DNA from: an uncultured Gemmatimonadaceae bacterium
GTDB taxonomy: Bacteria > Gemmatimonadota > Gemmatimonadetes > Gemmatimonadales > Gemmatimonadaceae
Assembly: GCA_963829055.1 (NCBI GenBank)
Contig: CAWHHI010000003.1
Span: forward strand, 128,001-192,000
DNA: 64,000 bases
Direction: 5' to 3'
Below, one piece after another: positions 1-64,000 of the stretch; position 1 is the stretch's first letter; every line of letters begins with the position of its first letter. A program made the translations under genes and the position numbers. The notes under the pieces were generated by a model. It searched no databases. It was not told the DNA's origin and saw only the letters and a program-made list of their open reading frames with translations.

Positions 1-37
1 CCGGAAACGGGAGGCAATGAATGTCTCGGTTCAGCAT

Positions 38-170
38 TACACCCCGCGAGCGCGAGATCATGCGCGTGACCGACCAAGGATGTCGAATAAGGACATACCG
101 CGCCACCTTGGGATACGTGTGGCGACAGCAAAGAGCCATGTTCACCACATTCGCGTCGTGCTCGGGACGA
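38..170 (+). pseudogene. Degenerate LuxR-type helix-turn-helix fragment
   Basis: TPRAR...MSNKDIPRHLGIRVATAKSHVHHI resembles the LuxR HTH consensus (LTPRE...GMSNKEIA..LGIS..TVKSHV..I). It lies in the upstream extension of ORF 17..1369 at the window edge. Confidence 0.45.
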
Positions 171-307
171 TGAAGCGCTCCGAGTCCCCTTCGGAAGCCA
201 TCAAATCAGCGATTGACCGCATCATCGCGCCCGGAACCGATGACTTCCGGCGGCAGGACGGCGCCCCCATGTTCGGTGCTCACCGCCAATCGACCCGTCG
301 AACCGCC

Positions 308-1369
308 ATGACTCTCCCGATGCCTGCCCATCGCCCTGGCTTCCCAAGGGTTCTCGTCACTGCGATCGCCGTTCTTGGGGCTGGCGTCGCGGCCGCCTCC
401 CCGCTCGTCGCCCAGGCGAAGGGCCGAACCCACAAACTCGAGGCGTCGCCGACGACTGTCGCGTACGGCTACTACAGCGCGACGGCCACGCCGGTGCTGC
501 GCATCGCGTCGGGAGACATCGTCGAGGTGACGACGATGCTGACGAACACGCCGGAACGACTCGAGCGGGCCGGCGTCGCGCCTAACGACATCGAGCCGGA
601 ACTGCGCGAGATCGTGGCGAAGGTCACGGACAAGGGACCGGGTGGCCACATCCTCACCGGCCCGATCTTCGTCGAGGGCGCCGACTCGGGCGACGTGCTC
701 GAGGTCCGCATCCTCGAGGTGAAGCCGAAGATCAAATACGGCTACAACGGATGCAGCGGCTTCGTGCGCGCGAACTGCGAGCAGGGCGCCGGGTCCAAGA
801 TCATCCCGATCGATGCGAAGAAGATGACAGCGGAGTTCGCGCCCGGTATCGTCATTCCGCTCAAGCCGTTCTTCGGCAGCATGGGCGTCGCGCCGGCGCC
901 GAGCCTGGGGCGCGTGAGCAGCAATCCGCCGTCGATGCACGCGGGGAATCTCGACAACAAGGAGCTCGTCGCCGGAACGACGCTGTTCATTCCCGTGCAC
1001 GTCGCGGGCGCGCTGTTCGAGGTCGGCGACGGCCACATGGCGCAGGGCGACGGCGAGGTGGATCAGACGGCGATCGAGACGTCGCTCCGTGGGCGCCTGC
1101 AGCTCATCGTGCGCAAGGACATGAAGCTCACGTGGCCGCGCGGCGACACGCCGACGCACATCATCACGATGGGAACGGACACGTCACTGACGGTGGCAAC
1201 GAAGGTGGCCATCCAGGAGATGGTGGATTATCTCGCCGCGGAGCGCGGGCTCTCGAAGATGGACGCGTACCGGCTCGCCAGCATCGCCGCCGATCTGCAC
1301 ATCACGCAGCTCGTGGACGGCAACGTCGGCGTGCACATGATGGTGCCGAAGAGCATCTTCAAGCGTTAG
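308..1369 (+). CDS. Acetamidase/formamidase family protein with signal peptide
   Basis: GGHILTGPIFVEGA.GD.LEV, AGNLDNKEL..GTTL..PV, GDGH.AQGDGEV..TAIET motifs; hydrophobic N-terminus ending in AQA. Start placed at ATG 308. Confidence 0.9.
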   Translation: MTLPMPAHRPGFPRVLVTAIAVLGAGVAAASPLVAQAKGRTHKLEASPTTVAYGYYSATATPVLRIASGDIVEVTTMLTNTPERLERAGVAPNDIEPELREIVAKVTDKGPGGHILTGPIFVEGADSGDVLEVRILEVKPKIKYGYNGCSGFVRANCEQGAGSKIIPIDAKKMTAEFAPGIVIPLKPFFGSMGVAPAPSLGRVSSNPPSMHAGNLDNKELVAGTTLFIPVHVAGALFEVGDGHMAQGDGEVDQTAIETSLRGRLQLIVRKDMKLTWPRGDTPTHIITMGTDTSLTVATKVAIQEMVDYLAAERGLSKMDAYRLASIAADLHITQLVDGNVGVHMMVPKSIFKR

Positions 1370-1380
1370 GCAGCGTGAGG

Positions 1381-2215
1381 TCAGAGATAGTCGAACACCG
1401 GGCCCATCTGCTCCTCGGTCACGTCGTCGGGCATGGGCACCGAGTGCGGATCGAGCTCGACGACCTGTCCGTCACGCCATGTCACCAGCGGCTCGTTCAG
1501 GAGCCGGTGACGTCGGATGACACGCGCGTGCGTGATGCGCATTGCACGCTCGAGCACCGTCGTATCGCGGAAGCAGCGCGCGAGGTGGTCATCGGGAATC
1601 GGAGGACGATCGGCCACGAGAACCTCTCGAATACGGGGAACAGAACCGACGGCTCGCTCGAATCGCGCCCAGCGTTCTGCATCGACGACTTCGATGGCGC
1701 TACGCACGCCACGCGCGACTGGTCGGCGATCGAGCGGATTGGTGTTGTCGTAAAGCTGCCACTCGTCGGCGGCCTCACGGTAGCGATTGGCGAAGTTGAC
1801 CATGCCACGGTGGTATCGACGACGGATCACCTCATCCGGGACCGAGTGACCGCCTTGCCGTACGCGGCGACGAACTCTGGCGATCGCGATCTCTGGCGAC
1901 TCGAGCCACAGATAGACGATACGAATTACGTAGCCCGCTGACCGCCATCGGTCGATCGCGCCGAGAAAGGCATTACCGGAAAGCGTCGTTTCGAACGCGA
2001 AGTCCTGCTTCGCATTCGCCAGCTCGTCGAGCCGCCGCAGCATGATTCGTCCCGCTTCGACCGCGACCGCATCCGACTGAAAACGCGGAGAGGCCACGAG
2101 CAATGACGTCCGCGTTGACGAACTCCGTGACCTGATATGCGTCGCGGAGCAGCACCGGCGCAGCTGACGTCTTGCCAGCGCCGTTTGGCCCCGCGAGGAT
2201 GACGACGTTCGGCAT
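1381..2215 (-). CDS. Zeta-toxin-like/AAA_33 P-loop ATPase (one frameshift near 2080), in frame with a small partner domain
   Basis: MPNVVILAGPNGAGKTS...FVNADVIARGLS in ORF 1973..2257 continues as AGRIML...FAFETTLSG...RVRQGGHSVP..VIRRRY..G in ORF 1381..2262. Confidence 0.85.
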
Positions 2216-2308
2216 CCGCCAAATATGCGCGCGACCAGCTTCGCCGAGTGGCACCATTCCAACGCTTCGGCGAGATTCTCACCGACGACTCACCGGATCT
2301 CGCCAGTC

Positions 2309-3107
2309 ATGCCCATCGCGCCCAAGTCCGTCATTGCCATGATCCACGTCGGCGCGCTCCCCGGTACGCCGGCGAGCCGCGCGAGCGTGAGTGAGATCGC
2401 GACGCAGGCGGCGGCCGAGTGTCGGTTGTACCGCGACGGCGGCGTGCACGCGATCGGCATCGAGAACATGCACGACGTGCCCTACCTCCGAGGCGGCGTC
2501 GGCCCGGAAATCACCGCGGCGATGACTATCGTCGCACACGCGGTGAAGGACGCCGCGGGCGATCTCCCCGTTGGCATCCAGATCCTCGCCGGCGCGAACC
2601 ACGAGGCGCTCGCCGTCGCGCACGCCGCGTCGCTCGACTTCGTGCGCGTGGAAGGGTTCGCGTTCGCGCACGTCGCCGACGAAGGGTTCATCGACTCGTC
2701 CGCCGCGTCCCTGCTCCGCTATCGTCGCGCGATCGGCGCGGAACGCGTGCAGGTGTGGGCGGACGTGAAGAAGAAACACAGCTCGCACGCCATCACCGCC
2801 GACATCGGCATCGGCGCGACGGCATCCGCCGTGGAGTTCATGCGCGCGGACGCCGTCATCGTGAGCGGCGCCGTCACCGGCGAGCATCCGAGCGACGCCG
2901 ACATTGCCGACGTTAGGCAGCACTGCCGCCTGCCACTCATCCTCGGTTCCGGCATCACGGCCGAGAACCTGGCGCACTACTACCCGCAGGCGGACGGCTT
3001 CATCGTCGGGTCGTTCTTCAAGACAGGACGGGCGGTGGAGCGAAACGGTTGACCCGCGACGCGTCGAGCGCTTCATGACCGCGCACGCCGTGGCGCGCGG
3101 CGCTTGA
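2309..3107 (+). CDS. btpA: BtpA/SgcQ family TIM-barrel protein (frameshift near 3025)
   Basis: IAMIHVGALPGTP, IENMHDVPY, ADVKKKHSSHA, LGSGIT..N, ADGFIVGS; C-terminus DGRWSETVDPRRVERFM in another frame ends at 3107. Confidence 0.85.
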
Positions 3108-3246
3108 CTCGGCCGGGCCGCCGAGCGTACGCTCGGCAGGACAGCGTGCGCCTACACGCGACGGATCGATGACGGACGCCTCGGGGCGTCATCGTACAGT
3201 GGCGCATGCGGCGCCGACGTGCCACGACCCCGAGGAGAACCTGGCG

Positions 3247-3804
3247 ATGCACATGGCCCGGAAGCTCGACGCATTCGAGTGGACGCTCGAAGAGCTCCAC
3301 CGCCTGCCGGACGACGGCAACAAGTACGAGCTCGTGCGCGGCGAGCTGTTCGTGACGCCTGCCCCGAGCCTGGCGCACGAACGCCTCGCCGTCGTGCTCT
3401 CCGACATGCTCGGTGACTACGTGCGGCGGGAGGGGATCGGCCGCGTGTTCCGTCCGCGAGCGGTCGTACGGTTTCGGGGAAGCGAGGTCGAGCCGGATGT
3501 CATGGTGCGGCCGTGGACCGAGCACCTGACCGACTGGGATGAGGCTCCGACGCCGTTGCTCGTCGTGGAGATCCTGTCGGATGTCACGCGGCGTCGGGAT
3601 CGGGGTCCGAAACGCGAGCTGTATCTCGACGCCGGCGTGGCCGAGTACTGGATCGTCGACGGTGAGACGCGCACGATTCGAGTGATTCGGCGCGAGCGTG
3701 AGGACACGCTGGCGACCGATACCGTCACGTGGCACGCGGAAGGTGCAGCCGAGCCGTTGATGATCGATGTCCGAGCGATGTTCCGGGAGGCGCTCGGAGA
3801 CTGA
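3247..3804 (+). CDS. Uma2 family endonuclease (DUF820)
   Basis: LPDDGNKYELVRGEL.VTPAP...H, VEPDV, PLLVVEILS, RRDRGPKRELY..AGVAEYWIVD; GAGGAG RBS at 3231. Confidence 0.9.
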   Translation: MHMARKLDAFEWTLEELHRLPDDGNKYELVRGELFVTPAPSLAHERLAVVLSDMLGDYVRREGIGRVFRPRAVVRFRGSEVEPDVMVRPWTEHLTDWDEAPTPLLVVEILSDVTRRRDRGPKRELYLDAGVAEYWIVDGETRTIRVIRREREDTLATDTVTWHAEGAAEPLMIDVRAMFREALGD

Positions 3805-3853
3805 CGATTCCGGGGCCTCCCATTCGTGCCTGCCTAACGTCTGCCACCTGTCG

Positions 3854-4300
3854 TCACGCCTCGGCGTACACGCGCATGGGCTCGAGCACGTAGCGGCGCA
3901 CACTCCGGCGCACGTATCCACTGAGGAAGGGTGCGAGGAGCGCGTACGGCACCTCGAGCCGGATGTCCGCACTCACGGAGTACCGAGTTCCGGCCGCGAC
4001 CGCGTCGAAGCGGCTGACGAACGTCGCGTCGTACTTCGGCTTGAACTCCTCCAGCTCGATCTCATTCGCGGAACGCCGTCGGATGATGTTCACGACGTGT
4101 CCGGCGGTGCAATGGTCCACTTCGACTGTCGTCTCGCTCCCCTCGCACCGCACCAGCCGGACGCCACGAATGGTCGCGGGAAATAGTCTTGGCCAGTGCG
4201 CGTAGTCGAGATAGAGCGTCACGAGACGCTCGCACGGTGCGTGGATGGTCATCGCTGCGTCGACGTGCACCGCGCCCCAGCGGCGAGCCGTCCGGCCCAT
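3854..4300 (-). CDS. SRPBCC/polyketide cyclase-like protein
   Basis: TIHAPCERL..LYLDYAHWPRLFP N-terminal pattern, C-terminal helix and 148 aa length typical of the START/SRPBCC fold. Confidence 0.65.
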   Translation of the reverse strand: MGRTARRWGAVHVDAAMTIHAPCERLVTLYLDYAHWPRLFPATIRGVRLVRCEGSETTVEVDHCTAGHVVNIIRRRSANEIELEEFKPKYDATFVSRFDAVAAGTRYSVSADIRLEVPYALLAPFLSGYVRRSVRRYVLEPMRVYAEA

Positions 4301-4306
4301 GACGCG

Positions 4307-5233
4307 CTACGCCGCCCGCGCCCGCGACAGCGATCCGAGTACGTCCGGCCAGGCCGAACACGCGCTCGCATAACGCGGCCTCCAACCTGATGCGGCACGG
4401 AGCCGCGCATTCGAGATGCGCTGTGAGCGCGCGAGCAATCGCATCAGCGATCCGCCAACGGAGGTGACCCACGTCGGTAGCGGCTTCGGAGCCGGCAGGC
4501 CCGCCGCCGACGCCAGCGATGCCGCCCACTCGCCTCGGCGCATGGGCTCGTCGTCCACGACGTTGTACGTACCCGCCGCAACATCAAGCGCGGCGACGAC
4601 CGCCAATGCCGCATCGCCCTGGAAGAGCGACGAGACGTACGCGTTAGGGTCACCCGGCAGGGGCGACCACCCCTTCCGAATGAGGTCGAGCATCTCGTTC
4701 AGGAGCGCGTCCGGACCGTACAGGCCGCCGAAACGGAGAACCACGCCGGTGCCGCCGGCTTCTGTGAACCTGTTCGCGGACCGCTCCGCGTCGAGAATCG
4801 ATCTGTTGTAGCGTACTGGCGCCACTGGCATTGACTCGTCGATCCATCCGTCACCGTGATCGGGGTAGATGGGCGCGAACGACTCCTGGATCATCCGCTC
4901 CACACCTTCAGCGCGTGCGGCCGTCGCGATGGCCGCCGAGCCGTATCGACGGATCCGATCGTTGGTGCGCCATGCCCACGGCAGCAGCATCGCGCGCGTC
5001 GATGCCGGTATGTGCGTCGCGAGATTGATGACCACCTCGTGACCCGCCATCGCACGCCGCAAGCCCGCGACATCGAACAGATCGGCCTCGACCGGCTTTG
5101 CACCGAGGCGGCGAAGGGTTTCCCGATTGCCGGCAGACCGCGACACCGCCGTCACGGTGTGGCCCGCCTGAGCGAGCAACGGCACGGCTCGGCTCCCGAT
5201 GACGCCCGTCGCTCCCGTAATGAACACCCGCAT
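4307..5233 (-). CDS. NAD-dependent epimerase/dehydratase (extended SDR)
   Basis: MRVFITGATGVIG Rossmann motif; VVLRFGGLYGP; YNVVDDEP. Confidence 0.9.
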   Translation of the reverse strand: MRVFITGATGVIGSRAVPLLAQAGHTVTAVSRSAGNRETLRRLGAKPVEADLFDVAGLRRAMAGHEVVINLATHIPASTRAMLLPWAWRTNDRIRRYGSAAIATAARAEGVERMIQESFAPIYPDHGDGWIDESMPVAPVRYNRSILDAERSANRFTEAGGTGVVLRFGGLYGPDALLNEMLDLIRKGWSPLPGDPNAYVSSLFQGDAALAVVAALDVAAGTYNVVDDEPMRRGEWAASLASAAGLPAPKPLPTWVTSVGGSLMRLLARSQRISNARLRAASGWRPRYASACSAWPDVLGSLSRARAA

Positions 5234-5295
5234 GTCCGTCTCCTGTGAAGCATGTACTCAGCAGAAGACGGACCTGCGTTTGTATTGTGACCGAA

Positions 5296-5493
5296 GGACT
5301 GGGGACTGCGGACTGAGCTGCACGCTGGGAACGTCTGCCGCCGGCTGCATGCTGCGGCCGCACGCTGCCCGCTGCTGCCAATACCGCCCGGTCACCCACG
5401 CGCTGGCCGCTGCACGCAGCCGCACCCAGCGTCACCCAGCAACCAGCACGACCACCCAGCCACCCAGCTTGTAGTTGCCCAGTCCCCAGTCCC
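5296..5493. repeat. Intergenic cassette of short tandem repeats: GGGACTG units at left, CACCCAGC units, CCCAGTC units at right in inverted orientation
   Basis: Read directly. The CACCCAGCGTCACCCAGCAACCAGCA block recurs near 60457-60483, and in reverse near 60330-60374. Confidence 0.7.
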
Positions 5494-5649
5494 TGCATGG
5501 ACCAACCGATGCACGCCGGCACGGTTCGTTACAGACTGAACGGTTCAGCGCGACGTTGGTTACGGCGCTACTCGGCGGCGCGGCGACCGCGCCTAACGTG
5601 TACCCTAACGCCTGTCTACGCCTGTCAACGCTTGGGTCCGACGCGTACG

Positions 5650-7350
5650 CTACGGCGCGCTTACCGTCTCACGTCCCTGGCGCCGCTCGAAGATCTCGGC
5701 ACCAGGTCCGTCGAAGACCACCTGATAGCGCGAGTCGGTCCGGAGCGTCGAGCTCAGTTTGCGGCAGCACGCACCGGCCGGCGATCGTGCAATGAAGACG
5801 TGTGAGAACTCCACGCCTTGCTTGGCCGACCACTGCTCGACACAGCGCGCGTCCTGGCCGGCGCAGTCACGCGCGGTGTTGAACAGCCGCTTGTAGCGCG
5901 TGAATCCGGTATCGGGCAACCACTCCGTTCCCTGGACGGTCGCAACGCTCTGGCGACGCGCCAGTACGGGAAACCACTCGCCTTCACGGTCGGCGGGCCA
6001 TCCGCGTTCCGGCACGACGAAGAAGCGACTCGTCGGCGGCGTGTGCGTCGCCACCCAGTGCATCGCGTCACGCTCATCAGGCGAGAGGCTCGCGAGGTAC
6101 GCCGCTTCCGTTCCGAGATCTGCGTCTCGCGTCAGCGCCGACGCCGTGCTATACAGGACGAGAAAGCCGATCACGCCGATGGCGAGCAGGTTCTCTCGCG
6201 CGAACGCCACGACCGCGTAGCGTGGTGTGCGATGGATGTGCGGCTCGTGCTCCGGTTCCGTCGCGAGCCGGCCATCGACACGGCCGGTACTACCAGCACT
6301 GCCGGCACTCGCGCTGCGCCGACGCATGAGCAATGGGAGCAACACATCGTTGACGGCGATGCCAACGAGCAACGCCACGGGAATGGCGGCGTACGTCTCC
6401 CCCGCTCGAACGTCGAGCGCGAGCGTCACCATCCACCAGATGGGCAGCAGCACCGTTCGCCGCCGTAGCGATGCGAGCGCGCCGAGCAGAGCGAGCGCGC
6501 CTAACACGGGGAACAGCGGCTCGCCCGTGCCCATGGCGCCGAATCGCGCCAGTCGGCCAAGCACCGTCGCGCGAAGCGGGCCGGTCGTGAAGATCGAGCC
6601 GCCGGTCTGGCCTGCCGCGAGGAAAGGCCCGAACCCGTGGCGCGCCGCGACGGTCGCCCACCACGGTGCCGTCACCGCGATCGCAACAACGCCGATGATG
6701 ACTGCGCCGATCAACCCCTGCTTGTGACGCCCATACGCGAGGAAGAACAACACCAGGCTCGCCGCCAGGAACGGCGCGGTGCCGAGATGGCTCAGCGGCG
6801 TGAGCGCAGTGAAGAGACCGGCGGTGAGCGCGTAGCGCAGATCACGCCGCGTGAACAGCAGATACGCCTGATGGAGCGCGAGAATGGTGAACAGCAGTCC
6901 GAACGATCGGGTGAGTCCGCCACCCATTACGAGCCACGTAAAGCTTCGTGGCACCAGCGCGAACGCTGCAACCGCCGCCGCGACCGCGGTGCGCTCGGGG
7001 AGCATGCTTCGGGCGAGAAACAGGAACGCGACGAGCGTCGCGCAGGTCGTCGCGAGCGGGAGCAATCGCACCACCTGCATGAGGTCGACCGACGCGACGT
7101 CCGAGATGAGACCCGCGACATAGAATCCGAACGGCGGGTAGGCGAACGGAATCTGCAGCGCGTTATAGGAGGTGAATGCTGGCAACCGGTAGTGCGCGCG
7201 CTGTAATTCCTGCGTCATCTGAAAGAACAGCCCACCGTCGTTGAGCGGGAAGTCGGTGAGCAAGACGGGTCGCGCGCGTATGGCGCAGCCCAGTGCGATC
7301 GCGGCAACGCAGGCGATGAAAAATGGAGACGCGACTATTCGGCGCGGCAT
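5650..7350 (-). CDS. GT-C fold (ArnT/PMT-like) multi-pass membrane glycosyltransferase, paralog A1
   Basis: DFPLNDGGLF in the first luminal loop, IPFAYPP, many TM segments; near-colinear with the 14869..16605 protein. Start at MPRRIV (7350). Confidence 0.75.
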   Translation of the reverse strand: MPRRIVASPFFIACVAAIALGCAIRARPVLLTDFPLNDGGLFFQMTQELQRAHYRLPAFTSYNALQIPFAYPPFGFYVAGLISDVASVDLMQVVRLLPLATTCATLVAFLFLARSMLPERTAVAAAVAAFALVPRSFTWLVMGGGLTRSFGLLFTILALHQAYLLFTRRDLRYALTAGLFTALTPLSHLGTAPFLAASLVLFFLAYGRHKQGLIGAVIIGVVAIAVTAPWWATVAARHGFGPFLAAGQTGGSIFTTGPLRATVLGRLARFGAMGTGEPLFPVLGALALLGALASLRRRTVLLPIWWMVTLALDVRAGETYAAIPVALLVGIAVNDVLLPLLMRRRSASAGSAGSTGRVDGRLATEPEHEPHIHRTPRYAVVAFARENLLAIGVIGFLVLYSTASALTRDADLGTEAAYLASLSPDERDAMHWVATHTPPTSRFFVVPERGWPADREGEWFPVLARRQSVATVQGTEWLPDTGFTRYKRLFNTARDCAGQDARCVEQWSAKQGVEFSHVFIARSPAGACCRKLSSTLRTDSRYQVVFDGPGAEIFERRQGRETVSAP

Positions 7351-7581
7351 GTGTGGTTCCAGTCCTCGAGTGTGTCGGCGTTCGAACGTGGAACGGGCCA
7401 GAGCGTATTGCGTGCCGCCCGCATCAGAATGGCGCGCATCGACCTCATAGGCTCGTTCGTCCAATGGCGCGATGCTCGGCACATCTGTTGCCTTCACCGC
7501 GCCACTCGACGGCTGCCTTCGACATCCACACGGAAACTGTTGGGACAGGAACCATCTACCACGCCGGTCCAGTCGCTCGAC

Positions 7582-9289
7582 GTGGCCACTGAAGTGCTGC
7601 CTACCGACCTCAGGCGCGTGCACCGCTCCGCCGGCCTAACGACCGAAGCACCTGCCGAGCCACTCGGAATCGCCGCGCGGATGGCGCGAATCCAGACAGG
7701 CGGGGCCATTGAGACGGTCGCGTGGCTCATCTGCCTGGTACTCATCGCCATCTGGGCCATCGGCTACCTGTGGTGGCCCTTCTCGAACGATCAGGGCAAC
7801 CTCGCCTGGGTAGGCGACGTCATCCGCGCCGGCGGTATGCCGTACCGCGATGCGTGGGATGTCAAAGGCCCGGCAGTCCATCTGCTATTCGCGCTCATCA
7901 GTACGACGTTCGGCCATAACGAGTGGGGACTGCGGCTGTTCGACCTGATCTTTGTCGGCGTCGGGGCCTGGTCTCTTTCTCGTATCGCCGAGCATTACGC
8001 TGGGCCGCGGAGTGGTAGATGGACGGTCGTCATCTACCTGCTATGGTATGCGTCGCTCGACCATCACAGCACGGCCCAGCCCGATGCGTGGGCAGGCGTG
8101 ATGCTGTGTGCCGCGGTTGCGCTGATGGTGACGAGCGAGCATCGGCCCTCGCTGCTGTCGGGCCTCGGGGCTGGAGTGCTCATCGCTGTCTGCACGCTGA
8201 TCAAGCCCACCTACGCTCTGTTCATGGCGCTCCCCTTGATCGAGGGGTCCCTGCATTTCAAGGCAGTAGCCCGCGTGCGGGTGGCGAACTTCCTCGGCGC
8301 GGCGATTCTCGGGTTCGTCGCTCCGATCGCGCTCTGCATTGCATGGTTCGCTGCTCGCGGTGCGCTCGGCGCCTGGATGGACGTCCACCTTGGATGGGTA
8401 CCGTCGAGCTACTCGCAGCTGGATGCTGCCTGGCTGAACCGTATTCAGTACCTGCTGTTCTTTCTCACGACGAAACAGTTCGCGCCGGCAATCCCGCTTG
8501 CGATCGGCGGACTCGCGGTCGTCAGGCTTTCTCGCTGGCCGCGGGATACTGCGCTGCTCGCCATATGGACGGTCCTGGCGGTTCTGGGTGTGGCAATTCA
8601 GGGGCAATTCTTCGCGTACCATTGGCATCCCGCACAGCCTCCACTGGCACTGCTCGCTGGCCTCGGCCTGCATCGCGTTCTTGCGTGGCGCCGATCGATT
8701 GGGAGCCGAAGCGAGGCCGGGCAGGTGCTCGCGGCGAGCATACTCGCGCTCGCCATTGTATTGATGGTCGGCGCGACCGTCGGTCCGGCAGTACACGGTT
8801 ACCGACTCTTGCGTCGCGTTGACTGGCCTCACCGATCCCGTCGGGTATGACCGCATCGAGTTCGGCCCGTACGGCCACCACGGCGGCGAGGTGACCGAGC
8901 TCGTGGCGTACTTGCGATCCAGATCGACGCCTGAGGAGACGGTGTTGGTGTGGGGCAGCGATGCCGGCATCAACTATCTGAGTGGGCGTGCGAGCCCGTC
9001 GCCGTTTGGGTACGTGCAGCCGCTCGTCGATCCTCCGGACAGCGACCTTCGGCGACGGTACCGAGCCGAGTTCATGCACCGACTCGAGAGTACGAAGCCG
9101 CGCTATGTGGTGTCGCTGAACGAGCGCGTCTGTGAGCGCGCCCCCACGACCGATGAGCGCAAGCTCCTCGGGCCCACCGAAGGCATCATGCGGTGCCTTG
9201 GCGAGGTCCCGGCTGTACGAGACTACGTGCTCAGCCGCTATACGGTCGAGCACGTTATCGGCCCCATCGAGATCCGCCGCCGGCGATAA
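7582..9289 (+). CDS. GT-C fold membrane glycosyltransferase, type B1 (frameshift near 8815; start uncertain)
   Basis: NDQG...GGMPYRDAWDVKGP motif (cf. PY.D.WD.KPP); C-terminal domain YLRSRSTPEETVLVWG..AGINYLSGR in ORF 8819..9289. Confidence 0.7.
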
Positions 9290-9564
9290 CGTTAGGCGCT
9301 CGAGGCCGCCAGCCCGTGCTCGCCGCTACGGTCGACCTCGCCGGCGGATTGCTTCGTGTCCCAATTACCTGAACGGCGTTAGGCACCGGTCGACGGATTG
9401 GTCATCCCGTCGCGCCGCGGCCTGCGCTATGCAATCCACCCCGTCGATCGCACGGCCGATCGAGGCTCGGCGCGTGCGGCGTGCTCCCAACCGGCGTTCG
9501 TCCGAACGCACGGATCGTGTCACCGCCCCGTGGCCACGGTCCGACATACAGGATGAGTATCTGC

Positions 9565-10659
9565 ATGAAGCCCTTGCTGTCCGTCATCGTGCCCTGCTTC
9601 AACGAAGCAGAGGTACTGTGGGAGACTCACGGTCGACTCGTTGGCTCACTGAGTCAGCTCACCGACCTCGAGTTTGAAATCATCTACGTAGACGACGGAA
9701 GTCGCGACGCGACGCCCGATATACTGCGCGAGATCCAGGCAGTTGACCCGCACGCACGCATCATCCGCTTCTCGCGCAACTTCGGCCACCAGACGGCCGT
9801 GACCGCCGGGCTCGAGCACGCGAGTGGGGACGCCGTCGTCCTGATCGATGCCGACCTGCAGGATCCACCCGAGGTCATTGCGGAGATGGTCGCGCGATGG
9901 CGCGAGGGCTACCACGTCGCGTACGGCGTGCGCACCGACCGCGAGGGCGAGACCAGGTTCAAGCTCGCCACGGCGAAGGCGTTCTACCGCCTGCTCAACC
10001 GCATGAGCGAGACACGCATTCCTCTCGACACCGGTGACTTCCGTCTCATGGATCGCCGAGTTGTCGATGTGCTGCGCGCAATGCCGGAGCGCGATCGCTT
10101 CGTGCGCGGCATGGTCGCGTGGGCTGGGTTCCGCCAGATCGCGGTGCCCTACAGTCGAGCCGCCCGCTTCGCCGGAGAGAGCAAGTATCCGTTCTTCAAG
10201 ATGGTGCGCTTCGCCCTCGACGGGCTCACGTCGTTCTCGCGCGCGCCGCTACGCCTGGCGACATGGATGGGTTTCGCCGTCTCGGCCGTGGCGCTCGTCG
10301 CCATCATCTACGCGCTCGTGATGCGTCTCTTCACGAGGGACTGGGTCACGGGATGGACCGCGCTCTTCATCGCCGTGCTCTTCATCGGCGGCGCTCAGCT
10401 GCTCTCGCTCGGCATCATCGGTGAGTACATCGGTCGGATTTACGGCGAGGCGAAGCGACGTCCGCTGTATCTCGTCGAGGACGCGCGCGGCTTCGAGCAC
10501 GCATACGAGCGCGCCGTGTCCCGCGGGTCCACGCACCAACCCGTCGCCGATGGGCGCCGCCGCCGGGATGACGGTCAGCGCTGGCGCCGCGAAGCCGACA
10601 TCCAGGTTCCGATCTATCACGAGCCCGCTGGCGCGCGCGTCGACGAGCCGATGTCGTGA
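9565..10659 (+). CDS. GT2 polyprenol-phosphate glycosyltransferase (GtrB/YkoT-like)
   Basis: LSVIVPCFNE, YVDDGSRD, FSRNFGHQ.A..AGL, IDADLQDPPE, GDFRLMDRRVV, two C-terminal TMs, GEYIGRIY.E.K.RPLY. Confidence 0.92.
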   Translation: MKPLLSVIVPCFNEAEVLWETHGRLVGSLSQLTDLEFEIIYVDDGSRDATPDILREIQAVDPHARIIRFSRNFGHQTAVTAGLEHASGDAVVLIDADLQDPPEVIAEMVARWREGYHVAYGVRTDREGETRFKLATAKAFYRLLNRMSETRIPLDTGDFRLMDRRVVDVLRAMPERDRFVRGMVAWAGFRQIAVPYSRAARFAGESKYPFFKMVRFALDGLTSFSRAPLRLATWMGFAVSAVALVAIIYALVMRLFTRDWVTGWTALFIAVLFIGGAQLLSLGIIGEYIGRIYGEAKRRPLYLVEDARGFEHAYERAVSRGSTHQPVADGRRRRDDGQRWRREADIQVPIYHEPAGARVDEPMS

Positions 10660-11675
10660 GCACCGCCCGCGCTTCTCTCCGAACCGTCGCGGGGCTTGTG
10701 ATCGCGGCGGCGTTCCTGTGGCTGGCCTTTGGCCGCGTCGACTGGCACAGCCTTGCCGCGGTTGCGGCTGAAGCACAGCCAGGCCCGATCGTACTCGGCC
10801 TGGTTGCGCTCGCAGCCGGATTCTTCGTGCGCATCGTTCGCTGGTGGATGATGCTGCGCGCGCTCGAGCCCGACCTTCCACTCCGCGCCTGTGTGCGCCC
10901 GTTCCTGCTCAGCCTCGCGGTGAACAACACCATGCCGCTGCGAGCAGGTGACATTGTACGTGCAGTCGGTTTCCGTGACGCCCTGCGTTCACCCACGATG
11001 CGCGTCGTCGGAACGCTGCTCATCGAGCGCGTGCTCGATCTCTTCGTTCTGGTCGCGCTCTTCTTCGTCGGGCTGCTCGCGATTCCGGACGGCGTCATTC
11101 CGCGCGCGTTCATCACGACGGCGGGATTTCTTGGCGCCGGCGCAGTGACGGCCGTGCTCGTGCTCGTGTTCGCGCCTGCCACCATGCGCAGGATCGTCGA
11201 CCGGTTGGCGGCGAGCAACGCCCTCGCGCATCGGCGCGTGACGCCGCGACTGCGCGAAGCCGCGCATCACCTGTTCGACACGTTCTCGCTCGTGCAGTCG
11301 CCGGCGCGCGCGCTGCGGCTCGTGGCGCTGTCGCTGCTCGCGTGGGTGCTCGAGGGAAGCATGTATGCGTGCGTCGCGTGGGCACTTCATGTCGGCGGCT
11401 CGCCGATCGCCCCGTGGTTCGCCGCCGCAACGGGAACGCTCGCGACGCTGATCCCGAGCTCACCCGGCTACGTCGGCACCTTCGACTACTTCGCCATCCT
11501 CGGCCTCACTGCGTTCGGTGCGCGGCGCGTGATCGCGACGGCGTTCGCGATGATCGTGCACCTGATCCTCTGGCTGCCGGTGACGCTCGTGGGTGCTGCC
11601 TTCTTCGTCGCCCCGAGGTCCGTCCGCACCACCGCCGGCTCGCCCAGACAATCCAGGCAGCGCTCCGCTGCCTGA
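10656..11675 (+). CDS. Lysylphosphatidylglycerol-synthase TM/UPF0104 flippase-like protein
   Basis: RWW.ML, NNTMPLRAGDIVR, IERVLDL, IPSSPGYVGTF; 4-nt overlap with the GT2 gene. Confidence 0.85.
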   Translation: MSTARASLRTVAGLVIAAAFLWLAFGRVDWHSLAAVAAEAQPGPIVLGLVALAAGFFVRIVRWWMMLRALEPDLPLRACVRPFLLSLAVNNTMPLRAGDIVRAVGFRDALRSPTMRVVGTLLIERVLDLFVLVALFFVGLLAIPDGVIPRAFITTAGFLGAGAVTAVLVLVFAPATMRRIVDRLAASNALAHRRVTPRLREAAHHLFDTFSLVQSPARALRLVALSLLAWVLEGSMYACVAWALHVGGSPIAPWFAAATGTLATLIPSSPGYVGTFDYFAILGLTAFGARRVIATAFAMIVHLILWLPVTLVGAAFFVAPRSVRTTAGSPRQSRQRSAA

Positions 11676-11703
11676 CGAGTCCTTCACCCTGCAGAACCCA
11701 CGC

Positions 11704-13053
11704 ATGCCTGCGCAACATACCGTCGTCATCGGCGGCGGATTCAGCGGACTGAGCGCCGCTCTGGAGCTCGCTCGCCGCGGCGTCGCCGTCACCGTGCTCG
11801 AAGCGGAGCGCGAAGTCGGCGGCCTTGCCGGAACGTTCGAGGTCAATGGCGAACGTCTCGAGAAGTTCTACCACCACTGGTTCACGAACGACCGCCACGT
11901 CGGCGACCTCGTGAACGAGTTGGGCGAGGAAGACAAGATCGTCTACCGGCCGACGCGGACGGGGATGTACTTCGCCAACCGCATCTTCCGCCTCAGCTCC
12001 CCCGTCGACGTCCTGCGCTTCACGCCACTGCCCCTGGTCGACCGCGTTAGGCTCGGCATCCTCGCCCTGCGGGCGCGCGGGGTGAAGGACTGGCGCGCAC
12101 TCGAGGGAGAAACGGCGGAAGCATGGCTCATCCGACTCGGCGGCGAGCGCGTGTATCGCGTCGTCTGGCAGCCGCTGCTCGAGGGCAAGTTCGGGCCGTT
12201 CGCGTCGCAGGTATCCGCGGTCTGGTTCTGGAACAAGCTCAAGCTTCGCGGCGGAAGCCGCGGGAAGAGCGGGGCCGAGATGCTGGCGTACTATCGCGGT
12301 GGGTTCGCGGCGCTCGCAGACCGGCTGGCAAGTGAGGTCGGGGTACTCGGCGGCGACATCCGTCTGGGGACGTGCGCGCGCGGGCTAGTCGTCGAAGATG
12401 GTCAGGTGCGCGGCGTCGAGACGGACGACGGCACCATCGATGCCGACGCCGTCATCGCGACGCCGGCACTGCCGATCATCGCCGACCTGGTCGAGCCACA
12501 TGCGCCTGACGAGTGGGTGCGGAAGCTCCGCGCGATCGAGTACCTCGCGAACGTCTGCGTCGTGCTCGAGCTCGACCGCAGTCTGTCGGATACCTACTGG
12601 CTGAACGTCAATGATCCGGGCTTCCCGTTCGTCGGCGTGATCGAGCACACGAACTTCGAGCCGGCGTCGACGTATGGCGGCCGGCACATCGTCTATCTGT
12701 CGAAGTATCTGCCGGCGACGGCGGAGCTCTATCAGATGTCGGATGCCGACGTGCTCGAGTACTGCATCCCGCACCTTCAGCGGATGTTCCCCGCATTCGA
12801 CCGCGCGTGGATCATGGGCGCTCACGTGTGGCGTGCGCGGTACTCGCAGCCAATCGTCGGCAAGCACTACAGTCGGCTCATTCCCCCCACCGACACGCCG
12901 ATCCGTGGTTTGTATTTGTCGACCATGGCACAGGTCTATCCCGAGGATCGCGGCACGAACTACGCAATTCGCGATGGGCGGCGCGTCGGGCGGATGGTTG
13001 CTTCCGCCCTTCAGGGGAGTGACCGCGAGACGCTCGTCGAGCAGGGGAGATGA
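11704..13053 (+). CDS. FAD-dependent oxidoreductase (protoporphyrinogen oxidase-like, glycosylation-locus type)
   Basis: VIGGGFSGLSAA..L...G..VTVLE...VGGLA dinucleotide motif; LEKFYHHWF; QVYPEDRGTNYA. Confidence 0.85.
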   Translation: MPAQHTVVIGGGFSGLSAALELARRGVAVTVLEAEREVGGLAGTFEVNGERLEKFYHHWFTNDRHVGDLVNELGEEDKIVYRPTRTGMYFANRIFRLSSPVDVLRFTPLPLVDRVRLGILALRARGVKDWRALEGETAEAWLIRLGGERVYRVVWQPLLEGKFGPFASQVSAVWFWNKLKLRGGSRGKSGAEMLAYYRGGFAALADRLASEVGVLGGDIRLGTCARGLVVEDGQVRGVETDDGTIDADAVIATPALPIIADLVEPHAPDEWVRKLRAIEYLANVCVVLELDRSLSDTYWLNVNDPGFPFVGVIEHTNFEPASTYGGRHIVYLSKYLPATAELYQMSDADVLEYCIPHLQRMFPAFDRAWIMGAHVWRARYSQPIVGKHYSRLIPPTDTPIRGLYLSTMAQVYPEDRGTNYAIRDGRRVGRMVASALQGSDRETLVEQGR

Positions 13054-14844
13054 GTCTACCAACGAACGCAACGACTCCGAGATCGGGACCGGCGCTGGTT
13101 CGCGTTCCGTTCGCTGGCTCGCAGACGGACGCCGACGGGACCACGCCGGAAGTGCCTGACGCGCGGAGCGAGCAGGTCGGGCCGCGCGTTCGTCCGACGA
13201 CGCTCGAGTGGGTCGTGCTGCTGGGAGCCGCGGGTTGGATAGTCCTGTTGTTGCTGTTGCGCTGGCCGGCCCTGTTGTATCCGCAGTTCAACTCGAATTC
13301 GAACATCGATGCGGCGTTCTTCGCGCTCGCCGGCAAGTTGGTGCGCGACGGTGCCGTCCCGTACCTCGCGTTCTGGGATCACAAGCCGCCGCTCATCTAT
13401 CTGATCGACGCGCTGGCCCTGTCGGTGAGCGGCGGCGCCATCTGGGGCGTATGGCTGGCCACGGTGGCCGCGCTGCTCGTGACGTTAGGCGCCGCCGTCG
13501 CGGCGTGGCGGCGCATGTTCGGCGCGGCCGCGGCAGTCATCGCGGCCCTCGTGCTCGCGGTCTCGTTCGATGTCCCGGCACCGTTCAACCTCACCGAGGG
13601 GTTCGTGCTGCCGGCGCAGGCAGCCGCGCTGCTCATCCTCGCGCGCTGGTCCATGACGCGCGGGCGAGTCCTCGTCCCCGCGCTCGGCATCGGCGCGCTC
13701 GGCGGCATCGCGTTCCTGCTGCGCCCGAATCTGATCGGTACGCCCGCGGCCGTAGCGATCGCCATGGCGCTGACGCTGCTCATTACGCGTCGCGTGCGCG
13801 AAGTGGCAGTCCTGGTCGCCGGATGCCTCGCCGGCGCCGCGCTCGTCGTTGGTCCGGTGCTGCTCTGGTTAGGCAACGCCGGCGCCCTGGGCGCGTTCTG
13901 GGATCAGGTGTTCCACTACAACTTCGTATACACCGCGGCGTCGTTGCGGGCGCGCGTTCGTGCCGCGTTCGAAGGCGTCGCGGTCACCACGGTCTACGGA
14001 ACGCTGTTGCTCCCGCTGGCCGGTTGGTTCGTCGCCGCACAGCGCCTTCGCGCGAGCCAGCGGGATGCGGCGGCTGTACCGCCACTCATCCTCTGCCTGG
14101 TCTGGCTACCGATCGAGCTGGCACTCGCGGCGTTGCCCGGCCGACCCTACTGGCACTACTTCGCGCCAATGCTGCTCCCGCTCGCGTCTCTGGTGGCGCT
14201 CTGCGTCTCGGAGGTGTTCGCGGTCGTCGAGCGCACGCTGCCAGGAGCGGCATCCGACCGATGGCGCCGACGAGCGGTGGTGGTGTTCTGCATCGCGATC
14301 GCCGTCCTGCCGGTGGGGCGCGCGCTCTTCGAGGTGCGCGACGCGGGACTGCGCAGTGACCGCGGGAGCTGAGGTCGATCTCGCGGCACAGTACATACGC
14401 GCAAACACGGCGCCCGCCGCACCACTCCTCGTATGGGGACACGCGTCGGACATCTATCTCTCCGCCGACCGAAAGCCGGCGACCCGCTTCGTGTACCCAC
14501 TCGCGCTGTTCACTCCGGGCTACGCCGACTCCGCGCTCGTCCAGGTATTCCTGAACGACCTTCGCGCGAGTGCGCCGCCGCTCATCCTCGACACGACGCC
14601 AAATGCCAAGGGCGGGGAAGCGCTCACGCCGTCGTTGACGGCATGGAACCCGAAGTGGCGGTACCCGGAGACCGGCGTGGCGTGGTGGACGATGACGCCG
14701 GCCATGCGTGCCGTGTACGACTACGTCAAGGCGAACTACACCGCGAGCCGAGTCATCGGCCCACACCGCTGGGTGGTCTACCGGCGAATTGCAGATCCGG
14801 TCGACGTTAGGCATGCGTCCCGCAGCGCGAGCACACTGCCATGA
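13050..14844 (+). CDS. GT-C fold membrane glycosyltransferase, type B2 (frameshift near 14365)
   Basis: IDAAFF...GAVPYLAFWDHKPPLIYL; C-terminal AQYIRANT.P.APLLVWG....IYL..DRKPATRFVY in ORF 13960..14844. Confidence 0.75.
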
Positions 14845-14868
14845 CCTCACTACCATGAGTTGGCTGCC

Positions 14869-16605
14869 ATGAGCGACCCGCTACCCTCCATCGTCGCAGT
14901 TCCGAGGCTCAGCCGGCCGTTGCCGAAGCCTGTCGCCGCGGCCAAACCAAGCTGGCTCGCCGTGCACGGGATGACGATGGCGACGAGCGCGGCGGTCACG
15001 CTCGCTGTGATCGTTCGCGCGTTCCTCGTCCTCTCGCGCGACTTCCCGCTGAACGACGGCGCGCTGTTCTATCTCATGGCGAAGGAGCTCGGCGACAACG
15101 GCTTTCACCTGCCGGCGACCACCTCGTATAACGGTGCGGGAATCCCGTTCGCGTATTCGCCGCTGGGCTTCTACCTCACGGCGTTCCTCCACACCGTAGT
15201 CGGCATCGGTCTCCCTGATCTGCTCCGGATCCTCCCGCTCGTCTTCAGCTCGCTCTGCGTCATCGCGTTTTACCTGCTCGCGCGCGAGCTCAACGCGTCC
15301 CGGGCGACGGTGGTCGCCGCGTTATGCACGTTCGCCGTGCTCCCTCGGAGTTTCCTGTGGCTCATCATGGGCGGTGGGCTCACGCGTTCGATCGGATTCC
15401 TGTTCGCCATCCTCACGCTCTGGCAGGTACACCGCGTCTACACGCGACGCGCGTGGCGACACGTCGCGTGGGCGACCGCGCTCGCATCGCTCACGGTGCT
15501 CAGCCACCTCGGCACCGCCCCGTTCGTTGCGTTCAGCGCGGTGCTGATGCTGTTGTTTTTCGGCCGCCACAAGTTCGGGATCTACGCGTCACTCGCCATC
15601 GCGCTCGGGACGGTGGTGCTGACCGCACCCTGGTGGGCCAGCGTCGCCGCTGTACATGGCTTCGCGCCGTTCGCCGCTGCGGGCGCGACGGGCGGGACGG
15701 TATTCAGCTCGCAGAGTCGAGGTCAGGCACTCGCGAAGCTCGCGTTTTTCGGACTCGGAACGGCCGAGCCGCTGTTCCCCATCATCGGCGCACTGGCGAT
15801 CGTCGGCGCATTCGCGTCGATGACGCGGCGCGGTGCATTCCTGCCTGTATGGTGGTTGACGATCATCCTGCTCGACACGCGCGCGGGAGCGACCTACGCC
15901 TCCATTCCGGTCGCGTTGCTCGCGGGCATCGCGCTCACCGACATCATCGTCCCGGTGATCGCGCGTACGTCGTCGTGGTATCGCCAACCGCCGCGTCTGC
16001 CAGCCTCGAGCGGTTGGGATCTGGTCACCGTTGCGCCGCGAGCACGCCAGTGGGCCGTGGCAAGCGTGCTGACCATCCTGCTCGCCTACGGGGTCGCGTC
16101 CGCGGTGCTACGTCGGCCGAGCCTGAACGCGGAGGGCCGGTACCTAACGAGTCTGACGGCCGATGACCGTGCGGCCATGGCGTGGATCAGCCGCGAAACG
16201 CCGGCAGCGAGTCGGTTCCTCATCGTCGTTGGCGGGGCCGCCGGCGGCTGGTGGTCCGATCGGATCGGCGAATGGTTCCCGGTGCTCGCCAACCGTGTAA
16301 GTGTGGCCACGGTACAGGGTACGGAATGGCTGCCTCGCGGGACGTTCGAGATCCGTGAGCGCGGCTACGACGAGTTGCAGGGCTGTGCCGTGTGGGGGAC
16401 GCCGTGCATCGAACAGTGGGCGACCGACCATCGCCTTCCTTATACACACGTCTACCTGCCGAAGACACTCGCCTTCCCGTGCTGCGGCCCGCTCGACAGC
16501 GCGCTCCGCCACAGCAGCACGTACCGCCTGGTCTTCGACGGACCCGCGGCCACCATTTTCGTTCGCGAGGCAGCCCTTCCGCGGAAACACGTGGAGATCT
16601 GGTAA
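14869..16605 (+). CDS. GT-C fold membrane glycosyltransferase, paralog A2
   Basis: DFPLNDGALF, IPFAYSPLGFY, PRSF.WL.MGGGLTRS, EWFPVLA.R.SVATVQGTEWLP, all shared with the 5650..7350 protein. Confidence 0.78.
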   Translation: MSDPLPSIVAVPRLSRPLPKPVAAAKPSWLAVHGMTMATSAAVTLAVIVRAFLVLSRDFPLNDGALFYLMAKELGDNGFHLPATTSYNGAGIPFAYSPLGFYLTAFLHTVVGIGLPDLLRILPLVFSSLCVIAFYLLARELNASRATVVAALCTFAVLPRSFLWLIMGGGLTRSIGFLFAILTLWQVHRVYTRRAWRHVAWATALASLTVLSHLGTAPFVAFSAVLMLLFFGRHKFGIYASLAIALGTVVLTAPWWASVAAVHGFAPFAAAGATGGTVFSSQSRGQALAKLAFFGLGTAEPLFPIIGALAIVGAFASMTRRGAFLPVWWLTIILLDTRAGATYASIPVALLAGIALTDIIVPVIARTSSWYRQPPRLPASSGWDLVTVAPRARQWAVASVLTILLAYGVASAVLRRPSLNAEGRYLTSLTADDRAAMAWISRETPAASRFLIVVGGAAGGWWSDRIGEWFPVLANRVSVATVQGTEWLPRGTFEIRERGYDELQGCAVWGTPCIEQWATDHRLPYTHVYLPKTLAFPCCGPLDSALRHSSTYRLVFDGPAATIFVREAALPRKHVEIW

Positions 16606-16621
16606 GGGCCGGCGGGTGCGG

Positions 16622-16651
16622 TTGACATGGGGTTGGGCCGGGGGGTAGCCT
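16622..16651 (+). promoter_or_regulatory. Putative sigma70 promoter for tldD
   Basis: TTGACA at 16622 and TAGCCT at 16646 (18-nt spacer containing G runs), about 25 nt before the start codon. Confidence 0.45.
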
Positions 16652-16675
16652 CCCGTCCTCCCCTTCCGCCCCGTG

Positions 16676-18289
16676 ATGCCGATCAATCGAAGAGACTTCC
16701 TCAGGACCACCGCGGCCGCAGCAGCCGTAGCCGGTGGTCACGCCGTCGTCAGCGGCGCCCCGCTCGCGACCGCATTCACCGCCCCTCTCGTCGCTCCGCG
16801 CGCCGACGCCTTCATTGAAGACCTCGCGATGGAGGCGCTCAACGCCGCGAAGGATGCCGGCGCCAGCTACGCCGACGCGCGCATCGGGCGCTATCGCCGC
16901 CAGTCGCATCAACACGCGCGAGCGCCAGATCACCGGCGTCAGCCGACTCCGAGTCGTACGGACTCGGCGTCCGCACGCTCGTGGACGGCTCGTGGGGATT
17001 CGCGGCGACGAGCAACATGACGAAAGAAGGCGTCGTGAACGCCGCGCGCGAGGCCGCCCGCCTCGCGCGCGCCGCGAAGTCCGTGCAGAAGCGACCGGTC
17101 GAGCTCGCGCCGACGCCGGCCGTGAAAGGCACGTGGATGACGCCGATCGACGCGCGATCCGCTCGACGTCCCGATCGAGGAGAAGGTCGCGCTGCTGTTC
17201 GCCGCGAACGAAGCCGCACTCAAGGTCCCGAAGGTTCGCTTCGTGAACTCGGGACTGCAGCTGCTGCGCGAGGAGAAGACGCTCGCGACCACCGACGGCA
17301 CGCTCGTCACGCAGACGTTCGTCCGCGTCGGACCGCAGTTCACGGCGACGGCGGTCGGCGACGGCGACTTCCAGAGCTACACCGAAGAGCTCGCGCCGCG
17401 CGGTCAGGGCTGGGAGTACATCGAGTCGCTCGACATGCCGGGCAACGCGGCGAAGTGGGCGTCACTCGCGGTGGAGAAGCTGTCGGCGCGAAGTCCGTCG
17501 ACGTCGGCCGCTACGATCTCATTCTCGCACCCGACGAATCTCTGGCTCACGATTCACGAGTCCATCGGGCATCCGACCGAGCTCGATCGCGCGATGGGCT
17601 ACGAGGCGAACTACGCCGGCACGAGCTTCGTCGCGCCGCCGGAGAAGCAGATCGGGAAGCTCAAGTACGGCCCGGAGTTCATGAACATCCAGGGCGACCG
17701 CACGCAGGAAGGCTCGCTCGCGCGCGTGGCGTGGGACGACGAAGGCGTCGCCGCCGACAAGTGGCTGATCATCGAGAAGGGGATCTTCAAGGACTACCAG
17801 ACGACGCGCGAGCAGGCGGCGTGGATCTCGAAGCTCACCGGCGTCAACAAGTCGCACGGCTGCTCGTTCGCCGACTCGTGGGATCGAGCGTGCAGTTCCA
17901 GCGCATGCCGAACGTCTCGCTGCTGCCGGGCGAGAAGGACACGCGCTCGACGACATCATCGCGGCGACCGATCGCGGCATCATCATCAAGAATCGCGGCT
18001 CGTGGTCGATCGACCACCAGCGCTACAACTTCCAGTTCTCCGGCCAGGCGTTCTACGAAGTCAAGGGCGGCAAGATCGTCGGCATGCTCAAGGACGTCGC
18101 GTATCAGGCGAACACGCCGGAGTTCTGGAACTCATGGACATGATCGGCGGCGAAGTCCACCTACTGGCTCGGCGGCTCGTTCGGCGACGGCAAGGGCGAG
18201 CCGGCGCAGTCGAACTCCGTGAGCCACGGCTGTCGTGCCGGCGCGCTTCAAGCAGCGTGAACATCGTCAACACCGGGAGGGAGCGCTGA
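16676..18289 (+). CDS. tldD: TldD metalloprotease with Tat signal (several indels)
   Basis: MPINRRDFLRT twin-arginine leader; GASYADARIG; NLWLTIHESIGHPTELDRAMGYEANYAGTSF (HExxGH); QRMPNVSL; pieced across frames. Confidence 0.85.
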
Positions 18290-19723
18290 TGACGCCGCGC
18301 TCCCTTCTTCGCCGCCGACGCCGGCGCTTCCTCACGCGCGAGCAGGCCAAGGCGCTCGCCGATCGCGTGCTGTCGTTCGCGAAGGCGGACGAGACGCGCG
18401 TCGACGATCACGAGCGGCTGGAGCGGCAACACGCGCTTCGCCGGCGGCGAGATCACGACGTCCGGCGGCACCACCGACACGACGGTCACGGTCACGTCAG
18501 CACGATCGGCAAGCGGCGCGCATCGGCGTCGACGAACGTGCTCGACGACGAGAGCCTCGCGCGCACGGTCGACCTCGCCGAGCGACTGGCGAAGCTATCG
18601 CCCGAAGATCCGGAGATCGATGCCGGAGCTCGGGCCGCAGACGCTACGCGACCGGTCGAACGGCTTCTTCGAGAGCGACCGCCGACCTCGGCGCCGGAGG
18701 CGCGCGCCGCGGCAGCGAAGCGCGTCGATCGAGCGCGCCGAGCAGGCGGGCAAGAGCGCGGGCGACATGTTCGTCGCCGGATTTCTCGAGGCGAACGCCG
18801 GCGCGCGCGCCATCGCGACGAGCCGCGGGCTGTTCGCCTATCATCGCGTCGACGGACGCGAATCTGTCGACGACGGCGCGCACGCCGGATGGAACCGGCT
18901 CGGGGTGGGCGTCCGGCGGCGCGCGCGACTGGGGCGAGCTCGATCCGGCAGCGCTCGGCACGACGCGCCGCGCAGAAGGCGGTCGCGATCGCGCAATCCC
19001 GATCGCGATCGAGCCCGGGATGTACACGGTCGTGCTCGAGCCGCAGGCGGTGGCCGACCTCGTGCCGCAGCTCGTCGGCGCGTTCAATGCGCGCGCGAAC
19101 GACGAAGGCCGCGGCACGTTCTCGCAAGACGGGTGGCGGCACGAAGCTCGGCGAGAAGATCGCTCGACGAGCGCGTGACGATCTACTCGGATCCGACCGA
19201 CCCTGACCTGCTCGCGCAGCCGTTCGACGGCGAAGGCTTGCCGCTCAAGCGACGTCGTGTGGATCGAGAACGGCATTCTCAAGAACTTCTCGTACTACTC
19301 GCTTCTGGGCGCAGAAGCAGGGCAAGGACGGCGACGGGTGGCGGCGGTGGCGGTGGCGGCGGCGGTGGAGGCGGATTCGGCGGCGGTCGCCGCGGCGGTC
19401 TCAAGATCGTCGGCGGCACGAAGACGCACCGACGAGCTCATCGCCGGCACGCAGCGCGGCATTCTCGTCACGCACTTCTTCTACATCCGCTCGCTCGACC
19501 AGCGCACGGTGCTGCTCACGGGCCTGACGCGCGACGGCACGTTCCTCATCGAGAACGGCAAGATCACGCAGGCGCTCAAGAACTTCCGCTGGAACGAGAG
19601 CCCGCTGTTCATGCTGAACAAGATCGAGGAGATCGGAAAGGCGGAGCGCACGGCGGCAGGCCAGGTGATGCCGGCCTTCGCGTGAAGGATTTCAACTTCA
19701 CGTCGTTGTCCGACGCTGTTTGA
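18289..19723 (+). CDS. TldE/PmbA partner protein (many indels)
   Basis: LSFAKADETRV, RRASASTNVLD, DERVTIYSDP, RGILVTHFFYIR..DQRTVLLTGLTRDGTFLIENGKI...KNFRWNESP, VKDFNFTSLSDAV; coupled to tldD by a TGATG overlap. Confidence 0.8.
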
Positions 19724-19787
19724 GGAAGGAGGAAGGAGGCCTGAGGAAGGAGGCGGCCTTCGGAGGGCGGACGGCGGAGGGCGGAGG
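19722..19787. repeat. GAGGAAG/GGAGGGC heptamer tandem repeats
   Basis: Read directly. An inverse CCTTCCT stretch lies near 19941-19960 and a similar tract at 61908-61940. Confidence 0.6.
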
Positions 19788-19796
19788 CAAAAGGGA

Positions 19797-19935
19797 TGTC
19801 ATCCCGAGGAGCGACAGCGACGAGGGACCTTCTGTGATGCCATCGTAGCAATGCGGCTACGAGCACGTTCGAGAGGGTCCACGCTGCGCTCAGGATGACT
19901 TCACAGACGGTCCCTCGCTGCCGCTCGGGATGACA
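19797..19935. repeat. REP-like palindromic element TGTCATCCCGAG...GGGACC / GGTCCC...CTCGGGATGACA, with a third partial unit inside
   Basis: Terminal inverted arms between convergent genes; related element at 59385-59504. Confidence 0.75.
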
Positions 19936-19946
19936 CCGCTCCTTCC

Positions 19947-20732
19947 TCAGGCCTCCTTCCTGTGCCTCGCGGCCTCCACCAGCCGGCGAACCCGAACCTC
20001 GTCCGTCTCCTCCCACGCCGCTTCGTCGTCAGGCAGCGCCTTGCGCACCCGCACGCCCGGACGCATGGGCCCACCCCCGCCGCGCGTTAGGCGCGTCAGG
20101 CGGACGTGCACCTCCCGCACACCCGTGCCCGCGACGATCTCGCCGATGTTCTCCTCTCGGATCGTTCCGCCGGCCATCACCACCGCACGATCGCCCGCCC
20201 GACCAACGAGTGATGCCAGAACCGGGATGCCCTCGCGCGCCGTCGACGCTCCACCAGACGTGAGTACTCGGCCCACTCCCGCCGCGATCACCGCATCCAG
20301 CGCCTGCTCGAGGTCCGGCGCGAAGTCGAACGCGCGATGGAACGTGACCGGCAATGTGCCCGCCGCCTCTACCAGGGACCGCGTCTGCGGACCGTGGACC
20401 GTGCCGTCCGCATGCAACGCGCCGATCACCACACCATCGGCGCCGAGCTCGCGGGCGGCCACGATGTCACGCCGCATGACGTCGAGCTCGATGTCGGAGT
20501 AGACGAAGCCACCACCGCGCGGGCGGATGATGACGAACACCGGAATCGATACGGCCTCCCGACACGCCTCGATCATCCCGGCGCTCGGCGTCGTCCCGCC
20601 GTCGAACAGCGCGTCACACAGCTCGAGCCGCCCCGCGCCGCCGCGTTCGGCCGCCATCGACGACTCCACGGAGTCTACACACGCCTCGACCAGTACGGCT
20701 CCCGCCCCGTCCGTCCTCGCGGGACTAGTCAC
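19947..20732 (-). CDS. cutC: Copper homeostasis protein CutC
   Basis: VEACVDS, RLELC..L..GGTTPS.G, IIRPRGGGFVYS..E, VTFHRAFD, RVLTSGG. Confidence 0.93.
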   Translation of the reverse strand: MTSPARTDGAGAVLVEACVDSVESSMAAERGGAGRLELCDALFDGGTTPSAGMIEACREAVSIPVFVIIRPRGGGFVYSDIELDVMRRDIVAARELGADGVVIGALHADGTVHGPQTRSLVEAAGTLPVTFHRAFDFAPDLEQALDAVIAAGVGRVLTSGGASTAREGIPVLASLVGRAGDRAVVMAGGTIREENIGEIVAGTGVREVHVRLTRLTRGGGGPMRPGVRVRKALPDDEAAWEETDEVRVRRLVEAARHRKEA

Positions 20733-20738
20733 GCCGGC

Positions 20739-21482
20739 TCACCGCTGCGCCGGAACGAACTGCCACCGTACACGAACGGACGCCTGGACCACGAGCTCTC
20801 CCGCTTCGACGGGCGTCGGCGCGGCCATCGCCGTCTGTGCCATGACTCGGCCCATCATTGGCTGCGGTGGGTTGTACGGGTCGATCGCGATCTCCGCCAG
20901 GGCGCCTAACGAGCCACCGGCCGCTGTCGCCGTCGCCTCGGCGTCGGCACGCGCCTTGGCGACCGCCTTCTGCAGCGCCTCGCGTCGCGCGGGGTCCGGA
21001 TTCGACGCGAACAGGTTGAGCGACCCGAGATTCGTGGCGCCCGCGCCGAGCGCGGCGTCGATCACCTTGCCGATGGCGTCGATGCTCCGGACCTCGATCT
21101 GCACCGTGTTGTTCGCGCGGTACCCGGTGACCCGCGGCCCCTGACCGCTCTGCTGTGCGTACTCGGGATAGACGTTGTATCCCGACGTCCGGATCTGAGC
21201 GGCCGCGACGCCCGCGGCTTTGACCGCGTTGATCACGCGCGTCTGCTTGGCTGCGTTGGCCGAGGCAGCAGCGGCCGCGGACTGGCCCTGGGACTCGACC
21301 GCGACGTTGAGCATCGCGCGGTCCGGTACCACCTGCGCTTCGCCAACGGCGCTCGCGGAGATGCTGGGCGGCGGCGGTGGCGGCGCGCCGGGTTGGCCAC
21401 TGAGAGGCAGCGTCACGACAGGAACCGCGAGAACGGCGAGAACGGGAACGCGCCGGGCGACAGCGCGAAAGAACGAATGCAT
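20739..21482 (-). CDS. SIMPL domain (DUF541) periplasmic protein
   Basis: Signal peptide; GEAQVVPDRA.L.VAVE, IRTSGYNVYPEY, GYRANNTV, ARREAL.KAV.KARA.AE. Confidence 0.9.
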   Translation of the reverse strand: MHSFFRAVARRVPVLAVLAVPVVTLPLSGQPGAPPPPPPSISASAVGEAQVVPDRAMLNVAVESQGQSAAAAASANAAKQTRVINAVKAAGVAAAQIRTSGYNVYPEYAQQSGQGPRVTGYRANNTVQIEVRSIDAIGKVIDAALGAGATNLGSLNLFASNPDPARREALQKAVAKARADAEATATAAGGSLGALAEIAIDPYNPPQPMMGRVMAQTAMAAPTPVEAGELVVQASVRVRWQFVPAQR

Positions 21483-21581
21483 GGGCACCTCCATCGGAAG
21501 CGGTGAACGCGTGACCGATGGTACACCACTGCGGGCTACGTACCCGCCTCCATGCCCGCGCTCGCCCAATCTACTCGCCCG

Positions 21582-22461
21582 TCAGAGCACCGTCACCGGC
21601 GTGAAGCGCACTCCGCGAATCTTTCGCGAGCGGAAGAACGCGTACACCGCCGGCCGCACGATTACGCGCCGGCTCGCGAGCGAACGCTTGTCGTGCACCG
21701 GTATCGCCCAGTTGCCTGTACCGAAACGCTCCGAGGTGCGCGCGAAGTCGGGGATCGTCACGACGCCTTCGCCGACGTACGCCGGAATGAACGGCTCGGC
21801 GACGGCGTCGAACCATCCGTCGCAACCACACTGCGCACACGGCGCCTCGGCCCCCGCCCGCCCGCGCACCAGCCCGCGTGCCGCGGCGATCATCGGCGGC
21901 ATCGCATGGTCGATGAGGAGCTGCTTCCACGGGAGCCGATGGCCCTGCATGTCCTCGACGTCGCCGAAGGCAATGCCTGTCAGCGAGCTGCTCTCCATCT
22001 CGCCAGCGAGCGAGTCATGGACGATGATTTCGTCGTCGATGGATCCTACCGGACCGCTCTTCGGGATCTCTTTCCCGGTGATGACGAGCGCCGACGTCTG
22101 CTGCAGGCCGTCGCCGCACGAGCCGCAGACCGCCGACTCATCGTACGTCATCCCGGCGCGCGGGTGCCCTTCGTGGCTGTGATGAATCCACACGAACATG
22201 TGGAGGAGCCGCGCCGCGGAAAGCTCGCGGACAGTCGGCTCGAACACACGATGGACGGTGGGCGGGGGTATGGCGATCGACCGGGCCGCGTGACCGAGCT
22301 TGGAGACGGTTTCCTCGTTCGGGATGCAGAGCTTCTGGAACCCGCTCAGGAGCGCGGGATCGACGACGACGTCGAGCATCCCGGCCTCGAGGAACATTCT
22401 GCTGCGCGCGGCCGCGGTCGTTCGGGAGATAGTTGTACGTGACGTAGATCTTTTCGGGCAC
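21582..22461 (-). CDS. Double-CXXCG / Imm11-like hypothetical protein (frameshift near 22400)
   Basis: YDESAVCGSCG.GLQQ.S.L, IIVHDSL...M..SSLTGIAF, PCAQCG, C-terminal ..RGVRFTPV; N-terminus VPEKIYVTYNY in another frame. Confidence 0.55.
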
Positions 22462-22737
22462 GTGATACAAGTCTGGTAACTGTTTGCGCCGCGACGATTT
22501 CGGTTCCTCGCGACACGTGAGCGACGAGGATCCGTGCCCGTTGGAAACGCATCCGTGGCTGCTGCTCGTCGAGCCTGGAAACGGCAACTCACCGCGGATG
22601 ACGGACAGCACGCCAGACGGTTGGGTCGCGAGGTCCAACAGCGACGCAGAATCGCAGGCGGCCGGGAGCGCGCGACGCAGGAGGACGCAGAGCACCGCAA
22701 CACACCTGGAGGCAAGGTCCGTGCTCGCCGAGCCACG

Positions 22738-22793
22738 AAAAAGGGGAACGGCCTCGGGACGCATTGGCTCGCCGGAGGTCGTTCCCCTCTTTC
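22738..22793. terminator. Hairpin GGGGAACGGCCTC / GAGGTCGTTCCCC flanked by A and T runs, downstream of the MFS gene
   Basis: Read directly; the left arm resembles the GGAACGGCCGCTCGGGA repeat core. Confidence 0.5.
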
Positions 22794-22940
22794 ACAGGCT
22801 CGGCACATCTGCCGGCGTCCCGAGCGGCCGTTTTCTGCGTCCGTTCTGCGTTGCGGCCGCGAAGCGGCCGCCTGCGTATTCTGCGTCGCTGTTGGAATTG
22901 CGCGCGGATGCGTGGCTCAATGAGGCCGGCAGCCGCGCGA

Positions 22941-24206
22941 TCAGGCCCGCGCCGGCGCGGCAGCTGGGCGCGCAGCCCGGAGACTCGGCCGGAACAGCAC
23001 CGCGAAGATGAGCAGCACCACCAGTGCGCCCATTGACGGCACCAACCAGATCGACCGCCAGTCGTGCGTCACCGTTAGGCAGCTCTTCGCCGCCGCCGCG
23101 GCCGCGTCGCACGCGGGGTTTGGCGCCGAGTACCGGTTCACCACCGCCCCCGACACGAACGCGCCGATGAAGTATCCGACACCGTTCGTGACGAAGTTGA
23201 TGAATCCCTGGGCCGCTGCACGGATACGCTCGCCGGCCTTCTCGTCCGTATAGATCTGCCCCGCCACGAAGAAGAAGTCGTAACACACGCCGTGCAGCAG
23301 GATGCCCGCCCAGAGCAGCCACATCCCGCTGCCCGCGTTCCCCTGGCTGAACGCCAGATAGCGGAGCGCCCACGCCAGCATGCCGACGAGCATGATACCG
23401 CGGATGCCGATCCGCTTGAGCACGAACGGCAGGAGGAGCAGGAAGCCCATCTCGCTCCACTGGCCGAACGACTGGATGAACGCCGGCTCCGGCGCGCCCG
23501 TCTCGTTCAGAAACAGGTTCGCGAACGTGTAGTAGAACTGCAGCGGGATGCAGAGCAGGAACGACCCGACGACGAAGATCAGGAAGTCGCGATCCCTGAG
23601 CAGCGACAGCGCGTCGAGGCCGAACGCGTCACGGGCGTTGAAACGCGTGCCGGCGCCCTTGGGCGGCGTGTGCGGCAGCGCGAACGAGAAGAGACCTAAC
23701 GCGAGTGACCCGATCGCCGCGACGCGCATTGGCAGCGCGAGCGCGTCCGCCTTGAGCACCTTGCCGATCACGATGCCGGCCACGATCCACCCGAACGTGC
23801 CGAGCATGCGGATGATCGGGAAATCCTTGCCCGGATCGCGCACGTGGTGGAACGAGATCGAGTTGGTCAGGGAGAGCGTCGGCATGTAGCACAGCGCGTA
23901 CGCGATCAGCAGCGGGTAGAACGTCGCGAACGTCGTCTGCGTCGACACGAGGTACAAGAGCACGGCGCCCACGATGTGCAGCACCGCGAGCAGCTTCTCG
24001 GTGGCGAAGAACCGATCGGCCACCATCCCGAGCACGAACGGCGACACGAGCGCCGCGATGGCCGTCGCGCCGTACGCGAGGCCGACCTGCTGCGGCGTGA
24101 AGTTGAGCGTCTGCGACAGGTACGTCCCCATCGTCACGAACCACGCGCCCCACACGAAGTACTGCAGGAACATCATGGCCATCAACTTCGCGCGCGTCGC
24201 GGTCAT
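22941..24206 (-). CDS. Nucleoside:H+ symporter-like MFS permease (NupG/XapB/YegT family)
   Basis: [59 protein letters not shown]; start MTATRAK overlaps the upstream stop. Confidence 0.92.
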
Positions 24207-24982
24207 GGCAGCGTCCTGATCTTGATGTTGCGGAGCGCGAGCACGCCGTTGTGATCGCCCTGAATGGCCAGGTGGCCGGCTTTCGATCTGCCGTAGTTCG
24301 GCCAGTCCTTGAACTTGCTGGCCTTGACCTTCGCTTCCCAATCCGCGCTCCACAGCTCGTACTGCACCACCTTCTGCCCGTTGAGCCAGTGCTCCACGTG
24401 CGCGCCGCGGGCGATGATGCGCGTGCTGTTCCACTCGCCGGCGGGCTTCACGATGCCAGCGGGCGGCGCGTACAGCGCGTAGGCCGCGGCGGCAGACGTT
24501 AGGCGGTTCTTGCCGTCGGGCGCGTTCGCGTCGTCGAGCAGCTGATACTCCACCGCGCTCCAGTAGACCTTCTCGTATTCCTCGGTCGCCCGATAGAAGA
24601 TCCCGCTGTTTCCGCCCGAGCCTATCCGCCACTCGAGCGCGAGCTCGAAGTCGCCGAACTGGTCATTGGTGAGGATGTCATCGACGCTCGAGTCCTTGGC
24701 GAGCAGACCGTCCGTCACATGCCAGCCGTTAGGCATGGTCGTCGCCTTGTACCCCCGCCACCCGTTCGTCGTCCGCCCATCGAACAGCAGCCGCCACCCC
24801 GCCGCCTGCTCGGCCGCCGTCAGCACGTTGACCGATGTCGGCGTGGCGGTGGAGGCCCGGGGCGTCGTGCCGTTGACGAGAGTGCCGGTCTCACTGCTGG
24901 CCTTGGCGCACCCGGCGCTGACGCCGGCTGCGAGAAGCAGCACCGTGATGCTCGAATCGAGAAGAAGACGACGCGGTCGCAT
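24203..24982 (-). CDS. DUF1080 (3-keto-disaccharide hydrolase-like) lipoprotein
   Basis: Lipobox SAGC; GW.LLFDG....[46 protein letters not shown]. Confidence 0.9.
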
Positions 24983-25147
24983 GAGCCGTGAGTAATGGCG
25001 GCGAGGTGAGCGGTCCTCCCTCGACGGGCGACGCGCTTGCGGGATGTTCGCAGGAGCATGCGCCGCTGAATGGCACGAGGCAAGAGGACCGCGTACGGAT
25101 CGTGCGTGATCGCTCGGCTCCCGTCATCGCCCTTGCAGGACACGCCT

Positions 25148-26206
25148 ATGACTCCGCAACGCTTCAGCGCCATTCTTCTGCTCGCGGGCGGCGTCGCCCT
25201 TGGTGTCGTCCTCGACCGTTCCGCGCGCCAGGTCGTTCGCCCGCTGGAAGCAAACCAGACCAGGGCACAGACGGTCGCCGCGCCAGCACGGAACGCGTCC
25301 GACTCCAATGCCGTGACGCAAGACGAAGCGACGATCATCCGCGTGGCGCGCGAGATCACGCCCACCGTCGTGAGCGTCTCGCAACCGGAGGGCTCGGGCT
25401 CCGGCATCATCGTGAACGGCGACGGCATCATTCTCACCAACGCGCACGTCGTGGGTGCGTCGCGCAACGTGGAAGTCGGACTGGCCGACGGACGCACGGT
25501 CACCGGTCAGGTGGCCGGCGTGGACCGATCCATCGACGTTGCCGTCGTCCGCGTGTCGGCGCAGAATCTCCCCGTCGCGCCCATCGGCGATTCCGACCGC
25601 CTGCAGGTAGGCCAGTCGGCAATCGCGATCGGCAACCCGCTCGGTCTCGAGCGAACGGTGACGAGCGGCGTCGTATCCGCCGTCAACCGGAATCCCCGCG
25701 GCATCAGCCTCGACGGACTCATTCAGACGGACGCCGCGATCAGTCCGGGCAACTCGGGCGGCCCACTGGTGGACTCCCACGGTCGGGTGATCGGGATCAA
25801 CACCGCCGTCCTCCAGGGCGCGGGCGCGACCGGACTCGGGTTCGCCGTCCCGATCAACCTGGCCAACGAGGTCGTTCGGCAGATCCTCACGACCGGCCAC
25901 ATCACGCGCGCATACCTCGGCGTGAGCTTCGCGGACATCGATCAGGAAATCGCCCGTCAGTTCCGACTCCCCGTGAATCAGGGCATTATCGTGGGCGCGG
26001 TGGAACCCGGGTCTCCGGCTGCCCGCGCCGGAATTCGCCCGCAGGACATCATTGTCCGGGGCAACAACACGGCGGTTGCCAGCGGTGGCGACCTGAGACG
26101 GTTGCTGCGCAGCCTCACCCCCGGAACGACGATCCGATTGGAAGTGGTCCGACCTGGCGGTCGGACCACGATCCCTGTGCAGCTCGGTCAGGCACCGACG
26201 ACCTGA
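25148..26206 (+). CDS. HtrA/DegP-type serine protease with PDZ domain
   Basis: GSGSGII...G.ILTNAHVV, DVAVV, AIGNPLGL..TVTSGVVSA, IQTDAAISPGNSGGPL; C-terminal PDZ (YLGV, GSPA.RAGI). Confidence 0.93.
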   Translation: MTPQRFSAILLLAGGVALGVVLDRSARQVVRPLEANQTRAQTVAAPARNASDSNAVTQDEATIIRVAREITPTVVSVSQPEGSGSGIIVNGDGIILTNAHVVGASRNVEVGLADGRTVTGQVAGVDRSIDVAVVRVSAQNLPVAPIGDSDRLQVGQSAIAIGNPLGLERTVTSGVVSAVNRNPRGISLDGLIQTDAAISPGNSGGPLVDSHGRVIGINTAVLQGAGATGLGFAVPINLANEVVRQILTTGHITRAYLGVSFADIDQEIARQFRLPVNQGIIVGAVEPGSPAARAGIRPQDIIVRGNNTAVASGGDLRRLLRSLTPGTTIRLEVVRPGGRTTIPVQLGQAPTT

Positions 26207-26293
26207 CGGGAGCCGACAGCCATTCGTGTCGCAGCTCGCGCCTGCTATAATGGTGTCTTTATAGTCCGACACTACTGGCGTCAGGGTTAGGCA

Positions 26294-26626
26294 CATCGCG
26301 CCGGGGCCGGTGGGAACTACGATTTTGCGGATGACACCGAAACAGCCGGATACGGCTTTGCATTGACGCTGGCTCTCGCCGGACTCTGACATAATGGGAA
26401 CGGCCGCTCGGGAGACTCCTGCGTCCCGAGCGGCCGTTCCCAAAAATCCCGGCTCGTTGCGGAAGGAGCCAGACCTATCGACGCGGTATCCTGCTTCTTC
26501 CGCGCCATCCGCCAAATCGCAGTTCCCACCGACCGCGGCGCGATGATGCCTCAATGCAAAGCCGTATCCGGTAGTTTCGCAGTACGGATCCGCACAATCG
26601 TAGTTCCCACCGGCCCCAGCGCGATG
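26294..26626. mobile_element. MITE-like element, copy 1 (about 330 bp, long imperfect terminal inverted repeats, central hairpin)
   Basis: Left end GCGCCGGGGCCGGTGGGAACTACGATTTTGCGGAT...CCGGATACGGCTTTGCATTGA is the reverse complement of the right end; the whole element recurs inverted at 33691-34015. Confidence 0.7.
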
Positions 26627-26866
26627 ATCCAGAGAGCCGCGGCTATCGCTCCGCACGATCGCCGCCTAGAGAACCTTTTGCCGCGACGGTGTGTCTCACC
26701 CACGCCGTGACCGGACTACCCGTGGTAAGGGTTGTCGTATCGGGGCATAGCGGAGCTTGCGCGCTGATGAGCAACCTCCAATCATCGGTCGCGGTCCGCG
26801 CCTGCTTCCCGTTAGGGCGTGCGCGCCGAGTGTCATCCTCGTCCCATCCTGCAGCCTTAGCCTCCC

Positions 26867-28258
26867 ATGACACGGATCCCGCGCAAGCGATGGATCACCT
26901 TGGCGGTGATTCTCGCGGCCGTTGCTGGTGTGTCGGTCTGGTTGTTCACCCCCGCCAGCGCCAAGACAGATGACTCGGTTCTCGCGCGGGTGAAGAAAGG
27001 CGACTTCCACGTCGTTGTCACCAGCGCCGGTGAGCTCCGCGCGAAGAAGTTCGTGCAGGTGCAGGGACCACTAAACATGCAGCAGGCCGACATCTACCAG
27101 ACGAAAATCTCCACGCTCGTCCCCGAGGGGACGGTCGTGAAGGAAGGTGATGTCGTCGCCGAGCTCGATCGCTCAGGGATAGCGGCGAAGCTGTCCGAGG
27201 TATCGCTCGCACTCCAGAAGGCCGAGGCGCAGCTCACGCAGGCGCAGCTCGACTCCACGCTCAACCTCTCGACGGCGCGTGAGGACATGAAGACGATGGA
27301 GCTCTCGCTCGAGGAGAAGCGCCTCGCGAAGGAGCAGGCCGCCTACGAATCGCCTAGTGTCAAGCGACAGGTCGAGATCGACTACGAGAAGGCCACGCGT
27401 CAGCTCGCGCAGGCGAAGGTCAACTACAAGACGAAGACCGAGCAGGCGATCGCGAAGATGGCGGAAGTCGGCGCCGACGTGCAGCGCCAGCGGAACAAGC
27501 TCAAGAGCGTTCAGGAAGTCCTCGGCGCCTTCACCATCAAGGCGCCGTCGCCCGGCATGGTGATCTACGTGAAGGAGTGGAACGGCAAGAAGAAAGGCAT
27601 CGGCTCGCAAGTCAGTGCCTGGGATCCCACGGTCGCCACGCTTCCGGATCTCGGTCAGATGGAGTCGCTCACGTACGTGAACGAGATCGACGTGCGTAAG
27701 GTCGCGTCGGGCCAGAAGGTCACTATCTCGCTCGACTCCGACCCGACGAAGAAGCTGCCCGGAACGGTGGTCGCGGTCGCGAACGTCGGCGAGCAGCGGC
27801 CTAACGCGGACGCCAAGGTCTTCGAGGTGAAGATCCTGCTCGCGCAGGCCGACACCACGCTCCGCCCGGGCATGACGACGTCGAACGCGATCGAGACCAA
27901 CACGATCAAGAACGCGCTGTTCGTGCCGCTCGAGGCCGTCGCTGTGGAGGGCACGACGCCGTACGTCTACAAGCGCGACGGTGCTCGCGTGACGAAGCAG
28001 CAGGTCGAGACCGGTCTCGCGAACGACAACGAGATCGTCGTCGCGAAGGGGCTCGAGAAGGACGACCGCGTGTTCCTCACCCCGCCGGCCGACCGGGACA
28101 AGATCGAGATGAAGACGTTGCCCGGCGCGAAGCCGGGCACGGGCGGACTGCCGCAGCCGGGTCCCGCCGACACCCCATCCACGGCCAAGCCAGTGCCGGT
28201 GAAGCCGGCGGCACCGGCCGCCACGCCAACGCCATCGGGCGTCGCCACGAAGTCCTGA
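26867..28258 (+). CDS. MacA-like periplasmic adaptor (membrane fusion protein)
   Basis: N-terminal TM, EGTVVKEGDVVAELD lipoyl half, coiled coil, TIKAPSPGMV, VNEIDV.KV..GQ.V, LRPGMT. Confidence 0.9.
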   Translation: MTRIPRKRWITLAVILAAVAGVSVWLFTPASAKTDDSVLARVKKGDFHVVVTSAGELRAKKFVQVQGPLNMQQADIYQTKISTLVPEGTVVKEGDVVAELDRSGIAAKLSEVSLALQKAEAQLTQAQLDSTLNLSTAREDMKTMELSLEEKRLAKEQAAYESPSVKRQVEIDYEKATRQLAQAKVNYKTKTEQAIAKMAEVGADVQRQRNKLKSVQEVLGAFTIKAPSPGMVIYVKEWNGKKKGIGSQVSAWDPTVATLPDLGQMESLTYVNEIDVRKVASGQKVTISLDSDPTKKLPGTVVAVANVGEQRPNADAKVFEVKILLAQADTTLRPGMTTSNAIETNTIKNALFVPLEAVAVEGTTPYVYKRDGARVTKQQVETGLANDNEIVVAKGLEKDDRVFLTPPADRDKIEMKTLPGAKPGTGGLPQPGPADTPSTAKPVPVKPAAPAATPTPSGVATKS

Positions 28259-28273
28259 ACCTCCGGACAACCA

Positions 28274-29666
28274 ATGTCGGTTCGTGATCTCGCGCGCGCC
28301 CGCGCCGAGCTGACCGCGCACGTCCTGTTCAGTCTCCGGACGGCCATCGAGGCCGTCGGACACAACACGCTGCGGGCGTCGCTCACCTCACTCGGCATCC
28401 TGTTCGGCGTCGCGTCCGTCATCGCGATGCTCGCGATCGGCAAAGGCGCCGAACAGGAAATCCTGGAGCAGATGAAGCTCCTCGGCTCCAACAACGTCAT
28501 CATCACGCCGCTCGTCGAGCAGAAGGAGGAGAAGGCGAAGGATGACGGCACGAAGGAGCCGAAGAAGTTCTCGCCCGGACTCACGACGCTGGATGCACGG
28601 TCGATCCTCGACGATCGTGCCTAACGTTCGCACGACGAGCGGCGAGGTCGTCCTGCAGACGCTCGTGACGCGCGAGGGCCGGCGCCGGTCCGGCAAGGTC
28701 GTCGGCGTCGACACGACCTACTTCGATCTCCTGAACCTGAACGTCGCCGAGGGCAAGCGGTTCGCGCCCATGCAGGTCGCCGATGGCCTACCCGTCGCGA
28801 TCATCGGGCACGGCGTGAAGACGCGCTTCTTCACGACCGAAGAGCCGATCGGAAAGCCCATCAAGGTCGGCAACGTGTGGCTCACGGTGGTCGGGGTGCT
28901 CGAGGACCGCAAGCTCTCCGACCAGACGTCGCAGAAGCTCGGCATCCGCGACGCGAACATGGACGTCTACGTTCCACTCTCGACGATGCTGCTCCGCTAC
29001 CGGAACCGCGCGCAGGTCACGGAGCGCGACGTGCAGCAGGCGTCGCGCGAGGTCAACGACGACCCTAACGCGACCGCGAACGAGGACGCCGAGCAGCGCG
29101 CCGAGCGCACGAACTACCACCAGCTGGATCGCGTGATCGTGCGCGTGGACGACGCGAGCAAGGTGACCGGCGTCGCCGAGGTGCTGCGGCGCATGCTCAC
29201 GCGCCGGCACAATCAGGTGGTCGACTTCGAGATCAGCGTGCCGGAATTGCTGCTCAAGCAGGAGCAGAACACGAAGCGCCTCTTCAACGTCGTGCTCGCC
29301 GCGATCGCCGCGATCTCGCTCATCGTCGGCGGCATCGGCATCATGAACATCATGCTGGCGTCGATCCTGGAGCGCATCCGCGAGATCGGCGTGCGACGCG
29401 CCGTCGGTGCGAGTCAGAAAGACATCCTCGCGCAGTTCCTCAGCGAGGCGGTGCTCATCAGTCTCGCCGGCGGTGTCGCCGGCATTCTCGTCGGCGGTGG
29501 ACTGAGTCTCGGCATCGAGCGCATCGCCAAGATCAATACGATCGTCTCGTTCTACTCGGTGTTCATCGCCTTCGGGGTCTCGATCACCGTCGGCGTCGTC
29601 TTCGGCTTCGTGCCCGCCTGGCGCGCGGCGAAACAGGATCCGGTGGTATGCCTGCGTTACGAATGA
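28274..29666 (+). CDS. MacB/FtsX-type ABC permease without ATPase domain (frameshift near 28610)
   Basis: LRASLTSLGILFGVASVIAMLAIG.GA; ISLIVGGIGIMNIMLAS..ER.REIG.RRAVGA; PA.RAA..DP...LRYE. Confidence 0.9.
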
Positions 29667-31123
29667 AAGCTATCAGCTATCAGCTATCCGCTATCAGCCT
29701 AACGACGCTGCTTGCCTGTGCGGCGACGCTCCACGGGCAGCAGCCGATGACGCTGCAGCAGGCGATCGATATCGCCCAGAAGCAGGGGCTCCAGGCGCGC
29801 GCGGTGCTCGACACGCGCGAGGCAGCGCGGTGGCGCGACCGGGCATTCAACTCGAGACTCATGCCGCAGGTCTCGCTCTCCGGCACGCTCCCCAACTACG
29901 AGCGCGCCATCATACCGGTGATCCAGCCTAACGGTTCGACAGAGTTCAGGCCGCGCCTAGAGACGACGTCCGCACTGGGACTGACGGTGCAGCAGCCGTT
30001 GCCGTTGACCGGCGGTTCCCTGTTCGTCACCTCGGGACTCTCGCGCGTGAACGTCGGCGGCGACCGGTCGTCTCGGCTCTACAACTCGACCCCGCTGACC
30101 ATCGGGCTCACGCAGAGCATCTTCAGGCCTAACGCGCTGAAGTGGGACGACCGCGAGCAGGATCTGCGCGCCATTGCCGCCGACCGCGAGTACCTCGAGG
30201 CACGCGAGGACGTCGCCGTCAACACGGCCACCGCGTTCTTCGACCTCTTCTCCGCCCGACTCGCGCTCGACAACGCGGCGTCCAAGGTGGCCATCAACGA
30301 CACGCTCTTCAATCTGAACAAGGGTCGGTTCGAGGTCGGAAAGATCGGCGAGAACGACCTGCTCCAGAGCGAGCTCGCCCTGCTCCAGGCCCGCACGTCG
30401 CTCGATGGCGCGAAGCTCGACTTCGCGCGCGCCAACGCCGCGCTGAAGCGCCTGCTGAGCCTTCCGCCTGACGCACCCATCGAGATCACCGCGCCGACCG
30501 ACATTCCGGCGGTGGAAGCCGATACCACCGTTGCAGTCCAGCAAGCGCTTCTCAACCAGAGCCGCACGACGAACACGCAGCTCCAGGCGGTACAGGCGAA
30601 ACGCCGAGTGAACGAGGCCAAGCTCAATAACGGGTTCGGGGCGACGGTGACCGCGACCCTGGGATTGAATCAGCAAGCCCCCGTGCTGAACGAGGCGTAC
30701 CAGGATCTCGCTCAGCGCCAGCAGTTTGGCCTGACCATACAGATGCCGCTGGTCCAGTGGGGCAACCGCAAAGGACAGGTGGAGGCCTCCCGCGCTGACG
30801 AAGACCGGGCCAACACCAATGCGCGCGCCACACGCGACGCGGCGGCCGAGGAGGCGCACTTCGCGGCGTTGCAGCTCGCCCAGTCCGCGCGAAACCTCGC
30901 GCTCTCGGCCAAGGCGGATACGGTCGCGGTCAAGCGGTTCGAGGTGGCCAAGAACCGCTACATCGTCGGCAAGATCGGGATCGACAACCTCTACCTCGCG
31001 CAGAACGAACGGGACGGCGCGCTTCGCGGCTACATCGACGCCCTGCGCGGCTACTGGGCGTCGTACTACCGGCTACGGCGATTGACGCTGTACGACTTCG
31101 CGGAGAAGCGTCCGATCAGATAG
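29663..31123 (+). CDS. TolC-family outer membrane efflux protein
   Basis: MTLQQAIDIA, RFEVGKI...DLLQ.EL, RYIVGKI...NL; ATGA overlap with the permease gene. Confidence 0.88.
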   Translation: MKAISYQLSAISLTTLLACAATLHGQQPMTLQQAIDIAQKQGLQARAVLDTREAARWRDRAFNSRLMPQVSLSGTLPNYERAIIPVIQPNGSTEFRPRLETTSALGLTVQQPLPLTGGSLFVTSGLSRVNVGGDRSSRLYNSTPLTIGLTQSIFRPNALKWDDREQDLRAIAADREYLEAREDVAVNTATAFFDLFSARLALDNAASKVAINDTLFNLNKGRFEVGKIGENDLLQSELALLQARTSLDGAKLDFARANAALKRLLSLPPDAPIEITAPTDIPAVEADTTVAVQQALLNQSRTTNTQLQAVQAKRRVNEAKLNNGFGATVTATLGLNQQAPVLNEAYQDLAQRQQFGLTIQMPLVQWGNRKGQVEASRADEDRANTNARATRDAAAEEAHFAALQLAQSARNLALSAKADTVAVKRFEVAKNRYIVGKIGIDNLYLAQNERDGALRGYIDALRGYWASYYRLRRLTLYDFAEKRPIR

Positions 31124-31124
31124 C

Positions 31125-31240
31125 GGGACTGGGGACAAGGGACTGGGGACTGGGGAAACCTCGGGATGCTACTCTCACGTAGAGAGGCATCCCGAGGTTT
31201 TTCGTTCCCAGTCCCGAGTCCCCAGTCCCCAGTCCCGTCC
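31125..31240. terminator. Intrinsic terminator (AAACCTCGGGATGC / GCATCCCGAGGTTTTT, 31156-31202) nested in inverted GGGGACT/CCCCAGT heptamer arrays
   Basis: Read directly; immediately after the tolC stop codon. Confidence 0.75.
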
Positions 31241-31247
31241 CCAGGTC

Positions 31248-33654
31248 ATGACCGCTCTCCGTGATGGACTCCGCGTCCTCCGACGCTCCCCCGGCATGGC
31301 GACTCTGGCGGCGATCGCCCTAGGGCTCGGAATCGGGTCCACGACCACGATGTACTCGATCACGCGCGGCATCCTCCGGCAACTTCCGGTCGACCAGCCC
31401 GAGCGATTGATGCACGTGGCCATGACCGACCGCACCGAAGGCGACGAATACCTTCGGATCCCGGTCGCCGACATCGTCGCCCTGCGTGAACAGCAGCGGA
31501 GCTTCGAGTCCATTGCCGCCTACGAAGACGTGCCGGTCAACATCGGCGACACCGACCATCGCGCGGAGCGACTCTCGGGCGGAACGGTGACCGCGAGCCT
31601 CTTCAGAGTCCTGCGCGTTAGGCCTCTGCTCGGACGCACGCTCTCGATCGACGATGAACGACCCGGCGCACCGCCCGTCGCGGTGCTGAGCCACACGCTC
31701 TGGCAGAACCGGTACGCGGGCGATCGCTCCGTTATCGGTCGCACGATTCGGGTCAACGGCGCGCCGACCACGGTGGTGGGAGTCATGCCGGAGGGATTCG
31801 GCTTCCCTACGAAGGAGCAACTGTGGACGCCGCTCGCGCTCGACGCCAACCGCGGAAGCGCCTCGGGCGACAGGACCCCATCGTCCTACAACGTCATTGG
31901 CCGGCTCCGCGACGGCGCGACACGCGAGAGCGCAGGTGCGGAGATCGCGGCCATTGGGCGTCGACTCGCCATTGCCGATCCGAAAGCGCACGAGGGTCGT
32001 GCCCTCGCCGTTCGCCCGTTCTACGATGAGATGATCTCGCGTCAGGCACGCATCATCTTCGGCGCGATGCTCACCGTCGTCTCGTTCGTGCTGCTCATCG
32101 CCTGCGCGAACGTCGCGAACCTGCTGCTCGCGCGCGCGGCATCGCGCAGCCGCGAGATCGCCGTCCGCGTCGCACTCGGTGCTTCACCGTCGAGTCTCGT
32201 CAGGCAGCTTCTCGTCGAGTCGCTCGCTATCGCCATTCCCGGCGGCGTGCTCGGGCTCGCACTCGCGTGGGCCGGCGTCACGGTGTTCAACTCGACACTC
32301 GGCTTCGAGCTCGCATTCTGGATGCGTATCGAAGTCGATGGAGCGGTGCTCGCGTTCACCACCGCCCTCGTCGGCATTGCCGCGCTCGCGGCGGGCCTCG
32401 CGCCCGCGCGTCAGGCAGCGCGCGTGAGCGTCGGCGACGTGCTCAAGGACGAGGCGCGCGGATCTTCGTCGTTCCGCCTCGGTCGCGCGAGCCGAGTGCT
32501 CGTGGTGGGCGAGGTCGCGCTGTCGTGCGCGTTGCTCGTCGTCACCGGGCTCATGGTGAAGGGCGTGCTCACGATCACGTCGCGTTATGTGGGCGCCGCG
32601 CCTGAACAGGTGGCCACGGGCCGGCTCGAGCTTCGTGATGACGCGTACCCCGACGCCGCGGCTCGCGCGCGGTTGTTCGACGCGCTCGAGACGCGGCTCG
32701 CTTCTCAGCCCGGCGTCACGTCGGCGACGCTCGCCTCACACCTGCCGGGCAACAGCGCCCAAGCCACGCCGATCGAGATCGGTGGTGTTCGGTACGACAG
32801 CAAGCAATCCTTTCCCGAGAGCCGCGTCGTCGCCATCTCGCCCACCTTCTTCACGACGTTCGGTGCGGCGCTGTTGCAGGGTCGGCCGTTCTCGCGTGCC
32901 GATCGCGCGGGCGCGCCGTTGGTGGCGATCGTGAATCGCACGTTCGCCGAGCGGTTCTTCAACGGCGACGCGGTGGGCCGGCAGGTGCGGGTGAGGGAAA
33001 AGGGAGAATGGGCGACGGTGGTTGGCATCGCGCCGGTGCTCGGGACGGTGGGAGGCAATGGCGATTTCGCAGGCACCGACGCGATCTACCTGCCGCTCGC
33101 ACAATCCGAGTACAGCAACGTCGCCGTCGCGGCGCGCACTCGGGGCGACGCGACAGCACTCGTCACCTCACTCCGCGACGTCGTCGCTGATCTGGATCCG
33201 GACGTGCCGCTGTATCAGGAAGGGCGCCTCGACGCGACGCTGGCGCAGGCAAGCCAGGGCGAGAAGGTGTTCGGCGGCCTGTTCACGTTCTTCGGGATCT
33301 CGGCGCTGCTGCTGGCGGTCGTCGGGCTGGTGGGCGTGCTCGCGTTCTCGGTGAGTCGTCGGACGCGCGAGCTCGGCATCCGCATCGCGCTCGGCGGACG
33401 TACCGGATCGATCCTTTGGCTCGTGTTGCGCGGCGGCATGATCCAGCTGCTGACCGGCCTAACGATTGGCCTGGCACTGGCGGCGGCCGTGGCGCCGCAG
33501 TTCGGTGAAGCGCTGTTCAACCAGAAGCCACATGACCCGACGGTGTACGCGGGCTGTCGGATTGACGCTGATTCTGTGTGGGGTGATTGCCGCGATTGTT
33601 CCCGCGCGCCGCGCGCTCAGTGTCAGCCCAATGGTAGCGCTTCGATCCGAGTAA
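31248..33654 (+). CDS. ADOP-type duplicated ABC permease (frameshift near 33550)
   Basis: Two MacB/FtsX repeats: LLIACANVANLLLARA..R.REIAVR.ALGA and V.RRTRELGIR.ALG; true end PARRALSVSPMVALRSE at 33654. Confidence 0.9.
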
Positions 33655-33690
33655 CCCGATTGCTGCCTGCAGGTCGTTGCGCCGCCATCG

Positions 33691-34015
33691 TCGCGCCGGG
33701 CCGGTGGGGACTGCGATTGGGCGGATCTGTACTGCGAAACTAGCCGGATACACCTTTGCATTGAGGCACCATCGCGCCGCGACCAGGGGAACGGCGATCG
33801 GATGACGCGGAAGAAGCAGGATAGCGCCCGGTAGGGCCGGCTCCTCCCGCAACGAGCCGGGAATTCTTTGGAACGGCCGCTCGGGAGACTCCGGCGTCCC
33901 GAGCGGCCGTCCATTATTTCTCAGGGTCCGGCGAGAGCCAGCGTCGAATGCAAAGCAGGATCCGGCTGTTTTGCAGTTCATCCGCCCAATCGCAGTTCCC
34001 ACCGGCCCCGGCGCA
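33691..34015. mobile_element. MITE-like element, copy 2 (inverted relative to copy 1)
   Basis: Colinear with the reverse complement of 26294-26626, including CCGCAACGAGCCGGGA and GAACGGCCGCTCGGGAGACTCC.GCGTCCCGAGCGGCCGT. Confidence 0.7.
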
Positions 34016-34037
34016 ACGGACAGCGTCGAAACACGCG

Positions 34038-34313
34038 TTAGGTGCCGGCCGGGCGCCGACCTCGGAGGCGCTCGTAGAGTCTCGCAATGATCGGAGTCAC
34101 GAGGATCGTCGCCCCAATACGGATCGGCTGCGTCAGCTTCGTCGCAATGTAGGCGGCTGTGAACGCGCCCACACTCCCGGCCGTGCTGGAAGGGCGCCAT
34201 CCGAACCGGATGCCCAACCAGAATCCACCGAGCACGGCGAAGAAGATCACGAAGTACACGATGACGGCTACCGTGCCGTACTCGGTCAACAGCTTTTGAA
34301 CAGTCTTTTTCAC
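34038..34313 (-). CDS. Small membrane protein, DUF1279/FAM210-like
   Basis: KLL.EYG.VA...YF.I...; G.FTAAY..TKL.QP.RIGAT...TP.IAR pattern. Confidence 0.6.
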   Translation of the reverse strand: MKKTVQKLLTEYGTVAVIVYFVIFFAVLGGFWLGIRFGWRPSSTAGSVGAFTAAYIATKLTQPIRIGATILVTPIIARLYERLRGRRPAGT

Positions 34314-34389
34314 GGGATGGAATCGATCGGGGCGGCCCAGGGGACGCGGGTAAGATAGTCACCGCCACCGATTCCCGATTCCCGACCAA

Positions 34390-34700
34390 CTACTCGAGTC
34401 GCAGTGCCGCGATCAGATCCGCCCTCGTCGCCCTACGTGCTGGAACGACACACGCCGCCAACCCAGCGAGCGTCAACGTGATCGCCACGCCGATGAATAC
34501 CGCCGGGTCGGTCGGACCGCACGCGGGCGGCGAGATTCATGACGCCGGTCCCGAATCCCGCGTTAGGCCGTGCATCGCAAAATACATGAGGTCCGGGGCC
34601 GTCACTCGCCTGACCGTACACGCGGACGTCAGCGACGACACCAATGATCTCGCCCGTGAATGGCTTGCCGAAGTCGACGACCAGCCGTTTTCCCGATCGG
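34390..34700 (-). pseudogene. Internally deleted remnant of an ADOP permease
   Basis: GKRLVVDFGKPFTGEIIGVVADVR...MNLAARVR joined directly to the extreme C-terminus PTDPAVFIGVAITLTLAGLAACVVPARRATRADLIAALRLE*. Confidence 0.75.
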
Positions 34701-34952
34701 GGTCGCACCAAGCGCGGCGTCATCCGGGTGACGCCTTGCGCCGCGTTAGGCCGACGCGTCCCGGAAGGGTGCCGTAGTGCTCGAGGGACCGGCGAGCCTA
34801 TGCGAACCGCTCGACAGGCGATCCTACAGAGGGTCCAACTCAACTGCTGCGGCTGCCAACGAACCCTCAGATTCGGGCTTTGTTTGGTACGAGTTCTGCA
34901 ATCCTACCCGGTCCGCGATTCCAACAATTCGTATGCGACGTAGGAGGAAGGG

Positions 34953-35186
34953 ATGAGCACGAATCGCTCGAACCAGGCCGGGCAGCAGCAGGCTGACGAT
35001 CAGTCGAACACGATCAAGGACCCTAACGAGTGGACGACGGGCGACGAGCCGATGACCGGCGCCCAGCGCTCATATCTCAAGACGCTGTCGGACGAAGCGA
35101 AGGAGCCGTTCGACGAGAATCTCACGAAGGCTGACGCGTCGAAGCGGATCGACGAGCTGCAGGATAAGACGGGGCGCGGAAAGTAA
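34953..35186 (+). CDS. DUF3072 domain protein
   Basis: KDP.EW.TGDEPMTGAQ.SYLKTL..EA.E.FDE.LTKA.ASKRIDELQ; AGGAGG RBS. Confidence 0.88.
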   Translation: MSTNRSNQAGQQQADDQSNTIKDPNEWTTGDEPMTGAQRSYLKTLSDEAKEPFDENLTKADASKRIDELQDKTGRGK

Positions 35187-35216
35187 GGGCCGCCGCGCGC
35201 GACGACCACGCTCGTG

Positions 35217-35263
35217 GAAAAGATCACGGGCCGCCGGATTTCTCGGCGGCCCGTGATCTTTTC
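35217..35263. terminator. Bidirectional intrinsic terminator
   Basis: 20-bp perfect arms GAAAAGATCACGGGCCGCCG / CGGCGGCCCGTGATCTTTTC between convergent genes. Confidence 0.85.
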
Positions 35264-35300
35264 GTGACTCGCGCGGCGCCGTTAGGCGCCGGTTTGCCGA

Positions 35301-36776
35301 CTACTTGCCCTGCATGTTGAACGAGTTCGAGGTGAGCACCTGCGCGCCGGCGAAGTCAATCTTGCCGGTCGTCGCGTTCACCAAAGCGACCTGGAAGGCG
35401 ACGTTGTAACCACCGGCCTTCGTCAGGTAGACCTCGTCGAATGAGGCGATCCCCGTCGACTTTCCGGTAATGGGGTCGGCGGCAACGTACCGCGTTGCTG
35501 TCGGGGCCGGGGCGCCGTTCTTTCCATCCTTGAAGTAGGCGATAACGCTGCTGTTTCCGACGACGGAGATGGCAACCGGCGTTCCGACTGCAGCGTTCAC
35601 AGGGATCTTGGTGATCCCGTCCGCGGCGCACCGAGTCCACGGTCACTCTGATCGTCACTGCACTGCCGCCGCTGTATTTGCAACGGCTTCGACGTCTGCC
35701 CATCGGCAATGGTGCCCAGGCCACTGAGCAAGTACTGCGACAGGTCGTAAACAGCGCTCGGGCTGAGGCTTCCGAGGTCCCTGCCAACGAGACCGGCGAA
35801 CAGCGGCGTTCAACTCCTGCGGAGCGAAGTAATGCACCGCGCGTCGCGCCAACCCAATCGGATTCAAGGCCGCGTAGACTGACGACGACGAGGTATCAAG
35901 GATTGCGCTCGGGCCGGGGATGCACGACGGGGAAGCTCAAGGCCCCGAACTCACCAGCGTGATTAACGCGGCTACCTGCTGGCGCGTCGATTCCACACAG
36001 TCCGATCTTGAGCGACATGGTGAACGTCGGAGCTGATCATCGGAATGCTCCGGTGATCGAACGAGCTGCCGAACTTCGCGGGAACGGCGGTGGTGCTAGT
36101 CTGGTAGCCGTAGATGAAGACGCGCTTCAGGCTGAGTTGCCGAGTGTCCCGCCGATGGAAGCAGCCCAGTCGGGCACGCCCGCGACACTGACTCCCGGCT
36201 GGAGGACCCAGAATGTGCTCGAACCGACCGCCTGCTTGTTACGCTCGAAGATGCCGGTAGCGTCGGTGTTCTGTGCCGCGGACTTCGAACGCCCAGTGAC
36301 TGCCCAGCGCTCAGGCCAAACGCCACCGCCACCTGGCGGCGTCGGCTCCAGTGCGTCAGCGGTGAATGCCGACTCCGTACAGAGGAGGAAGCCTTTTACC
36401 AACCGGTCGAAGATCAGCGCGGTGACGTCTGAACTTTGGTCAGCTGTGCCGCGGATCGCGGCGATTCGCGAAAGGCCATCGAGGGCCTTGTTCGTCGCCA
36501 CGCGGGTATACCCGTTCTTCGACACCTCGGCGCCAAGGTCGCCGGCAATCGTAACCAGTGCATCGTTCGATTTCTTGGCATACGCCCTGGCGTCCGACTT
36601 GAGCTGGGTGGCGTCGCACGAGCCGGTGAGCCAGATGGCCGCGCCGGAGGAGTCCCTACTGCAAGACTCGGCCGTATCGGGTTCACGGCGGTCGGCGCCG
36701 AGGCTGGCTGATCGCTGCACGCAACGAGTGCCGCACCAGCAGCAAGGGCAAGTCCAGTTCGCAGCAGGGGTCGCAT
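35301..36776 (-). CDS. Hypothetical lipoprotein (several indels)
   Basis: MRPLLRTGLALAAGAALVAC lipobox; plausible coding segments in ORFs 36127..36837 and 35301..35600 (beta-rich C-terminus ending NSFNMQGK). Confidence 0.55.
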
Positions 36777-36885
36777 GGGTTCCTAATAGAGAGAGTGTTA
36801 CTAGACGACAGCGCGCGGCGACAGATGAATGACACATCTGTCGCTACGCACCGGATAAACATACGCTAATCCGGTCAGCCGTCGG

Positions 36886-39463
36886 TTAGTTCGGCGGCTT
36901 TACGAGTGCCTGGTAGCGAGGATCTGAGCGAAGGTCCTGCAACCACCACGATTTGTCGTTCGCCGCGAATGCCCGCTGGTTCGGGTTGGCGGCGTAGGTA
37001 CTTCGCGATCGAGCTCCAGCGCTGACTCCTTGTCACCCGCCTGCGCGTAAACAGTCGCAGCGATATTCATGAGCTCGCCAGTCGGATCAACCTGGGAATC
37101 ACCCTGCGACGTCGCCGCCAGTGCCTTGGCGCTATCGAGCTGGTTGGCCCGCACGAGCGCCAATGCAACCATCAGCTTTCCCTTCAGCTTGTAGAATTCC
37201 TGTCGATTGGGTGGCGCCATCTGAACAATCTGCTCGTACGTTTTCCAGACGTCCGCCATGTCGAACTTGGGACCGGGCAACGTGTACAGCCAGCAGCTTG
37301 CACTCTGTGAGGAGGAAGTTGTCCGGGAACCGACGGTTCCCCTCGTTGCACCAACGAACCGCCTCGTCGCGAAGGCCGAGGTCGGCCGACGCGCCAAAGA
37401 GTCTGTACGATGGTGCGATCGACGTCGGTGAGGTAGGGATCGGCGTTCAGAGCCTCCTCCGCAGCGAGCTTCGCCTGCGAGAGCTGCTGCTTGTTGAACA
37501 GGAGGTGGCTCAACACGTTCCAGGCGCGTGGCGCGCCGTTGATCGGCGGCGATCGATGCCCTCAGGTCCTGCTCGGCGGAAGCCAGCAGCGCATTTGCGG
37601 CCGTGGGGTTCGGCGTGAGGTTGTTCAGCCACTGCCAATAGTGAAGCGTGCCTCGCGCCTCGATGGCGTCGGCGTCGCCGGGCGCCTTCTTGAGCGCGCG
37701 CTCGGCGTGCGCCAAACCCGGCATCGATGGTCTTGCGAAGTTCTCGTCCGAAGCGCCAATGAGGCGAGCCGTTCGGTACGCGAGCCACGCGCGCGCGACA
37801 ATCGGTTCGCGCCAGTTCTCGTCCAGAGCCTCGACTTTCGCGAGCGCCGAATCGGCGCTCGCCGATCTTCTGCAGTGCCGACGGGACATCACGCGCCTTG
37901 ATCAAGCGCGTCGACTTCACGCGTCGTCTGCCGGGCGCGCTGCATGGCGTCCCACGCGGCGGCATTTCGCGTCCCCGCCTTGCTGACGAGCTCCTGAATC
38001 TCGAGCCCGACGCGCTTCCTCAGGAACAGGGACACGTCGTGCGCGAGCGAGATCCTGCAGCTCGAGCAGGCTTATCCGGTGACTGCTCGATCTTCGTGTT
38101 GGCGCAGCTGGTCACCGCGTCAGCGCGTCAACGAGCCGGACCTCCACCCTGAGCCGCCCGTCGCTCGCCGGCGTCACGATGCCGCGTCACGAGCGTCCCG
38201 ACCTTGAGGACCTTCGCGACGCTGTCAGGCCGCGGCGACGTCCCTTTGAACGGCGCCACGCCGTTTCCGGAAATGACCTTGAGCTGTTGCACCGCGCTCA
38301 GCTCGTTGATGAGCGCTTCGGTGATGCCGTCAGCGATGTGCTGCACCTGCTTCCCGGGGCTCCGGTCATCGAAGTACAGCACCGCGATGTTGCTCTTCGC
38401 GTAATCGCCAGTGAGCCCTTCCGGCGGTGACGTGCCTTGCGTCTTCTGCCACGCGAACCAGCCACCGGCCGCCAGCAGCGGCACCGCCACGGCGGCGGCG
38501 ATCATCGCGGTCTTCTTTTTCTTCGCTCCGTCGCCTAACGACGGAACCTCGACCGTCCCGGCCGCGATCGCGTTCTGCCGGATGCTGTCGCGCCGACGCC
38601 GCGCCGCGCCATCGCTGTCCACCAGCGCGGCGCTGAAGTCGGTGGCCGAGCGGAAGCGATCCGCCGGGCACCTTCGCCATCGCGCGGACGATCGCGTCCT
38701 CGACCGCATCCGGCACCGTGCCGCGCACGATCTTGAGACTCGGCACGTTGTCGAGCGAATGCCGCGCGAGCAGCGCCATCGCCGTCGGACCGGTGAACGG
38801 CGGCTGACCGGCGAGCATCTCGTACGTCACGCAGGCGAGGCTGTAAATGTCGCTCTCGGGCGTGACGTCCTTGCTCCCCATCGCCTGCTCGGGCGACATG
38901 TACGTCGGCGTGCCGACGGCCATGCCCGTTCGCGTCAGCGTCTCGCCGCCGGCGACCGAGACGGCGCGAGCGATGCCGAAATCGGCGACGAGGGCGCCCG
39001 TCTCATCGAGCAGGATGTTCTCCGGCTTGATGTCGCGATGGATGACGCCCTTGGAGTGCGCGTACGCGAGCGCGTCCGCGACCTGCTGCGTGATCGAGAA
39101 TCGTGTCGTCGACCGAGAGCTGCTTCTCGCGATTCAACTTGTCGCGCAACGTGGCGCCGTCCACGAACGGCATCACGTAGTACAACACGCCGTCCGCCTG
39201 CCCCGAGTCGAGCACGCCGACGATGCGCGGGTGCTGGAGCACGGTGCCGACGTCGATCTCGCGTAGGAAGCGTTCCATGCCGAGCGTGACCGCGAGCTCC
39301 GGCAACAGCACCTTCACCGCGACGTACCGGTCTCTGCGTTAGGTCACGAGCGAGGTAGACGGTCGCCATTCCTCCACGTCCCGAGCTCGCGCTCGAACGC
39401 GTAGCGCCCGGCGAGGGCGTTCTGGAGGGTCGACAGCGATATGTTGGAAGTCGTCGCTTCCAC
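36886..39463 (-). CDS. Hanks-type Ser/Thr kinase with TM, TolB-N-like and TPR regions (many indels)
   Basis: LAGRY..ERELG.GGMATVYLARDL, ERFLREI, HP.IV, HRDIKPENILL, DFGIARA, GTPTYMSPEQA, SDIYSLACV.YEMLAG.PPF, SNIAVLYF, ADGITEALI..LS. Confidence 0.85.
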
Positions 39464-39661
39464 GGATCCCTCGAACGAACGCAACGACGCAAACATACGA
39501 TTCCACGGAATATCACGAACAATCCGTGGCGCCGGTCACAGTGCCCGACAGATTACACCAATCTTACCATTTGTTCCTACTATATAGGGCATGGGACGCC
39601 GAGACGGCTAGGGATACCCTGCGCCTCGCGCGTTTCCAGAAGCAGAGCTCGGCTGGCGGCG

Positions 39662-41259
39662 TTAGTCACCGAGCCGCGGCGGTTTTCTCCACTGAGTCGC
39701 CTGCTCGTACGCGTACGCCAGGCGGATCAGCGTCTCCTCCGCCCACGGGCGTCCGAAGAACTGGAGCCCAGCGGGCAGGACACCGCGCGTGTATCCCATC
39801 GGCACCGTGACCGCGGGAAAGCCCGTGCTTGGTGAGAAGAGCTGACTGTTGTCGCCAGCCGGAGTGTTGAGGTCGCCGATGAGACGCGGTGGGTTGCTCC
39901 ATGTTGGATAGACGAACGCGTCGAGCCGATTCGCGTCCATGACGCGAAGCACCGCAGTACGGAGGCCTTCGCGGAACCGGTCGCGCGCCGCACAGCCGGG
40001 ATTACGCGTCAGGCGGAAGTGACTCGGCCTGCGCGGCGGTCAACCGAACCTCGATCGACGGGTGAAAGCGACGCGACTTGATGAGGTCGGCAAGTGTCTT
40101 CACTGGCAGCGTCGTATCATTTCGCGACGCGAGGAACCCATCGAAGTCGAACTTGAACGGGTTGCAGCCCGCCGCTCTGTGCGCGACGGAGCGAGTCGAG
40201 CTCGGGGATGACCACGGAATCGATTACCGTGGCGCCGCGCGCGCGCAGCTCCGCGACCGCGCGACCGAACACCCGGACGACTTCCGTGTCCGTGGTGGCC
40301 GTCAGGTACGCCTGGGGTAACACGCCGATCCGCGCGCCCTGCAGACCGTCACGTCGCAGCGCCTTCGCGTAGTCGGGCACCGCGCGATTCCGGCTCGGTT
40401 CAGTGGCCGCATCGTTAGGGTCGTAGCCGGCAACGACCTGGAACACGGCCACGGCATCGGTGACGGTGCGCGCCATCGGGCCGGCGATATCCGACGCGAG
40501 GTTGAGCGGCACGACGCCGGCACGACTCGTTAGGCCCATGGTGGAGCGGATGCCGACCAGCGCGTTGTGCGCCGACGGGCCGCGGATGGAGTTGCCCGTG
40601 TCCGTCCCGAGCCCGACGACGCCGAAGCTCGCGGCCACGGCGGCGCCCGTCCCGCCACTCGACCCGGCCGTCACGCGGTCGAGTGCATACGGATTCTTCG
40701 TATAGCCGGGCAGGATCGAGCTCACCGTCTCGACCGGCGAGAACGCGAGCTCCGCCATGTTCGACTTGGCGAGGACAATCGCGCCGGCGTCCTCGATCCG
40801 CTTCACCATCGTGGCGTCTTCGCGCGGCGTCCACCCCCGCAGCGCGAGCGATCCGGCGGTGGTCTGCAGGCCGGCCGTCTGGTAGTTGTCCTTCACGATC
40901 ATCGGCACGCAGTGCAGTGGCCCCACCAGCGTGCGCGTCGCGGCGAATCGCCGGTCGAGCGAGTCGGCGATCGCGAGAGCTTTGGGATTCGTGACGACGA
41001 TCGCGTTGATCGCGGGCCCGCGCTTGTCGTACGACTCGATGCGCGCGAGATACCCGGCGACAATGGCGTGGCACGTGGTGCTGCGCTGCCGGAGCGCTGC
41101 ATGCACGTCCGCGATGGTCGCTTCCGCAAAGCGGAATGCCGGACGTGCCTGTTGAGCCTCCGCGTGTCGTGGCACACTTACCAGAACGCTCACGAGAGCG
41201 GCGATGAGTGCGGCGGCGAGCGCGAGACGGCGAGGCGTGTTGGTGGTGGCGATATGCAT
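39662..41259 (-). CDS. Amidase signature family protein with signal peptide (frameshifts near 40170-39960)
   Basis: [37 protein letters not shown]-terminal [11 protein letters not shown]...[26 protein letters not shown]. Confidence 0.9.
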
Positions 41260-41410
41260 ACGAGGCGGTTGTCGGCCGAAGCGGGTCGGTACGAAAGCTG
41301 CCGACCGAGCGAATCCTGCCACAAGAGCGCGCCCCGCAAGAGTGCACGCGAGTGCACGCGAGTGCACGCTGCTCTTCCATCCTGTCTCGCGAGTCACCAT
41401 TACCACAGAG

Positions 41411-42316
41411 ATGTTCGATATCTCGCAAGCGTGGGCGACAATTCAGCGCCTCGCGAACGGCTTCATGGCCATGCTGCCGCGATTCATTCTCGCGGTGTTG
41501 CTGGCGTGGGGCTTCACGTTCGTCGGCCGTCTCGCGCGTCGCCTGGTCGAGCGCGGGACGGCGCAGCGGCGCGAGCATCGCACGCTGCAGATCGCGCTCG
41601 GCCGACTCGTGCAGGCGGCGATCGTCGTCGTCGGACTGCTGGTCGCCGCGACCGCGGCATTCCCGACTTTCACGATGGCAAACCTCGTCGGCACGCTCGG
41701 CGTCGGGGGCGTGGCAATCGGGTTCGCGTTCAAGGACATCTTCCAGAACTTTCTCGCCGGGATCCTGCTCCTGTTGACGAAGCCGTTCACCGTCGGCGAT
41801 CAGATCATCTTCAAGGATTTCGAGGGCACGGTCGAGGACATCCAGACGCGCGCGACGTATCTCAAGACGTACGACGGCCGGCGTGTGGTGATTCCGAACT
41901 CCGATCTCTACATGAACGCGGTGACGGTGAACACCGCGTTCGCCATTCGCCGCGTGGAGCACGACGTCAGTATCGCGATCGAGGACGACGTCGACGAGGC
42001 GAAGCGGTCGATGCTCGGCGTGATGCGCGGGGTCGACGACGTGCTGCGGGATCCCGGGCCGGACGTCCTCGTCGTGGGCATTGGCGATTCGACGGTGAGC
42101 CTGCGCGCGCGATGGTGGGCGAACTCGAAGCTGCCTGACGCGCTCATCGCCCAGGACCGTGTGCTCGCCGGCATCAAGTCACGACTGCAGGCGGACGGGA
42201 TTCATCTCACCGGGCCAAAGGACGACTCCACTGTGGCAACCGTGGCCGTGCAGGCGACAGGAACCGAGGGGACGAGCAGTGAAGCGGGCGAGGATGGCAG
42301 TACGAGTAGGGGGTAG
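41411..42316 (+). CDS. mscS: Small-conductance mechanosensitive channel
   Basis: LGVGGVAIGFAFKDIFQNFLAGILLL..KPF.VGD.I, GTVEDI..RAT.LKT.DGRRVVIPNS. Confidence 0.9.
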   Translation: MFDISQAWATIQRLANGFMAMLPRFILAVLLAWGFTFVGRLARRLVERGTAQRREHRTLQIALGRLVQAAIVVVGLLVAATAAFPTFTMANLVGTLGVGGVAIGFAFKDIFQNFLAGILLLLTKPFTVGDQIIFKDFEGTVEDIQTRATYLKTYDGRRVVIPNSDLYMNAVTVNTAFAIRRVEHDVSIAIEDDVDEAKRSMLGVMRGVDDVLRDPGPDVLVVGIGDSTVSLRARWWANSKLPDALIAQDRVLAGIKSRLQADGIHLTGPKDDSTVATVAVQATGTEGTSSEAGEDGSTSRG

Positions 42317-42326
42317 CTATTCAGGG

Positions 42327-42575
42327 CAACGGCAACTGCAACTGCATGACAGGATTGGCAGGATGGACAGGATTGAACAGAGGCTCCGTGCCACACGCAG
42401 GGCCCCTCCCGCAACGAGCCGGGAATGAGGGGAACGGCCGCTCGGGACGCCACTATCTCTGAGATGTGTTCCCCCAGTCGTTAGGCCCCAGCGACGCGCT
42501 CCCCGACGCCGAGGCAGTCATCTTCTCAATCCTGCCAATCCTGGCCATCCTGTCTTGCAGTTGCGGTTGCCGTTG
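42327..42575. repeat. About 50-bp inverted arms (CAACGG/CAACTG hexamers plus CAGGATTGG-type nonamers) enclosing a fragment of the MITE-like core
   Basis: 42327-42376 is the near reverse complement of about 42525-42575; CCTCCCGCAACGAGCCGGGAA..GGAACGGCCGCTCGGGACGCC at about 42404-42452. Confidence 0.7.
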
Positions 42576-42687
42576 TCGTGCGTGGCGAACAGTTCGGTGA
42601 TGACGACGCAAAGCCCCCGCGCTGCCAGGCAGCGCGGGGGCTCGGTCCTTCCCGGGTCCCTGTTCCCGGTTCCCTGTTCCCTGTTCT

Positions 42688-43566
42688 TTATCGTCCCAAA
42701 CTTCCGAACGTATCGCACGAGTTCGGGTTGCCGCTCTCCATGCCGCGCCGGAACCACTGCGCGCGCTGCGCCGCCGAGCCATGCGTGAACGTGTCCGGGC
42801 GAATCCGGCCCGTCTGCTGCGCCTGGATGCGGTCGTCGCCCACCGCGGACGCCGCGCCAAGGGCCTCGTCGACGTCGCCCTCCTGCAGGAGCTTCCGTTG
42901 ACTCGTGCTGTTCGCCCACACGCCGGCAAAGCAGTCCGCCTGAAGCTCGAGCGCCACCGACATCTGGTTCGCTGAACCCGGGCGGGACTCCTGCAGCTGG
43001 CGCACGCGCTGCTCGATGCCGAGCAGGTGCTGGACGTGGTGGCCGAGCTCGTGTGCGATCACGTAGGCCTGGGCGAAGTCGCCGGGTGCGCCGAAGCGCT
43101 TCGCGAGCTCGTCGAAGAAGCTGACGTCGAGGTAGACCCGCTGATCGACCGGGCAATAGAACGGACCGACGGCCGCCGGGGCGTCACCGCATCCGGTCTG
43201 CACGCCATCCCGGAAGACGGCGAGGCGCGCATCATGGTACTGCTCGCCCCCTACCTTGGGCAGCAGCTGCGTCCACGTCTGCTGCACATCGTCGAGTATG
43301 AACGACACGAACTGCACGCGCTTTTCCTCTTCGGGCGTGCTGTTGACGGGCTGCTGGGCTTCGCCCGGCGCGGTCTGCTGCGGCACGGGAGCGCCGCCAC
43401 TGCCGCTCCCGTCGAAGATGTTCACGCCGAACACGGCGCTCAGGATCAGCGCGATGATCGCGCCGCCGATTCCCATGCCGCGTCCGCCGATCATTCGCCC
43501 GCCGCCGCCCGTCTGCCCGCGGAGGTCATCGAGATTCTTGCTAGGCCCACCGGGTGTCCAGCGCAT
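42688..43566 (-). CDS. ypfJ: Neutral zinc metallopeptidase (YpfJ family)
   Basis: GPFYCP.D..VYLD.SFF.EL..RFGAPGDFAQAYVIAHE.GHHVQ, ELQADC.AGVW, AVGDD.IQ, FTHGS..QR..WF..G. Confidence 0.93.
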   Translation of the reverse strand: MRWTPGGPSKNLDDLRGQTGGGGRMIGGRGMGIGGAIIALILSAVFGVNIFDGSGSGGAPVPQQTAPGEAQQPVNSTPEEEKRVQFVSFILDDVQQTWTQLLPKVGGEQYHDARLAVFRDGVQTGCGDAPAAVGPFYCPVDQRVYLDVSFFDELAKRFGAPGDFAQAYVIAHELGHHVQHLLGIEQRVRQLQESRPGSANQMSVALELQADCFAGVWANSTSQRKLLQEGDVDEALGAASAVGDDRIQAQQTGRIRPDTFTHGSAAQRAQWFRRGMESGNPNSCDTFGSLGR

Positions 43567-43950
43567 CGTTGTGCCTCGACTCGTTCACAGTGAACCCTGC
43601 CATAATGCAGGAGCCGAGCCGCAATTTCCGGAATCCTTCGCGGACGAGCTCGACGGTGTTTGATGGTGTCGACCGCGTCCCGGGAGTGCAAGGAGACCGT
43701 CGCGCGGCGACGGACGGCGCTCTTGCCCGTCGCGACAGCGTTCGCCGTTGCCAATGCTGGCAACAGGGCCGGCTTCGCCTGCTATCGACATCCAACCCGC
43801 AATCCAGAAGCGCTCGACGCCAACAGCTCGACGCTCGGGTGTCGCGTTAGGCGCGACTGTCGGGCTCAGCCGGACGCGTCGATGCATCATCGCATGATCG
43901 CTGCCCGCCACTGCTGCTGCGCGGTTCATCAACGGGCCTTTCAGCACGTG

Positions 43951-43982
43951 TTGACGCCTCACGATACACGTACTTAGTATCG
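43951..43982 (+). promoter_or_regulatory. Putative sigma70 promoter with overlapping inverted-repeat operator upstream of susC
   Basis: TTGACG at 43951, TAGTAT at 43975 (18-nt spacer); CGATAC-N9-GTATCG at 43962-43982. Confidence 0.45.
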
Positions 43983-44125
43983 CCCATCCAGGCGGCGTGC
44001 CGGCGCGATCTGTGCTGTGCCGCTTGATGAGAATCGCGAGCTGAGTCGCGAAATGGCCACGCTTGCGTCGTTCGCGTGAGGCGGCGCAGCGATGGCGTCC
44101 ATGTACGCCTTGGAGGAGCTTACCC

Positions 44126-47100
44126 ATGCGCCTACGTGCACGTCCGATTTCTCGTACCGCATTCGCGTTCGCTACAGTCGTAGCGATCCTTGGAGCCACA
44201 ACCGTCGGCCGCCCGCTCGACGCGCAGCAACTCGGCTCGATTCGCGGCCGCGTGATGGTCGAGGGGATCAACCGGCCCCTCGGCGCCGCGCAGGTCAGCG
44301 TCGTCGGCACCCAGATCGGCGCGCAGACGAACGACGACGGCGAGTATCGCCTCAACAATGTGCCTCCCGGGCCGCGCACGGTCCGCGTGCAGCGCATCGG
44401 GTTCGCGGCAGCGACGAGCCCGGTCACAGTCGCCGCCGGAGGGACGGCAACGCTCGACTTCACCATCCGCGAAGCGCCCGTCTCACTCGAGCAGGTCGTC
44501 GTGACGGCGACCGGGGACGTTAGGCGCAAGGAAGTGTCGAACAGCATGGCGACGATCTCGGCCGAGCAGGTCGAGAATGCGCCGGTGGCGAACACTCAGC
44601 AATTGCTGAGCGCCCAGACCCCGGGCGTCACCGTGCTGTCGAACTCCGGGCAGCCGGGTGCCGGCGGTACGATCCGTCTGCGAGGCAACAACAGCATCTC
44701 GCAGAGCAACAACCCGATCATCTACGTCGACGGCGTCCGCATCTTCAGCGGCTCGACGCCGACGGTCGCGAACGCGCGCCAGACGACGGCGCCGTTCAAC
44801 GACATCCGCTCCGAGGACATCGAGCGGATCGAAGTGGTGAAGGGCGCAGCGGCGACGACGCTCTACGGTACCGAGGCGTCCGGCGGTGTGATCCAGATCT
44901 TCACGAAGCGCGGCCGCAGCGGAGCCCCACGCTGGAACCTCGATGTCGGCGCCGGCACGAACGACCTCGACTATCTCCAGGTGAACGGCGATCCGACGGC
45001 AGTGCATTCTAAAGGAGTGCCGCGGCCCGAACATGTACGGCGTCGATGTCACGCCGACGAGCACCACGTTCGGCCAGAACGTGCGGTACGAGGACCCGAC
45101 CTGCCCGTCGAGCGACAAGTGGATCCGGACCGGCGCCATACAGCGCTACTCATCGTCCGTCGCGGGCGGCGGGGACATCATGCAGTACTTCATGACGGGC
45201 AACTTCTCCGACGAGCAGGGCGCGATCGAGACGAGCGACTACAAGACCGGCGGCTTCCGCGGGAATTTCTCGTTCAGACCGGTGCGGCAGCTCGAGTTCG
45301 CGTCTCAACTCATCGTACCAGCGCGGTGACCAGGCGTGGGTGCCGGATGGCAACCTGGCGAACGGGTTCCTGCTCAACGTCGGACGCGGCACCAACGGCA
45401 ACTACCGGGGCTCGGGGTGCAGCACGGCAGTCACCGTCTGCATGAACAACGCGCAGATTCTCGACATCGAGACGACGACGCGTACCGACCACTTCATCTC
45501 TGGCTTCACACTCAACTACTCGCCGATCGATCCGTGGACGAACCGCCTAACGATCGGCTACGACTACAACAACGTCGAGAACCGGACGGTGATTCCGTTC
45601 GGGAACCTTCGCTCTCCGCTCGGCTCGCTCTCGCAGACCGACTGGAACCGGAGGTTCCTGTCGGTCGATTACGCGTCGACGCTGAAGAAGGACTTCGGCA
45701 GCACCTGGGGCACGACGACATCGCTCGGCGGGCAGCTGTTCCAGGACAACCTGCTGAGCACGGGTGTGGGCGGTGAACAGTTCTCCGGGCCGGGCGACCC
45801 GGTGCTGACGAGCGCGTCGATTCGCACCATCGGCGAGAACACGCGGCGGCGCGTCGTGAACGCCGGACTGTTCTTCCAGGAGCAGCTGGCCTGGAACGAC
45901 CGCGCCTTCCTCACCGCCGGTGTCCGCGTGGATGGGAACAGCGCGTTCGGGAAGGACTTCGGTCTGCAGGCGTACCCGAAGCTCGGGTTCGCGTATGCGC
46001 TCTCCGACCACGACTTCTGGCCGAAGACGAAGATCGAGACGTTCAAGCTGCGCGCGGCGGTCGGCGAATCCGGCAAGGCGCCGGGGGCGTTCGACGCGAC
46101 GCGCACGTGGGCCCCGATCGCCGGCGACGAGGCGAAGCCTGGATTCTCGCCCGAGCAGATCGGCAACCCGAAGCTCGGACCCGAGCGCACGCGCGAGCTC
46201 GAGGTCGGCTTCGAGGCGAGCGCGTTTGCCGGCCGCTACTCGGCGGACGTCACGTACTTCAACACGCGCACGCTCGACGCGCTCATTCAGGTGCGCTACC
46301 CGCCGTCGCAGGGCTTCCTCAACCGGCAGCTCGAGAACATCGGCGAGGTCCAGAACCAGGGGCTCGAAGCGCGTCTCGAAGCCGGGTTCCTCCGCCGCGA
46401 GAAGGTCGATTGGCGCGGCCGCGTGAACTACACGCACATCAAGAGCGAGGCGACCGACATCGGCGGCGAGCCGCTCATTGCCGCCGGCGGCACGTTCACC
46501 GAGGTGCGGAAGGGGTATCCCGTCACGTCGCTGTTCGCGAGGGTCGTGACCAACCCGAACGCGATCGCCGCGCCGACGTTCAGCGACACGAACGTCTTCA
46601 TCGGGCCGACGTTCCCCGACGACGTGATCGGTGTCGGCTCGACGCTCACGCTCTGGGACCGGTTCTCGATCGACGGGCTCGGCGAATTCCAGAAGGGCGG
46701 CTACAACATCAACTTCGTCGGCTACCAGAACGCGCTGCGCGGAAACTGGTTCGCGTGCTACGACGTGCAGCGCAAGCTCGCCGCGGCCACGAAGGGCGAC
46801 GCGTCCGCGCTCAACGGCGTGACGGCGCTGCAACGCGCGCGGTGCTCGATCGATCGCACCTCGCAGTTCTCCGACGTGTGGATCGAGCCGATCGACTTCT
46901 TCCGGCTGCGCTACGTGACCGTGAGCTACAAGGTCCCGCCGCGCCTGCTCCGTGGCATGGAAGGAGCGACGCTCACGTTTGCAGGGCGCAACCTGTTCTA
47001 CAACTCGGACTACTCGGGTCTCGACCCGGAGTCGGCGGACCAATCCGACAGCCAGGTGGGGCGGCGTGAGTACTACGTGCTCCCGCAGCTCCGCTCGTTC

Positions 47101-47127
47101 TCCATTTCGCTCCGAATGAACTGGTAA
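44126..47127 (+). CDS. SusC/RagA-type TonB-dependent receptor (frameshifts near 45010 and 45310)
   Basis: CarboxypepD-like N-domain, EQVVVTATG, IRLRG..S, PIIYVDGV, DIERIEVVKGAAA.TLYG..AS.GVIQIFTKRG plug, R.DG.SAFG, C-terminal W. Confidence 0.9.
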
Positions 47128-47146
47128 CCGCCTGAGGAACCTACCG

Positions 47147-48403
47147 ATGACGATCATGACAATGATTCGGCGAGCCTCGGGCGCGTTAGGCGTCACGGTT
47201 CTCGCCTCGTGCAACTTCTTCGACGTCACCAATCCGGGGCCGATCGCCGACGAGAACCTCGACACGCCCGGGGCAATGCCCGGGCTCGTGACGGGGATGT
47301 CGTTCGACCTCTCGCGCGGGGTGAACATCGCGACCCAGGCGCTCCCGATCATCTCCGACGAGCTGTACCACGGCGGCAGCTATACGCCCGAGGGACTCTT
47401 CAACCGCGGGATCGTTCGCCCCGAAGACGCGAACGACCTGTGGGGCACCATTCAGCGTGCGCGGTGGGTCGCGGAATCGGGCATCGAGCGCATGAAGACG
47501 GTGCTCGGCGAAGGGTTCGCGACGAACGCGCTTTCGGCGCGCGCGTACATCTACGCGGGGCTCGCCAATCGTCTCGCCGGCGAAAATCTGTGCGAGGCCG
47601 TGATCGACGGCGGCCCGGCGGAGGACTTCAAGGTGCTACTTCACGCGCGCCGACGACGACTTCACCGCAAGCGATCACGCATCGCGAACAAGCTCACTGG
47701 GTCGCTCAAGGACTCGCTGCTTCGCGTCGCGTACGGCGGGCGAGCGTCGGTGCGTGCGGCACAGGGGAAGTGGGCCGAAGCCGTGGCCGACGCGGCGCTC
47801 GTGCCGACGAGCTACGTGTTCGTGGCGCCGTTCTCGACGAACACGACCGCCGAGAACAACGGCCTCGTGACGGAGACCACCGACCGCTCCGAGTACACGG
47901 TGTACAACTCGCAGTGGGCGCAGGTGTTCAAAGACCCGCGCGTTCCGTGGGACACGGTCAAGACGACGAGCGGAGCGATCGCCGTGGGTCAGGACGGTCG
48001 CACGCCGTTCTTCCGGCAGCGGAAGTACGTGAACAAGGGCTCCGACGTGCCGCTGGTGAAAGGCACGGAGATGCTCATGCTCCGCGCCGAGGCGGCCCTT
48101 CGGAACAACGACGTCGCGGGCGCGATGACGCTGATCAACCAGCAGCGCGCGTTCTACAGCACGGCGGCCGGACCGCTGCCGGCACTGACCGCGTCGACGG
48201 CAGCTGACGCGTGGCGCATCCTGGAGAAGGAGCGCGGCGCGGTGCTGTGGCTCGAGACGCGGCGGTTGTGGGACCTGCGCCGGTGGAATGCGGAGCCGCC
48301 CCCGATCAAGAACACGTTCCTCGACAACCGCGACAAGTGCATCCCGATCAGCCAGAACGAGCTGCAGTCCAACCCGAACCTTCGCGGGCGGGCGGGAACG
48401 TGA
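47147..48403 (+). CDS. SusD/RagB-type lipoprotein
   Basis: Lipobox LASC; EML..RAEAAL, ER...LWLE.RRLWDLRRW, CIPIS.NE..SNPN. Confidence 0.88.
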   Translation: MTIMTMIRRASGALGVTVLASCNFFDVTNPGPIADENLDTPGAMPGLVTGMSFDLSRGVNIATQALPIISDELYHGGSYTPEGLFNRGIVRPEDANDLWGTIQRARWVAESGIERMKTVLGEGFATNALSARAYIYAGLANRLAGENLCEAVIDGGPAEDFKVLLHARRRRLHRKRSRIANKLTGSLKDSLLRVAYGGRASVRAAQGKWAEAVADAALVPTSYVFVAPFSTNTTAENNGLVTETTDRSEYTVYNSQWAQVFKDPRVPWDTVKTTSGAIAVGQDGRTPFFRQRKYVNKGSDVPLVKGTEMLMLRAEAALRNNDVAGAMTLINQQRAFYSTAAGPLPALTASTAADAWRILEKERGAVLWLETRRLWDLRRWNAEPPPIKNTFLDNRDKCIPISQNELQSNPNLRGRAGT

Positions 48404-48449
48404 TGCCACGGGGCCTCGAGCGAGACGACGTCGGCGTTAGGGCGCGTAC

Positions 48450-48902
48450 GTGAACACGCGACGTTGGACCGCGGTGTCGGTCGGTGTGCTGCACGTCTGC
48501 ACGGCGTGTTACGCGTACACGCCGGTGCACACGCCGCCGCCGCCGGGATCGCAAGTGGCGCTCGAGGTCACCGATGAGGGACGCGTCGCGCTCAATGACA
48601 AGATCGGCCCTGGCGTCGTGCGGCTCGAGGGCACGCTCGCCGGGGTCGAGGGCGGCGACCTCCTGGTCGATGCGAGCGCCGTCCGGCAGGTCCGTGGCTA
48701 CGTCTCGGATCTGGGTGGCGTTCGCGTTCGGCTACCGCAGCAGTACGTGACGCGAATGGACGAGCGGCAGCTCTCACGCAAGCGGACGTTCCTCGTGAGC
48801 GCCGCCATCGTCGGCGCGATCGCGGCCTTTTTTATCGCGAAAGGAGTCAGTGGTCATAGCACACCGCCCGAGGTGACCGGGGGTGGGGGACCAGATCAAT
48901 GA
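48450..48902 (+). CDS. Hypothetical lipoprotein with C-terminal TM
   Basis: CTAC(Y.Y.P) lipobox-like motif; hydrophobic C-terminal segment; coupled to the next gene. Confidence 0.6.
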   Translation: MNTRRWTAVSVGVLHVCTACYAYTPVHTPPPPGSQVALEVTDEGRVALNDKIGPGVVRLEGTLAGVEGGDLLVDASAVRQVRGYVSDLGGVRVRLPQQYVTRMDERQLSRKRTFLVSAAIVGAIAAFFIAKGVSGHSTPPEVTGGGGPDQ

Positions 48903-49904
48903 GGGCCTTGATGTGGAGTCGGTCGCTGGCGGGACTGCTCGCACTCTCGGCATGCGGTGGCGGCGACGACCCCACGGGCACTCCGGTTGTCGCTGGCGCA
49001 ACGTTGGCGGTGAGCGTGAGTGGGCTCGTTCCGCTCGACCCTGCGGTTGACGGGCGCTACGAAGCGTGGGTCGTCGATCGCGCTGGCACGGCTACGTCGT
49101 TAGGCACGATCGACGCGTCGGGGGATGCGTCGTTCACGAACCCGGCCGCTGACGTCGCGTCGATATTCATCACGTACGAGCCGCGCGGTGACACCGACCC
49201 GGCGCCGTCGTCGCACCGCCTGCTCGTGGGACGCTTTCAGAACGGGCGCGCCACGTTGTCCGTGGTCGGCGCGCTGACCGTCAACGACACGCCGCTTCGC
49301 GAGAAGCCGGGGCAGTTCACGATGTTCTCGCCGAGCGACAACGCGATGCACGGGTACCCCTCGTTCGAGGAATCCGGGATCTGGCTGTTCAACATGGCGC
49401 CGCGCGACACCCCGCAGGGAGACATGTGGGTGCGCCTGACGCAGCTCCAGCCCGGCTGGGTCTACGAGGGCTGGATGGTGCGGGACATCGACACGCCGAA
49501 CGCGGTGTGGCTCTCGTACGGCAAGTTCCTTCCCGACCCCACCGGCACCGTCAACACGCGAGACGACACCGGATGGGGCGAGTTCTCCGGCGTCACGGAT
49601 TACCTGAAGGGCGAGGAGGAATTTCCCGGCGACGACTGGATCTCGAACCCGTTAGGCTACGTCGTGCCCGGCGGGCTCACGCTGCCGCTCAACCTGCGTG
49701 AAAAGACGGCGAGCGGCGCGTCGCGCTGGACGCACGTGATCACCGTCGAGCCGTCGTCGGACCGCGGCGAACCGGTGACGACGCCGCGGCCGTTTACCGT
49801 CAGGCCGTACCGCGACCCGTTCGGCGACGGCGGGCCGGGAGCGCCTCGATCCATCACGTTCCATGCGGAGGGCGTGCCGCGCGGAGAGGTGGTGGCTACG
49901 GTGA
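48899..49904 (+). CDS. Lipoprotein with repeated YE(A/G)W motifs (family often labelled 'anti-sigma factor'); stop probably hidden by a 1-nt insertion
   Basis: LSAC lipobox; YEAWVV, LQPGWVYEGW, YGKF, FPGDDW, ITVEP; removing one G near 49894 gives EVVLR-TGA overlapping the next ATG. Confidence 0.6.
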
Positions 49905-51325
49905 TGCGCGCGATGCTGTCGTGCTGTACGGCAGCGACGCTGGTTACCGCGCTCGCCTGCTCCAGCGATCCTGTCTCACCAGGCAGCGTCGCGCGCGCGG
50001 AAGCCGGTCGGTGGGCCACGTGGGTGCTTCCCCGAGGCGACGCGCTCAGGCCGCCGGCGCCACCCGCCGAGGGGTCCGCGCAATCCGCCGCCGAGATCGA
50101 CGAGATCGTCCGCCTGCAGTCGGCGCGAACCGCGGCCACCGATTCGGTCGTTAGGCAGTACGCCGGCGACCCCGGCGCGCCATGGTCGCGACTTGCGGTC
50201 GGTCGCCTCGATTTCTACTGGCCACTCCTCCCGGACGTGCTCGTCGCGACGCCGGTGCGTGCGGCACGTGTCATGTCGCTGCTGCACGTGGCGATGTACG
50301 ACGCGGTCGTCGCGTCCTGGGACGCGAAGTACGCGTACAACCGCCGCGCTCCCGCATTGGCGAGTGGCCGCGTCAAAGCGCTCGTGCCGCTGGACGGCGT
50401 GCCGAGCTACCCGTCGGAGCACGCGGCGGCGGCGGCCGCCGCGGCAAGGATCCTGACGTACGCCTTCCCACTGGAGGACACGGCGTCGTTCACGCGTCAG
50501 GCGCGCGAAGCCGCCGAATCGCGCATCACTGCCGGTGCGGCGTACCGGAGCGACATCGACGCGGGGTGGGCGTTAGGCACGGCCGTCGCGCAACGAGTCA
50601 TGGACCGCGCGATGGCGGACGGCTCGGCGCAGGCGTGGACCGGAGCAGTACCGACGGGCGAGGGCATGTGGCAGCCGACGCCGCCGCGTCGCGTGCAGGT
50701 GCCGTTCGACGCGATGGCCGGTTCGTGGCGCACGTGGATCATTCCGTCCGGGAGCGCGTATCGTCCCGGCCCGCCACCAGCCATCGGGTCACCGCAGTTC
50801 AAGGCGGACCTCAACGAGCTGCTTCAGCTCGCGAGCGGCGGGCGTACCCAGGCGCAGATCGACGCGGCGCGCTACTGGGCCACCGACGCGCCGTCGATTC
50901 GCTGGGAGCTGTTCGCGGAGGACGAGATCGCATCGCATCGCCTGAGCGCGCCGCACGCCGCGCGCGCCCGCGCGTACCTGAGTGCGGCGATGTACGACGC
51001 GTTCGTCGCGTGCTGGGACACGAAGTTCACGTACTGGATGGCGCGGCCCGTGACGATGGACGCGTCGCTGCGCACTGTGTTCTCGACGCCCCCATTCCCG
51101 TCGTACCCGTCTGGTCACTCGACGCAATCGTCCGCGGCGGCCGAGGTAATGGCGGAGCTGTTCCCCGACCGCGCGGCGTTCTACCGAGCGAAAGCCGAGG
51201 AGGCGTCGCTCTCACGCATCTGGGCGGGCGTGCACTACCGGTTCGACGTGACGACCGGCGAGGCGTTAGGCGCGAAGGTCGGGGACGCCGTCGTCGCGCG
51301 GATGCGGAGCGACGGGGCCCAGTAG
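49904..51325 (+). CDS. Vanadium-dependent haloperoxidase/PAP2-family lipoprotein with two tandem domains
   Basis: Own signal and lipobox (LVTALAC). Domain 2: KFTYWMARP, PFPSYPSGH, SRIWAGVHYRFD. Domain 1: KYAYNRRAP, PSYPSEH, SRITAGAAYRSD. Confidence 0.82.
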   Translation: MRAMLSCCTAATLVTALACSSDPVSPGSVARAEAGRWATWVLPRGDALRPPAPPAEGSAQSAAEIDEIVRLQSARTAATDSVVRQYAGDPGAPWSRLAVGRLDFYWPLLPDVLVATPVRAARVMSLLHVAMYDAVVASWDAKYAYNRRAPALASGRVKALVPLDGVPSYPSEHAAAAAAAARILTYAFPLEDTASFTRQAREAAESRITAGAAYRSDIDAGWALGTAVAQRVMDRAMADGSAQAWTGAVPTGEGMWQPTPPRRVQVPFDAMAGSWRTWIIPSGSAYRPGPPPAIGSPQFKADLNELLQLASGGRTQAQIDAARYWATDAPSIRWELFAEDEIASHRLSAPHAARARAYLSAAMYDAFVACWDTKFTYWMARPVTMDASLRTVFSTPPFPSYPSGHSTQSSAAAEVMAELFPDRAAFYRAKAEEASLSRIWAGVHYRFDVTTGEALGAKVGDAVVARMRSDGAQ

Positions 51326-51439
51326 CACCCGCATGATCGAGGCTGCATGCCGCATGCAGCGTCCACGCAGCGCGCGGCCGCTGTTGGTAGCACACAGCGA
51401 GTGGCCGATGCGACGTGCAAGTAGCAAACAGCACGCAGT

Positions 51440-53522
51440 CTATAGAAGTATGTCATTCCGGATTCGGCGGCGGACGCCCCACCAGAGCGCGCCGAGCGCG
51501 GTCGATCGCCGAAGCTCGATGCTCGCCTCACCCGTGGCGCCGGCTCGCCAGCCGGTGTCGCGCCGAAGGGGCACGCGGATCTCGATCGCGCCTTCACCGC
51601 CAACACTCGCCGGGGCCACGCCGATCACGGTAGCGTCCACCGGTCGAGCGCCGTCGGCGTACGAGATCAGGTGGACTACCTGACCCGGCCGCACGTTCAG
51701 CGCGCCCGCCTGTTTCAACGCGATTCGAGCTTCCAGCGCATCGAGCGTCGCGACACGCAGGATGCGATCGCCAGCCTCCACGCGATGGCCCTCCAGCTCC
51801 TGCACCCGCGGTGTCGCGATCGATCCAGCCATCGGCGCTCGCAGCGTCAGCGCATCGAAGCGTATCCGCAGAGCGGTCGCCTGCGCCGTCGCCTGCGCCC
51901 GCTCCGCCTCGACGCGTTCCGTTACGCCGCCGACCGAGGCGGCACGAGCTCGCGACGCCGCGAGGGTAAGTGAATCCAGGACGCGGCCGGCTGTGAGCAG
52001 ATCGCGCTCGAGATCGCGCTCGACGAGCCGCACGAGGGGCGCGCCGGCAGTCACCGTCATCCCCTCACGCACGAACACGGCACCGATGAGCGCGCTGTCG
52101 GGCGCGGTGAGGTCGAGCGCGTTCACCGGCGCCACGACGAATCGCCCGCCAGTGGTGACCGTCCACGGCAGGAGGGCGAGCAGCAGCACCGTGCCTAACG
52201 TCATGATGGCCGGCCACCGCCAGCGGGCCATTCCGCGCCGCTCGCCGCGCCGTGCACGAATCGCGAGAGCGATCGACCGGCCCCACTCCATGATGCCGCG
52301 ACGTGCCAGCATGAAGATGAGCCCGAGCGCGATCAACGCACCGGCTGCGCCCAATGCCTGGTGGGCCCGACCGACGACCCACAGGCCGATGAACGTGAAC
52401 GTCGCCGCGATGTAGACAGTCGCCAGCGCGCCGTAGATGAGGAACACGCGGCGCTCGCGGTCGGTCGCGGCCGGCTCCGGAATTTCGAGTCGAAGCACGT
52501 GGCGTCGCGCCCACCACCCGAAGTACTCCCGCGCGCGCAGGCGCAGGTTAGGGATCTCGAGCCAGTCGGTGAGCGCGAAGTAGCCGTCGAGCGGAAGCAG
52601 TGGATTCGCGTTCGTGAGCAGCGCGGTGAAGCCGCCTAACAACATCGTCGCGACGGCGATCTCCGACGCCAGTGTCCCCGGTCGGGCGATGGTCCAGACG
52701 ATGGCCGCGAGGCCCGTGACGACGAACTCGATCCATCCACCGGCCGCCGTCACCCAGAGCCGCGAGCGGAGGCTGGTGAAGCTCCAGGCGTCGTTGACGT
52801 TGCAGTAGAAGGCCGGCTGGAAGTACATGAGCATGAAGCCCATCTCGTGGACCTCGCCGCCGAACTGCTTGCAGGCGAATCCATGCCCGATCTCGTGGAT
52901 GAACGTCACCGTCAGCAACACGACACCACAGCAACAGTGCCGAGCCGACCGTGATGTTCGACGGTGCGTACAGCGCGGCCACGGCACGCGAGAACTCGGT
53001 CCACGTAGCGGCGATGATCAGGAAATACACAGCGAATATCGCCAGCGACGCGACCACGAAGCCGCGCGTGAACATCCAGCGGACCGACGGCAGCGTGCGA
53101 TTGAACATCGCGTCGGGGTCACCGAACGACCATCGCATGCGCAGCAGCTCGCCACGGAACAGTGTCGGCCGCCTGCGACGCCGACGATCGGCACGAATGC
53201 GCTCGAGCTCCACCGTCGTTCGCTCCGCCAGCGTGCGTTCGAGCAGACCGATGGACGCGAGCTTCCGCGCGAACCCCTCCACCGCCCGTGCGGTCAGTCG
53301 CACGCCATCGGCGGCGAGCGCGGCCGCGATCTCGTCTGGCGTGCGACTTCCGTCGAAGTACCGCATGACGCCCATCTCGACCGGACGGAAGCGAAAATAC
53401 TTCTGCGTCGCCGGGTCCTTCACGACGAAGCTCGTCTCGCCGCGGAAGACCTGCTCCACGATGGCGAGCTCCGGGCGAAGGCGTGGCCCGCCAGCACCAC
53501 TGGTCAGCGCAATGCTGCTCAT
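51440..53522 (-). CDS. PqqD/RRE-like domain + M50 site-2 metalloprotease + HlyD-type adaptor fusion (frameshift near 52940)
   Basis: N-terminal FVVKDPATQKYFRF...GVMRYFDGSRT.DEIA; FIHEIGHG..CK.FGGEVHEMG; NANPLLPLDGYF; C-terminal VFVREG..V.AG.PL and LRAPMAG lipoyl motifs. Confidence 0.85.
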
Positions 53523-53535
53523 CGCGAACGCGACC

Positions 53536-54531
53536 TCACCGCGTCACGACCGCCGATCGCATGACACGCTCGCCTGACGAGAGTCCGCTCAGCACCTCGA
53601 CCCGCCCACCACCGAGATCGGCGCCGACGGTCACCGCACGGAGCGACGTGCGTCCGTTCTCCGCGACGAGCACGAACCCGTCAGGTGACACCGCCTCGCG
53701 CGGAACGGAGACCGCCTGTCGTGTCCGATCCCCGAGTTTGACGACGACGCTCGCGCCGGGAAGGAGATCGGCGCTGGTCGCGAGCCTGAGCACCACCTCG
53801 CGCGTCCCACTCGCGGGATCGATGGCCGGCGCCGCGTGAAGCACGCTCGCCTTTACGCTCGTGCCGGACATGCCGGCGACGACCGCCTGGTCACCAACGC
53901 GCACCATCGTCGCGCTGCCCTCGGGAATGCGCACGCGCGCGAGCAGCGGGCCGGCCTCGGTGACGCGGAACAGCGTGTCACCGGCGGCGACGAACCGGCC
54001 GGGTCGTGCATAACGAGTGGTGACGACACCGCCGAACGGCGCAACGATGTGCGTGAGTTCGAGGTCCCGGCGTGCCTTGCGTCGCGCGAGGTCGGCTTGC
54101 GTGTACTGGAACTCGACCTGCTCCGAATCGGCGGCGGTGATCCCTCCGGCCTTGGTCATGGCGCGCGCACGCTTCACGAGGTGGCCGACGTTTTCGTACG
54201 TCGCCTCTGTCTGGGCGAGCGCGAGCTCCTGCTCGGCGCTCTCGAGACGGGCGAGGGACGTGCCCGCGCTCACGCGTGATCCGAGCTCGGTGAGCACCGA
54301 ATCGATCACGCCGGCCGATCGCGCGACGACGACCGCATCGTGCTCGACGTAGAGCTGCGCGGGAAGCTCGAGCGGCGCCCGCGCGGTCACGGTCGCGACG
54401 AGGAGGCCGGCCGTGTCCGGTATCACTGTAGCGGCTCGAGCCTCCGCAGCCGGCCGTGGGCCGCACGCCGCGGCCAGGAAGGCGAGCACACACGGGAACA
54501 GCGCGAGCACCGCACGGCCGCGCACGGTCAT
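53536..54531 (-). CDS. Efflux periplasmic adaptor (MFP) lipoprotein
   Basis: LAAAC lipobox; VVARSAGVI..V..ELG..V, IVAPFGGVV, IDPASGT, L.PG, VEVLSGL..GERV; may extend to 53519. Confidence 0.85.
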   Translation of the reverse strand: MTVRGRAVLALFPCVLAFLAAACGPRPAAEARAATVIPDTAGLLVATVTARAPLELPAQLYVEHDAVVVARSAGVIDSVLTELGSRVSAGTSLARLESAEQELALAQTEATYENVGHLVKRARAMTKAGGITAADSEQVEFQYTQADLARRKARRDLELTHIVAPFGGVVTTRYARPGRFVAAGDTLFRVTEAGPLLARVRIPEGSATMVRVGDQAVVAGMSGTSVKASVLHAAPAIDPASGTREVVLRLATSADLLPGASVVVKLGDRTRQAVSVPREAVSPDGFVLVAENGRTSLRAVTVGADLGGGRVEVLSGLSSGERVMRSAVVTR

Positions 54532-56396
54532 GACCACATCCTCCACCAGAGTAGACGGACCCATCGCGCAGGCCCGCGGACGGCGCGGCCGAGCACCGAT
54601 GATGGCGCGGTGAGCACGCGTGCGTACGCGACCATGCCGGGGCGCAGCGCCCCGTCGGCGTTAGGCACGAGCGCACGGACGGGGAAGACGACGGCGCCAA
54701 CCGTGTCCATCGCCATGTCGGCGATGCCGGAGACGCGCCCGACGAACGTCCGCTGAGGGAACGCATCGACGCGCAGGCGCACCTCCTGTCCGGTCTGCAC
54801 GCGGCCGACGTCGCGCTGGTCGACGCCGAATTCGAGCTCGAGGGTGTCGGTGCGCCCGAGGACCAGCACCGTGCTCCCCGCGTCCACCCGCGAGCCGACG
54901 CGCTCCTCGGGCCGAGCGGTCAGCACGATGCCGGAGACCGGCGCGCGCACGGTCGCCGAGCGGAGACGCTCGTCGCGGATGGCGGCGTCGCGTCGCAGGA
55001 CGTCGGCGCGCAGACGCTGGAGGCGTTCCTCAGCCGCGTCGCCGCGGCTCGCCGCGCTCGCCGCCGATCGCTCGGCCGCAACGACGGAGGCGGTGGCCGC
55101 ATCGAGCTCGGCGCGCAGCTCGGCGTCGCGAAGCTGGATGATCGGCGAGCCGCGGTTGACCGCGGTACCTTCGCGAACGAGCACGCGCTCGATGATGCCG
55201 TCCGTGAGCGGGCGAATCTCGGCGCGCGAGGTCGGCCGGAATTGCGGGGTCGTTCCATCGACGCGCAGCGGCCAGCGAATGAGCGTGAGCACGCTCACGG
55301 CCACCAGTGCGGCGAGCGCCATCGCGAGTCGGCGCTGCCGCGGAAGTGCAAGGAACGCTTCCTTTCGGGCATGCAGCGCGCCTAACGCGTCCGCCAGCGG
55401 CACCTGGTTGTACAGCTGTGCGTTGCGGAGTGCGACCGTGGCCTGGAGGGCGAGGATGGTCGCGAGCTCCTGCTGGCGCGGGGTCGCGAAATCCGTGCGC
55501 GCCGACTCCAGCACGAGGATGCCGACGACGCCCTCGTCGTCCTTGAGCGGGATGTACAATCCGCTCGCCACGCCGTCCTCCGCGAGATCGTCGCTGAAGA
55601 TCTGCAGGAAGAGGCGTTCGGCATCCGACGCGGGCTCGGTGCGATCCGACAGGTAGAAGCTCGTGCCGATGCCCGCGGCCCATGCAGCACGGACGGCGAG
55701 GTCCTTGAGCTCTGGGTCGTCCCGATCGACCGTCTCGACGCCGGCGACTGCGCGGATGTCGCACGCGCCGCGCTCGTACAGGGCAATCGCGCCGCGATCG
55801 AACGGCAGCGCGCGCATGGCGAGGTTGACCACGGAGCTCATGACGCGATCGAGGTCCAGCGTGGCCGCGATCTCGCGGCTCATTTCCATCACGAGCGCGA
55901 GGTCGCGGGCGCGATCGTTCGCGGCGATGGTTCGCGTGTTCCTGAGCGCGATGCCGGTCGCCGCGGCGATATGTCCGAGGGCGTCGGCCTCCGCGGTCGT
56001 GAATGGACCGCCGGCGGCGGCGTCGCGCGTGACGCGAAGGATGCCGTCGATCGTCGGCCCGGTTCCGAACGTTGCGCTCAGGGCGACGGTGGGCCCCTCG
56101 TCTTCAAAGGAAGCTCCGAGCTCCGCGTGCGTGGCGCGCCGTCCGAGCAGTGCGCCGGCGTGATGGCCGATCGCGACCGGGCAGGCGAGCGTGCCTTCGT
56201 GTGTCAGCCAGATCGAGGCGCCGTCGGCCGAGAGGAGCGCGAGAGCGGATCTCAGCGCTCGGGGCTCGATCTGATCCTTGTCGATCGTACCGGCGATTTC
56301 CAGCACAGCGCCGAACACCGCGTCGAACGACGGCCCCGACGTCAGGGAGACGCCAGTAGCCGGCGTCGACAGCGTAGCCGGATCTGTGGGTGCCAT
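54528..56396 (-). CDS. Tandem-GAF + TM + HlyD-family adaptor
   Basis: GAF signatures (FT..EA..L..IA..TGIAL.N; LYIPL.D..GVVGIL.L...F....ELA.ILA.QA.VAL.NA.LY), then TM, VLVREG..V..G, VRAPVSG.V, LRPGM. Confidence 0.85.
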   Translation of the reverse strand: MAPTDPATLSTPATGVSLTSGPSFDAVFGAVLEIAGTIDKDQIEPRALRSALALLSADGASIWLTHEGTLACPVAIGHHAGALLGRRATHAELGASFEDEGPTVALSATFGTGPTIDGILRVTRDAAAGGPFTTAEADALGHIAAATGIALRNTRTIAANDRARDLALVMEMSREIAATLDLDRVMSSVVNLAMRALPFDRGAIALYERGACDIRAVAGVETVDRDDPELKDLAVRAAWAAGIGTSFYLSDRTEPASDAERLFLQIFSDDLAEDGVASGLYIPLKDDEGVVGILVLESARTDFATPRQQELATILALQATVALRNAQLYNQVPLADALGALHARKEAFLALPRQRRLAMALAALVAVSVLTLIRWPLRVDGTTPQFRPTSRAEIRPLTDGIIERVLVREGTAVNRGSPIIQLRDAELRAELDAATASVVAAERSAASAASRGDAAEERLQRLRADVLRRDAAIRDERLRSATVRAPVSGIVLTARPEERVGSRVDAGSTVLVLGRTDTLELEFGVDQRDVGRVQTGQEVRLRVDAFPQRTFVGRVSGIADMAMDTVGAVVFPVRALVPNADGALRPGMVAYARVLTAPSSVLGRAVRGPARWVRLLWWRMWS

Positions 56397-56483
56397 GAAG
56401 CCCGAGAGGTGGGAACCGGGCTAACCTGTGGCGGCGCGTGACGAGCCGCAATGCCGTGATGATCGGCGCAGGTATATAGATGC

Positions 56484-56512
56484 GAAAACGGGCGGGGAAT
56501 CCCCCGCCCGTT
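56484..56512 (-). terminator. Intrinsic terminator/attenuator between the peptide genes and the export genes
   Basis: Minus strand reads AACGGGCGGGGGATTCCCCGCCCG-TTTTC. Confidence 0.7.
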
Positions 56513-56559
56513 CCGTCATTTCGTCTGCTACCCGCCTCGAGCGGTCCCCACTGTCACGG

Positions 56560-56760
56560 TCAGAAGGTTCGGCTGCGAGTCGAGGGTGGCGTCATAAGAC
56601 GCCCGTCGGGCTTACTGGTACAGCTCTTTGGTGCGATACGCTCTTCGAGCTCGCTGACCGTCAGCTCGACGGCATCGGCGTCCTTCCCGATCTCTTTCTT
56701 GACCAGGTCCTTCTGCTCGGGGGTCAGGTCGATCCGGACGATCTCTTGTTCCTTCTTCAT
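56560..56760 (-). CDS. Putative precursor peptide 2 (LEERIAP leader)
   Basis: MKKEQEIVRIDLTPEQKDLVKKEIGKDADAVELTVSELEERIAP-KSCTS...; GAGG RBS; the tail may be shortened by a 1-nt indel. Confidence 0.8.
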   Translation of the reverse strand: MKKEQEIVRIDLTPEQKDLVKKEIGKDADAVELTVSELEERIAPKSCTSKPDGRLMTPPSTRSRTF

Positions 56761-56832
56761 GGTCGGAGCCTCAATGTGAAGGGACGAACTGTGTGACGGC
56801 CTGCGAGTGACACTCGTGGTGCCAGACGCTGG

Positions 56833-56979
56833 TTACAGGATCGCCTTGGGTGCGATCCGCTCCTCGAGCTGATCCACCGTCAATTCGACGGCGTCCACTT
56901 CCTTCCCGATCTCTTTCTTGACGAGGTCTTTCTGCTCGGGCGTCAGGTCGATCCGGACGATCTCTTGCTCTTTCTTCAT
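56833..56979 (-). CDS. Putative precursor peptide 1 (48 aa, not in ORF track)
   Basis: Manual translation: MKKEQEIVRIDLTPEQKDLVKKEIGKEVDAVELTVDQLEERIAP-KAIL*; differs from peptide 2 at 4 of the first 45 residues, with further synonymous changes. Confidence 0.85.
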   Translation of the reverse strand: MKKEQEIVRIDLTPEQKDLVKKEIGKEVDAVELTVDQLEERIAPKAIL

Positions 56980-57050
56980 GGCCGGGAGTCTCGTGGCTGG
57001 AGTGGCGTGACGAACCGTCGTAAATCCTGGGCGGGACGATACGAACCCTC

Positions 57051-57088
57051 CGTGAACCGATCGTGAATCTCCTGTCGCCGATCGTGAA
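57051..57088. promoter_or_regulatory. Phased direct repeats, candidate SARP-type activator site
   Basis: CGTGAA at 57051, 57062 and 57083 (11- and 21-bp spacing); CCGATCGTGAA exact at 57057 and 57078. Confidence 0.6.
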
Positions 57089-57129
57089 AAGGCGCTACGT
57101 TGGCCGCCCGTCCTTCCGCGAGATCGACG

Positions 57130-59377
57130 ATGCCGTCGTTGTCACTGGCTCTGTGTGGTGGGGTAGCGCTCTCTGGTGATGGGGTCTCCTCCTCGGGCCT
57201 GGGAGCGAAGGCCGTCGCGCTGCTCGCCTACCTCGCGGTCGAGCAGGGCACCCATTCGCGGGACGAGCTCACCGCGCTGTTGTGGGGCGAGTACGCGGAG
57301 GAGAAGGCGAAGGCATCGCTCAGGCAGGCACTCACGCATCTCCGTGAGGCAGCGCCCGGCCTGCTCCGAGTCGATCGCACGTCGGTCGCCCTCGCAACCA
57401 CCGTCGACTGCGACGTCACCACGTTTCTTCGGCTGACGAAGAGATTCGCCTCGCCTGGCGGCGGACTGCGACGTGACCGGGTTCCTCGACGACCTGCACA
57501 TCCGTCGATCGCCCGCGTTCGCCGAATGGGCGGACGGAATTCGCGCCAAACTCGTGCGCCGCCAGTGTGAGGTGCTCGCCCAGGCCACGGCGGAAGCGAT
57601 GGCCACACGGCAGTGGCGCGAGGCAGTGCGTTACGCCGAACGCTGGGTGAAAGCGGCGCCGCTCGACTCGGCGCCGAATGCCGCATTGATGGAAGCGCAC
57701 TTCATGGGTGGCGATCGCGCGCTCGCGCTCGATGCGTTCGCGCAGTATCGGAGCCGACTCGCTGAGGAGACGGGGCAAGCCCCGGAACGTGCGCTGACCG
57801 AGTTGGCGGAGCGGATTCGCAACGCTGGGGTGGCTGCGGCGCGACGGCATGCGACGGAAGAGTGGTACGCCGCCGCGCCGTCGTTCCAGGGGAGCCTCAT
57901 CGGCCGAGGTGGCGAGTGGGATGCGCTTACCAGTGCCTGGCGAAAGGCCGCCGACGGGAGCGCACAGATTGCGCTCATCGAAGGGGACGCCGGCGTCGGG
58001 AAGAGTCGGCTCGCGGAGGACTTCGCGCGATGGGTCAGCGCTTCCGGCGGGACCGTCCTTCGCGGACGCGGCTACGATGCGCGCGGTGGCGTGCCGCTCG
58101 GTGCCATCATCGAGGCGCTGCGGTCGGGCATCGACGCGCCGGGCCTGGCCGGAACCGATCCCCAATGGCTCCTGGAGGTCGCGCGCGTGGTACCGGAGAT
58201 CCGTGAGCGATTCCGCTCGCTTGGCTCGGTGGCATCGCCGACCACCGCGGACGCGTGGCGGCTGTTCGAGGGCATTGCCCAGTTGGTCTCGGCGCTGGCG
58301 GACGAGTCTCCGGTCGTCGTGTTCATCGACGACCTGCACTGGTGCGACGCGGACAGCTGCACGCTGCTGCACTCGCTCATCCGGCGACTCGACGGCGCAT
58401 CCGTGCTCTGGTGCCTGACGTTCTCGCCCGGCTCCGTCGAACGCGATGCGCCCGCGGCGCGGCTCGTTCGCGCGCTTCGCGCCTTCCGTCAGACCCGCGC
58501 GCTCGCGCTCCGTCCGCTCGACGAAGACGAGGTCTGGCAGCTACTGCGCGCGTTAGGCCGAGTCACGGCGCCTAACGGCGCTCGGAGACTCGCGGCGCGG
58601 ATCCACGAGGTGACCACCGGTTTCCCGTTCTACGTGATCGAGCTGCTCAAGACGCTCTTCGCGCAGGGTTGGCTGACCGTCGACGCCGACACGGGCGAGT
58701 GGATCGTGAGCGCGCAGGACGGCGATGGCCCCACCGGCCTCACGCTGGCCCCCAGCGTGCACGAGGCGATCGCGGAACGTATCGAGTGCCTGCCTAACGA
58801 TCTCGGTGAAGTGCTGATCTCCATCGCCGTCTCGGCGCGTGGATGTCGGGCGGACGTCCTGTCACACATCCACGGCATCTCGCGACTGCGCGCGGCGGCG
58901 ATCGGCGACGCGCTGGTGGAGCGTCATCTGACGGTCGAGGACGACGGCGTGTACCGCTGTGCGCACCCGGTCATCGCGCGCGTCGTGAGCGACGCACTCG
59001 GCACGGCGCGGCGCCGCGAACTGCACCGCGGCCTGGCGCTCGCGCTCGAGATCACGATTCCGCCGAATGGCGAGTCGCCTGACCCGGGCGAGATCGCGCG
59101 TCACGCCGAGCAGGGAGGAGAGCGGGCGATGGCGTATCGGTACGCCATGGAGGCGGCGACGTCATGCGAGTCGCGGTTCGCCTACGAGGAAGCGATGACG
59201 TGGCTCGATCTCGCGGCGAGCGTCGCGAGTCAGCCGGCCGACACGGACGCCGTCAATCGCACGACGGCTCGGCTGCTCGAGGCCGCGGGCTGGCAGGAGA
59301 TGCCGCGAGTCGACCGGGACGCGATGCGTGCGGGGCGCTTCGTGGTGACGGACCTGGACCTGCCGGCGCGCGTCTGA
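57130..59377 (+). CDS. SARP-like transcriptional activator: wHTH + BTAD + AAA ATPase (frameshift near 57450)
   Basis: KAVALLAYLA...SRDEL.ALLW...EEKAKASLRQAL..LR; FAEW; L.EETG..P; Walker A GDAGVGKS; VVFIDDLHW.D; G.PFYV.ELL. Confidence 0.85.
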
Positions 59378-59384
59378 GTGATGA

Positions 59385-59504
59385 CGTCATTCCGAGCGGA
59401 GGGCCGAAGGCCCGCAGTCGAGGAATCGAGATTCTGTTCGGTAGAGGGCTCTCTACCCCGATAGGCTCGATTCCTCGACTCGCTGTCGCTCGCTCGGAAT
59501 GACG
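59385..59504. repeat. REP-like palindromic element CGTCATTCCGAGCG...GTCGAGGAATCGAG / CTCGATTCCTCGAC...CGCTCGGAATGACG
   Basis: Nested inverted arms between convergent genes; same family as 19797-19935. Confidence 0.78.
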
Positions 59505-59510
59505 GCCGCG

Positions 59511-59916
59511 CTACGCCGCGGTCACCTGACGTACCTGCAGCTGCGCGGCACCGACCGGCGCGCCGTCGACGTGCATGAGGAACGTGTATCGACCCACGGT
59601 GGCCAGTTCGAGGAGATCGAACTGCAGTGGAAGGTCGACCGCGATGGAGTCCACTCCTGCTGGTGATGGCGGGAGTGAGATGTCGCCGCCCGGCTTGCCG
59701 ATCTCCTGCTCCGGCCGGGCCTGTGATAGCGACTTCGACGCGGTGAGCCTTGCCGGTCTCGTCCGCAGTGAAGTGCAGCCGCGCGGCGAAGGCGATGCGC
59801 GGGATCGTCACGGGGACGGCCGTGGTCTGTAATTCGTTGATGATCCCAATGAGCGACGGCTTCCCGTCGTTGGCGATGATGACCTGATCGCAGAGAACAA
59901 CGTACTGGAGATGCAT
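59511..59916 (-). CDS. DUF6941-like small beta-sandwich protein (frameshift near 59710)
   Basis: YVVLCDQV....DGKPSLIGI.NEL; C-terminus FDLLELATVGRYTFLMHVDG..V..AQLQVRQVTAA* in the second frame. Confidence 0.65.
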
Positions 59917-60021
59917 GAGCTGGGACGGGGGTCGAGAGGAGAACGCCGGATGCGCTCAGAGTAGCGCTCAGGGTAGCATGGTGCGGGCGCGCCGCGCTAC
60001 CCCGAGGCCCAATCTGGGCGC

Positions 60022-60321
60022 CTAACGCCAACCTGCCAGCACCGCAGACAGCGCGGCGTGCGCGGCGACCTCGGCGTCGTGCAATGCGAGCACCCGCCGC
60101 TGCAGGTCGGCGCGGAGATCCGCCACCGCGGAATCTGAAAGAGGGAACCGCTCCTGCGCCGACCTGGCCAGCTCATCGAGACGCCGCCACGACTGGCGCA
60201 CCGCGGCCGTGCGTGTTTTCGCGTCACCCACGGGTGCGTCGCCCAGGATGTGGTGACGAGCAGTGGCGTAGCGCTCGCCGGTTTTCGCCATGAGAGACGT
60301 CAGCCTCGGTTTGTTCGACAA
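60022..60321 (-). CDS. Small hypothetical protein
   Basis: MAKTGERYATARHHI resembles a recurrent small N-terminal helical motif (R.RM.KTGE.Y..AR); start uncertain. Confidence 0.45.
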   Translation of the reverse strand: MSNKPRLTSLMAKTGERYATARHHILGDAPVGDAKTRTAAVRQSWRRLDELARSAQERFPLSDSAVADLRADLQRRVLALHDAEVAAHAALSAVLAGWR

Positions 60322-60324
60322 CCG

Positions 60325-60503
60325 CTAGCTGGTTGCTGGGTGGTCGTGCTGGTGGCTGGGTGACGCTGGGTGACCTGCGAGAAAAGCGCGCAGGGATCAG
60401 AGTGAAAACGGGGTCAGAGTCGAATCGACTCTGACCCCGTTCGCCGTCCGGGCTAGCACCCAGCGTCACCCAGCAACCAGCATACAGCACCCAGCTACCA
60501 GCT
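60325..60503. repeat. Inverted CACCCAG-type tandem arrays around a perfect 17-bp-arm palindrome (AACGGGGTCAGAGTCGA-A-TCGACTCTGACCCCGTT, 60407-60441)
   Basis: Read directly. Confidence 0.78.
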
Positions 60504-60511
60504 CCTCGTCG

Positions 60512-61903
60512 TTAGGTGCCTGATACCTGTGTGCACGCGTTCGCCGGTTGCGGATTGCGCGCGATGCACTCGTCCGCCGGATACGGGACGTACGGGAAGA
60601 TCTTGTGCGTCGGCAGCGCCTTGTCGAGCGTCGCCAATCGGTTGAAGCGTCGTGTGTCCCACCAGCGGTGGCCGTACTCGAAGAACAGCGAGTAGCGACG
60701 GTTGTACAGCAGCTCGGTGATGAACTGATCATCCGTGCTCGCGGCCGTGATCGCCGCGTTGCCGAGTCCACCGGAGTTGACGCGAACGAAGTTGATGTCG
60801 TCGATCGCGCCCTGCTTGTTGCCCGTGAACCAGCGCGCCTCGGCGCGAATGAGGATCAGCTCCTCGTTCCGGATGATGGCCATGGGCGACGTAGCGCTCG
60901 TGTACAACGTGTTCTTGAGGTTCGAGCTCACGCCTTGCTGCGCCAGGGTGTTGCCCACCGCCGCCTTCGATGATGCGCGAAGGTCGGGTGAGTTGTCGGC
61001 GCGCTTCTGGGCCTCGTTGAGGAACGACGGCACGACGACAATGGCGCGCGGCGTCGCGTCGAACTGGGCGTTCGTCTGATCGCCTGACGCAGTGCTGAAG
61101 ACGTTGTAGACGCCGACGTCCAGAATCGCGCGCGTCGTCGTCGAGGTGTTGATGAACGACTCGGCGAGTGAGGCGTTCACGCCCGCGTAATTCTTCGTGT
61201 ACGTCTCGACCCGCGCCTTGAGCGCGCGATTGAAGCGCAGGAACGTCGCGGGGGTATTGAAGCCAGTGAAGCCCGCGTGCAGCTGGAACGGGAAGGTGGT
61301 GCCGCCGGCATTCGAGGTGAACCTTCGCCTCATCGAGCAGTCGCACGATGTTCGCGTACACCTCGGCCTTGGGTACCACTGGCGCGGGCTCACCGCCGCC
61401 CGTCGTCGCACTGACTTCGATCGGAAGGCCGAGGTCCTCGTGCACGAGCGCCTGACCGAGGAAGAGATACGCCTGCATCGTCTTCACGTAGCCACGGAGC
61501 GCTTCCTTCTGTGTGGCTGTCAGGCTCTCGAGCTTGTCGGCCGCGGTGAGGATTCCCTCGCCCGCGCGGATGCCGCGGAACGCCGCGCCGAAGCCGAACT
61601 CAATGCCGAATCCGCCCGGCTCGAGTGGGCCGACGAGATAGCCGTTGACCGTGCGTGGCTCGGACGGGTCGAGGTTGTATACCTCACGGCCGAAGATGCC
61701 CGCCGTCTGCGCGTACGTGCCGGCAAGGCCGCGGACGGTGATGAGCATCCCCTGCGCGGCCGTCGCGACAGTCGCGGGAGTGGGGTTATTCGTGAGCTGA
61801 TCGATGCTCGGGTTGTTGGTGTTGACGATCTCGTTCGCTTCGCAGGACGCCGTGATCGCGAGCAGGATGGTGCGGGAAGTGCGAGGCGGAGGGTGGTGCG
61901 CAT
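60512..61903 (-). CDS. SusD/RagB-type lipoprotein (frameshifts)
   Basis: Lipobox-like ITASC; GRE.YNLD.SEPR; IIRNEELILIRAEA; ELLYNRRYSLFFE.GHRW.D.RRF.RL. Confidence 0.85.
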
Positions 61904-61974
61904 TTTCCCCTCCTTCCGCCTTCCTCCTTCCTCCTTCCTCGACCTAACGCGCATATCGAATATGGATGTCATGA

Positions 61975-64000
61975 TCAGAAACCAAGATTGAGGTTGACCC
62001 AGAAGCTCCGGCTGGCCGGATAGGCGCCGAGCTCGCGGTTGCGCTGCAGGTTGTCGTTGCCTGCGCCGAAGTTCGAGAACTCCGGGTCGCCACCGCGATA
62101 TGGGGTCCACCAGTACAGGTTGCGGCCGCTGACGCTGAGTTGCGCGTCGGTGACGCCCTGCAGCGGGCGCATCCTCGCCAGCCACGACTTCGGGACGCGC
62201 GCGCCTAACGTCACTTCGCGGATCTTCGTGAACGACGCGTCCTGGTAGTACGTGCGCGTCACGTTGCGGTACACGCGCACGCGCTGATCACCGAGGCGCT
62301 CGCCACTCGGCGTCTTGACGTCGAAGTCGCGCGAGTTGCCGCCGAGGTCGTAGTGGCGCCACGTGCCCGCCGCGACCATGCCGCCCTGCTGCCGGTCGAT
62401 GAGGACGTAGGCGCTGAACGCGCGCCACTTGAAGTCGTTGCCGAAACCAACGGTGTAGTCCGGGTTGCCGTCGCCCATGACGACGGGCACGACCTGACCG
62501 ACCTTGAGGCCGACCGAGTCGCGGCCGTCAGGCGTCTTGTCGGCGACGCTGACCGTGTCGTTGCCGATGAGCTGCGTCGGCGACTTGCCCTGCTCGATGC
62601 GTACGGCACCGACCTGCGCCGTGCTGAAGAGGAACGGCGGAACCGGCAGCTCCATGATCTTCGCGCGGTTCAACGCGAAGTTGATGCGCGCATTCCACTG
62701 CACGCCGGCGAACTGGCTCGGGATGATGTTGATCGAGCTCTCGAAGCCACGCACCCGCATGAGGCCACCATTGAAGCGCTCGGAGCCGAGGCCCGATCGA
62801 CGGTGGCAGCGTACGGTCGAGCAGCAGGTCCGAGATGCGTCGCTCGAACCCGGTGAGCTCCACCGTCGCCTTGTTGCCGAACAGCGCGAGGTCCAGGCCC
62901 GCCTCGAACTCGCGCTGCCGTTCCGGTCGCATGTCCTTCGAGCCAGTCGTGCCGCCAATGGTGAAGCCGCCGATGCCGCCGATGCTTCCCGCGGTCAGGT
63001 TCGTGAACTTCTGCCCGAACGTCGGCTGGTTGCCCGACTCACCGTAGGCGACGCGCGCTTTCACTTCGTCGACGCCACGCATCACCTTGGCGAATCGGTA
63101 CGAGGCCGCCGCCTTCGGGTAGTAGAAGTACTGGCCAGTGTCGCCGTTGTTCGTGCTGCGGTCGGCGCGGATACCGCCGGTGAGCAGCAGCCGTTCCTTC
63201 CACAGGAACTCGTGCTGCGCGAACACGCCGAAGTCCTCGACACTCTCGGCCTGCTCGTCGAGGTCGCGGCGCGTGCCGTCACGCAGGTTCGGGAGGCCGC
63301 TCAACAGGTTCTGGCTGACCGTGCGCGAGACGTCGAGATCGCGCGTCTCGTACTGCGTGCCGAGGGACGTCGTCGCCGTGAACGAGCCGCCAGCGGGCGT
63401 GTACACGTGGATGGCGTTCAGGTTGAGATTCTTGTTGATGTTCTGGCCGTACGACAGCGCATCCGTTCCGGGGAAGCCGTCGTCATCCTCGAAGTAGAGC
63501 TCGGGCGGCGAGAAGACGAAGTTCTTCTGCTGGAAGACGTCGAAGCCGCCGACGCCGACGATCCGGATCTGGTTCCGATCGGACGTGTACGGGGAATACG
63601 TTATGCGGCCCGAGGTGATCGAACGCCACACGCTCTCCTCGTTCTGGAACATGTCGATCGTCTGGAACGGATTGCTGGCGTGGAACGGCGACACCGGGTA
63701 GCTGCCATCCGGTCGTTGCCGAAGGTCGAGCCAGCTCGGGATTTTCGTGATCGTGTAGTAGATGCTGTTGCCGGCGTTGTCGTTACCGAAGAGGCCGCGG
63801 TCATTGCCGTTGTGCAGCACCTCACCGTTGATCGACGCCACCCACTTCCGACCGAAGTTCTGATCGAGGTTCACGCGCAGGTTCTGCTTGCGCGCGTACG
63901 TGTTCTTCGCGACGCCGCCGTCGTACTTGAGAAGCCCTGAGACGAGGTAGCGCGTCTGGTCATTCCCTCCGGAGACGCCGAGGGACGTCTCCCAGTTGAA
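61975..64000 (-). CDS. SusC/RagA-type TonB-dependent receptor, 3' part (runs off window; frameshift near 62790)
   Basis: GGIRADRST..G, YYPKAAASY, K.RVAYGESGNQP, PERQREFEAG.D, DASF.K.REVTL, SGRNL..WT.Y.G.DPE, YP.SRSFW; terminal F. Confidence 0.9.

Follow-up and report, generated by a model that had tools for sequence, protein, structure and literature searches.

A predicted leader-guided, motor-free peptide processing and export cassette of Gemmatimonadota

Described relatives and layout of the locus

In type I and PCAT systems (microcin V, NHLP), a protease tied to the exporter removes an N-terminal leader, and an MFP tunnel leads to TolC. A different module, in which GAF-HlyD, HlyD and Peptidase_M50-HlyD genes accompany a secondary SecA_DEAD, was described in 2015 by Kamneva, Poudel and Ward, with the M50 protein proposed as its inner-membrane pore (PMC4452313); the main text contains neither "PqqD" nor a substrate motif nor a named substrate. 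The daptide preprint (bioRxiv 10.1101/2023.03.08.531785) places RRE-M50 proteins in real RiPP pathways and locates cleavage of the leader, ELExMEAP, on the C-terminal side of its Pro. For EpeP (YydH), the M50 protease of the Bacillus epipeptide, a double role in cutting and exporting the peptide has been suggested (PMC10885120). Our literature searches returned nothing related for LEERIAP-type leader motifs; NHNET does not occur in the papers listed for it, and the listed papers on Gemmatimonadota and RiPPs do not name that phylum. Queries pairing peptidase M50, HlyD and PqqD with RiPP yielded only a graspetide paper, and those on M50-adaptor, GAF or LEPR-XLL terms only unrelated ones; PMC13381572 was discarded as an M50 source, its "M50" being a strain number.

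The locus studied here lies in a window of 64,000 nucleotides (the whole stretch of DNA analysed) from an uncultured soil bacterium of the Gemmatimonadaceae (Table 1). It belongs to a cassette conserved in Gemmatimonadota, which comprises an AfsR-like activator, 1 to 6 leader peptides ending in ELEERIAP plus a short tail, a GAF-HlyD protein, a lipoprotein adaptor and an RRE-M50-HlyD protein. We consider this cassette to be a leader-guided, motor-free unit for peptide processing and export, with a probability of about 0.58. Inspection of the sequence and Pfam and NCBIfam scans recovered every part listed in the preliminary description where it had been placed and bore out its claim that no ABC ATPase, C39 peptidase, outer-membrane efflux protein (OEP, TolC) or RiPP-modifying enzyme is encoded among the scanned locus proteins. 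Unlike classical type I and PCAT loci, which include an ABC ATPase, the locus substitutes an M50 protease and an RRE for C39 peptidase and ATPase, has Ala-Pro where those systems have double-Gly, and encodes 3 adaptors.

Table 1. Features of the locus, with positions in the window
Feature	Position	Strand	Remarks
RRE (PqqD fold)-M50 intramembrane metalloprotease-HlyD/MFP fusion	51440..53522	-	~692 aa; frame split near 52922
NPLLPLDG motif, third zinc ligand	52583..52606	-	P308 and D313 invariant in 67/67 relatives
HEIGH zinc motif	52883..52897	-	H, E, H invariant in 67/67 aligned relatives
RRE domain	53220..53490 (approximate)	-	predicted; three strands, then three helices
Stand-alone periplasmic adaptor (MFP)	53536..54531	-	LAAAC; probable start overlaps GAF-HlyD stop
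GAF-GAF-one membrane helix-HlyD adaptor	54528..56396	-	622 aa
GC-rich hairpin between peptides and machinery	56487..56512	-	partial terminator or mRNA stabiliser
Precursor peptide 2	56612..56760	-	leader of 44 aa ending ELEERIAP; probable tail 4-5 aa long with final Y-Q
Precursor peptide 1	56833..56979	-	44-aa leader ending QLEERIAP; tail KAIL
Three TTCACG direct repeats, candidate SARP operator	57051..57088	-	at 57083, 57062 and 57051
AfsR-like large SARP (winged helix-BTAD-AAA_16/STAND NTPase)	57130..59377 (start about)	+	head-to-head with peptides; extra base near 57438-57441

The M50 fusion had been described as one gene with intact HEIGH and NPLLPLDG sites; both sites are present, but the frame is broken near 52922, and that of the regulator near 57438-57441. 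Short-read contigs from 3 of 4 sequencing runs have 1 base fewer at either place (the fourth run does not cover the former), and intact relatives encode single proteins of 680-694 aa and 746-747 aa, respectively. In the present assembly, 1 surplus base sits in the protease gene and another in the activator gene; with the short-read contigs lacking it at the sites of the breaks, a pseudogene reading was rejected. The assembly disagrees with the short-read contigs in all 3 doubtful places, the third being the tail of peptide 2. As assembled, this tail has 22 residues, with the frame continuing to 56560; the adjacent frame reads L-Y-Q-stop at 56612, 2 sequencing runs disagree in length at 56623-56624, and close relatives end in KVLYQ, KVLYS or KAVYQ. 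Judging by these sequences, the 22-residue tail is probably a frame error.

Precursor peptides and their control

Searches with the peptides recovered 191 relatives at E<=0.01, and the motif is present in 118 of the 120 relatives among the matches listed, the remaining 2 being one-letter variants, so that on sequence grounds the peptides are not a chance pattern. No family name for them exists in Pfam, NCBIfam or Atlas; distant relatives give weak matches, under cut-off and usable as leads only, to daptide_123, Amm_Lyn_leader and LEPR-XLL. Across 200 genomes, the protease occurs in 18 of 19 genomes with the peptide and the peptide in 18 of 22 with the protease (the other 4 having no full-length peptide match), the genomes being kin to one another; 27 of 35 clade loci contain a peptide, and the remaining 8 end at a contig edge. 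The proposal that such peptides travel with homologous operons, put forward earlier as a test, has thus held. Screens of 8 Zixibacteria and Ignavibacteria loci found no tagged peptide.

In an alignment of 55 leaders, T13, Q16, L38, E39, R41, I42 and P44 are invariant, L12 and G25 nearly so, and conservation ends at the Pro. ELEERIAP is in register with daptide ELExMEAP, sharing E-L-E and A-P, with R-I replacing M-E, and 7 of the last 14 leader residues of peptide 2 (E, L, E, L, E, A, P) are identical with those of the compared daptide precursors; the two peptides of the window give no NF041808 match. Since the daptide leader is cut after Pro, cores such as KAIL are predicted; this parallel lends leader cleavage strong, though indirect, backing. 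Close relatives have 77 distinct tails, all of them 3-8 aa long (8.9% expected) and 54% hydrophobic (19% expected); from sequence, both tail length and tail chemistry look to be under selection. Clade-wide, tails range from 3 to 14 aa and have no common modifiable residue, and single loci encode several precursors with alike leaders and differing tails. In other phyla, the same tag precedes cargo of 24 to 1463 residues, with the leader reduced to as few as 16-17 residues while the cargo is larger.

The features of the leader also bear on an alternative, regulated intramembrane proteolysis, in which control of the activator or another target would fall to the 44-residue leader that stays behind in the cytoplasm after the cut, or to the precursor before it is cut, with adaptors and GAF domains sensing the state of envelope or cell rather than exporting. 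The invariant and nearly invariant leader positions would suit such a role, as would the recurrence of the N-terminal part of the leader in 76-84 aa proteins without LEERIAP and the STAND-type regulator, members of which class respond to inducers according to PMC10936776. It fits poorly with tails whose length and chemistry look selected, with the differing tails behind like leaders, with the shrinking leader and growing cargo in other phyla and with the TolC genes of related operons, and we regard it as fairly unlikely. The conservation of the first 35 leader residues exceeds the need expected for RRE binding, and genomes that lack the protease also encode these residues, in stand-alone proteins; both points count against the processing and export unit.

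The regulator matches Pfam Trans_reg_C (weakly), BTAD and AAA_16 and thus combines the winged helix, BTAD and STAND NTPase of a large SARP. SARP operators consist of repeats spaced 11 or 22 bp (PMC10936776); the repeats here are spaced 21 and 11. The TTCACG box lies 5' of the peptides in 23/23 activator loci and 0/3 loci with a different layout, the pattern having been derived from these same loci; a sigma-70 promoter scan of the locus gave no match. The arrangement resembles Streptomyces AfsR-AfsS (PMC10936776) in its large SARP with an NTPase domain and its 11-bp direct repeats, and differs in repeat sequence, in phylum and in that Pfam detects no TPR in the 2 intact regulator relatives scanned. 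The hairpin downstream of the peptides is strong (z -3.87; 0/200 shuffles as strong), and a stem equalled by at most 5/100 shuffles is present in 14 of 23 relatives; of the earlier term "hairpin terminator", the hairpin stands, but the terminator scan did not call it, its U-tail being short.

Protease, adaptors and cargo

In Pfam, the fusion protein matches HlyD_3 and, under cut-off, Peptidase_M50 (E 9.5e-6), and both of its frame pieces match NCBIfam daptide_HExxH, under cut-off. The pieces are 67-77% identical to an intact 694-aa relative with 7 hydrophobic segments. As in M50 site-2 proteases, HExxH and NPxxPxDG lie within membrane helices, and the M50 part is a predicted protease with conserved catalytic residues. 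The preliminary description had proposed a PqqD-like N-domain and made it a test; the AlphaFold2 model (pLDDT 78) matches solved RREs in Foldseek, with TbiB1, a lasso B1 protein and PqqD as best matches (top E 7.8e-4). We infer from this predicted fold that the RRE would bind the leader. The preliminary reading is partly supported: the RRE fold and the linkage of peptides to the operon, two of its three refutation tests, stand. It overlooked the 2015 description of the adaptor trio with a SecA, the far longer cargo behind this tag in other phyla, and the frame breaks of two genes and one tail as assembled.

Over 322 residues, the RRE-M50 part shares 30% identity with an annotated daptide peptidase, MpaP, and the protease scores 204.7 against the NF041824 (MpaP) cut-off of 300. 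As in daptides, a site-2 protease carries an RRE, a locus encodes several precursors and the leader ends in E-L-E-x-x-x-A-P; by contrast, our cassette has a fused HlyD arm, 2 further adaptors, a diderm host and much shorter polar cores without terminal Thr, and lacks MpaB/C/D/M enzymes and an ABC transporter. EpeP is similar as an M50 protease implicated in cutting and export, but it is short and without an adaptor arm (246-position model), the protease here scores 44.9 against the NF058609 cut-off of 225, and no radical SAM epimerase is present. That RRE-M50 proteins operate in genuine RiPP pathways, and that Ser/Thr kinase genes directly follow the protease in one subclade (10/35 loci), would suit tails modified by enzymes encoded elsewhere into small antimicrobial or metal-binding RiPPs. 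We consider this improbable, given that the gene clusters shared by clade loci include no common modifying enzyme, that the tails have no common modifiable residue and that kinase genes are common, with 83 in the own genome and none beside the locus. The kinases were accordingly rejected as a core part. The shared gene clusters also include no conserved receptor or importer.

All 3 adaptor-bearing proteins keep the hairpin-lipoyl-barrel fold, and the adaptor arm matches MacA/MexA/AcrA. The GAF-HlyD protein matches Pfam GAF, HlyD_3 and HlyD_D23 (with 2 GAF matches in relatives) and has 1 hydrophobic segment (357-375); its tandem GAF domains probably gate or assemble the machine. The stand-alone adaptor scores above the cut-off of NCBIfam TIGR01730 (RND_mfp) and is probably a lipoprotein, most relatives inspected having a hydrophobic stretch with a terminal Cys. 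A route out of the cell through the adaptors and a TolC borrowed from elsewhere would be plausible. TolC lies inside the operon in relatives L101, L127 and L129, and 32 OEP domain matches were counted in the own genome. A tblastn search with one OEP query found an OEP gene in 0/35 clade loci, and the nearest TolC-like gene in the window (29648-31123) is accompanied by MFP and MacB partners of its own and was rejected as a dedicated TolC. Both observations would agree with a cut peptide that reaches only the periplasm, with adaptors serving as a scaffold and no TolC engaged; against the adaptor fold kept in all 3 proteins and the TolC of related operons, this is highly improbable.

With the Kamneva module, the locus shares the grouping of GAF-HlyD, HlyD and M50-HlyD genes without an ABC transporter, and its GAF-HlyD shows 28% identity to a plasmid member across 270 residues. 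It differs in its 3-14 aa cargo, in SARP control, in having no second SecA in the locus or genome and in that no DUF3467 or giant protein is seen in the locus; in a quick tree, the 2 sets of proteases form separate branches. The closest plasmid relatives adjoin giant proteins with N-terminal LEPRVLL-type tags (a likeness judged by eye only), DUF3467 and a SecA-like gene, and locus L079 encodes LEDRIAP on a 1491-aa protein with a cargo of 1463 residues. The machine might therefore secrete larger tagged proteins encoded elsewhere, as the SecA2/LEPR-XLL module does, with the tiny peptides as plugs, decoys or relics. We give this little credence: in the own genome, at 86% completeness, a tag profile finds nothing beyond the 2 peptides, the best own-genome match to LEPR-XLL (NF012209) reaches 16 bits against a cut-off of 17, a relative of peptide 1 does not match it, and there is no second SecA. 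A single SecA is found in the own genome, at the same completeness, and in 10/10 other carriers, including 5 clade genomes of 90% completeness or more with one above cut-off each; a second SecA in trans was rejected. The L079 genome, for which no completeness is given, likewise showed a single SecA despite its 1463-residue cargo; motor loss thus does not simply track short cargo.

Proposed mechanism and its meaning

In the processing and export unit that we favor, the AfsR-like activator would bind the TTCACG repeats and drive the peptide genes, while the hairpin may lower read-through into the machinery. The predicted cytoplasmic RRE would bind the last 14 or so leader residues, and the M50 zinc site, by analogy with daptides, would cut after the Pro of ELEERIAP. 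The cut would free an unmodified basic-hydrophobic peptide, KAIL for peptide 1, 4-5 aa for peptide 2 and 3-14 aa clade-wide. In what is the weakest step, the M50 membrane domain may release the tail into a three-adaptor tunnel docked on a TolC encoded elsewhere; neither an ABC ATPase nor a second SecA would take part. That the freed peptides act as extracellular signals, or pheromones, is a guess. The model accounts for neither energy source nor directionality, and a three-adaptor tunnel seems oversized for tetrapeptides. Both points count against the unit, as do the single SecA of L079, the lack of a conserved receptor or importer among the shared gene clusters, and the protease genomes and Zixibacteria and Ignavibacteria loci in which no peptide was found.

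More tentatively, and on balance doubtfully, a single leader code, E-L-E-x-R-x-A-P, kin to daptide ELExMEAP and LEPR-XLL, may be read by RRE-M50 proteases that themselves act as translocase at the inner membrane, in a system that links RiPP biosynthesis with type I secretion. In Gemmatimonadota it would take its smallest form, exporting strain-variable signal peptides of 3-14 residues without an ATPase and feeding back on the SARP, as a quorum-sensing circuit of a diderm phylum of soil.

Since 2015 the M50/adaptor module has been recognised in genomes with neither substrate nor mechanism attached to it; new here are a putative substrate of fewer than 50 residues, a cut site predicted from an experimentally studied pathway and a candidate operator. 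Because no giant cargo or second SecA complicates the test, an assay with 4 small genes is feasible, which makes the cassette the simplest test case for a widespread secretion machine. If export holds, an intramembrane protease would stand in for the ABC pump of a machine resembling type I, and if the tails are signals, the cassette would let members of a soil phylum that is abundant but little studied communicate by peptides.

Layout of the cassette and its frame breaks

The window holds the gene set named in the preliminary description, with two minus-strand peptides, a hairpin, three adaptor genes (GAF-HlyD, MFP and the protease, RRE-M50-HlyD) and a divergent BTAD/AAA regulator. Because relatives are Gemmatimonadaceae or Gemmatimonadales by name, we infer a diderm host of this group; metagenome runs with near-identical DNA are labelled rhizosphere, soil and sediment.

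The protease and regulator genes are frame-broken, and peptide 2 as assembled has a tail (residues after the Pro of LEERIAP) of 22 residues, the sole such outlier among 118 motif-bearing relatives listed. We treat all three as sequencing errors rather than decay, because contigs from 3 of 4 independent runs have one base fewer at each frame break, same-genus genomes encode protease and regulator each as one protein (694 and 747 aa), the neighbouring frame of peptide 2 terminates L-Y-Q-stop, and the length at 56623-56624 is different in two runs.

Several genes flanking the cassette are frame-broken, and a DUF6941 gene, found beside the regulator also in same-genus relatives, is apparently so. 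The flanks include two pairs that we call SusC/SusD-like on the basis of sequence features, and a frame of 808 aa with RskA-like and PAP2/haloperoxidase-like parts. A short element, probably a REP-like repeat, has very high depth in 4 of 4 metagenome runs.

Coordinates of the cassette and other features of the window
Feature	Position	Strand	Remark
Genes of peptides 1 and 2	starts at 56979 and 56760	minus	
GAF-HlyD (622 aa), MFP and M50-HlyD genes, hairpin		minus	same strand as peptide genes
BTAD/AAA_16 regulator		plus	opposite orientation to peptide genes, 150 bp between
Three TTCACG repeats	57083, 57062, 57051		candidate operator
Frame break, protease gene	near 52922
Frame break, regulator	near 57440
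Length difference, peptide 2	56623-56624
DUF6941 gene	59230-59916	minus
REP-like element	59386-59500
Flank on one side of cassette	44063-51325	plus	the two flanks together hold two SusC/SusD-like pairs and the 808-aa frame
Flank on the other side	60500-64000	minus	as above
Efflux system (MFP, MacB-type permeases, TolC-type protein)	26867-33743	plus	separate, 20 kb from cassette

Precursor peptides and the candidate operator

The peptides have no family name in Pfam, NCBIfam or Atlas, and 191 relatives were found. The leader hardly varies in the 120 relatives listed, and their tails comprise 3 aa (10 peptides), 4 (80), 5 (22), 6 (1), 7 (3) or 8 (1), the single 22-aa tail being that of window peptide 2 and 2 rows falling outside the search pattern. 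The 77 distinct tails among the other 119, a set of close kin, are all of 3-8 aa and 54% hydrophobic, compared with 8.9% and 19% for random frames of the genome, and 66 begin with R or K. The wider clade has 62 distinct tails of 3-14 aa, with a varied first residue and K or R at the second position in 30. Stand-alone proteins of 76-84 aa (scan loci L032:7409-7639, L033:5214-5465, L034:9906-10133) share the first ~35 leader residues but then run into a conserved segment, RLSAATGIPR, and have no LEERIAP; in 2 of the 3 genomes (G037, G051) a protease match is absent.

A TTCACG pair at 11 bp lies upstream of a peptide gene in 23/23 loci with the regulator, counted on the same loci from which the pattern was derived, and in 1 locus ending before the regulator. 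L046, L048 and L073 lack it, and in two of these three a Crp-like gene takes the place of the regulator. SARP target repeats are spaced 11 or 22 bp according to PMC10936776. The background of the pair is 0.6% per 200 bases, and its 4 exact copies in the host genome equal the chance expectation, so that the argument for an operator rests on position and conservation. Some peptide genes stand away from the trio of adaptor genes; those at L028:5506-5652 and L064:17609-17761 have the pair and that at L063:1697-1843 a variant, which suggests a small regulon.

Linkage to the protease and spread of the tag

In a set of 200 genomes from the class, each with a completeness of 90% or more, a full-length peptide match (E<=1e-15) occurs in 19, the protease in 22 and both in 18. 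The exceptions are G069, with peptide and no protease, and G151, G165, G204 and G215, with protease and no full peptide match; 6 further genomes have weak or partial peptide matches only. The genome scan kept 80 of 231 loci, including 35 clade loci, of which 27 carry 1-6 peptide genes and 8 are truncated by a contig end. LE.RIAP peptides thus co-occur with homologous operons, as the earlier reading implied, and the cassette is real and conserved. Clade loci have the trio and regulator in common; with genes called by a rough script, no ABC ATPase, TolC-type protein or modifying enzyme is shared among the 35. One Gemmatimonadales subclade has 1-2 Ser/Thr kinase genes directly 3' of the protease (L050, L051, L056, L060, L063, L066, L068, L069, L070, L074).

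Fifteen loci, from Acidobacteriota, Verrucomicrobiota, Pseudomonadota, Bacteroidota and further groups, carry next to a protease relative a leader of 16-24 residues with LE[EQA]R[IV]AP at its end, which precedes a Gly/Ser/Asn-rich cargo of 24-116 residues; at L079 the tag leads 1463 residues. A profile search gave 285 clusters; the motif occurs in 147 of the 150 listed, whose tails span 8-224 residues (median 39), some with repeated tags. Six of the proteins (P0252, P0279, P0320, P0323, P0327, P0360) are multi-core precursors with repeated LExRIAP tags, each preceding a core that contains NHNE(T/S)L, for which we found no family name. Next to a trio of altered gene order, L094:6138-6485 encodes a polyprotein of 116 aa in which LEEKEAP is repeated seven times. 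Acidobacterial trios at nine loci (L082, L083, L087-L089, L091, L095, L110, L112) have instead Lys-rich peptides as neighbours, their short genes lying opposite together with a sigma-54 activator; these trios have a triple GAF and often a STAS gene. Directly 3' of single-gene RRE-M50-HlyD cassettes, 11 loci (L118:6150-7115 and 10 others) encode a ~320-aa protein with no Pfam/NCBIfam match and unnamed Atlas clusters.

Matches occur in 75 plasmid records. Of eight opened, three have a giant protein with a LEPRVLL-type N-terminus adjoining DUF3467, GAF-HlyD and protease, one is a daptide cluster, and four have no tagged substrate in the stretch viewed. In a tree built quickly from 87 RRE-M50 regions, excluding short or broken matches and with row labels assigned by us, the 37 short-tail Gemmatimonadota rows form one branch (SH-aLRT 99) separate from SecA-linked rows; MpaP, the daptide leader peptidase, is a long, unsure branch.

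Predicted leader cleavage and probable export

The RRE proposed for the N-domain of the protease was found: its first 141 residues are modelled (pLDDT 78) as three strands and three helices, and their best PDB matches are RREs, several solved leader-bound (TbiB1, E 7.8e-4). Across 67 relatives, which belong to several phyla, no substitution occurs at H210, E211, H214 or D313. The predicted structure of an intact relative (pLDDT 86, pTM 0.57) comprises the RRE, a membrane domain made of helices and an arm that resembles the adaptors MacA/MexA; its 27 matches listed are all adaptors, with no site-2 protease structure among them. GAF-HlyD has a single membrane helix C-terminal to its GAF domains, and the middle adaptor is probably a lipoprotein. 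The window protease is 30% identical to annotated MpaP over 322 residues, and the leaders agree with those of daptides at 7 of the last 14 positions. The daptide leader motif ELExMEAP is cleaved on the C-terminal side of its Pro (bioRxiv 10.1101/2023.03.08.531785). By analogy, the leader here would be cleaved after the Pro, with a probability of roughly 0.8.

Trio and RRE-M50 fusion are each already in print. In PMC4452313 (2015, Kamneva et al.), GAF-HlyD, HlyD and M50-HlyD are accompanied by a second SecA, an ABC transporter being absent, and M50 is proposed as the pore. That module, the presence of TolC within the operon of some relatives (it is plentiful elsewhere in the host genome) and the precedent of EpeP, considered both protease and exporter of its own peptide (PMC10885120), make us lean towards export of the tail as likely. 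A second SecA was not found in the host genome or 10 others; these include the L079 genome with its 1463-residue cargo, which weakens a simple rule that short cargo needs no motor. A signalling role of the tails is possible but less likely.

In the literature covered, which leaves out most subscription journals, we found neither the pairing of the two with ELEERIAP micro-peptides nor the daptide-leader match nor the SARP box. The cassette is a form of the putative GAF-HlyD/HlyD/M50-HlyD secretion module.
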